64,000 nt of DNA from Ascidiella aspersa (Eukaryota), in the NCBI GenBank assembly GCA_963924565.1, contig OZ004612.1, positions 20,894,001 through 20,958,000 of the forward strand, written 5' to 3'. Under the pieces are notes generated by a model that had not been told where the DNA came from, did no database searches, and saw only the letters and a program-made list of their open reading frames with translations. The position numbers were made by a program, and so were the translations under genes. Positions 1 to 64,000 of this stretch are shown here, in pieces. Every line of letters begins with the position of its first letter. Position 1 is the first letter of the stretch.

Positions 1-148
1 ACTATAAGAGAGACTGGCTGATCAATTCAGCTTTGTTATCCAACTTTTTACAAAAATTATATGTATAACATCAGTAAAGTAACTGTACATGAACAAAATA
101 AATAAACCTAAAACCATAGATTTTTGAGCTTTCATCTGAGTAGTTTTA

Positions 149-9590
<9,442 letters not shown>

Positions 9591-11244
9591 TTCTCTTTGA
9601 TTTATATACTATATATTCTATATATTGATGTATTGTAGATCTAAAAAATATATCATGAACTTTCAGCCTTTACAGACCATAAAACCTGGTATATCTTCTT
9701 GTGACTTTACCCCCTAACACATTTGTATTCAAACCCTTACCCTGAACACATTCGAGTCAATTTCTATCAAACACCATTTGCGATAGTGCATCTATAAAAC
9801 CCTGCCAGCCAAGTGATATTAAAATGGCTTCTGTCATTATATTTTTGCAAAAAAAGATGAAAATCAGTAAATAAAGTGCTCAAAATATTGGCATGAAAGT
9901 GCCCAAACAACATTTTACTTTTATCGCTTGCACACTTCTGTTAAAAAATTAAACTTTTGCTGAAGCCTGGAGTGTGCAGTAAGTATGCAATCATGTTTTA
10001 TTGTACACCAGAGGTTTGCAATCCTACCAAAATTAAATCTTTTGCCAAATATTGGGTGAGCAATTTACTTTTTCAGGTCTGCACACAACATACTTTATTA
10101 GAATCTTGGGTATGCACCTGCCATAGAATACAGACTGGCCTGGAATTTAAATGCAAGATGTTTTATTTAAAATAGTTGTAATATATATTGAAACTTTATT
10201 TGCACAAATTTTGCTTTGCAAGCTGTATACATTCATCACACAACACTAACATTTAGTAAGAGTGAGGTATTTAAAGCAAAGTTAGGGTATTGTCTACCCT
10301 GATTGCACCTCAGTGCCTTTCGGCCATTATATCTTCGGCGTGAAATGCATAGCCAAAAAACACAAATTTGGTGTAGAACTTAGGATAATATGGGCTGGAA
10401 TCTTGGCCATAAATTATGCAATTTAGTTGGTTGGGATATTTATCAGCTCGTCTGGAAAGCATGGCAGATCTTGCGCTGCACGGCTGAAAAAATCTGGGTG
10501 ACCGGGTGCAACAAAGGTAAGAAAAGTGCACTGTAATACCGATGTAATAAATTAAGGTGCATAAGCGTTTTTTGGCAGTTTTTATTTCTTCACTTTTGAA
10601 AGGTTGTAAAAAACTTGCGGGTGCACTTGCCATAGTTTCCACAGTGGTTCATTAGTGGCAAACAAAAAAGTGTTTATTACAATTTTGTAAATAGATTATT
10701 AGAGAATTTTGTCCTTTCTATTAAAAATCAAATTACAACATAACACAAACTTCCAATTGAATCTAAAAATTCGCAGAGCTCGAGAGCCAAATCGCCAGCA
10801 GTTATGTCTTTCAATCAGAATCAGGTGTGTAAAATCATGGTAGAAACTATAGTCATCATCAAATTCATTTCTAATTTGATTTTGTATGTAAGTCCCAAAC
10901 TAAAATGTAACCTGGTTTATTGGATCTGAAGCTATAAAATATTTAATCTGGAGCTATATTTAGCTTATGCTATAAAAGTTAAACTGTAAAACAACTACTT
11001 TGAACATAAATCAACTCAGAGAACCTTGCCCAATGTAACAACGGACAGCACAGCATCCATTCGACAATAATGCTCATAAAATGTTAATTTAATACGTTCA
11101 TGTTTAATACATTAAAACTCCGAAAAAAACATAAAAGTCAAATTAATAAAATTAAAATTAAGGCGCTGGTCTAAAATCCTACGAAACGATTATAAATATG
11201 CTTGGTAAATTACCAATGCTAATGGCTTAGGAACATTTGAACAT

Positions 11245-11254
11245 GTCACGTGAC
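11245..11254. promoter_or_regulatory. Palindromic extended E-box GTCACGTGAC (USF/MiT-TFE type) upstream of CKAP5
   Basis: Exact 10-bp palindrome with ATTGG/CCAAT motifs nearby, about 1.6 kb upstream of the CKAP5 ATG; function not demonstrated. Confidence 0.3.
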
Positions 11255-11570
11255 CATGTAGGTCTGTTTTTTATTGGAGGAGATCTCAAATACTTTTGTT
11301 TTGAGAGATTGTTTGATTTTGGTAAAATAGATAACAGTGCATGAGAGATATGTGCACTAATCTAAAAGTATACTAGTACACGAAATATACTTGGTTGTCA
11401 TATACAACTAAATTATTGGTACACTAAGTAATTTTTGGAAAAGTTTCTTAACGGGAAAACATCAAATAGAAAATTTAATAGGTTGGCCCAAAGAGATGGG
11501 TTGGCCCAAAGAGATTTGAACCAATGAGTGGAAAGTTTAGGAAAATGACGGATTTGTTTGGTCGTCTGTC

Positions 11571-11599
11571 CAACGCCTATCTATTATAGATAGGCGTTG
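11571..11599. mobile_element. 29-bp hairpin between 7-bp direct repeats (probable DNA-transposon excision footprint)
   Basis: gtctgtc-CAACGCCTATCTAttaTAGATAGGCGTTG-gtctgtc. Confidence 0.7.
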
Positions 11600-13118
11600 G
11601 TCTGTCACGCTCTGAGGCATATTATGAAGAAACAACGAAGCTTAGGTCGTAGTTCCTTCGTGCTTTAAACAGCCCTTGATTGATACTTAGGGTTAACAAC
11701 CTTTCTTGTCTGCGATTGCCAAAAATAGTGTTGCACAGATTGGCATGGCTTTTTAACCCTGATTTAAGTTCAGTTATAGTCATATCTAGGCAAAACCTCT
11801 TATGGTGTGGACCACACCCAGGGTTTTTTTCTGAGGTTTTTGATTTTTAGAGATGACGTTATAAATTTAAATTTGCAGTGCTCGTCGTGTTAAAATGTGA
11901 AAATTAAATGGATTTTAAATATACTCAAGAAGGCAGGGCGTTCGCGCAAAGCTTGAGAAATTTTCGTTTGTTAGGTAAAACTGTCAGACTTTCTATTTAG
12001 AAGAGACTTTACGCATCCCTCATATATCTTGATGCTTTGTCAAAGCCATTTTCTGCAACAGCTGCATGGTTTCATAAAAAAAACATGGTGTAAGTTTGCG
12101 TCAATCACGAAAAACACATAATAATGCGTTGTACTTGTTAAACTTTGAATTTGGATGGGTGTTAATTAAAAGGTGATAGGGCAGGCATATTCACGACGAC
12201 CAAAATGATTTCGAATACTTAGTGAAACCGGCCAAAAAAATAGTTATTAGGGACTTGTCCTCACATTTCTCGTTTGCGCGGTAAAATATTATTTGGAATG
12301 GAATGATGGATCTCGTTTAGGGATTACCGCCTACTTTCACAAACTCACGAATGATCCCACTTGATGAGGATTTAACTTCGCTTAATTTTGCGTTCGTCAT
12401 TGGACTTGCGTGTTGCGTTTTTGTGATCAACTAAAAGATGTGGGACAATGATGAGCCCAAACCAAAGGGAGGGTTAGCACATTGCTAACCCCACTTACCC
12501 GGAGGGAAAATATATAAAAAAAAATGTGGGTATGTATTTCATTAAGATAAACACGATATGACATCTAATCTATATCTCGCTCGTATGAACTTAAGTTTTT
12601 TTTAGAAAAAGTTATGTGTCAATTTAAATTGCAAACGCCGACACAATGCAGGTACCAATAATACCGCATCACGGGAGAAACCAATGTCAAAGGTAAAAGT
12701 AGTTCCATTTTTAGGCGTGGTAAGATTTTTGAAGAGGCGTGTTACAATAAGGGTTGTTTCACGGTGTTTTAACTTTTTATATTATAGCTCTTTTTCAATT
12801 ATGAATATTTTAGGCATACCAAGTTGAATAAATGTTAAGTTGAATAAAAATGCATTTATGAATTACTTGATTTTTTTATTGTTACGGTACATTGTACATC
12901 AGGATTAATGTTAAAAAAAACACAAAAAATGTTTTAAAGTTACGAAAGCAAATAGAGATAATTACAAAAGGTTGGAACCACAGTAGTTCACTGAAAACAA
13001 AAATAGCGTTCATATGCATTTCCTATAGATTCGTATCAAAGAAAACAGCTTTTAATCCCCAGGCTTTTAAAGTAATTTGTTGATAAAACTGCTTCAGCGA
13101 AAAAAATGTTTTTAAAGG

Positions 13119-16100
13119 TCATCCAGGACTTTCGAAAATAAATTTTTCGCTTGAATCGTTTTTGTCTATATCGACCAACGTATCTTGGTTGAAAGGTGCA
13201 GGAGCCACTTTGTTTCGACCAAACAACCTGTATCGCTTTTTTGAAAATATGCAAGAAGCAAACCGCGCCAACAAGCTTGGGCGCGTTTTGCCTGAAGGCG
13301 TCATCTTCTCGGCATTTTCACACAGTAAATTGACAGCAGTTGGTCTGGCTTCTATTTTTCCTTTGGGTAAGGCTTGTGGTGGAAAAGGATTGCTTGGATT
13401 TTTCATACAAGTTCGAAAAGTCTCGCCTTTTTTACTGCCTAAGAACTCTTCAACCTTAGGTTTCCGCCGAACATCCACTTTTGTTTGCTTACAATCTTCA
13501 GGGTTGTCGTTTTGTTTTTCGACGTACTGCAAACTTTGGCTTTCTAATATATTCATTTCTTGGTTCGAACGTTCACAAGTAGAATGAAACTTTGGAAAAT
13601 TTATGTTTGAAGATTCGGCAAAATCAGCGCCGACTTTTGTGATTTCTTCGGAAATTTTTTCTTGCTGACGTGTTGCAGGTTCAACCATCGTCAACAACTG
13701 ATCTTCTGACACATCGTCTCTGCGATTTTGCCTATATGTGGTCATCCTAAAAATTCTAGGAAACCAACTTTTGCAATTTGCAATGCGTGGACTTTGTAAG
13801 GTTGTCAATGGTGATGAACAGCTGGTTCCATTTTCAACTACAAAAATATATAGGATTTATTTAGTGTAATGCAAACTTCTTATAATTTGAAAAAAACAAC
13901 TGTGTTTTACCATTTTGTTTGCGCGGCCTGATCTTTCTTATCTTGTGTATCTTTCGTGTACAACTCGATTTTATTCGCTGAAATAAAAGAGTAATTTTTT
14001 TTGTTTCAGTTGCCGCCGATTATTATAATATATTACCATTTTCATTAAGTATAAAAAAGGAAAAAAGTGGAATGAATGAAACTCTTACCTGAAAAAATCC
14101 TGACTCTTTCCATTTCGTTTTACGGCACTCATTAAGATGTACAACACTCTACAAAAATAAGTTGCAAATAATTTAGTAAGTAGATAAAGATATGCAAAAT
14201 AAACTGAAAAGTATAACTAATTCGCACATTAGATAAGTTATCCTTGAAATTCTCCTTATTTGATTCACAAGTGGCAATCTCAGACTTATGTGATATGATG
14301 ATAGATGGTACAACAGTGTCTTCGTCCTGAAAAAACATACGCACCAGGTTAAACGCTCTAATTCGTCAAGCTGATGAGAATCCTTCCATACCTTTGTTAA
14401 TTTATTTTCTTCATTGATCTTCCGAAATTTACTCGATTGTTCTTTTTGAAGTTCAACAATTTTCGTTACGCCGTGTTTTCTTGCCACTTCTGACGAAAGA
14501 ATAAATTTCGTGAGGAAAAATCGAAAGAAAATGTCTTCAGATAATTTTTAAAAACCGTAAATTATTTGAGGAAATCATTACAAGCTCGATTTGTATTATA
14601 CACGTTCTTCATTTTCATACCTTCTCCACTGTTGTATTCAACTTGCATTTTCATTGTAACCTTTACTGCTTCCGCAATGTACTTGGGAAGAGGTAATTTG
14701 GTAAAATGTGAATACGGTAACATATTATCCAGCGTCGTATTGGTGATAAATGATTGAAAACCTTTTTCTGTCAAATACAAATGTTAAAGGTAATACAATT
14801 GTGGTCTACGGTTCGTAAACCAAATATAAAAAAAGAGATTTTCTGACCTGCGTCGCTTTCATCAAAACTCCTTAACTTGATTTTTTTGTCTGACAAATCT
14901 CCTTTTCCAACACTTTCTAAGCGAATTTCAGTCTTTTTCTCAGTTGAATGTTCGTCCTTTATTTCCCCTGTTGGACCTAAAGGAGATAGATCGTGTTAAA
15001 TCTGCTCTTTTGTGCTGTTTAGTGATACTTAGCTGGACCACAGAGTGGTTCTGAAAAGTAAGACACCCGGAGACGCGGTTAAACACAAACAGCACTTTTG
15101 AAATCTGCTCCTCAATTGATTTGGAGATCAGAAGCAGAAATCAGAAACCGATATGACGAAAACAAAAAAAGAAGACCTTTATAACAATGCAAATCATGGT
15201 TAAGCTTGGACGTACCGATACCGTTAATTGAACGACGTATTGAACTTTAAAAAAGAATCTTTGCAAACAATCATTAAATTAAATATCCTATACTGTCTTG
15301 TGTTTTCACAGTAATAATAATTTGTTATGAAACAGTTCTTACCCATCCGCGTCTCTGAAGCAATAACTGCTAATTCGATGATTCCGTTAATTATTGCCTT
15401 GACGTCGTCCAAATTCTTATCACTGGAGTTGGTTTTATCCGTTTTATTCAACTGCAAATTAAACCATTAGTTATAAATACGTCAGGGGTTCAAAAACAAA
15501 CAAATGTACACCTTACCTGAACTTTCTTCATTGGAGGATCCGGGATGATGTCGCCTGTCTTGGGGCAATACAAAACAAGAACGTCGCGCGCATAAAACTG
15601 CGGTTTGTTTGCTATTATCGACTCTTCCATGTGTTGTAGTACCGGCAATGGGGCAGGCTTTACCCACGGCCAAGGCTTGTCCACGTCAAGATCGACGGTG
15701 TTGCAATTTCGGACACATTTTTCCCAGTCTACTTTTGCTGTCTTACCGAGGTCGCGAAACACCCGCCATCTTTTCAACATCGGCAAATTTTTAACAACCT
15801 TTTCGACAAACGGCATCCCCATGGTTGGATTTTTAACGTCCGGAGACCAAGCCCAGTGATCGTCCAGCTCTTCGGTGTACTGGTTGGCCCTTCCTTTGGC
15901 CCGATCTGGAATTTCCAGCGACGCCCTTCCCTCGTATTTTTCAAAGCGCCATATTTCATCTACGCTGACACCACTTGTGTCCTGCCGCGGCAGCAGGATC
16001 CTGATCCCAGCAAGACGCAGATCTTCCTCAGTCTGTCTTCCTTCATTTAGAAGGAACGATCGTCTCTCTAGCAGGAGCTTCTTCCGTTGATAAAGGTAGG

Positions 16101-18556
16101 CCAACACGTACTTGTATTGGAATTTGTGCACTGAAAAAAAAAAAAGAATTATTGTACAAAATGTGACAGATGTTGTGAATGGAGCAAACGAGTTTAGAAT
16201 ATCGTTAGAATGTTGTGACTTACATGGATTTTGAACTAGCTGTAGGATCTCCGTTGAAAGCTGCATTGATTTCTATAAAAACGTATACATAGGACGTGTC
16301 ATATATTTTTTACATCTTGCATTAACACGTCGATATTTTTGATAAAATTGAACCAAAACTAACATGAACTGGCTTGGTAGCTTGCTCGGTTATCCATAAA
16401 TCCCGCAGAACGTCGTACGCTGTAGGTCTCTCCTCAGGGCATTGGGAAACCATACGGTTGATCAGAGATCGACAATCTTGATAAAATTTACAATTGGGCT
16501 AATAACTATATTTTAAAATCTACACGAAAGCTATCTTATTTTCTTTACCTGGCATATTTTAAGCTAAATCGACAAATTAAAAAAAATGTGCAAAATAGAT
16601 AAGCTAAAACAAAATACCACTTACCTGGTGAAATACCACTGCGGAAGGACAATGGTTTGTTCTTGTGTTTGTTGTATTGTTTCTTAAGGCCCATTTTCGT
16701 TTTCGCTGTAAACGGAATGACTCCATTAACCATGATGTAAAGAACGACACCCCTAAATAATAAAAAAATATTATAAATTGAAATAAAGTGAACTGTTTTT
16801 TCCAAAATATATTCACATACAGACTCCACATATCAGCCCTGTACGGGTCATATTTTGGTTTGTTTCCAAAAAAGATTTCCGGGGCAACATAGCCTGGGGT
16901 TCCGCAATTCGAGGTTGCAATCTCCAGGGGAAACCCCAAATCCATCACTATTTCGTCTTGCTCTTTCTTTTTAGGGTGGAAGGAATGACCAAGATCTCCC
17001 AGTTTCAATTGTCCGTCGTCGGTTACAAATATGTTTTCCGGCTTTATGTCCCTAAATTTAAAAGCCTGTGGCAGTGACTGTGTAATTTTAACTACATAAT
17101 AGTTTGTTGGGTGCTTCCTTAAATCATTTTGAATAGATGTCTGAAAAACATCCACCGAAACAAATTAGAGTGAAAATTGTATTTTTACCTGTGAGCGATG
17201 TTGTTTTCGTGTAATTGTTCAACCCCTTGTAACATTTGCACGAAATAATGTCTGGCAACGTTTTCCTCCATGTAGCCCTTGCCGGGTTTTGCCGCAACAT
17301 GGCGACAGAACAGATTTCTAAAATCCCCCCCGGATGCCAACTCCATTACCAAAAAGACTCTTTTGCACCCGACGAAGACGTCGAATAATGTTATCTAAAA
17401 ACAAAAAGTTTTGCCAATTTTACGTTTTAGTTTTTCTTAACCGCCTATTAGGAAGCGGAAAAAGTCAACATATAAAATGACGATTATAAAAGAATGTAAT
17501 TGTGTTTACAAAACCATAAAATCATGCTTTATTTTGACGTACGATGTTTGGTTGTCCAAAAGTCTTGTGTAGGTTGTAAATTTCGCCTGGAAGGTATTTG
17601 GCAAAACTTGCCAATTCGGTAGCACCGTTGTCGGCATACACGATCTTAATTGCCACCTTAGAATATAAAGGGTATTCAGTAATGCCGAAATAAATATTAA
17701 GAGTATAACTTGGAAAGACTCAAATTTCATAGAAAGTATAATATGTAGTTGCCCATTGCAATGATACTATTATTAATTCCCAGCAAGGCATTATTATAAA
17801 TAAGATATATTTTCATGAAACGCCTTTCTCGTTTCGTCACTGCTGAAAAAGCTCAGAATAAATATAATTAAACCATATCACTTTGTAGATTTGTCAAAAC
17901 CCGGTAATGTGCGCTGCAACATATGATGAACTACACAAATTGTTCTAGCAAAACCTCACAAAACTTAATCTAAATGTATTGCTGTCCAGTAAAGGCCTAC
18001 TTTTTATTTATTACGTCACAGTGATCAAATGCTCATCCAAGCCAGCAAGCGTAAATCAAATTTGACACACAAACCAATGGCAAGGCCATTGCTATGGTAA
18101 CAAGTAGTTTCAGGTTTAGGCACAAAATGTAAAAAATGAAATTTATCAACAAGTTCAATTGTACATACTTATTAGCACTGCGATAACAAATACTTATGAA
18201 CACTGCGATGCTATTGTTTATTCAAACGTTGTAATTGTAACAAATAAATGTGTAAATTGTCTATAATATAGTAATTCTCTTTTCGGGCGCTCTGCAACTA
18301 CAATTGTATTCAGCAATAGGAGCAATCCAGTTACTGCTTGAAAAATTATTCTTAAGTCTCCTACCTTAAGCTGTTTATTTTTCCCCCGAACAAACTGCAA
18401 TTTGTCGCTGGATTCCAGTTTATCCTGGGTCGGTGTCGCGACAAACACACGGCCAACTGCACCACCGCCCAAGAATTCATCACTCAACTCATAACCATGG
18501 GCCAAGCAAATTTGTTTCTCTTTTGTGAGAACTAGGTTCTGCACTTGAAAATTCAT
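13119..18556 (-). CDS. TSSK-like (CAMK group) Ser/Thr kinase with about 690-aa C-terminal extension, about 1020 aa
   Basis: Frame-consistent exons: 18365-18556, 17543-17656, 17189-17394, 16821-17051, 16625-16752, 16364-16476, 16224-16260, 15517-16130, 15343-15451, 14848-14976, 14621-14767, 14392-14489, 14228-14326, 14089-14148, 13911-13977, 13119-13837 (3063 nt). Motifs: GGGAVG, VAIK, KYLPGE, VMELA, HRDIKPEN, DLG, CGTPGYVAPE, YDPYRADMWSLGVVLYIMVNG. HGY, KYLPxE and YDP resemble TSSKs. The kinase call is firm; the tail exon chain is less certain. Confidence 0.85.
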
Positions 18557-19325
18557 CGCTCTTTGGAATATACTACTGAAGTATAGCAGAATCAACGAAT
18601 GCTTAAAATCTGACAAAAACGATTTTTTTATAAACTTTTATCAGCACGTCCTCTCTCCACATTTGCATCAAGGCTATAAATATATATTAATAAGTAAATT
18701 TTAGTTAACGATTGTTGCCAAGTGTCTCTTGGTGATGAAACAAAGGCCTTTGTTATTTAAATGAATTCTGTTAACTTATGAGAAACCGTATTGACTAATG
18801 TAGTCACTAGACTAGATGAAAATCCCGGCCTTTTCCAGGGTAAATAGAACTGATAAAGGACTAATATATATACCTGTACCTGCTATGTAACTAAGGTACA
18901 CTCACTTGTATTACGCGCGTTAATTTGCAAAATCAACCTGAATTTTGGCTGGTTAAACAAAATGAAACACACCTTTAAGACGTGTTATGTAAGTTTTATA
19001 AATCAAACCAAATTCGCATTTGGTTATTTGCTTCACTATTCGCTGTTCACAGAACAGCTAAAACTTGTGGATTCCGGTCCTTATCCAGGCCTTTTCAGTT
19101 TTGACAGGAGCTTAAAAACGTTTTTACACACAAGGTTAAATCATACCAAAATAACAAAATGGTTTCGAAGAAAAAAATGCTGCAGTCACACGATTAAAAC
19201 TCGACTGGCCTCATGTAAAGTAAATATATTTTTTTTTCAATTCATTTATCGAAACGCTGTTCAAGACGGTCTAAATTCGGGTCGCACTCGCACAGCAAGA
19301 TAGTTTGAGAAGTCAACATTTATAA

Positions 19326-19620
19326 TACCATAGAATTAGGACCAACGACATAATAAAGTCAAATACGGAGTAATATCCACGACGAAATAAAGGTTTAAAA
19401 TCGGTGTAATAAAATATTATGGAATACGTCCTAAACACACTGGAATATGACCTATAAATGGACAAAATAATACTTAAAACCGTAAGGAGAGTTTTTGGGA
19501 CAAATGGGAGCTTTATATACCGGTGTGACATCGAACGGTTTTTGGTATCGACCATTAGCAATGACAAAAACAAACCTTAAAATGTAACTGTACCGTATAT
19601 GGTTAGTTATACATGCGTTT
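19326..19620. repeat. Decayed relative of the foldback element at 42361-43007
   Basis: accatagaattaggaccaacgacataataaagtcaaatacggagtaatatcca aligns with 42360-42412 and is followed by eroded ggaata..ccta units; right boundary approximate. Confidence 0.5.
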
Positions 19621-20780
19621 GGCATATATCCGGATATTCGTGCCAAATTAAAACAATCTATCTATAAATTTCAACATTGTCCTAAATTGTATGTGATTGC
19701 AATACAACCTGGCTATACTACACAAAACAAAAATGTTGGAAGCAACAACATTAGACCATCCAGTCTACAAGAGTTTGGAGAATATCCAAGTGTCTATCTT
19801 AACGCGGTAGGACGGCCTGAGTCGTTTCTAAACAACCGGACTCCGACTCCCACTTCGCGACCCTCCTTAGGGCGGTGGTCATCAGTTAAAGATCAAGAGA
19901 CGTTCTTTTACGTAAAAAGGCTACTTACATATGGATAGAAATTAATATAACATCGTGTCTTTCTCATATACATCGATAAATCACAAGGCGAGCACAAATC
20001 AGTAAACAGTTTAACATATCATTCTCATTTAGGTTACAATACCAAACAGAACAGTTGCTGGAATGGCTTGTGCGGAAATAAAATGTTTAGGCGAAATTCA
20101 AGTTTTGGCTTTTTTCCTAAAACTTTACAACATGTTCACAAAAGAAAAACACATGATAAAACGTTTGAAAATGTAAATTGCAAAAAAACCACCGGTTGGT
20201 TTCACTAAGGCCTATATCAAATGAGAAGAGCGCATCATTGGTCACAATCACACGAAGATTAAATTTGATTTAAAAGGATCGCAGTTTAATTTCAATTGTG
20301 ACTTCACAAGTGTTTTTAATATGTTCAAGACTTAAATCCCGTTCCGACTTGCGTTGTTCTTATGTGGCGATCAGCAGTGTATGTTTTCATCCCATTGGAT
20401 AAGGCTTTTGGGGAGTAATGTACTTAAAATAACTGCCTTTAAGTGTTGACTAATTTATTTTCGCCTGGGGTGCCTGTCATACAACACAGTTTTAACCCAG
20501 TCTCTGTTTAATGCGGCGTACGAAGACATCTAGTAGCAGACTGTCACACAAACTGACCTAAAACGTAAAATATCCCCGCATGCGAAACGAAACTACTCTT
20601 TTGGGACAGTAGTGTTGTAATGATCGAACAGTCGACTTGATTTAAGTGCACAAAGTCACTGTTTTCAAATGACTTGACTTACGCCTTTTGGACAATTGGC
20701 TTTGGTTGAAATTCAGCGCCTTTATTACGCTTATTTTTTAAATCGTGTTTTTGTCTTATGTTTTCAACATAAAACAATTT

Positions 20781-21313
20781 GTTTGCTATATGTGTTTCGT
20801 TTTTTCTTATTTTTTAGTTGACTTATTGCTCATAAAATCGGAAAACTTTATACGGAATTGTAAGATTGCCGAATACGAAGTATACTGTTATGTTGTATCG
20901 TTTATTCCATCACAGAAGCTAGAGTTGAAGTTGAGGTGAAGCAAGGGAGACCAGAGAAAATTAGGTCTGGTCCTAGCGAGAGAAAACCAGTCTCTGACTG
21001 ACGAGGTCCGAGCGGTCTCTGGCGAAGAGAGTAGACACAGAGAATATAAGCTGAAACAAAAAAAGGCGATAAATGGAATACCACAGGAATATTAGGTAAA
21101 TGTGTGATTTTGGTTTGCTCAATGCGAGGACCAGACCTAATTTTCTCTGGTCTCCTTGCTTCACCTCAACCTCAACTCTAACTTCTGTGATGGAATAAAC
21201 AATACAACATAACAGTATACTTCGTATTCGGCTATCTTACAATTTCGTATAAAGTTTTCCGATTTTATGAGCAATAAGTCAACTAAAAAATAAGAAAAAA
21301 CGATATAGCAAAC
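20781..21313. repeat. Long inverted repeat (arms about 190 bp, spacer about 150 bp)
   Basis: 20781-20974 is the reverse complement of 21127-21313 with few mismatches; the inner part is related to 29725-30058. Confidence 0.92.
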
Positions 21314-22070
21314 GTTTTGGCGATTTAATTAATCCAAATAAACTCAGATTTTGCTTTAACGAAAACTCTTGATTTCCTTCCCTGGCTGCGGTCTATTTCG
21401 GGGTAAACCAATAAAAAATATGCTGCACGTGTCTGTGGCTTGATACTTTCTCAGGAGTGTTTAATAAAAATAGGTTAAAAATGTAAAATTTTTGGTGAAA
21501 CTTTTTTTTTGCCACGTGTTTATTGAAGGGGTTCCACCCGTCGTCACGCTTCGTTTAACAGTTCTTCCACACGTAACTGCTTTTTAATTTTCATAACGGT
21601 GAAAGCTGGAGCCTCTACTTTTTTCGGTCGTACTTCGTTAATGGTTTCTGTTAACTGGATTGATAAGATCGCTTTATTTTTGACATATGTTTTTATTTCA
21701 AGAACAATGTTTTGAAAACTAGTGTTATTTAAGGGATTATACTGAACTTCTAAAATAAGTTTCCATAGAAAGTTATACATTCTTGCTAGTTGCTGTAATA
21801 CTGGAACGTCAAAACGTTAACTCACAACAAGGTTTAAAATTTCGTTGTAAAAATAGCAGATTTTTAAAATGTTTTTTAATTGTCCTTTTTGGATTTATTA
21901 ATGTCAACATTGAGATGTTGAACATTTATGAAAGCCTGCAGCTTTTAAAAAGTAACTGGATACAGAAAAAAAAATGAGGCGCTGGTTTAGAATCCTAGCA
22001 CAACGACTGTAATTTGGGTTAGGATACTTTATTGTAATTTTGCAAAACCGTGTACAGTAGTGCGAATTTT

Positions 22071-22273
22071 GGCGCTGGTCTAGAATCCTACCACAACGAA
22101 ACACCATTTGGGTTAGGGTGCGGGTTAGCGTTTGGGTTAAGGTGGGTCAAGTATTATTATTAAACAAAGAATATAATAATACTTGACCCACCCACACCCG
22201 AACGCTAACCCGCACCCTAACTCAAATTTTGTGCGTTGATTTTAGAACTGTGGTAGGATTCTAGACCAGCGCC
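22071..22273. mobile_element. Merlin-like foldback MITE
   Basis: Almost fully palindromic; TIR ggcgctggtctagaatcctaccaca; perfect 8-bp TSD cgaatttt (22063-22070, 22274-22281). GG-initiated TIR plus 8-bp TSD fits Merlin. Solo ends at about 21977 and 11162. Confidence 0.8.
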
Positions 22274-23122
22274 CGAATTTTGAAGTTCGGTTTTGGATTG
22301 AAAAAGACTTGAAATCAATCAGTAATTTACTAATTTGATGATTTTAACTCAGCGTTTATAATTTTTATATAGATACCTCACAATATTATATGGCTTTATT
22401 TAAGATATTAAAAAAAATATGAAAACGCTAAAATTGAAACTTTTTATCCAACATTCATCATTCGCTTTTACCTACATTTTAAGTTATGTGTAATGTAATA
22501 TGGTATTAATGATTATGCTGTTCCTACATGTATATTGAAAATAGCTCTTCCAGCAATTTTCAATTTATTTTATCCACTGTTTGTTCTACCTATACAGGAT
22601 GCCCTCATCAGGGAATGCAACATTCCACCACACTTAACACCATGTAAATAATAACCAAAAGTAAAACGACAAAAAGGGAGATAAAATAACAAGCAAGAAG
22701 CGCTATGACAAGTAACTCAGTGGTTTTCTTTTAATTCCTGTTTGTATGGAGTTGGAAATAAAGCGTCTGTTCTTTATATTAAGGGCATCTGGCTGCTGAT
22801 GGATACACCACAATTCACAAAAATAATTAAATTTGCATGCATATAGGGGCAAAGTTGACTTCTTGGCGTCAGTGTTCTTTTACACTGTATTAAACAAAGT
22901 TCGTTTGTTTTGGGTGGTGTTAAGCATGGTGGAATTCTCCGATAAAAGCATCCTCTATAGTCTATACGTACTAGAAAGGCTGATTAAAATGAATAAGAAA
23001 GAATTTTTTTACTAAGAAAATTGTCTTAAGAACTCTGTCAGAATTAAATGGTTGTCTTGCGGGCATGAGTTACAAACAAATTTTGTTTTTCTTCAGGTTA
23101 TTTATACTATTTTTTTGGCAAC

Positions 23123-25993
23123 ATGAATGGAATTATCCTTTCCTGTGTAGTTTTGATTTTTGTGGCAAATGTGAATGGAATAAATTTCCAATTACCTATA
23201 GACACTGAGAAGTGCTTACGAGAAGAAATTCATAAAGATGTTTTAGTTACTGGAGAATACGATGTCAGCCAACAAGCATCAGTCAAAGTGTTTTTAAAGG
23301 TTTGTTATTGTTTAAGTTTAGCAATTTACCCTTCATTTGGAAATAAAGTATCAGTGACTGTGATTGTTCAGTGCAATTTATAAATATATTTATGTACTGT
23401 ACAACCTGTAACTAACAATTTTTTTGGTTAAAATTGTTTTGTCTTTTTGTTTAACCTCAGACTGAATCTTTTTCATCCCAAAGTGCATTCTCACTAATTT
23501 TTTGCGACTATGACTATGCTTAGAACTAAGAGAATAGCAGTACCACAATATTATTAGTTTCATTTTTTTCATTTCACCATAATCTAGTGGAAGACATAGG
23601 CTTTTAAAAATGCAAATTTTAACAACCTAATCTAGTTAAACCTAGTTTTACACCCTAATCCCCTAAAAATTAAACTAATAATATTTTAGAACTGCTATTC
23701 TCTCTGTTCTACACCCAAATCGATTCGGCATTTTATGCCCAAATGAACAACACCATGGCAATAATTTAGTGTTTTATTGTTTTTAATAAAATGTGGCACA
23801 TGATATTTTTTACGTGATTTAAACATATTATGTTTTCTACGAGGTCAAGTGATGTCCAGATATTTCTAAACTGATATCTTGAATCCTTTAATTATTAGTA
23901 CTGGTTTTGGCACTGCATATCATCAACCAAATTTGTTCAGATTGCGATACGATTTACTGATCTGGTGACTGATTACACAAAGGTTAACACACAACTAAAG
24001 TCTGTCTACTAACTAAACTTTTATTTAACAGCTATATAGGCTAGTTGTCTTTTTAGCCTAGCCTTGAGTCCTGATCAAGTAGATTGATTTTGGTAAGCCT
24101 TTCCGAACGCATCTTGTGTTCTTTAGGGTGAATGGCGTTTATCGCTCCTTTAGAAATTTGGAAATTTGACATACAGGGCTGAACAATTTTTAAGGGCTGG
24201 TGCAGATACACCTGTTTTGTCCCGTTGTTTTAAAGATTGTACACTCCTTTATCATATCATTTCTTTTTGATGTAGGTAACTGATTCCAATGGCCACATTC
24301 TGTTTCAAAAAGATGAAGCATCTCAAGGAAAGTTTGCGTTTACAACAGACGACTATGACATGTTCCAAATATGCTTCAACAGCAAAGCTGATTTTAAAGG
24401 TGTTTTTTAGTTGTACGAATAAATCTAAATAATTTATACTAGAAAACCAATTTTTTAAGTTAGTCTTTTAATAATGTATATTAACATAAAATTAGTTTGT
24501 CCGTTTTTTTAAAATACCAGGTTCTGGCATCCCATATTAAAATTTTATTGTTTTAGCTTCCAATATATTTTTTTAGAAAAAAATTTAAGAAACCAGTAAT
24601 TTCATTGCACTAATATATATACTATCTTTTTGTTTTTTGTAGACTGACTTGTATTTTTTGTTTTAGGTAAAATGCCACCCCAAGAAGTTCAACTAAAGTT
24701 GAAACGTGGAGTTGAGGCGAAGAACTATGATGATGTAAGAATATTTTTATAATATTGACAACAAAGTTGAAATTTATTAGGCTAAGTAGTTGCTTGAAAA
24801 CTGATGTGTTGTTGATCATAGTGGTTCTTATACTTATATCCACTGTTTTTCCCCTTAGTGTTTTCCCCTTATTTTAAAATATGTGTTATTTGCCAGAGAA
24901 CTTGTCACTATATATTTTTATTAAACAAACAAAAATATAGTAAAAGTGAATAAAAGTTTCACAAAAAAGGCTGATACATTGCTTAATGTAATGCTCTGTT
25001 TAAGATGATTTTGTTGTTTCACTAAAAAAAAATTATAATTAGACAGAAACAGCATTATATAGAGAGTGTAAGTAAACGTGACCATAAAAGTTAAACTCTC
25101 GTTTCTATGTTTTAAATTTTTTTTTTAAAGGACATGAAAAACATTCATTCCAGGCCACAAAATGTATTTGAATAGGTTAATTCATCGGAATGTTCTGTTG
25201 GGCGAAATGGCATTTTTTTGCATCTATGTAGATTAAATTGTCAGTTTGGGGGTCCATGACCTCTTTACCCCCTGAATACTACTGAAATGTATACCGATTT
25301 TATTTTAAGAAAAGTTTTGATTTGCTAATTATTAAAACATTAATTAATCATTTGTCTATGAATAATCTTTTTAATAGTATGTGAAACAAGAAAGTTTGTG
25401 AATCACTTACATGCTCATGCATGTATTTTAAGTTTAAACGAACATGATTTTAGGGTATGCGCATGCGCTATTACCCACTGCTATTGTTAGTGCCACCCAT
25501 TGTTACTCCTTCCAGTTTAAAACCACTGGTTTGTCACATTGTCATATTTTTCCTGGATTTTATTTACTCAAAATAATTTTTATAACTGCTAATTTACCAT
25601 TCAGATTGCCAAAACTGAACAACTAAAGCCTTTAGAAGTAGAACTGAGAAGACTGGAAGATTTGTCTGAATCTATTGTAAATGCTTTTGCATATATGAAG
25701 AAAAGAGAAGAAGAAATGAGGGATACTAATGGTAACATTTTTTAAAGACTTTTTAATCATTTGTGATTTATCTTATCTTAGTTTGAAATATATATTTTAC
25801 TGAAACGAAAATCCAGGTTTTATTTTACAGTTGTTTATCTTTTTTTAATTTTATATTGTATATATTTTTAGAATCCACGAATTCCAGAGTCCTTTACTTC
25901 AGCATTTTCTCCATGCTGTGTTTGATTGGTCTTGCCACTTGGCAGGTTCTCTACCTACGGAAATTCTTCAAATCTAAGAAGTTGATCGAATAG
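23123..25993 (+). CDS. TMED10: Transmembrane emp24 domain protein 10 (p24delta/TMP21), 205 aa
   Basis: Exons 23123-23299, 24276-24399, 24667-24734, 25605-25731, 25872-25993. Signal peptide, [74 protein letters not shown] segment, FFKSKKLIE-stop dilysine tail. Confidence 0.98.
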
Positions 25994-27101
25994 AGTTTTT
26001 TGTTGTTGTTATGATGTTTAGGTATTTTTATTGGTGTAAATGTGGTCCCTACTTGGGGGTTAGCATTGAAACACTTTTTATTATTGGACAGTAGGTTATA
26101 ACACAATGCAGTCAGTGTAAGTTCATGTGACTATTAAACTAGCATAATATAACTCCATTTTGACTTTTCATTTATAAAAGGTTTGAAATAGTATTTCTTG
26201 TAATAAACTTCTCTTTTCTATTTAATTGATGCGTTTTTCTGGTTTTGCATTATGGGGCTTATTAATTTGTAGTGCTTTCACCAATTTGAAGGGTGACTTC
26301 GGAATAAAAGCATTGACAAGGTTGTAAAGTGTTATTTTTTGTTGTGTGCTGAAAACTGAAAATATGTGTAGTATTGTGTATCCATCGCAGTTTGACAACC
26401 ATTTGCCTATGATTTTTGGGCATTACATATGTAATTTTGTTTAGCTAAAAAAACAACTAAGCGTTTATCACAAAATTAGTGGCAATAAGCTGCTTTGTAA
26501 AGTATGAAATTTTTAATTTACTTTTTTTGTCACCAAAATTGAAACATTGCACTTGTGTGAGTAACTTAACCCTACATATCAAGGTTCAGTGTATGTGCTG
26601 TGCGCGGAAAGCACTGTGTCTGAAGTAAATAGAATTTCTGGAGATATAGTGAATTAAACCAGAGGTACTTTCAAACTACATTTTTCCAGAGATTGCCAAA
26701 CAGGATATATCAATTCTCGTCTTCCTGTTCATGTGGTATAGATTAGCACATCCTGGCAACATATGGCTTACTATCTTGTTTAACAACGACTTCTGACCGT
26801 TTTAGGGTTTCCTTTCGTTGGGTTGTTCACAGGCTTTGTGTCTTATTGGTTAACGAAGTGCCACAACGCATAAGACAATATTGTTGGGCGCCAACTGACC
26901 GCAAACTCCATATGTTTCGCGCTTTTAGATGCATGTCGGTTTAGCCTTCCCTGGAAGTAATAACTCTGTTAGCATATAGCCTGCACAGGCGTGTGCAAAC
27001 CGCCTTTTACATATACTATACTATAATACTTTTTTACCAATTTGGCATATCAATTCAAAAGAGACATCTTAAACTCACCAAAATGATCACTTCTATTAGA
27101 C

Positions 27102-28022
27102 CAGTGATTCTCAATATTTTATGCTTCGTGGCCCCCTTTGAAAGGATCTCGACCCTCGTGGCCCCCTCCTTATGAAAATACCAAGCATTGTGTTTAACGA
27201 ATTTTGTTTTACTTATTCACGTTAATAACAAATACAGCTATCAATCAACGCACAAATGCACGTACTTTAAAAAAAACTGTACAAATAAGTCATTTTAATT
27301 TAAATTAACTTAGTTAGTCATAACAAACTTGTCTTCGACGCCGCCAAGGTATTTTTTATATTCGACTAATGAGATGATTTCTCGATTTTCCTTTTAATAA
27401 TGCGTTACTATATTAGCCTACATGACAAAAAAGCTGTCTACGAACGCTGAATGTTGACCTAAAAATGACCTTGAGTATTTGAATTTTACGATGGAAACTG
27501 AACGCCCTAAAAGGAAATTGCGAAACCGTTGCACCTGGCATTGCACACTAGTTGCTCGCCTAACAGCATTTGTCGGACACTTTATGATTAGGCGAAGTGT
27601 ATCGGCAAGTAATAATTGGCCGCACGAAAGAACGCTGACGACGCACTTCATGGCTACGTATGAAGCAGAACAGTAAATGTTTCGCCACAGCGTCAGGCCT
27701 TTAACCAAACTTACAACTCGCGAACGACCAATTAGGCGTAACTTTCCGCGATATAACAAATAAAAATGAACCAATATTCTACTTAAAACATCCTTACTGA
27801 CAAGTCAAAGCACGTGTCAGAAAAATGCGTTAAAAACGGAGGCCTACTAGAAAGGTTTACAGTCAGAATTAAAAACACAAAATTTTGTTAATTGGCATAT
27901 TTGAAAATAGTGACACTTTGGTTTTCACAATATCTAGCTAGGCTGAGATTTATGCCCGTGGCCCCCCAATGACCGCTCTGTGGCCTCCCAGGGGGGCCGA
28001 GGGCCACGGTTGAGAAACCCGG
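27102..28022. mobile_element. Non-autonomous hAT (Charlie/Buster-like) element
   Basis: TIRs cagtgattctcaa / ttgagaaacccgg, gtggcccc subterminal repeats, perfect 8-bp TSD tattagac. Confidence 0.88.
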
Positions 28023-28645
28023 TATTAGACAAATAGGAAAGAAATAATTTGAGACGCAATTAACTCTTACTTGTCTTAGTAACCATACTTTAAGGCAAAA
28101 AGGAAAATCTGGAGACAAATGAGAAATAAGTGTTGTTTAACTGATTTGCGTCATTTGGAGTCTATATATCAAGCTCTGGCGGGGGATTAATCAAATTTTC
28201 AGAACGTTTTAGTCTAGCCGCGCATATTCACCCACGCAATAAAGTTTCCGATCTGGCCTAGGAAATACCGCACTTTCGGATACTTTATTGGCCCGTAAGG
28301 GTTATTCCATGTTAATTCACCAGGCCATGTAACACATGATTTTAGATTTTCAAAATTGGTATTAAATTATTTCTCTTTGACAAAAATGACTTACGGTACT
28401 TATTTACTGAACATGACTTGAACCTTTTTCGTAAGGTCACTTCTATGCTCAAGCGTAGCTGATGTAAAGTTTGATGCTATACCAGGCATACCAGTCTCTT
28501 GCATTTTACCTGTGATATAACTTACAAAAATGGTTAAAATAACTTATAAACAAATATAATGGCGTGTGTGTTTGATGTAACAGTGAAATTTGCTGTTTAT
28601 TCTCACTTCTCAGAGTTGATTATATTCTGATGGTCGGTCTCAGCC

Positions 28646-28679
28646 CACTGATCTCTACGAAACTTCATAGAGATCAGTG
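28646..28679. mobile_element. 34-bp (17+17) hairpin between 8-bp direct repeats; P-superfamily-like excision footprint
   Basis: tctcagcc-CACTGATCTCTACGAAA CTTCATAGAGATCAGTG-tctcagcc; the same terminus recurs in longer form at 51711-51734. Confidence 0.75.
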
Positions 28680-29033
28680 TCTCAGCCAAAGTCTCTATTG
28701 AAATCACAAGTTGCGCACCTAACTCGCTCTTCGTTATAACGACATGGACGCCATCTTGTTTCCCAAATCACATAGACGCTTATAGCAGAAAAGCAAAAAA
28801 TCGCAATTTATTAACGATTTTTCCCAATTAAAAACATTTGGATGAGTGGCAATAATTAATACTAGTCAAACTAAACATTTTAGATCAGAATAAATAAAAT
28901 TTGCCTAAAATTTTATTAGGAAATTCATATTTCAAGTTAGCAGCAAATTGTCTTGTTTGACATATTTGTTTACACTGCGTAAGTCTGCATAATAACTTTG
29001 AATGTTATTTTTTTTGTTTTCCGGTGTTTGAAT

Positions 29034-29578
29034 CAGGGAGTAGAACCGGAACCGAACCTGAACCGTTTTCTGTAAGATTTTAGGGAGCTGAACCGGATCT
29101 GAACCGCATATTTTAATAGAAACTGAACCTTAACCGAACCCGAACCTGTCAAAAATACGATTCACTCCAGCATGACGTCACAACTCGTTTTTTTACATAG
29201 TTAAGTTGCAATCGTCGAAATTTTTATGAAAAAAATTAATATTTTTTAAATAAAACTTTGCTTTTATTTGTTTTAATAGGCTACTTGAATAAAGAGCTGC
29301 TTGTTTTTAATGCGTCAAGAAACTTAGATTTGTTACGATTTACAATTCAATGTTCAATCTATATATTTAAAGACCAACATTTTTAGGTTGAACGGAACTA
29401 TTATTGTATCCGAACCGGGACTTTATAAACCGGTTTTGAAAATAAATATAGTCAAACCGGAGCTGAACCGGAACTTTTTAATTGCTTCAAACCAAAACCA
29501 GAACTGAGCCAGATTCCGAAAAAATCTTTGAACCCGAACCGAACCTGAACCGGAAAAGTCAAACGGTTCGACTCCCTG
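29034..29578. mobile_element. hAT MITE with GAACC subterminal repeats, copy 1
   Basis: TIR cagggagtagaacc / ggttcgactccctg, TSD gtttgaat; homologous to 56533-57124. Confidence 0.92.
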
Positions 29579-29724
29579 GTTTGAATTTGTTATAATGATT
29601 ACATTCGTGTCTGAAACAGGGGTTTTTAAACTGGTGGCGCGCCTCCGGTTTTTAAACTGGGAGCGCGCCTCCTCTGGTGGGGCTTGAAGACGTCGCAAGG
29701 GGGGGCGCGAAGACGCTGTAGAGA

Positions 29725-30058
29725 CTTTCTACCTCTATCTTGCGGTTACTTTATCTGCTAAACGATATCTCTGTAGTGTTTTGTATATCGCTCTCCTTTA
29801 GTGTCTGCTTATATGCTCTGTATCTACTGTCTTCGAAAGAGACCGCTTTGTCTCTCGTCTATGCCAGACCTAACTTATTTGGTCCCGTGCTTCCCTACTA
29901 CTCTACCTTCTGTGATGGATTAAACAGTACAAGCTAAGACCACACAAAGTAGTCGGCAGTCCACTGTATATGATATGCCCTACACTAAAAGAGGTCGATA
30001 TATAGAATACCACAGGAATATCGTTTGGCAGATTGCCGCAAGTTAGAGGTAGAGAGTC
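29725..30058. repeat. Repeat with about 75-bp imperfect inverted arms, same family as the core of 20891-21209
   Basis: ctacctctatcttgcgg...tttagtgt is mirrored by acactaaa...ccgcaagttagaggtag; shares ccagacctaa, ttctgtgatgga and aataccacaggaata with the 21-kb locus. Confidence 0.65.
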
Positions 30059-33000
30059 GATACAGCCCCTGATAAATATTATTTTTTTAGTTCATTCATT
30101 ATGAGTTTTGAAAACACAAATAACTTTTGCGATGACGCATATTATTTTAAGCCATTTCTTCTTAGTGAGCTGAATTTGTTTTTCCATTTAATATATTCAG
30201 GTAAAGTTCACTGAATCTGACGCGATACTTACTCACTGCACAGTGCTTTTACATTTGTCCGTTTTAGGAAAAGAATCGTGGATGGGGGAACCAGGCGATA
30301 CCTCCCACCAAACTATACTTTTAGCCAAGTTCACCTATGTAAATATAATCTCTTTCGAACTTTGATCCATATGAATTCACTCTACTTAGCCCAAACGCCA
30401 ACTTCGGTTAAATTATAGGCTACCATAAATGCCAGTATTTTGAACAATATTCAAATCTCATTTAGGCCTATATGTACTTTTTGCGTCAGTATATCCACAA
30501 AATTAAAAAGTACCATCATACTAATGAATTAATTAAAAATACATCAGCGGATTTTAAGTTTAACTATAGTCCCCATGAGCGTCTGGTATAGCACTTACAG
30601 TATCACCGCATACACATAGGTTGTTTGTTTTATTTAGTGATATATTTTGCAACTCTCTGTTATGTTTGATGACATCATACATTTGTCAGTCTAATTGACG
30701 TTTTGAGCAATTATCAGTCCTAAAAAGTAAGCACTTTGACTGAATGAATGCCTTTTTTTCCATAGTAAAGTTTCCTGTTTTTGTCAATTGGCGAGCTTAA
30801 TGAGGCCTAGCAATAGGATCGAAATTAGAATAACATAAACCTAAAAGTAACACGGTTCGGAGTAGGGCTAAATTAGGACTATTATAATGTAAAATTCGGC
30901 AAACATATAAAAAAATCGGAATAATATTTACACCAGAAAAAGATCTAAACGCATCAGAAGGAGACCTATAAACAACCAGAGCAAGAATTAAATGATCTCC
31001 TACTGAATTCCAAACATTTTCCCTAAATCCATTACTAACGCCACCTAACCCGGCCATTACGCAACCTAACACCTCAAAGGGGAAACAACCCGTGCTTCGC
31101 AACCGGTGTGCCGCGACACCATGCCAGGTGTGCCCGCGCGGTGTAAAAATACTTTTTACTTTCGTTTTTTCCATAGCTACTGTTTAACTTTTATCCTAAC
31201 AATACGAAAAACGTACAGTTTAGGCAGTGATTTTGAATTTTAGAAATAATTCTAGTAAACATACTTTCTTTATTTCAAAAACTTATTATAAACAAATGTT
31301 ACCTTTAATCGCCAAAAGTCGTAATTTGGAAATGATTTTCAAATAAATTCGACTACCAGGCCATTTGCGTTCTTTTTATTATCGCCTTGGTCCGCACTTT
31401 TTTATCCTGGGTATTGTTACTCAAATTTATCTTGATTGGTGTACCAAAAATTGTTCAAACATTAGGGTATATCATGCAGTCTTTAAATGAGTTTCATTTT
31501 CCTGGTTCTATTTAGAAGCCTTGAAAAATGTCTGATCGGCCATCGTTAGGGTTAACCGAGGCAAGTCCAACGACATTAAACGGATTGTTTCAGGATTTTA
31601 AAAGCCGATGAAATTAGATGATAATAAGGGAATATAATGCGTCAAAATTCTGCGTGTATATTCTATAAACCCCCCCCCCCAATGAATCCTACGTTATTTA
31701 ATAATTCGGATTTTGGGTGTTTAGCTCAATGACCATAAACTTATTATTAGCAATCATTGATAGCAGTGTCATGCTGTTAACGTTGGACCCACTGAAATAA
31801 CTTACCTGAAGTCGTAAATCGATTAATCATTACGTAGATAGCAACCAGCAGATAACACTTATCGAAAAAGCCATGCGACTTTACGTGAACTGACACCATT
31901 GATCTGGTTTGCAATCTTAATTTCGCTATTTGCAATATGAGAACTTTTTATTGTCAATAAATTGTTTTGGATAAGTTTTGTATAATTTAAAAAAATCGAA
32001 AATGTTCTCTTGGTAAATTACGATCACACGGAAATTGTATTCAAGGCTCCAAAGTTCTTTGGCACTTAGCTAACTACAAATTGTCTCTTTAGTTCGAACA
32101 TCAAAAATTGGTCGAAGAAAAAAAAAAAACGTTAAAAAAACATTAGTTTAAAATCCCATTATTTTAATACTAAATCGGCATAAAATGACCCTGTATTGCC
32201 AATATACCTCTTTTATATGACACCATATACACAACAACTTAAAAAAATCTGAGCTTGATAAAAAAACGTGATATCACCATTTAGTGTATCACCATTTTAA
32301 TTTACGCGCTTGTTGATTTGCTAGGGTTGTACAATGTACAACCTGTTTCATCAAAACTGAAGATTCTTCAAAATTTAAACCACAGAGTGTGCTTTAATCC
32401 TATACTTGAGATAAAGATTACAACTCATGTTATGTCTACCGCTAAAGCACTTCGCTTCAACTTCATTCGGTTTGAATGTTTCTTGTAGCCTACTGGTAGA
32501 AGAACTGCCAATTTTAAAAACAAAACTTAGATAGACGTTCGCAGGCGATAAGGCCGCAAATCAGCATAAATCGCTCAAAACAAGTGATTAAAAAAAAAAT
32601 AAAAATACTGCTATGCACGCAATTTTCTGTGTTTATTAGCCTACATTAAAACAGTTTTGCTGAAATCCGCACGTATGCCAGTATTTGATTTTTTAATTTA
32701 AACTTTTACAAAGGAAAATATTATCGTTGAAACGCCCTGAGTAACTTGATCCATTTGCAAATCTAAATAGCATTGACTGTTGAGCCAAGCACAGAACCGT
32801 TTTCTTTTGGGCCATTATTTTCCGACCAGCGACAAATAAAACGTTTCTGAAAATAATGTTGTGACGCTCGACATGGATTTTTGTGTTTATACGACGCGTT
32901 TCACGACAAACAATCCAGGACAAGTCGTTTCCGTTTCGCTATTTCCTCAAGAGGAAGTAAATACAATCAAACAATTGCGCAATAGTTTTCGCCAAATTGA

Positions 33001-34140
33001 TTGATGTCGACTTGCTGATTCGCGCGACTAATCAAAACCGAGAAATGTATTATTCAAATAAGAGAGCAGCAAGCAGGCGTCTCGGTGCAACTTGTTATCG
33101 CCTAATTACACAGCTCAAGCCGATTTGGTGCCGACAGCTTCCTCTACCTTTGGCGCTGTACAAACAAAAGAATTCGCGGCGACGAATAAAAAGCATGCCC
33201 GTCACCAACCATGGCATCATTCGAAAAATGTTTACCATCCCTCGATCGTCAGTTCACGATCGCTCTAACAAGTGATTCGCAGATGTAAACTCGCTGCATT
33301 GTTTGTGACAGGGAGGTTAGAGACAGTACACTTAAAGCTTCAAGCATTTTCGGGGGTGGATTTCCATTATGGAATGTATACGTAGCCTATATAACAAAAT
33401 GAAATAGATTTTTTTAATGGAATTACAACGTTGGCAACAATATTTGCTCAGAAATAGTTTTGTACAGGCTTTAGAGTTTCAGACTTACTGCCAATGCAAG
33501 AATTGTTTATCTGTAGAATTATTGCAAGTAGTTGAGCACTGTAAGGAAAAAGGAGCACAGACGTTTATAGAAAAGTCGAATATACGACTAAAAATGTTTG
33601 CATTACGGGCATGAAAAGAAATTACTTGCAGGTAATAATAAAATTGATTTTTGTGAACTATTATCGAGCCTCGTTAGTAGCAATGTAGTTACAAAATATT
33701 GACAATTGGTTCCTCTCAAAACTAGCAACACAATGAAGCCAGGTTGGATGGTTAAGAACGGTGAATATAATTGCGATTGTGTCTGGACCTCCCGTTGCGA
33801 ACCATTATGCTCACATGAATGAAGCCAGAAAATAGGTCTTTACAGATGTTTACCCTTTGTTAATGTGCAGCGGGAAGTGTATAATAATCGTTTTAGATTT
33901 CTTGCGAAAAAATGAAGTTTCTTGCTTATTAGGTTTTATTACTGTGTTTGTAAGCAACAACGTCTAGTAATACTGTAAGAAAACTAGTACAAGATTAATG
34001 TTAGCTTTAGGCCAACATGATATGGTTTACCTTTGCAATACCCTGTTGCAATAACATTTTGTGCAGTAAAGGCAATACCATTACACTAATTGATATATAA
34101 CATAAAATTTGGTTTAAATGTTGAACATGGATGTAGTTAA

Positions 34141-34187
34141 TAAATATAAATCGCTCTTCTGGTGTAAACGAAGTATAAACCGACGTT
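34141..34187 (-). mobile_element. 47-bp insertion of the Penelope 3' tail with 14-bp TSD
   Basis: 34148-34187 is identical to 62363-62402; flanked by the direct repeat atggatgtagttaa (34127-34140, 34188-34201). Confidence 0.85.
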
Positions 34188-35442
34188 ATGGATGTAGTTA
34201 AATTTACCAGTTTTGCATCCGTTTTTTTGGTTACATTTTTAGAGTTATTAGAAGTTCATCCAGCAAAGATAGTTGTGGAATATGTGTCTTTGACAACAAA
34301 TATTATTCTTTGGTCATGGTTTGGTATTAATATTTACACAAGAGCCATCGCCGCCTTTACAGTTTGAGCGTGTACAAATAAATTATAAATGCCTGTGTAC
34401 TTTGGATCCAACTATGCTTGGTAAGGAAGGGTATAAAAGTTAAAATAAAATTGATGTCGTGACCAGCGTTGTATCAAGATTTGGTTATCATTTAACAACG
34501 ACATCCCAAACTGAAGAATTTCGTTTATTAAGTTACTAACAAAAATAAATTACAACTGAAGCTTTGTGTATTTAGTCGCCATAGATTAATGTAGTTTCGG
34601 AAATGAGTGGAAAGGGATAATTTAAAGTTTATATTTGGCACTATATACGGATCTGTTCATAAGTATACAATTTTAGGAAAATGCATAGCTATGTTGGCCC
34701 TTTGTTTTTGGCAAGCATGGATTTTAAACGACATCTTTTTTAAAAAAAAAAAGTTACTTTAAGTAGAACCTGACATGAACACAAATATTTAATTCCTATT
34801 TAGGATAACTTAACCGAATTCAGAATTTTCAATCTTCTTAGGGTTATAGGCGTTTGTATGTGATTAATATAGAAATTTCAGCCATGATTTGCGATCCAAA
34901 CACAGTAATTTTACAACAAAAAGTAAATATGAAATGATAGTAGATTACCAAATAAAGGTAACTAACAATTTCCAAAACTAGAGCAAATTAGGCCTAACCT
35001 GGAAACAATTACCTTGAACGTTTGAACTACGCCTGTCCGATGGCAATATGTTTGGTCTTAAATCGGTATCGGTATGTATTGGAATTAAATGTCACATATC
35101 GGACATCTCTAGTGATAACTACGTTTTTCAAAGTTAGGGGCATTTGGTATCCAAAGATATTGAGTATATTGATTAATTAAGGTGGGTGGCATAGATGCCT
35201 TGTGAACTGTTTGCCTACCACAGCGTCAACCTTTATTGTTAATAGCCGTCATTCACATTCGACGTATTAAATGAGGTCGATCAACTTTGACGTTAGCAGA
35301 CTTCGCAGCTGTTTACGTAACGCTCCTATTAGTTCTGCTTGTTTTATTTGTCCTCAGGTTTAGATTTGAACATACTTTTGCTTTAAAGGACCCTTGTTGA
35401 TAAGTCGTTTGCAAAGTTACGTGTGGCTCACATTTTCCGAGT

Positions 35443-37614
35443 ATGACTGCTGTGGTTTCTAGCAAGAATATGACGTCAACTCTTCCAAATCGCGACATGT
35501 TGGATCAAGCAAATACAAGCTCCAAAGATTTGGAAGAATTAAAGGAATTGTCGGAAAAACTTTGTTTGACGACAAGACGCCCATCAGTTGTGCACTGGAA
35601 GCAGGTGTTGTACTCGATTATTTAATTATTAAGTTATTTTCGATAAATTTTTTTGTAAGGTGATAATCGTAGACCAAAACATTAAAAACACAAATCGTTA
35701 ATTAGACTATAGAAAAACTATATATTAGTATAATTTGCAAATTAGTTACAAAGTGAAAATTAAAAAATTCGATTGTTGCCCAGATTATTGAATACCGTAA
35801 GTCAAGAGGGCAATACATTGCTGCACATAATGGACAGACGCTCAAAGAAAATATTTCCCTTCCGTCTTTAAATCAAAATTCTATGGATATCCAAACAAAC
35901 GATACCGCGAAGTTACCTCACTCCCAGGTTTGTAAGGCAGAACATGCTGCGTTATTTTGTAGAACAAACAACTATTGTATCAGTTATTTCTGAACCTCTA
36001 TCATAAAATTTGGTAAAATGTATGCCTCGATTGATTTTTAAAAGCAAATTTAAAAATAATTAAACATTATTATTTTGACCCACATGGCATAATGTTTTAT
36101 TTTCAATATGCCAGTTGACTAAACGAAATAAGTTTGTTTTACATACTAACAAAAAAGTAAATGATTTTGACGCTATGCTGTGAATAGTTTAAAAAAGTTT
36201 TGATTGTTGTATATCAAATTTAGAGTACTGGTGTTTCTATGACCATTTTAGTTTCTATGAATCGTAAATCTATATATTAGCCAATATTATTATTATTTCC
36301 TTGATTTTATTTCTGAAGTTTACCACCCCAACCAAATCGATGCCACCTAACCTCGCAATGAAAGGTGTCACCCCGACTCCCACCCGCCAATTAAGAGGCA
36401 TCGAAAAAGCGATTCCAGAAGACTGCGAGGAATCTACTGTCATTCCCGCAACGAATATCAACAAAGAAAATAATTCCTCTGCAACTGATTTGAAATCAAG
36501 ATATCGAAAAGTTTCCCAACTTCTACAGCAACTGCGTACAGAATTGGTGAGATATAGCAGGCCATTCGTGATACAAAATAACTCATATGCTACGAATGAA
36601 ATACATTAATGCCAGTTGGTTGTTAACATTGTGAACGATTTTTTTGCGTAAATTAGCATGAATAGCATCATTCCAGCGTTCAACATAGTGGAAAGCGACA
36701 TGAAGTTCTTTCTTTTTTTAAATATACATATTCCCCGATGTATTGCATAGATACCCCTTTGGTAGACTGCTGTTAATCTTTGTGGTTATTAGCTGGTAAG
36801 AATAAGAAACACAGCTTGATGGTTTGCCTCAAAAACAACTATTTTCATGGTTTCTGTAGTTATTTTCTTAATGTATGTAAAGCAGGTTTGAGGTCGTTAC
36901 TTTGGAGCTGTCAGAGCCTTAATTTTGATGCCCTTTTCCAAGTTTAAAAAGTAAAGGTATAAACAACTATACGTCAATGATGCTGGGCAAAATATAAGAT
37001 TTAAACCAGCACTGACAGCAGTATAACGTTTTATGGCAGGTTTTAATGCGCATAGAGGACAATAAACTGGCCCGACAGCTGCTGAACGTCAGACACGAAA
37101 TCACAACAGTGCGAGCCCACCAGAGTTGCCAGGAACATGCAGAAATGCTGGACGAAGTTACTTTCGAACTCGAGGAAGAAGAAGAAACCACGGGCGTGAT
37201 TAAGGGTGAGTTGGATTTCGCTCAATTATATACTCTCATGTGATAAATGTGAGCTTAACAAAAGTTGATTATAAGTATAATGTACATTGGATTTTTTTTT
37301 CGGAAACGAGGAATATTAGACTATAAATGATCTCGTTTCTTTAAAGGAAGCAAAACAATGGCTCAGTAACCTATTTTTATTCCGATCCATTTCATTGCTG
37401 TCTGGTTAGGACGGTTGTGTCGGGTCGAACAGATAACAAATATACAAGCGTGTAACTGGTTGTGTATATAATCTAAACAATTTACATATGTATTTCATTT
37501 GCAGCTTGTGATCTTCACACGAGACCTGAATCGCTCATGTCTGCTTTTTCACCGCTTCGTCACATTGGTCTCAGCAGGTTGAACCTTAACCGACGACGAT
37601 TCTCTATTCGATAG
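35443..37614 (+). CDS. FAM167A: FAM167 family protein, about 269 aa
   Basis: Exons 35443-35604, 35784-35927, 36319-36546, 37040-37205, 37505-37614. LKELSEKLCLTTRRPS, LRTELVLMRIEDNKLARQLL, HAEMLDEVTFELEE and PLRHIGLSRLNLNRRRFS match FAM167A/B conserved blocks; A versus B cannot be resolved. Confidence 0.9.
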
Positions 37615-39084
37615 TTTCGCTATGCTATGATCTTAACTTTACACACGTTGCTTTTTATGTTCTTGTTTATTGTTTGTTTCGATAATTGCCGACTGAAGTT
37701 TCACCGCAATAAAAGCGACAGCATAAGCAATTTGAGTAAATCCAACTAGTCGAATCATTACGAGGTGAAAGGTAACCCAAGTACCGAACAAATCTTTATT
37801 TATTTCGGATTTTGCTTTACTGAAGGTATTGCGATATGTTTGACTTTTCTTTTTTGCTACCAAATCAATTTAGACCAGTAGCCTAAGGATTTCATAATTT
37901 TAAGGTATCCAAAAATAAAAAAATGCTTTTTTTTCTAATATTGCATACTGACCATTTAAGGTCCATTCTAATTTGCATGTTATTTGCAAACACTACATAT
38001 GTTACCAACATCACTTTTAACAAAAAACAAAAATATTTCCTTAAATAAAGAAAATAACAGCCGTAAAAGTTAGCGATAGGGAACTTGCATGCCGTCGGCC
38101 ATATTTAAAGATTAACATTTTATCAATAGTGAATACCGTATTTTCAGTTTTTGTAAAGCATCGGCTAAAAGATCATAAATTGTTTAATGACAAGAGACAA
38201 AAAGGAATATTATTTGGCAACGCGCTCTCTCCAGTTCTGCAATATGGACGAATATATTGGCAATAAAAATTATAAATAAGCGGTTTTAAACTGTGGTCTG
38301 TGAACTCATAAGAGTCCGCGAGAAAGTCTAAAGAGATCCGAACAGCATGATTCAAATTTTAACAAGATGCTCTTCCAGCGATTTCTTATCTAGTAAGTAT
38401 CGGACATTTCGAGAACCTATACAGGGTGTTTTATCAGGGAATAAATTCATCACGCATGACATCACGCAAAGTAAAAATCAAAAGTCAGGGATTTCTTACT
38501 ATATGTTTTGTATAAAAAAAGACTACTCGAACCTGAGTACGACCTGCGCATGCGCAGTACCAAGTTTGGAACTGTTGAGGCCGCATACTGTAAGTCGAAA
38601 AGGTGGAACAACACAAGGCGTATTTGGGAGGATAACCTACAGGCAAATTGCTGTTTATATGTCCTATTTTAAGTTCGTAAATTGAATACAGACTGTATAA
38701 AGTAAGAACCAGGCTTGACGGATCGGTAAATTTGACCGGAATCGACTTCACCATATTATAGTATACAATAATTACATGGCCATATTGTAAATCGATACAA
38801 TTCGCACAAAGCGCGATAAAATTGGATTAACTATAGTTAACTTGGCTGACTAAAAATTAGAGCGGCTCCTTTCGGATAAAATTTGCATCAATTACATTTT
38901 GTGATTTGCAAGTATAGCCTACTGTAAAAATTAAAAAGTTACGAGGCCTGAAAATTATGCTGAATTAAGTATCAATATATAAATTTAATAAAAATATGTA
39001 CAAATGAGTTAGAAACAGGGCTCTGACTTGCGTACTGAAGGACAATGCTACATTAAATAACTATACGTACTACAGATTCTAATA

Positions 39085-39528
39085 CAGAGGTGTCCAACTC
39101 AAATATGTCGGCGTGCCAACTTTTATCCTATAACTTATTCCCGTGCCAAAGTTTAGTAATATAATTCTTTCTAATAATTAAAGCGTTTTGTTACAAATAA
39201 TAAAAACGTGTAGTCAGCAGTGCGCATTACTGCATCTAAATGTCCGTCGGTTAGCTGACTTTTGCTTTTTGTTTCTTTAAACCAAACTTTATAGTTTTGT
39301 GAATGCTAGCCTCCACTACAATATAATATTATAGTATTAGAAGTAATGTGTGTTGTCGTGATTGCAGCGATTGTTTTATATTGTGAATAAACAATGGCAA
39401 TTTACTATATAAAAAATTAGGTATTTTTTTACAATTGGCTGAATTGCAAATTAAGTAATTTAGGGGGGTTTGCGTGCCATTTTTTATTTGGTCGCGTGCC
39501 AAATGTGGCCGCTTGTTGGACACCCCTG
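39085..39528. mobile_element. hAT MITE
   Basis: TIR cagaggtgtccaac / gttggacacccctg, cgtgcca repeats, TSD ttctaata. Confidence 0.9.
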
Positions 39529-40987
39529 TTCTAATATAAAAAATGACAAAAGTTCAATAATTTACAATAAATCTAACAATTTATGGAAGCACTTATAAAG
39601 TTAAACCTCAATAAAAAAGGCAAATGGTTGTTTTATTTAGACTCATTTTAAGGTATATAAGTAGAGGTAGCAATTCACCTATAAAGAGTGTGACGTATAC
39701 TCTTTACGTCAAATAAATTACGGTTGTAAGATCTGTAATTGAACGCAGATGCTAGTTTTTTGAATTGTTACTGCTTACAGAATTTTTTTACCGACGAGAT
39801 CGAACGATGCAGTTTAAGGCAAATAATTAAACTTATAAGGCAAATTTTTACTTGATATGGATTTCTTACTTTTGACTTAGCTTGAAGTTTTACCATTTGT
39901 GGTTTGTTTTGCATTTCTATATGAATTTTATATACTGAATTCGCCTAAATAAAATTAATACACTTGTAACCAAGTTTTTTAACTTTCTATTTTGGGTCGA
40001 GTTTAGAGCGTTTTGGTGCTTAAGATTAAACACCGTTTTGCCAATGTAGTATAATCTGCTGATGAGTATTAATATAAAAGTGATGCCCAATGGATGTATG
40101 AATAACACATTTAACTGCAAGTTTCGTGATATATTTACATAGTTAAATGGTTTAACAAAACAGAAAACGTAATCAACATTAAGAGAACAGCAAAGTGTTA
40201 ATTCGGAAATAGACCACTTGAAATTTTCCAAAATGTGTTCTTAAAACTGAGCAAAACTTTTTCAAGAAAGGTCTTAACCTCGGTTGACGACATGTAAGTG
40301 GGCGGTGACCTAAAAACGAAATATCACAGAACAACAATTAGATTTTAAAGGTAGTCTTGGTGAAAGCTTACCATAAAAACATCGCAGCCCAAGGTATAGG
40401 CAAAAGTGCGTTCCGGCGAAGTTAACCTGATCTGTTATAAAGTGTTTCACGACTTTCATGTTGCTGTTGCCTGTTGCTAACATTTTAATGTTTACTTTTT
40501 ATTTTTCTTAAATTAAATATGTATTGATTATACAAAAAAAATGTTTTGATTGTAAAAAACAAAAAATACACAATAAACATCTAACGACACATACATCAAC
40601 AGCACATGTTTACATCCAATTAAAATGCGTCTAAAAATGAATTAAGTCTTCAGTAAGATTTCTGAAAGTATAATGTGTTTTATGACTCAAGAGCAGTTGG
40701 CGTTGCCAATACTACGACTTTCCGAAATGGCTAACCCTAGTTAAATAATGAAGACCTATAAATTGTTTTGATCGATTCAAAACTAAGGCCCCATTTAAGG
40801 GAGGTGTACGATCACATGCAGCAAGCAGTGATATCAGTTTCTCTACTTGCTTCCCAGTGAGCCAGCGTAGTTCAGTCTAAATCGACGGCACTGGAACGGT
40901 CGAGGCAATTGTCGTGAATTCGAATCTTACCACAAACTTGCTTTTTTAGTAGCAAATGCCTTGTTTGTAGTTAAATCATAATACTTA

Positions 40988-43900
40988 TTACAAAGTTATA
41001 TCGATTCTAACGGCGTGGTTGGCCATTCGGTGATTTAAATGGTTGATGGAAAGATAATCTGTTGAAACTCTGTATCGCTTTTAAAACTTATACGATTTAA
41101 TAAAGAATATTTTTTTGCCTGTAAAACGAGAAAAATGAATTCATTGTTGTTTTTTGTAAAAAAATAACTACAGAGAATTTTGATAAATAAAGCTCCGAAC
41201 ACAACGGTTGTCTTGTTAAACGTACGTATAATCAACTGCACTAAATTCTCCTAAAACTCTATTAGAACTAACGGTCATGTAATTAAACTGAATACCTTGA
41301 AAGAAGCATGTAGTTGAAGTAAACGTTATTCATTGTTCCTCGTAACATGGCTGTATTGTTTGTGAGTATTGTATTTCTTACACCCACTTCTAAGGTTAAC
41401 GTTCTTGACCCAGTTGAATTAAAGAGCTGAAACGTAATTATATTTTAAGCCAGTTTTTGTCCACCCAGCAAAAGAATGCAATAATTTTCAAAAAATACAT
41501 TCTTAAGTAACATTGCTGCCAGATAGGGGTCGACTGTTCGTTAACTCCCAAGACAAACAACAACAAAGACATTTAGAAGGCCTATACTATACAGGGATTA
41601 ATTTGTAGATGTTACCTCTGAACTGTACATATAGAAGTATATTTGTACAATAGAAGGGTCGTTTGAAGCCCCATAGACCTGGTAGACGGTATAGTAAGCT
41701 GATATTTGTGGAACTGAAACAGATCCCCCAAATGTGGACCAACTGCCAGAACCGTCCGCTCCAAGGTTGCCGTGCTCCTAATAAATTAAAGTTCATAATT
41801 GCAACGATCTACAGAAAAGAAAGAAATATACTAACAAAAAATGAAATCTCTTTTTTATTGTCCGCCACAAACTTTATTTATTTTTTGAATATAGCTATGC
41901 ATCCTGTGACCAGCGCAGTGTTTCTTAACCGTTTTTGAAGTCAGGGTGAACCACCAAAAATTTGGCGGAGCACCTGGCGAGCGAAGCGAGCGCGATTTTT
42001 GTTTTGGTATACCGGAATTTGTTTTGAATTTATTTGTTTTAAAGTTGTTAATAGATAGGCTTCATAGCATAATCCTTAAAGTACTGTATGCTCAATGAGA
42101 GATAAGCCGAAAGAAATATGTTTATATGTCCACTATTAAAAAAAAATATGTCTATTATTTTTTTAAAGTTTTCCGTTTGCCCGCGGCACACCGGTTAAGA
42201 AGCGCTGGCTGGCGACACAGCAGATGTTTGGTGTTACTTAAACGTTTGTTACGCACAGAGACATTTACATGTTTGACAATGTATTGTAGGGTTACAACGG
42301 GAACACATAATAAAACATAAAAAGTAACAATTAATATCTTAAGCAGAAAAATCTATAAAACCATAGTATTGAGACCAACGACGTAATACAGCCAAATACG
42401 CAGTAATATCCAGTACAGCATAGGTTCAAATTCGTCTGAATAAGACCTATATTCATCGGAATAAGGTCTAAATCCATCGGAATAAGGTCTAAATTCATCA
42501 GAATTAGTCCTAAATTCATCGGAATAATGCCTAAATTCATCGGAATAAGGCCTAAATTCATCGGAATAAGGCCTAAATTCATCGGAATTATGCCTAAATT
42601 CATTGAAAGAAGGCCTAAATGGCCAAAATAACCCCCGAACCTGTGGGTATATAGGGTATGAGACGATCGGGGGCCATGGGTCTGGCATCGGCCGTTTTGG
42701 TGACTACGACGCCGTCCAGGCACCGCTGTTTGGGCACCGGATTTTTGGTCCTGTTTGGGGTTATTGGGGGGTAATCGGTGGGTTTAGAAAATGGGTTGTT
42801 GAAATTATTAGGGAAGTTAGTGATGTACTTAGGGGTTGGGTTTTGGGTTAGTTAAAGTGTTGGTTTGATTCTGACCTTTTTAGGTCTTATTCCGACGGAT
42901 TTAGGACTTATTCCGATTTAATACCATTAGGTATTAGTCCTATCTTGATCTTATTCCGAATTGTGTTTTATTCTGTCGTTGGTGTTGTTCTTATTTCAGT
43001 TTTATGGCAGGAGTCCGTAAGCCTACACTTGTGTACAAAAATCGTAAACTGATAATAAGGCATTTGATTGGTGGTTTACGGCGCATATAAACAGTTATTC
43101 TGCAGATAAGTATTCCCATGTTAGACGGATATTACAATTAACAACAAAACTTACCTGCTGTAAATGGATTTACATGTGTTGTAAACAAGTTGTTTTAAAT
43201 ACCTTTTAAGCATAAAAAATAACTTCAAAAGTCAAGCTATTTTTAGATAATAGTGAAGTGAAGTAATAAACATCAAAAATAAAATACAATTACACAAAAA
43301 TGATAAATTCTTTCGATTTCACGCAATATGTGCACAACAGAGTCATAAAATACAGCAATTACCAACTAAACGGCTTTACGTATAAACCTAAGGTAAATAG
43401 ACCATTACGGTTAAAATGAAACAATTTAAACCCTTAATTTCAGGCCAGGTTATTTAAAAAAAATTTTGAAGTAACTTTGACTTTGTTTACATCTGGTGTT
43501 GCAGACAAGTCTGCAGTATTACCATCAAGCGAATGTCATGGCGGAGTCCATCCGTATTGCGAACAAGCATTGACAAAGTGAATGGATGCGAAGTCTTGGT
43601 AAGCCCAATGTAAGTGTTATTGTCACTGTAATGCAAGCACTAATGTCAGCTGAAAAAGCAGATAAAAACCAAATTATAATTTTGTCAAAAAACATGTTGT
43701 CAAAAAAGATTGGATAACAGTTTTACCTTTTAAAAGAAGAAACACAAAATTTTGAATGCTTAAAAGGTGTATCTTCGAAAATACTAAACACATACCTAAA
43801 GGAAGAATTGTATTGCAGATTTTGACGACTTGAGATCTCAGTTTCCACAGTAAGCTAAATATAAATATTTAGAAACGAATACAGCATGCAAATATAGATC

Positions 43901-46900
43901 GAATTGTTGTTTTACTTTCACTTTAAGTTATCGGTGACACTGTAGTGATTATTGTATACCGAATTTAACTAAAAAATAAACAACCTTATTTCCACCATCG
44001 TACATATCGCTTCCTCCATCCGTAATTGACTTTCCACTTCTGTCGTCGTACTTATACTTGTACAGACTTTCGTCGGACAGGTAAATCTCACGAGCAGCAG
44101 TGGATAGAGCGTCGACAAATCTTGTAATGTTATTCTTGTCTAAAGTTTAAATTAAATGGCTTTCGTTTTTTGTTACGTCACTTTCTGAATAATCGCAGAG
44201 TAAATCCACGTAAACTTATATTATATTATAAATAATATTTGAAAACTTATTGTGCGGTAAACAAATCCATTTTAATTCCAATAAGGGATGTCCGATACTT
44301 AATAATTGTCATCCGAGACATACAACCAATATTTTAACTCAACAGTATTTTAACTCAACAGTATATTTTTAACTCAACAGTATATTAATGACACCTTTCG
44401 TATGCTCAAGAGGAAATAAGGGGAATCGCCTTTCTAAATATTTTGTAATGTACTTTAACGTCCCATTGTATAATATCCACAGTTATCCTTCTGTATTCTT
44501 TAAAAATGTTTGAGAAATAAACATTGCTCCAAATCTTACTTACAATTACATTGTGCTATTTGACGTTCAGCATATTCTTCTCTTCTGATTGTTTGATCTG
44601 AATAAAGTTCAACAATAAACACGTATTTTAAATAATAATAAATCTTAATGCTAAAAATTGGCAAAAAATATATTGTCATTTCTATAACTAAAATTGGACG
44701 TTAAGCTTGTTAACAAACTAACTGGAGAAAATAAAATGTTTTATTACGAAAGTTTTTATGCCTTTATATATGCTGGCTAAATTTTTAGGGCATTTGTTCC
44801 CAATCTTTTCTGGCGACGTACCACCTGTAGTGACTTAAGTTTTAACTATAGCGAATAAAGATCTCATATATAATTGTATTGTTTTGTATTTTATTCTAAC
44901 GCAAAAATTATAGTTAACTATTTATATGTAGCAGGAATATAAAATAACATATATGTAGTACCATTTGAAAAGTTTCGCATGTCTCTTTATGTATTTTCAA
45001 CATGATGAAAAAGCACTGCAACTATTTTAAAAATTTACAAACCTTATTTAGTAGTTATAATGTAGTTACATGTTAACATTATAGCATTACCCTGTAGTTT
45101 AATTGCGCGACGATTGCATATCTCAAGTTGAAGTCTGGTGTTATTTGTTTCATCTGAAAAACCACACAAATCGTTGGGGATTATTTTGAAACGTTAGAGA
45201 TGGTATTAGAAACTACCCCTGAAAATTGTTTTAGTCGCTTTTTGTTTATCATAACTTAAGGTAGAGAAAGTGAAGTATAAGTTTTTATTAGTTTAAAAGG
45301 TTAAACATTTATACCATTACCAGAAACATGTAAAACATATATAGTATTTTACATCTATCCAGTTAACTTTTTTGGGTCATTAAAATACAGAGAATTATTA
45401 ACGAAGCCACCGTATAACACAGCACACTTTTACCTATTTTTTACAAATTAGACCAAAGCCCAGACGCTATAAGATTAGTATTTAAAAATGTAGGAATCGT
45501 ATTCCTATATAGCATTTTTGTTTTACCAATACTTTACACAGCAACCAACCTCGACAGGAATTTATTTCTGAGCCGTGTCTTTCACGATCGTCGCTTCTGC
45601 TCTCGTTACAACAACTTAAATCGTCTAAACATCGATAATTTTTAAACATACGTTAGAGTTTTACAACCGCTGATCCGTAAAAGTATACCAACTTAAAATA
45701 CGTTTTTTTTTGGTTAAGTTAACCCCAAAACTTATGAATATTTCAATTATCTATACACGTTTGGGACATTTATATGACCAACTTAACTATACATTATAGG
45801 CATGAGCAACGCCTATAGTAGTTCGTTTAGAAAGCCATGATATGTAAGTTAACTAATTTAAATCGATATAATAAATACAGGTCAAGATTAGCGTTTTTGA
45901 CAATTGTTCTAAAAGGATCCGGATCGCTAAAACTTTTTAATGCAGTATAATGTAGCGTCTTCATCACATGCCAGCAATCCTGCCGATGGTACGGCGACAG
46001 CTGTTTAGTTCTTGGGACGCGTTCAGATTACCCAGGAACGTGACTAAGAAACAACAAGCCAATAGTCAATATATGCTATAATTATAGTATTCAAACTATA
46101 CACGTTGAACTAGATCGCGATAAAGATAATCGCCAGTCCAGAAAGCGGCCGTGGTTCAAAGAATGCGAATATGGTGATCCCTTGCAAGAAAAAAAATCAC
46201 GAAAAATTGAAACACTCTTCGCCGTGTTAAATTTGCCGTAAGCCTAACTGTTTATGCTAGCCCATGCACCCTCTCCGTTGTGCGGTTGGTGATTTTTACA
46301 AAAACAAAATGTACTTATTTACCTTCGTTATGACAAATAAAACATTAAAACCTTTTGAAGGCGTTCTATCTTAATCAGGCCAACGGGCTGAGTTCGACAT
46401 TAACTTAATCAATTGCTGTCTATATGTACCATCGTAGGAGCCTTACCTTTCACATTGATAAGCTGGTTTCGTATTTTAAGAAATTCTTCTTTCGTGAAGT
46501 TTTGTTGCTGAAGAAGCACCTCTTTAACAAAAATTGTAAAGGATTTAATTTAAACTTTAAAAAGAGTGTTGGCTAACCATACGCGAAACAATATCGACCA
46601 AAAGCTTGAGCAGGAGCGGATGATATCCGCATATTTGTTGATATACATACCAGATGGATTAATGTAGGTAACCATCAACCATAAATAGTGTACACAATAT
46701 TCACAAAAACTACTGGGTTTTTTTAAGACGTAGTATTTATATCCATAACATTTATGCATTGTACAGCTTAGGAAGATTTGTGCTTATTTAAAACGTTTCT
46801 ACATAGTTTATTTAGTTTTACCAGTTCTATTCATTTGTAGCCTATCAATCTTTTGCAGTCTTGTATTAAATTCTTCAGAACCGAGCTGTGACATTTCTGA

Positions 46901-49900
46901 AACAATTATGCTTGATTAACATAATATACTATTTTTCAAAAAATGGAGGACCAGGAGTTGTTAAACTAGTTCGGTTGACCACTTGAGAAAGGTATGTGGA
47001 CAACTTTTTTGTACACGAAGGCCTAATTAAAATCTTAGTGTATAATTTACAAAATAAAAAAAAAAATTAAAGGAAAGAGTTTTTTGAAGAGGCGCTTTGA
47101 CACCTTCTTAAATATATTTAGACATTTAAGTTTAAAATTTAAGCATGAGTTCGGCGAATAATGACTAGTTTCTTAAACAACATGCTTCAATTGCTTCATG
47201 ACGTTAATAAATGACGTTACATGTGGGAAATTCATGCCGACCCTGGTTCACACAAACTAAAGAAGAATTGGGTCTCTGCGATAAAAATAGTTTAAGAACC
47301 CCTGGTATATACAAAACAAAAATTAATTAATCTTTTGACTATTTTGCACTCTTAAATTATTTGTCTAATCTAATTCATATCATCATTTAAGTTTCCTCGC
47401 CAATTAAAATTTACAAAAAAAGCAAACAAAATGGTTGTTCGGTAAAAACCTAATTTTAATATACCGTACCTTTCAAATTCATGAGAAGCTTTTTGATCCT
47501 ATGCAGTTCTGATTTTGTGTCGTTGTTTTGCAGTACAACAGCTTCTGTAAAGAACACAGGGATGTTTTTATTGAGGAGTTTTTATTTAAAAGATTTATGT
47601 AACTATAGTTGACTTCGCAAGGCCGTGTCTGGGGTGTCGATGTGTAATTTAAAAATAACTAAAAAAAAAATTGGCAGTAAAGAAGCAGGAGACCCGCCTA
47701 TCAAATGATTTTGGTAATGGCTTTAGTAAACCAAACGTGCTATTTGCGTCACCGTTGTTCTTCTTTTAATCAATTAGTAAAGCTTTGATCAAATGGTTTG
47801 TCTAGTCCAGGGGTTCCCAACCTTTTTAAGATCTCGTACCATATTGGACGCTCTGTACGGCCACGCGTACCACTTCTTGCAGAACAACTAATATCGAATC
47901 ATATTTTTAGCTTACAACTAGTATTATTCAACGCTAAAACAGTACATTATATTTATCAAGAGTAATCATTTGACATAATTAACGCCCAATGTACCACACA
48001 GCGTTGTGCGCTTTTCAAATCAACTGTGTTCCTTGTCGACAATTGACATGTCCTGTATTTTAAAGATCGCATTGTTTCGAAACAATAAGAATAGTTACGT
48101 AACAATAAGAATGAGCTTCGGGGAAATTTTTTTGTAAACAAAATATGAAGTTGTGAATCTAGAGTTTTAGGAGAATAAAACGGAAGCTACTCGCGTACCA
48201 CCTGTAAAGCCTTCGAGTACCACTATAGTGGTACGCGTACCACAGGTTGGGAACCCCTGGTCTAGTCAGTAGGAACCGTAGCTATTTCTCGACTACCCGA
48301 GCACAGGCGTTTTGTAACGTCCAGAAAATCGCTGAACAACCTTTTCACGCAATTAAGGTTATTAAATGTTAATTTACTCTATATTTAGTTCACGTTTAGT
48401 TTTACCTAACATTGCAAACTGAGGTAAACGAAAAAAAAAAAGTATTACCAGCTTTACAAAACTTTAGACAAACGACATAAATAGTACACTACTTTCAGCC
48501 AGATTTCGTTCCCCCCCCAAAAAAAAACATTGAAATGAAACTGTGATGCTCACTGGTAAAGTTACAGACCCTCGCTTTGACTTGGTTCAAAGGTATAGAA
48601 TAGATAAATGGCTTTCACCAGTGGTGTAAACTGAATATAGAAGCTTTGTGAAATCCCTTACACTTCAATCGCCAGGCAGCGCATTTGCACTTTCCCAAAA
48701 AATTAACAAGATTATAGCGTTACAGTATTTAAACGAAAAAGATTGGAGCATTCAACGGGTCAAACTGACATAATTCTCCATCAAAGTTTGTCGTCTAATT
48801 ACTTACATATAGAATAAAGTTTCCGTTTAATTCTAAGGGTTGCTGTTTGGATAGCGTATAGATTTCGTTTAGTTAAATAGGTGGTTGATTCATATGTAAA
48901 CTCGATTTATCGGCTAAATCAGTGTTTCTCCACCATTTTTCAAGGCGACCCAAATACTAAGCGTAAATTTTACAGCGAAGCTTTGGCGACTTAATTTTCT
49001 TCACTAAATGTTTTGTAAGCTTTAAGAGAGTAAAACACGATAAAGGCAATAGCAATGATAAACAAATTTAATGAATATGAGCCATGTCTTATACACCTGA
49101 ATTGTAGAAATCTTGCTCACAGCCAATATAAATACGTGCACTACGGCAGTCGGCGACCGAACCAAATCAAACGTCCACTCAATTTTGGATGGCGACTTAA
49201 GGGTTAACAAACACTGACCCCATGTGACATCCACAAAAATGTTTAGCTTAATTCGCGCTCGTACAATCCGATCGGTTATACAAATGCTGGTGATCGGGTT
49301 AAATTTAAGATAGAACAAAAGTCGTGTATCAGAATTATTAGCAAATGGGATCTGTTTGGTTTGTAATTGCGATTACAACGCTGCAAACACGTAGAATAAA
49401 ATTGCAAAAGTGTCAAATTACTTGATTTAAACTTAACATCATAGTCTCTGTAAAATCTGTATTTTTAAAGTAAATAATCATAAAGAAGGAATCTCATGAT
49501 ACAAACACTAAGTTGCTAGACTTCACATAAAGGCGATAATAGAAAAACCGTTTCCATTACTTACTTTCTAATTTTACAACACTATGACGCAATTCAAGAT
49601 CTATTGAAGTACTAAATATTGTATTGTCTGGCACGCGATTGCAAGCTTTCAACACTTGAATCATCGCAATGGTTCTTTGAAACATTTTTGCCGTGTTTGT
49701 TTCATTTCAAAGATTTTGGTGTTCTGTATACTGTAATGTTTACAAGTAAAATGCTAATTCGTTAACGCAACAGAATACCTTCAACTTTGGAAAGCCCCGT
49801 ACTAATTTCGCGTCCTTTCGCTTCCGTGTTGTTATTTTGTCGCATAATAAAATCTGTAATATAAATTGTTTCACAAAGCATCACTTGCAATGTTAACTTG

Positions 49901-52900
49901 TTTTCCAGGACATCATTTTGAATGCCTTAAATCAAAGTAAAGTAATTTGCAAGCTAATTTAGGAGGATAAAGTTCCAATCTATATCATTATATTGGTATG
50001 TAAATTAAGTCCAAGTGTACGTGGTCAAACGAATTTTCGCTATCGCGCAAATGCCTTTTTAACTTATTTAATATATTTATGACTAAGACTTAGTTGCATA
50101 TCTGTACATGACATTAAAGTTAACCTCATGCTTCTTAAGTTGCTTGTATTATGCGACCCGTTATGGCGTTAATTTGTGACGTCATCTCTAAAAGTTGTCA
50201 TGCGTTGTGGTAAAAAAATATCATCGTTCCAATATCAAAAACAATTTAACTCACACTTTTTCACGTAAAAAATGTGATCAGTGAAACCGTTAAATAACAC
50301 CATAGCCTACCTGTTAAATTTACTTGTTGTTTCTGCATCAATAAAAGTTTTTCGTTGATGCTGCTTGTATTTGACAGTATTTTTTCTGTAAATATATTTT
50401 AATAAAAATGTTAACTAGGAAAACAATAGAAAGTATAGGATGTATCCTTAGGTGAGATTCAATCTCGTTAGCAAACGGTTCTCTTACCAGGCACAGATCT
50501 AGGATTTTCGTTGGCACAAATGTTTTCAATTTCAGCAAAACAATGATACTAACAGCGCTTGTGGATTTGTCAGCTTAAACTGGATAAAAGATTGAATTTA
50601 TCGTGCCTCCTGAAAGTATCCCAATTCCACATATTATTTTTGCTGAGGCGGTACGAATCGGTTAAATCCTATACCACTGAATATATTTATATTATCGTGT
50701 AGGAAACAGTGCTTGATTTGTTCAGCAATGCAAATGTGTTGATCTTAATTACTGGCATCCGGGGTGTATGTCTATAGTCCAGGGTTTCCAAAACTTGTTT
50801 GAACCGCGGACCACTATTTGTGAATCTGTTTTCTCTCGGACCGCAATACAAAGCAAAAAATAAATAAAACCGAATTTTATTTATTTAAAAAACGGACAAC
50901 GTCAATGGGACGGATGCAATTGTTTTTTTCTGCCTAAATCATCGATTCTCGGAGTTATTTGTGAAAGGCAAACTCATAAGTCAGAGTCCAGGGAAAATCT
51001 GGACTTGTATTTTGTCTTCACTTGTATTTTGTCTTTATGTTGGTAAGAGCATAAAATGCTCTCTTAAACAAGAATATATTATTACGTCATAAACGAGAAA
51101 TACGAGAATATTTCATAAACAATTTTTTGACTACAACTATAGTGCAACAAGTAACTTTACGATATTGGATATAGCAAAAGCTTTCGAAATCATTGGGTTT
51201 TGAATAATTGCGGCAGTTTATCTTTGAAAGGGTACGTACTGTACAACGTATATATGTGGTTAATATCTTGTCATATCGCCACGGACCACCTGTGCAGTCG
51301 TCGCGGACCACCAATGGTCCGTGGACCACAGTTTGGTACACCCTGCTATAGTCTATAATCTAGGGGTCGGCAACCCCTGGCATGCATGCCACAAGTGGCA
51401 CGATAGATGATTTTTCAGGGCACGCCAAATGATTTAACGCGCACGTTATATCACCTTAAGAAAGCGCAACCATAACATCATACCACATCATTACCATTAT
51501 TATTACATCACTAACACCAGCGCTAACTAAATGGTTGTGCACATTTCCAGTTCGATGTGCAGTGTTGTTGTCATAAATTAGTGTCTTAACTGTTGTATTT
51601 AACGTTATTTTCTGTGAGCGTTAAATTTTTCATTTACGACTTTACAATGTTCCAAAGGTGGCGCGATGTTTACTGTTATAAAACAGGTCATTCTACATTA
51701 AAAGTTACGAGGGAAACTTTCATAGAGATCAGTGGTTAAAGCAGGGCAATCTAAAAGTAAGCACGAAGGTTTTTGTGCGACTGAGAAACCAAGCTAAAAG
51801 AGAAACTGTTAGTTAACAATTCTAGGTATCGATTGAAAGCGTCGAAGTATATTCCAAAATAGCGGGCACAGTATTGTGTTCGTGACAGTTTGTTACATTT
51901 TCTATGAGCCCTTTGAATGGGTTGCTAAATATTCATCTTATTTTAGTTACGTAAATGTGTGAAATATACAGGGTGTAGAGTCGGACCAAGATTAGGGACT
52001 CGACGAAATCTCGCACATTTGGCCACACTCGGACACGGTCAGTGCAAAACTAAACATAGAAAAATGTTTGGCACGCAAGTTGGGGATATTTTGACATTAT
52101 TCATAAACTGGCACACTGCATACGCTGTTTTGAGATGTTAAAAAGTTTTTCTTTCGTTTCTTTTTTACCGTTAGTATGCAATTCTGAAACAGAAAACGAA
52201 AATTAAAATACAAGCCAATGTATAAAGTGGGTCTCAAAGGGTCAGTTCACTCAGAATTACTGTAAAGCTTCTGCAAGAAAAACTATAAAAATGCTAATTT
52301 AAAGTTATTTAGTTAAAATTCGGCTACATTTTACTTCCGTGCTGTTACTTTGCCGCAGAAGCAAATCTGTAGCATAAATCGAAGATCACACAGTTTTACT
52401 TACAAAGTTTCAAAAGACTTTTAGTCAATTTTTTGAACTATTTGGTAATATTTGAACACCTGTCTTTAGAAATACATTAAGTGATTTTGCCTATTTTAAA
52501 GAAAAAGGAACATTTTTAAAACCTTTTAAATAAAAAAGGTAACCGATAACTCTTTTCTTTTCTGAAATATGGCATATTAATAATCCACCTGTTGAATTTT
52601 GTTGTTTTTTCTGGATCAGTAACAGTTTTTCCGATGTGCTGCTTGCGTTTGACTGGGAAACTTCTGTAAAATTATTTTATTACAAACACAAAATAAAAGT
52701 TTAAAATACAGGCATAATATCAGCCGAAAGAAAACTGTCCAAAAATAATTAAAAATGCTTAATACAAAGTTCTACCTATATCCACAAGCTGTTTTTGAAT
52801 GGAGAGGACATTGTCTTCCATTTCTTGTTTTCCCTGAGTGAGGAATTCTGTAATATAAATCTAAGATTGTTGCGACAAAATGCAAACGTTTAACGTGATT

Positions 52901-55900
52901 CGAGAAACCATGACAAAACTCGTTTTGGCAAACTAAAAAACGGCAGGTTTATCGTTATGCGTTAAAAGAAATTGTACCTTCAACTCTGGAAAGCTGATTT
53001 GCTACTTTGTGGCCTTGTGCATTTGTGCGGTTACTTTGCTGCATGAGTAATTCTGTAACACAAAATGGCTTTCGGAAGTTAGACACGCAAGGCTTAAGTT
53101 ATTTTCTATTTTACTTTCACTCATGATGTTAAAAAGTAGCTTTAAGTAGGGAAATGTGATTCATAATTTCGCGACGATCTGCTTCAGTTTTGTTACTTTG
53201 CCCCAAAAACAAATCTGCAACACAAATCGACCAAAACCACATTTACTTTTACATAAGCTGTAATAATGTTAGATAAATTGTCCGTAACAAATTCTTGCCG
53301 CGTACCACAGTCAAGGGCGGATCCAGAGGAGGGGTAAACCATGTCTCCCTCCCAAACATTAATTTTTGTCAACTTTATTATGTAAATACAAACAATCACA
53401 TGCTCTTCTTCGTTTTAAGAAAATTTGTTAAGCCCCACGTTCACAAATTCGACAAAAGACGATGTCTGTTAAAATAGACTTTATAAATGCAGTTATTTCT
53501 GGCAACCCGCGTGTCTCTCTACAGTTTTGCCAATTTAAGAGCCCTGCATTATATGGTTAATTGACTGTATTTCGATTAACTTTTGTTGAAAACTACCGTT
53601 GATTGGTTGTATATGCTTTCACAGCCAAATAAAGCTTTGTTTAACCCAGTGATGAAATTAAGCCGGAACTGCCCGGGACGCCATTTCGGTAAAATAATTT
53701 TTCTATTTTTACCAGACCATGTTCTGTTTTCACCGGGCCATCCCGCCATCTCCTTAAGTGTATTTCAACAAAAGTTCAGGTTGCACATTTGCGTACTACG
53801 TCGAAAGATAATCTCAGGTTTGTCAATATTACTTTTTTAAACGTCCCGTTAGGACGTCATTTGTGACGTCATTTCTGCAATTTTCATGCGTTCCGGTATC
53901 CCTAAATAGTTAAACTTTTTAATGTGGTGCAAAATGTAGCGATTACAACCGACAAAAGTGATGATTTTTTGTTGTTAAAAGTAACTTCAACATTGGAAAT
54001 GTGTTTCTTCATTCCGCGACGTTCTGCTGTCGTTTTGTTGCTTTGCCACAAAAATAACACAAACACAAATCGCCAAAAAACAATTTCACTTAAAAGTTTT
54101 ATTGGTGACACTTCTTTCGTGATATACCACGATTAGCTTTGGTAATTTTAATTCGTGATTTTGGTGGTTCTTATTCTTTTTTGCTTTCGGTGTTAAAGTA
54201 CCACTCTGCTTTTGCCAGCGCTAGCCGCATATGTTAGACAATTTTTTTTCATTTAAATGTGGAAAAGAGAATAAAACTTGATATGAGCAATAAATAGAAC
54301 GACCGGTAATAACTCCGCGTAAGACCCAAAGCTAGTCCAATACCATCTGAAAAGCCGAAAAAGTGAAACCTAGTCGCTATAGTCAGTAATTCTTTATAGA
54401 TTTACACACATAAGATGGTGGTTTGTATTGCTATGTTTATAGCAAAACGCAAGGATAATAAGTGTAAAATAAATGCTGATTCGTTATGGGTTATTACCAC
54501 TATACCTTTAACTTTGGAAAGTTGCTTTATAATTCGGCGATCCTTTGCTTTCGTGTTGTTACTTTGCTGTAGAAGCGATTCTGTAACAAAAATGGACGCT
54601 TATGTAGTTGAACAATGAACGTGCAGTCGTGTTCGATTGTCATATGTTTTTGTTTTTTCTCTGTTTAACGTTTTTCGTAAATATACAACTTAATAGTTTT
54701 ATTAGCAAATCAAACAAAATCAAAAAGTTTTTTTGTGAAATATAAAATACCACGTAGCCTGCCGGTTTTTTAAATGAATAGAAGATAGTAGTTTGTGCTG
54801 CAATTCGTTTAACTGAACATTTCTGTAAAGGTATTTTATTACAAATTCAAAACAAAGATAGAATGCATTCAGTTATCAGTTAAGTTAAGAGGAACAGTAA
54901 AATAGGGGAAGTACTTCACGTTACAGTTTAAATCAGGGGTCAGCAACCTGCGGCCCGCCGATGTAATTCATCCGGCCCGCCGCCTCTTTGACAAATTTGA
55001 CACGTGTCCATTTCACATACATACTTTTTGACTATTTGAACTATACGTAAGTGCAAAAAAGTTTTGCGCTGCGCGCGATTCAGCATGCTACGTCCGGTAT
55101 GTTTACCTTTTTGTGTTTTCACCTATAGATGAGCGCTTCTTCACCGTTTCGCCATGGAAGGCAGCCAAGTGCGTCACGGGAAAACGGAAAAGGTATTCGA
55201 AATATACAAACAAATATTTTTTAACAAAACTTGCAATAAATTTTAAAGGAATGCCGGTTTACCCCAAAAAATCGCGCTTTCTTCGTTCGCCAGCTGTGCC
55301 TTGACTTAAGAGGTTAACAAACACTGAGCTATATTAACTTTAAATGTTATTACGTACCCTCAAAGTAGTGTAGGCCTATGTGTTTGTATTTCTAAAGATT
55401 ACGAAACCTTTAGCCGCTTCTTTTTAAATTTTGCGTTTAAATCAATGATTTGTTTTTATAATTACATGCTGAAATATCCATACAAATTGCATGAGGCATC
55501 CGGGGTATAGGCCCTAAGTCTATGACTCTATACCTTCTAAACTCTTAAGTTGTTTTGAAATGCTGAAAAGTTTCTCTTCCGTTTCTTTTTTACTCTTAGT
55601 AAGCAGTTCTGAAACATAAAACGACAATTAACCAGTTGAAACACATTGCGAATTTCTGAAGTGGGTCTACTTACAAAGTTGACAAGATTTTTAGTTTATT
55701 ACTTGAACCATTTGGTAATGTTTGAACACTTGTCTTTATAAAAACATTCAGAGGTTTTACCTCTTTTAAAACATTTTATAGAAAAAAGGAAACCGACAAC
55801 TGTTTTCTTTTCTGGAATATGGCATATGAATAATCCACCTGTTGAATTTTGTTGTTTTTTCTGGATCAGTAACAGTTTATCCGATGTGTTGCCTGCGTTT

Positions 55901-58900
55901 GACTGGGAAACTTCTGCAAAATTATTTTATTACAAACACAAAATAAAAGTTTGAAATACATGCATAATATCAGCCGAAAAAAAAAACTGTCCAAAAATAC
56001 TTAAAAATACTTATTATTAAGTTCTACCTATATCCACAAGCTGTTTTTGAATGGAGAGAACATTGTCTTCCATTTCTTGTTTTCCCTGAGTGAGGAATTC
56101 TGTAATATAAATCTAAGATTGTTGCGTCAAAATGCAAACGTTTAACGTGATTCGAGAAAGCATAGCAAATTAAACTCGTTTTGGCAAACTAAAAAACGGC
56201 TGGTTTATTGTTATGCGTTAAAAGAAATTGTACCTTCAACTCTGGAAAGCTGATTTGCTACTTTGTGACCTTGTGCATTTGTGCGGTTACTTTGCTGCGT
56301 TAGTAATTCTGTAACACAAAAAGGCTAAAGGTTATTTCATTTTCTATGTTACTTCCACTGATGATCGGCTAAAATTTGCATTTGACAAATTATGTAACAG
56401 TATAGTTCGCTATACCGAATTGAATTTGAATTAATCATTCGGGCTTTAATTTTTGGGACATATCTTGTTTTAATCTTGTATTTCTATTAGCCTTTTATAA
56501 AGATATAAGTGTTTTTTTAACTTGTTTTAAAACAGGGAGTCGAACCGGAACCGAACCGGAACTTTATGAACCGGTTTTGGGTCAATTTTTTCCGAACCGT
56601 AACCGAACCTGAACCGGTTTTTATAAGATTTTAAGGAGCCGAACCGGAACTGAACCGAATAATTTGAAAGTACCTGAACCTTAACCGAACCCGAACCTGT
56701 AAACAAAAGCGGTTCGCTCCAGCATGACGTCACAACTTCTATTTTAGTCAAGTTCGCCATGTTCGAAATTTTATGAAAAAAATATGAACATTGATTAAAA
56801 AAATCGTTCATTTTTTTTCTTTTTTAGATATTTCAATATTGAGTTGACTGTTTTTTTAATAAGTCACGGAACTTAGATTAAATGAATTACAATTCAAAGA
56901 TTATTCTCTACATTTATCGACCCATATTTTGAGATTTAGCGCAAATTATATTGTATCTGAACCGGAACTTTATGAACCGGTTTTGAAATAACGATTGTCG
57001 AACCGGAGCTGAACCGGAACTTTTAAATTCCTCCGAACCGAAACAGGAACTGAACCGGATTTTCGAAAAATCCTTGAACCCGAACCGAGCCTGAACCGGA
57101 AAAGTTAAACGGTTCGACTCCCTGTTTTAAAACCAACGTTTATAAAGCATCACCTTTTATAATGGGTTTCGAAATCTGTGAACTACAACAATGAAAATTG
57201 TTGATTTTTACTTTGTTGTTAAAAATACCTTTAACTTCGGAAATGTGCTTCATAATTCCACGTCGATCTGCTCCAGTTTTGTTACTTTGTCGCAAAAACA
57301 AATCTGTAAAACAAATCGACCAAAATCACATTATTTATTTTTGCGACACTCCAGCTTTACTGTTGTTTTTTCGGGACACAACCGCTTTTAGTAATTTTCT
57401 TCGCGACACCTTACCGTTTTTATTAATTTTAATGGGTAATTGGTTCTTATTCTTTTTTGAGCGCGGATCACCTAGTCAGGGGTGGATCTAGAGACGACCA
57501 GATAAATAACCAAAAAGATTGTGAAGTTAAAACACTCAATTACACCCCAAGTCAATTGATTCAATGATCAAGTCACTTTGAACGAAACGACTTAAGTTAT
57601 GACTTAAGTCATTGCAACACTGTCTTGAATTAAATGACTTGAAATTGTGAAAGATCAGGCAAGGAAACACTTCAACTAGGTTTAAATTAATCGCTGAAGT
57701 TTGTTATTGGTTAAAGAAAACTGAAACAGATGAAGCGCTACTAGAAAAACTACTAGAAGAAGCATTTTTGTTACTTCAAAAGTGTGTCGCGTGCAGCACA
57801 AAATGTTCTTTGCACAAGCTTAACCATCGGAACAACTGAAAAGCATACACGTAACACGAACACATACAGGTCGAGAACCATTAGATATTTTAACCGGTGA
57901 AAAGCGATATAAAAAAACAATTGTATTTTATTGTGGGATGTATATGTTTAGTGTTTACCGACCAATTCTACTGACAAACTGTAGGCTATAACGCGAAGAC
58001 CTACCGGTTGAGTTTTGTTGTTGCTTTTGAATTAATAAGAGTGTGTCGCTTGTCTTCTTCACGTTTGAGTGAAACACATCTGCAGTTGATATCGTTACAA
58101 ATAGAAACAAAATTAACACTAAAAACAAAACAGCAATATGTACGCTTGAGGGTCGGTACTTAAACCTCGTAAAAAATGTTTTTTAGTAGTTGGCGCATTT
58201 ACCGACCACCAGGTTCGCTTCAAAAGCGAAATTCATCTGATATTATTTTTTTTTAGTTTTTAATCGGATACAAGTGTACGCTATATCTTATCTTCGAAGC
58301 ACGTTTTATAAATTATGTGACGCATTATGCTTGATGACTTTTACGTTTCTAATTGTACAAAAGAAAGCTTTACCCAGCTGTTGTCGAACGTTGAGAAATT
58401 GTTTTTCTGTTTCCATTTTTTGCTGCGTTAGCAGTTCTGCAAAACAAATTGTTAAATAATAATATGTTGCAACAGAATAAAAAAAAAAATAAAGGCGTTT
58501 CAAGTCTAAAAAATGCAGATCAATTTGAATTTGTGTTTAAAATCGATATTTAATATGTGTTCTTAATAAATATATTTTCAAGCGGTCATTTTTCAAACGA
58601 CCATACAAAAATAACGATCACAAGATTTAAAGATAACCAGTTTGCGAGGAATTGATATAACATCATTGTGTAATAAAAACGGTCATATTCCTTGGGGATA
58701 TAGCGAGGTGGTCTATAAGGAAAAATGGAAACATATGGTACCCTTACAAAAATATCTCGTCTAACTGGAGAAACGACAAGAAGCAGTTTTTGAAATTCTC
58801 TGTGGGGGTTGCTCTGCAACCTATCTCCATAGGAGAAACTAAAGACTTTATACTTGAAAACTAGAAAAAATCCGCCATGTCCGCCATGTCCGCCACGAAA

Positions 58901-61171
58901 AAGCGTTCTGTTTGACTGTGACAGAGAATGCGGTTAAACTTCGATACGAAAAACACCTGAAGAGGTAAGTTGGTATCTATTACCGAAACGTCCATTATTT
59001 ACACCATAAGAGAAATTTCTCACTATGGTTGTTTAAATATCTTTGTTAATAAATGCAATGTCGAGAAAATAATTTCGATATTTTATTTTTTTTTATTTTT
59101 GGGTTTATCGTTTTCCATGTTACCTTTTGTACGGTAGTGGTAAGTGCATCTTAAATCGAACCTCAGAGGAAAAAGCTATCCAAACCAAACCTAAATTTTA
59201 TTTGCCAAACTGTTTAAAATTGGTCAGTATCCGTTGTAACTTTGAATATGTAGTTAGTGTGATACCTTCAATTTTTTGAAAGCGTGTTGTTAATCCCAAG
59301 CTTTCTGTTGCCGTGGTGTTACTCCGCTGCAAAAGCACTTCTGTAACACAAATACAGTAGACAGTTATATACTTTGTAATAATTAATTTTCTATCTCACA
59401 GATTTTACTTTAGTGTAGCTAGCGGTTCCCAAACTTTTTTATTCCGTGGCCCAATTTTTTTTATAAAACACTCCGTGGCCCACTGTGTGCCGTAAAACAT
59501 TTTTGTACGGCCTTTAGCGCATCGTCCAAATTTGATATATCAGCCTGGTAGATATACAAAAATTGCATATAGCAAAATTCCCTGTCAGCAGTTGAGACTG
59601 CCGTTGCGAATAAAACTATAAGTCTGGATACTACAAACCAACTCATCAAAGCAGTCAGCTATACATTGTTATTAAATCTTACAAAACTAACTTTTTTTCG
59701 ATAAAAGCTTTCTGTCATAATACAGTTAGTTTAAGTCCTGAAACCACCCACCAAGAATCATTTGAAGGACGTTATAATTGCGATTTATTTTAGAATGTAT
59801 CTCTTCAGCATTCTTGACATGCAGTTCTGAAATGAAAAATGCATTCCTCACAATGAATCTTCCGTAAAAAAATTAAAAGTTAAGATAAAAATTTGCGCAA
59901 AAGTAAATTATTTAGAAGTTCATTAGTTTAATTGAAATTCACAATTTGTATAGGGTTCATAATGCATGCATTACATTTTGTAGAGTTTTGTTTTTAATTT
60001 GTTAGAGCATCAAGAATTAATTCAACAAACCATTAATCGGTGAAATTAAACTGTCGTTTTGGTTGTCCTTCATGAACAGCTGGCTTGGTTTAGTGTCTGA
60101 AGACTCTAAATAATGAAAAGAGTTCGACATTAAAAAAAGCGAAAGTCAATGCAATTAAACCAATAAAAAACGGCCACATACTTAAGTTATCTTGACCACC
60201 GATTTTTACCTGAAAAAAAAAAACATATTAAAAGATGGTAATAAATGCTATATGACATTATAACTTCAATTCAAATCTATATGTTATGACATAGATCAGT
60301 TGCAAAAGTAGCCAGGATTGTTCTGTACGGCGATCGCAGGTCCAACATTAGCTGCCGGAACGGCGGTCAAAAAAAAAGTAAAATTATTTTTACCCGTGAA
60401 AATGTAACTTTTTTACAAAACAAATGTTATTTCACCAGGCCATATCCCTTTTTCAGCAGGCTTTACCGTCATCTCCTTTAATATATTGAAACTTATAATT
60501 CAGTTGCATATTTGTGCACTACATGGAACGATAACCTCAAGTTTCCTAGGATTACTTGTTTTGGATGTTTTTTATGAACTTTGTGACGTGACGTCATCAT
60601 CTATAAGCGGTAACAATTTGTTCTACTTTCACCCGACATATACATTTGCGTTTGTTAATAGTGACCTCCTGACAGCCTTTTTTTTAAACTTACCGTAATT
60701 ATAGCAAAAACTACCAATACAATTACAAGAACCACTGTCTGGCATGCTATAAGGATGTCAAGCCTTCTTAAATTCTTTTGCATATTCAGTATATTGTGAT
60801 GTAATTTTTCTTCATCTCCACTTCTGCAAACCGAATCTTTCAAAACAAATTTGGGTTCAATTTAACATCTTCGAAAACGAAATCAATTCTAGGAATATAC
60901 TACATTTGAATGTTTATAATGTCGTAAAAAGCAATAGGCTTTTCTAACTAACAAACTGACAGGCAATGTAAATAAAACAAAAGTTAATATTTAAACAAAG
61001 TTCAAAGATTCAAATGCACAAAATGTACGAAACAGCAAGACTTAATGGCAGTAATGATTTGACTTTTCAATGATCTCGGTTTTGTGTTTATTTAGGTATA
61101 ATCTTATAAGTTATACCTGAGGGTTGAATTTCTGACAACATTATTTCGACCTTGCTGTCTGTTCTTGACAT
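40988..61171 (-). CDS. Uncharacterised type II transmembrane glycoprotein: short cytoplasmic tail, TM, mini-exon-encoded coiled-coil stalk, orphan C-terminal domain (about 820-860 aa)
   Basis: N-terminal exons 61117-61171 (ATG), 60694-60836 (TM ILIACQTVVLVIVLVVFAIIT), 60182-60209. Phase 1-1 exons 60031-60105, 59752-59826, 59266-59340, 58374-58436, 58005-58079, 57229-57303, 56234-56308, 56028-56099, 55839-55913, 55534-55608, 54506-54580, 52978-53052, 52776-52847, 52589-52663, (52124-52183), 50311-50385, 49779-49853, 47470-47544, 46822-46896, 46447-46521, 45550-45624, 45091-45153, 44544-44597. Head exons 43985-44139, 43796-43854, 43523-43625, 41616-41777, 41296-41426. All are GT-AG and stop-free in one frame. 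The last exon is uncertain (40988-41069, or a short one starting at 41118). Confidence 0.82.
41911..42208. mobile_element. Decayed hAT MITE (intronic)
   Basis: cagtgtttcttaaccg ... cggcacaccggttaagaagcgctg; TSD imperfect. A similar end occurs near 31090-31140. Confidence 0.6.
42361..43007. mobile_element. Foldback-type element with 21-bp tandem repeats in inverted arms
   Basis: About 9 copies of aaattcatcggaataaggcct (about 42428-42620), inverted copies at about 42879-42961, accaacgac / gtcgttggt near the termini, G-rich core. Confidence 0.7.
44331..44382. repeat. Minisatellite, 3 copies of about 16-19 bp (tattttaactcaacag)
   Basis: Direct tandem copies visible. Confidence 0.8.
47808..48259. 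mobile_element. hAT MITE
   Basis: Perfect TIR caggggttcccaacct, gtaccac repeats, TSD gtctagtc. Confidence 0.93.
50780..51345. mobile_element. hAT MITE
   Basis: TIR cagggtttccaaaac / gtttggtacaccctg, cggacca repeats, TSD ctatagtc. Confidence 0.9.
51361..52123. mobile_element. hAT element lacking its right TIR, abutting a truncated stalk exon
   Basis: Left TIR taggggtcggcaacc with tggcac motifs; tggcac motifs recur at 52070-52117 but no closing ggttgccgacccct. Confidence 0.7.
52124..53110. repeat. Recent intragenic duplication, copy A (copy B at about 55551-56360)
   Basis: Exons and introns align almost base for base (e.g. taatccacctgttgaattttgttgttttttctggatcagtaacag at 52581 and 55831). 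Confidence 0.93.
52300..52366 (-). pseudogene. Dead stalk exon (in-frame stop)
   Basis: cag|AT TTG CTT CTG CGG CAA AGT AAC AGC ACG ... AAA TAA; homologous to the xLLQQSNxT exons. Confidence 0.65.
53140..53214 (-). pseudogene. Dead stalk exon (donor GT mutated to CT)
   Basis: 75-nt open paralog of exon 57229-57303 with intact acceptor but AAAG|ctactt instead of AAAG|gtattt. Confidence 0.75.
53985..54057 (-). pseudogene. Dead stalk exon (both splice sites lost)
   Basis: LFLWQSNKTTAERRGMKKHISNVE, paralog of 57229-57303; no AG acceptor and donor reads G|ttactt. Confidence 0.7.
54751..54822 (-). pseudogene. Dead stalk exon (stops in phase-1 frame)
   Basis: Acceptor context matches exon 55839-55913 and a GT donor is present, but it reads AA ATG TTC AGT TAA. 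Confidence 0.55.
54934..55320. mobile_element. Truncated hAT element
   Basis: caggggtcagcaacctgcggcccgcc left end with ggcccg repeats; right boundary unclear. Confidence 0.55.
55551..56360. repeat. Recent intragenic duplication, copy B
   Basis: Colinear with 52124-53110 except that about 160 bp (52234-52397) is absent. Confidence 0.93.
56533..57124. mobile_element. hAT MITE with GAACC subterminal repeats, copy 2
   Basis: Perfect TIR cagggagtcgaaccg, TSD ttttaaaa; homologous to 29034-29578. Confidence 0.93.
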
Positions 61172-62355
61172 ACTTGCAAAATACTTCTCATATCATACGC
61201 AAGAACAACATGTAGAAGTTATCAAACGAAACACAAGGTATTGAAGATATAAAAGGTTTACCAGTTCTAAAAATAACATTAATAAATATTTTTGGTCATT
61301 AATGTATCTTTGAGGAAATGTTTCTTTTATAAACATATTAAACGAAATAAACGAAACTTGTTTTATAGGTATTAATATTTATGTAAATCCTTAATACTGA
61401 TTAATATTTTCACATAACAGAAATTAAATTTAACATAATACAAAAAAAATAACATAATAGAATCCTAATAAAACATAACGCTGATCTTAATTAATTGCGG
61501 CTTACAATTAGCCTACCAAAAGATCAGTCAGAGCATAAACAGCTGACATCAGCAACTCGCAGGTTTTCAAAGGATTACACTTCAAGGAAGTAAAGTTGCT
61601 TGATCAGTGGTTTAATGCAGTGCAAAATAATAAACAACACAGTCCATATAATTGCACTGTTGTTAACTTTTTTGCGTGTGTTGCTTTTTTATTCTATTTT
61701 TTCGCTGTGGGTAGGCCTACACGTGAAATAAAGTGTGTCATTGCAAATTCGCATTGTCTTTACGGCGAAGCGTACGAGTATATATGAGGTGAACATAGCA
61801 TCCATTTGTTTAGGATCTCAATTTGAGGTTTAAATGGAACATGCAAAAAAATAAACTGAAAACCATTAAGATATGCAAGGTTTCCTTAGGCTTGCTTTTT
61901 TGCCCATGCCTGCTACCTGATATAAACTAGGGCTACCATATTTTCAGCACCCAAAAAGAGGACATTTTTTTAAACGAAAAGTAGAATTGTTACGTTTGGG
62001 AAAAACGTGCCATATCCACAATTTATAATTTATAGTTTATTTTGCTTTAAGGTTGTTTAAATTTAAAGAATAATAAAGAAAAATGAAAGCATCTGCTGAG
62101 AACCACCTGTATGCTATAGACCAGTGGTAACCCTTTTTCAGCCGCGCCCATTTTGGTAATTTTCCCAGCGTGAAACAAATGTTTAATGTTGAGAAAAATG
62201 TCGCTAAACTGTAAATTTGGGCACACAACAAATTGCTCGTGTACGAGCTGATTTTGACAAACGTGTTGTGAGGGCATTTACTCCACAGTTGTAAGGCTGT
62301 GATGTCGAGCGCAAATAAAAATGTCAAGCGCAAAAATTAAACATTGCGTTATCGT

Positions 62356-63464
62356 TAGATAGAAATCGCTCTTCTGGTGTAAACGAAGTATAAACCGACG
62401 TTTCGGCAGCGGATAGCAGCTGGCCTCATCAGGGTTAATAATTAAAACGAGGGTGCGTTAGCCAACTTATATACTAAGGGTATAACATAAGACTACACAT
62501 TAAAATTAATAAATCTAGACGTCGCTGAAGTATGCGATCAGCTGTGACGCGACGAAGTCATCCGGTGCAGAACTGCGCCGTCGGACAACGAGCGTTTATC
62601 AGCTATTGCGTATAGCTACAACGACGAGTAGATTGCCGGATACCACTTATCGTTGGTGTTAGGACATTTGTCAAACCGGAATGATTCAATGAACCGTCTT
62701 TTGTAATAGTGCGGTTCCCAGTCAATTCCGTGTCGAAGTTTAACCGCATGCTCTGCCAGAGCCGACCGGGATGCCCTTTCACTGCGGACATCACGCATGT
62801 GTTCAAGCTTCCTGGTGTGAAAGGGACGTTTAGTTTCCCCTATGTATGTTGCCGAACAACCTCCACAGGGAATCTCATAAACAGCCCCTTGACGTTTTTT
62901 CTGGTTTAACTGGATCTTTTGGTGAAGGTAAAATGTTTCCAATTTTTCTGGCCGGTTTGAAAGCAGTAGAAATGTCTTGGCTTTTCAAAATACGTTTTAG
63001 TTTTTCTCCCAGACCTGGAATGTAAGGAATAATGGCCAGACCTTTAGGTTCTGGTTTAGATGTTAAATGGTTAGATTTTTTTGGGGGGGTTTAAACAGCC
63101 ATTCGGGGTATTCGTTTATTCTCATGGCCTTTTTAACATGTTTAATTTCGTTAACTTCGTCCTTATTGTTTGTACAAAGTTTTGAAGCTCGGTGTAGCAG
63201 GGTGTTCACAACCGAGCGTTTGTGCTATAGAGGATGGTCCGATCTGAAATTCAAGTAGCGATCTCAATGAGTTACTTGAATTTTAAATACCTTAGTTTAC
63301 CTGACCGGTTCCGAGTGATTAATGAGTCCAGAAATGAAATTGAGCATTTTTTCTCTGTTTCCATTGTGAATATTTTGGTTGTTTCCAAGCTGTTTAAGTG
63401 GTCCAGGATCTGCTGTATCAGGTTGGTTTTATTATAACAAACGTGTCATCCACGTATCTTCGCC
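62356..63464 (-). mobile_element. 5'-truncated, frameshifted Penelope-like retroelement (RT C-terminus + GIY-YIG endonuclease + 3' UTR)
   Basis: RRYVDDTFVI at about 63433-63462, FTMETEK..ISFLD, RYLNFRSDHP, IPYIPGLGEKLKRIL, then GAVYEIPCGGCSATYIGETKR...LEH...SALAEH (62616-62942). Multiple stops and frameshifts. Confidence 0.93.
62391..62438 (-). ncRNA. Minimal type I hammerhead ribozyme of the Penelope element
   Basis: Minus strand reads TTAACC CTGATGA GGCCAGC tgctatcc GCTGCC GAAA C GTC^GGTTTA: stem I AACC/GGTT, intact CUGAUGA and GAAA core, stem II with one bulge, vestigial stem III with palindromic ACGT, GUC cleavage triplet ending at 62397. Confidence 0.85.
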
Positions 63465-63989
63465 TAATTTGCGCTGATAGGCTAGGCCTACAAAATACAC
63501 ACCTTTGCTTTATTATTGGGCCTTTTTAAATGTGCGGTTCTGTTGCCATTTTTTTAAGCGCAATATTTGCAATAACAATCAAGAAGGTAGGGCTGGTAGG
63601 GCAATTTGTTGGAAAATCTGTTTTAAACTAGCAATTCAGCATGTTTTATGGCTAGACTATTTTTTTGGAAATAAATACGTCTCACCTAAAAGTCTTGTTA
63701 AAAGTATAAGCAACTCGAAATGCGAAAAAAGAGGACATTTGGACATTTTTAAGCGTCCTCGGAGGACCATTGAGTTTTCTTGAGAAAAGAGGACAAATTT
63801 TCCTAAAAGAGGACATATGGTAGGCCTAATATAAACGCCAAAGTGTTTTCTAATCTTCCTGAGCTGTTTTTGTTCCATTTGACCCGAGTTGTAAAAATAT
63901 GCACTTGTGTGTGTTTATTTCATCGGACTCTATAAGAAGGTATCACAATTGAGGTTATGTGTTGTTAAACACTTATTAGCACTGTAGAA

Positions 63990-64000
63990 CAGGGGTCGGC
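63990..64000. mobile_element. Start of another hAT MITE at the window edge
   Basis: caggggtcggc, the same terminus type as 51361 and 54934. Confidence 0.45.

Follow-up and report, generated by a model that had tools for sequence, protein, structure and literature searches.

The window analysed here, a 64,000-nucleotide stretch of an Ascidiella aspersa contig, contains on its minus strand, from position 61171 to position 41036, a single open GT-AG chain composed of an ATG exon, a transmembrane exon, 22 stalk exons and six head exons. The original prediction of a multi-exon gene hidden in a region poor in open reading frames is borne out by this chain, in which 30 exons with canonical splice sites join into one open frame across 20 kb. 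We call this unannotated gene gene A; its region has no Rfam match. Taking the explanation developed below as a whole, we consider it probable that gene A is a real protein-coding gene of the ascidian, lineage-specific, with a predicted product of about 820 residues. Its 5' part is as follows:

61117..61171, minus strand: exon 1, ATG and 18 codons, ending in phase 1; hydrophilic N-terminus, predicted to be cytoplasmic
60694..60836, minus strand: exon 2, the remaining cytoplasmic tail and the sole transmembrane segment
60182..60209, minus strand: putative 28-nt micro-exon linking the transmembrane exon to the stalk, entered in phase 0 and left in phase 1

An in-frame stop codon lies 18 nt upstream of the ATG in exon 1. 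Exon 2 has a consensus donor (GTAAGT at 60693) that leaves phase 0, and an alternative weak donor at 60689, four bases downstream, that leaves phase 1; the exon scan took intron phase 1 to mean two bases leading and one trailing. One correction to the original reading is that the strong donor of the transmembrane exon is phase 0 and not phase 1. Joining this exon to the stalk would require either the weak donor or the putative micro-exon, which has a long T-run and CAG at its acceptor and a GTATGT donor, and which is open in all four copies of the gene described below. A frame check of the joined model showed that gene A is open throughout when the micro-exon is included.

The predicted stalk array was reproduced exactly, with AG/GT boundaries and an open frame in every exon: 22 intact, symmetric phase 1-1 exons, of which 17 are 75 nt long, two 72 nt, two 63 nt and one 54 nt.

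44544..60105, minus strand: stalk, 22 intact phase 1-1 exons, checked for AG/GT, open frame and length
60105, 59826, 59340, 58079, 57303, 56308, 55913, 55608, 54580, minus strand: starts of 75-nt stalk exons (end = start - 74)
53052, 52663, 52183, 50385, 49853, 47544, 46896, 46521, minus strand: starts of the further 75-nt stalk exons (end = start - 74)
56099-56028 and 52847-52776, minus strand: 72-nt stalk exons
58436-58374 and 45153-45091, minus strand: 63-nt stalk exons
44597-44544, minus strand: 54-nt stalk exon
53985..54059, minus strand: dead copy of a stalk exon, with TG/TT at the lost acceptor and donor instead of AG/GT
53140..53214, minus strand: stalk exon copy with intact frame, donor GT changed to CT
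52292..52366, minus strand: truncated stalk exon copy containing stop codons
52514..56326, minus strand: stretch duplicated in tandem within the gene, units of about 3.25 kb at 93-96% identity

The stalk exons are homologous, and the array is not a product of chance: in an nhmmer search, 17 stalk exon copies matched one DNA profile (E 1e-23 to 4e-6), all on the same strand. Combinatorial splicing of the stalk, as originally proposed, is hypothetical; all 22 stalk exons of gene A have good splice sites. The codon at the junction specifies Glu or Asp at 20 of the 22 stalk joins, and nearly any pair of stalk exons would be expected to splice through a Glu or Asp codon; given the symmetric phase, the gain or loss of any one of them is harmless to the reading frame. 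The stalk exons diverge by 20-40% from one another, and among the old repeats similarity is limited to the exon and about 25 nt of its acceptor. As all are nevertheless intact in gene A, we regard them as old duplicates that have kept their frame and splice sites. The three visibly dead copies, which have lost AG/GT or acquired stops, give a picture of what copies become when unconstrained, although a symmetric stretch of 39 nt (52366-52328), followed by a weak donor, may survive in the truncated one. The units of the internal duplication hold the exon triplets 56308/56099/55913 and 53052/52847/52663.

At least five head-domain exons had been expected downstream of the stalk, and we found six, the last of them an ambiguous candidate for the 3' terminal exon:

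43985..44139, minus strand: H1, phase 1 to 0; helix and DGGxDMYDxGN motif
43796..43854, minus strand: H1b, 59 nt, phase 0 to 2, donor GTATGT
43523..43625, minus strand: H2, phase 2 to 0; acceptor phase common to paralogs
41616..41777, minus strand: H3, phase 0 to 0; GADGSG and DPS motifs, in that order
41296..41426, minus strand: H4, phase 0 to 2; ends in the family's Y.LLS strand
41036..41077, minus strand: candidate terminal exon, short helix then stop; closest to the C-terminal helix of the homologues

Alternative terminal exons start at 41240 or 41118, and all three candidates keep the frame. H1b corresponds to a 56-nt exon of distant paralogs (C6, at 0.95 Mb) and to residues 75-93 of a homologue from Phallusia mammillata. 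A different head exon at 43795-43727 was rejected: it conflicts with the frame in all four copies, and both the exon structure of the paralogs and exhaustive enumeration favour 43854-43796, position 43795 being the first base of the H1b donor.

The five core head exons (H1, H1b, H2, H3 and H4) can be aligned both with paralogs from the same genome and with the Phallusia protein (residues 28-224), to which the head is 45-52% identical exon by exon; the conserved motifs occur in order over these exons, whose phases are common to the paralogs. By sequence, the head belongs to an unnamed family of extracellular domains that has expanded strongly in sea squirts. The genome contains at least 48 copies that match this family, and a profile search with H3 returned at least 150 proteins at E <= 1e-3, including proteins of Ciona, Phallusia, Clavelina and Styela. 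Signal peptides are present in homologues, as are CUB, Sushi, WSC, Kringle and intelectin-like parts. The H3 profile also weakly matches giant bacterial surface proteins, in a stretch that has no Pfam family of its own. Pfam gave no match for the head domain on the head exons, on full-length homologues or on 30 aligned homologues. For Lectin_C in particular, neither the head exons nor the homologues matched, the E 0.13 given by one of 30 homologues being noise, and a sequence search of the PDB for the head domain returned only MICA matches at E >= 0.017, also noise.

The fold comparison rests on the AlphaFold model of the Phallusia homologue (pLDDT 86.8, pTM 0.87). With this model, Foldseek found nothing in the PDB at E <= 0.001, and ESM Atlas scores of at most 0.83 were uninformative for the head domain. 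Among the structural matches listed, however, all 50 of 50 are supersandwiches of the galactose-mutarotase-like type, with Z scores of 6.3-9.1 against the 7-8 typical of unrelated best matches, 140-198 residues aligned and root mean square deviations of 3.3-5.0 Å; the top match has Z 9.1, and 179-198 of 250 residues are aligned. The matched domains come from glycoside hydrolases, phosphorylases, lyases, aldose epimerases or YidC. The resemblance of the homologue model to these supersandwiches points to sugar binding, and on this modelling the head probably binds sugar.

Gene A is the first of four tandem copies (A-D), which arose by duplication of a two-gene unit of about 60 kb at 97-99% identity. 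The stalk and anchor exons are private to this four-copy locus in the 308-Mb genome. Intact stalk exons number 22 in A, 9 in B, 16 in C and 9 in D, and the two sets of 9 differ. Stalk exon number therefore changes quickly, and the predicted gain and loss of stalk exons without frameshift can be seen directly between copies as similar as these. Copies A and C, for example, are 97.5-99.1% identical, intergenic DNA included, yet C has a single unit of about 3.25 kb where A has two, and the collinearity of the two copies breaks at 53070-56437. Stalk length evolves through tandem duplication of exons, their deletion and the death of their splice sites. Further differences are a 3-nt in-frame indel in exon 1 of B and D, a frameshift in one stalk exon of C and an acceptor changed from AG to AT in one stalk exon of D. 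In copy B the ATG is gone and three stalk exons are broken by stop codons or a frameshift, so that the cluster has at least one decaying member.

It is unlikely, though a credible alternative, that C and D are a second haplotype of A and B that the assembler failed to collapse, in which case the difference between 22 and 16 stalk exons would be an allelic polymorphism. The A+B unit is collinear with the C+D unit over about 60 kb, intergenic DNA included, and their 97-99% identity falls within the range of heterozygosity known for ascidians; all four copies are placed on one 33-Mb contig of a genome comprising 75 contigs. We note that this alternative alters the meaning of the copy-number difference and leaves the gene model as it is.

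Another explanation, which we find rather improbable, is that the four copies are young, unexpressed or decaying pseudogenes whose frames are open only because the duplications are recent. The lesions in B, C and D would fit such a history, as would the ambiguous 3' end, and a search of public collections with H3 as the query found no near-identical protein. Against this, copy A keeps each of its 22 stalk exons and each of its head exons intact in spite of the age of the stalk duplicates, and the broken exons of a symmetric array can simply be skipped. Moreover, exons are more conserved than the DNA between them: identity between copies is 96.3% in exons and 92.1% outside them for A and B, and 97.5% and 92.5% for A and D. 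Indels that are not multiples of three are confined to introns, and the out-of-frame indels of the other copies begin just past the H1 donor. Counted from few differences, about 28 synonymous and 59 non-synonymous, in comparisons that are not independent of one another, pN/pS falls below 1 both in the stalk (0.62) and in the head (0.52).

Among the four copies the head sequences are 92-98% identical and, with pN/pS near 0.5, show no sign of diversifying selection; nothing points to the role in immunity, allorecognition or gamete recognition that had been proposed for the protein.

The joined gene A model has no N-terminal signal sequence. Its best 19-residue hydropathy window scores 3.12, at residues 47-65, and the next best 0.53. 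A lone hydrophobic segment that follows a hydrophilic N-terminus, with parts of extracellular character beyond it, suggests a type II membrane protein, as originally proposed; three Lys or Arg residues flank the segment on each side, and the charge asymmetry is weak. According to this topology, the protein would have a hydrophilic cytoplasmic tail of about 46 residues, one membrane anchor, an extracellular stalk of about 530 residues in 25-residue modules, each encoded by one symmetric phase 1-1 exon, and, at the tip of the stalk, a C-terminal head, about 215 residues long, belonging to the unnamed domain family.

The stalk is rich in Leu, Gln, Lys, Asn and Glu, contains 0.4% Pro and 2.3% Gly, and carries 19 NxS/T sequons for N-glycosylation. 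Its 22 modules of 18-25 residues form a short-tandem-repeat neck of heptad character, with a hydrophobic period of 3.55 residues (25/7 = 3.57) that was matched by none of 300 shuffles; hydrophobic residues occupy positions 17, 21, 24 and 2-4 in 72-90% of exons of the main type. We infer that the stalk is probably an α-helical, segmented coiled coil that self-associates, in which each module would contribute about two and a half heptads, with hydrophobic residues at their a and d positions, and a polar stretch bearing an N-glycan. Such a stalk would hold the predicted β-supersandwich head, which is probably sugar-binding, tens of nanometres off the membrane. We judge it quite improbable that, in a real gene, the stalk is instead an extended, heavily glycosylated, non-oligomeric spacer and the head binds protein and not sugar: each 25-residue module does contain a sequon-bearing polar stretch of 9 residues at a point where an unbroken heptad core needs hydrophobic ones, the fold match is middling and does not by itself indicate a ligand, and the CUB, Sushi and Kringle partners of the homologues are mostly protein-binding, but the significance of the hydrophobic period is strong, the stalk has little Pro or Gly, the head family also adjoins WSC and sits inside intelectin-like lectin domains, and supersandwich domains of the galactose-mutarotase type usually occur in carbohydrate-active proteins.

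It is conceivable, though very doubtful, that the stalk is a tunable ruler by which individuals, alleles or splice forms show the same sugar-binding head at varied heights for recognition. If true, stalks of between about 9 and 22 modules, some 30-80 nm long should they be helical, could serve self/non-self or sperm-egg discrimination, in a receptor diversified by its reach and not by its binding site. As the sequence evidence stands, we would describe gene A as an interesting gene model rather than a demonstrated recognition system. It is nonetheless a very clean natural case of a protein spacer built from symmetric phase 1-1 exons, in which exon birth, exon death and block duplication are visible between copies only 1-3% apart, and it provides a membrane context for an extracellular family that lacks both a Pfam model and a solved structure. 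If expressed, it would be a tractable system for asking how the length of a receptor stalk is set and whether that length matters. Literature searches found nothing relevant.

The head domain is shared with uncharacterised ascidian proteins; for example, Phallusia mammillata CAB3260506.1 ('LOC100175507'), Ciona intestinalis XP_078491493.1, Clavelina lepadiformis XP_076803186.1 and Styela clava XP_039250619 carry the same domain, with shared DGGxDMYDxGN, GADGxG, DPS/T and Y.LLS motifs and E values down to 1e-122 for multi-copy proteins. Unlike the product predicted for gene A, these proteins are secreted or type I, or have CUB, Sushi, WSC, Kringle or intelectin-like parts fused to them, and the combination of an N-terminal anchor with a long helical stalk occurs in none of the best 150 head-domain representatives. 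Gene A itself encodes no fibrinogen-like segment or intelectin core such as would mark an intelectin (X-type lectin). In two homologues, of 606 and 573 residues, the head domain is inserted within an intelectin-like protein. The fold predicted for the head-domain homologue resembles that of the N-terminal domains of GH65, GH94, GH116 and GH15, of aldose 1-epimerases and of the periplasmic domain of YidC; sequence identity to these supersandwich domains is 3-12%, the head lacks their catalytic context, and the likeness does not show function.

The original prediction drew a parallel with CD23, DC-SIGN and class A scavenger receptors, which holds for the architecture, by analogy, and fails for the head, which is neither a C-type lectin nor a collagen or SRCR domain. 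As for the class A scavenger receptors (SR-A, MARCO), no exon of gene A has a Collagen or SRCR match, and Gly makes up 2.3% of its stalk. Where CD23, DC-SIGN and langerin have a C-terminal C-type lectin-like domain, gene A has a predicted supersandwich. In the type II receptors DC-SIGN and L-SIGN (CD209 and CLEC4M), neck repeats of 23 residues set oligomerisation and reach, and in L-SIGN the number of repeats varies between alleles, a variation that may be likened to the 22, 16, 9 and 9 stalk exons seen here. The neck repeats of these lectins, however, lie in one exon and change by slippage, whereas those of gene A occupy separate symmetric exons that change by duplication, loss and splice-site death. 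CD23 (FCER2, the low-affinity IgE receptor) is a type II protein with a short cytoplasmic N-terminus, an α-helical coiled-coil stalk and a C-terminal binding domain, and each of its 3-4 stalk repeats, of 21 residues, has its own small exon of 63 nt. Although gene A has 22 such repeats, no sequence relationship to CD23 and a head of a different predicted fold, it may be seen as analogous to CD23 in its predicted type II layout, its stalk of repeats encoded by small exons and its C-terminal head.

The window (C6:20,894,001-20,958,000, from a genome of 308.6 Mb in 75 contigs) is gap-free and has a G+C content of about 35%. The original prediction held that the gene region is poor in open reading frames, and a bacterial-style ORF scan bore this out. 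A repeat search revealed a unit of 80-110 nt in scattered copies; on the minus strand it reads as a polypyrimidine tract, CAG, about 75 nt and GTA. Searched against the window, a DNA profile built from eight of these copies gave 17 matches (E from 7.8e-23 to 3.7e-6), all of them minus-strand and confined to 46.4-59.8 kb, with none in the rest of the window. Under the phase-1 convention that we used, in which an exon carries two leading bases and one trailing base, the profile-matched copies and a second exon type have an open frame from AG to GT. A mechanical check of every copy returned the 22 intact symmetric stalk exons that had been predicted (17 of 75 nt, two of 72 nt, two of 63 nt and one of 54 nt), together with the following dead copies:

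54059-53985, minus strand: dead stalk copy, acceptor and donor both gone
53214-53140, minus strand: dead stalk copy, frame still intact, donor GT changed to CT
52366-52292, minus strand: dead stalk copy, truncated and with stop codons

The gene to which these exons belong is the first of four copies, A to D, arranged head to tail on the minus strand. Units A+B and C+D are collinear over about 60 kb and 97-99% identical, intergenic DNA included; the pair stems from a segmental duplication of very recent date or, possibly, from a haplotype left uncollapsed. Copy A holds 22 intact stalk exons, copy C 16, and copies B and D 9 each. The main difference between A and C is a 3.25-kb internal tandem duplication with exon triplets, and two stalk exons of copy B lie within an inverted segment.

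At the 5' end, the ATG lies at 61171, 18 nt downstream of an in-frame stop. Exon 2 starts at 60836 and encodes the remainder of a hydrophilic tail and about 21 consecutive hydrophobic residues; its donor, a consensus GTAAGT at 60693, leads to phase 0, which is mismatched to the phase-1 stalk. There are two ways to keep the frame open between exon 2 and the stalk, a micro-exon or a weak donor:

61171-61117, minus strand: exon 1, from the ATG, ending in phase 1
60209-60182, minus strand: candidate micro-exon of 28 nt, with a long T-run and CAG acceptor and a GTATGT donor
4 bases downstream of GTAAGT, minus strand: alternative, weak exon 2 donor (gtttaa), frame open, apparently the one used in the original prediction

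The sister copies give no choice between the two, because the intron is almost identical in all four; judging by signal strength, we favour a join through the micro-exon. About 250 nt of this intron (60213-60693) are practically without differences, compared with about 92% identity for other non-exon sequence between A and B or D. Gene conversion across this tract could explain the near-identity, as could conservation of a regulatory element; a search of the intron with Rfam gave no match. A CRE-like palindrome, TGACGTCA, lies near 60590.

At the 3' end, H1, the first exon of the head domain, ends in phase 0, and out-of-frame indels start directly after it in the sister copies. Distant paralogs, which show the ancestral structure, have here a 56-nt exon that starts in phase 0 and ends in phase 2; the exon after it has one leading base. 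Exhaustive enumeration yielded a counterpart, H1b, whose product aligns with residues 75-93 of a 250-residue Phallusia mammillata homologue.

44139-43985, minus strand: head exon H1, ending in phase 0
43854-43796, minus strand: head exon H1b, 59 nt, donor GTATGT
43625-43523, minus strand: head exon H2, phase-consistent
41777-41616, minus strand: head exon H3, phase-consistent
41426-41296, minus strand: head exon H4, phase-consistent

Candidate terminal exons start at 41240, 41118 or 41077, and each reaches a stop in 8-14 codons; the four copies are nearly identical around them, and the candidate at 41077 most closely resembles the C-terminal helix of the homologues. The complete gene model keeps an open frame and gives a product of about 811-825 residues. 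The H2-H3 intron contains a 21-nt minisatellite of about 9-10 copies (42407-42637), with a 50-nt inverted copy 280-360 nt away (42868-42917). Its minus strand has two open frames of 111-130 codons, one of them a repeated SDEFRPY-like heptapeptide, and Pfam gave no match; it is probably a repeat within the intron and not an exon.

Elsewhere in the window, a separate multi-exon gene occupies 13100-18650 (minus strand). The open stretch at 16604-17155 (minus strand) matches the protein kinase domain (Pfam Pkinase, E 2.9e-15), and for the open stretches beside it Pfam gave nothing that reached the curated cut-off. A 108-codon open frame at 62616-62942 (minus strand) carries the motif YEIPCGGC..YIGET...R..EH, which we take to resemble a putative GIY-YIG nuclease of a Penelope-like retroelement; a Pfam search of this frame gave no match at E ≤ 0.01.

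Several observations count for a working gene. In copy A, old and divergent stalk repeats all retain frame and splice sites while three neighbouring exon copies have decayed. Identity is higher in exons than in non-exon sequence (96.3 vs 92.1% for A-B, 97.5 vs 92.5% for A-D), indel lengths respect the frame in exons only, and pN/pS, from small counts, is 0.62 for the stalk and 0.52 for the head. Against a working gene, a search of the public protein collection with head exon H3 gave no near-identical protein, and copy B has no ATG, two exons with stops and one that is frameshifted.

The final base is G in 20 of the 22 stalk exons and the first bases are AA, AT or AG in all of them, a uniformity that makes the junction codon almost always Glu or Asp, whichever exons pair. 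When the main exon type is stacked in register, positions 2-4, 17, 21 and 24 of the 25-residue unit are hydrophobic (in 72-90% of exons) and positions 5-13 are polar and include a sequon; there are 19 NxS/T sequons across the stalk exons. Over 511 residues, Pro makes up 0.4% and Gly 2.3%. The strongest hydrophobic period of the joined stalk is 3.55 residues, which none of 300 shuffles reached, and harmonics of the 25-residue unit show up as well; since 25/7 is 3.57, a module would correspond to about seven helical turns. We infer that the stalk may form an alpha-helical coiled coil in segments, each module having a polar, glycosylated break.

The head exon pieces have no match in Pfam, and a PDB sequence search found no relative of the head domain. 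Six-frame genome searches with H1 and H3 recovered the three sister copies (92-98% identity) and at least 48 further copies (31-51%), clustered on contigs C2, C3, C6 and C8. One tandem array, at C6:950000-989999 (loci L021, L034, L022 and L035), consists of six or more short genes, one about every 6 kb, that share the exon structure H1, 56-nt exon, H2, H3, H4; other clusters lie on C2 (about 25.73-25.79 Mb), C8 (about 8.5-10.2 Mb) and C3. An H3 profile built from 14 genomic copies, searched against 1.84 billion representative proteins, gave 150 matches at E ≤ 1e-3, 69 of them at E ≤ 1e-10. Those with names, all uncharacterised, come from Ciona intestinalis, C. savignyi, Phallusia mammillata, Clavelina lepadiformis and Styela clava, which marks the genome as that of an ascidian. 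In the homologues the head domain itself has no Pfam model; its neighbours are CUB, Sushi, WSC, Kringle or collagen parts, and the proteins bear signal peptides, C-terminal anchors or short N-terminal anchors. In two proteins, P0085 (606 residues, from a JGI/IMG contig) and P0046 (Ciona savignyi H2YWI5), a head domain of about 230 residues sits mid-way inside an intelectin-like (X-type lectin) protein, a domain-within-a-domain layout judged by eye from sequence. The profile also matched giant bacterial surface proteins weakly (E 1e-9 to 1e-5), and the family may extend beyond ascidians. Three of these (P0082, P0103 and P0107) are MAG proteins of Cryomorphaceae, Roseiflexaceae and Opitutales with 3,800-4,800 residues, in which the match spans about 40 residues (E 2e-9 to 5e-6); no Pfam family covers the matched stretch of the giant proteins.

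Built on an alignment of 30 family members, an AlphaFold2 model of the Phallusia homologue is confident (pLDDT 86.8, pTM 0.87) and shows an 11-strand beta sandwich flanked by two helices at the N-terminus and one at the C-terminus. Foldseek gave no match to this model at E ≤ 0.001; its top rows, above that value, are N-terminal domains of GH92, GH94, GH65 and GH116 enzymes. In an independent all-against-representatives alignment (Z 6.3-9.1, slightly above the level of unrelated best matches), 50 of the 50 matches listed are galactose-mutarotase-like supersandwiches: N-domains of GH65, GH94, GH116, GH15, GH31 and GH38, aldose epimerases, polysaccharide lyases and YidC. The head is likely to share this fold, and a sugar-binding role is a lead, not a result.

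In genome-wide searches, 44 of the 45 significant matches to a stalk-exon model lie within the four-copy locus, and the anchor exon occurs in the four copies only. Because both are bound to the locus, and no protein among the best 150 database homologues has both an N-terminal anchor and a long stalk, the architecture appears from these comparisons to be a local invention, in which a head of a common ascidian family acquired a new anchor and a stalk grown by exon amplification.

The reading of a gene with a predicted type II topology and a modular stalk of variable length holds up, whereas splicing diversity finds no support. Nor does the proposed immune, allorecognition or gamete role: from copy to copy the heads are nearly identical, and amino-acid change is not in excess. 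A scavenger receptor identity was rejected, the gene having no collagen or SRCR part. As in CD23 and DC-SIGN/L-SIGN, its predicted product has a type II layout, a repeat neck and a C-terminal binding head; in CD23 there is one repeat per exon, and in L-SIGN the repeat number varies. Unlike these receptors, it has no C-type lectin domain and, because that domain defines the family, it is not a member. The predicted protein would combine a known kind of receptor layout with an uncharacterised head.
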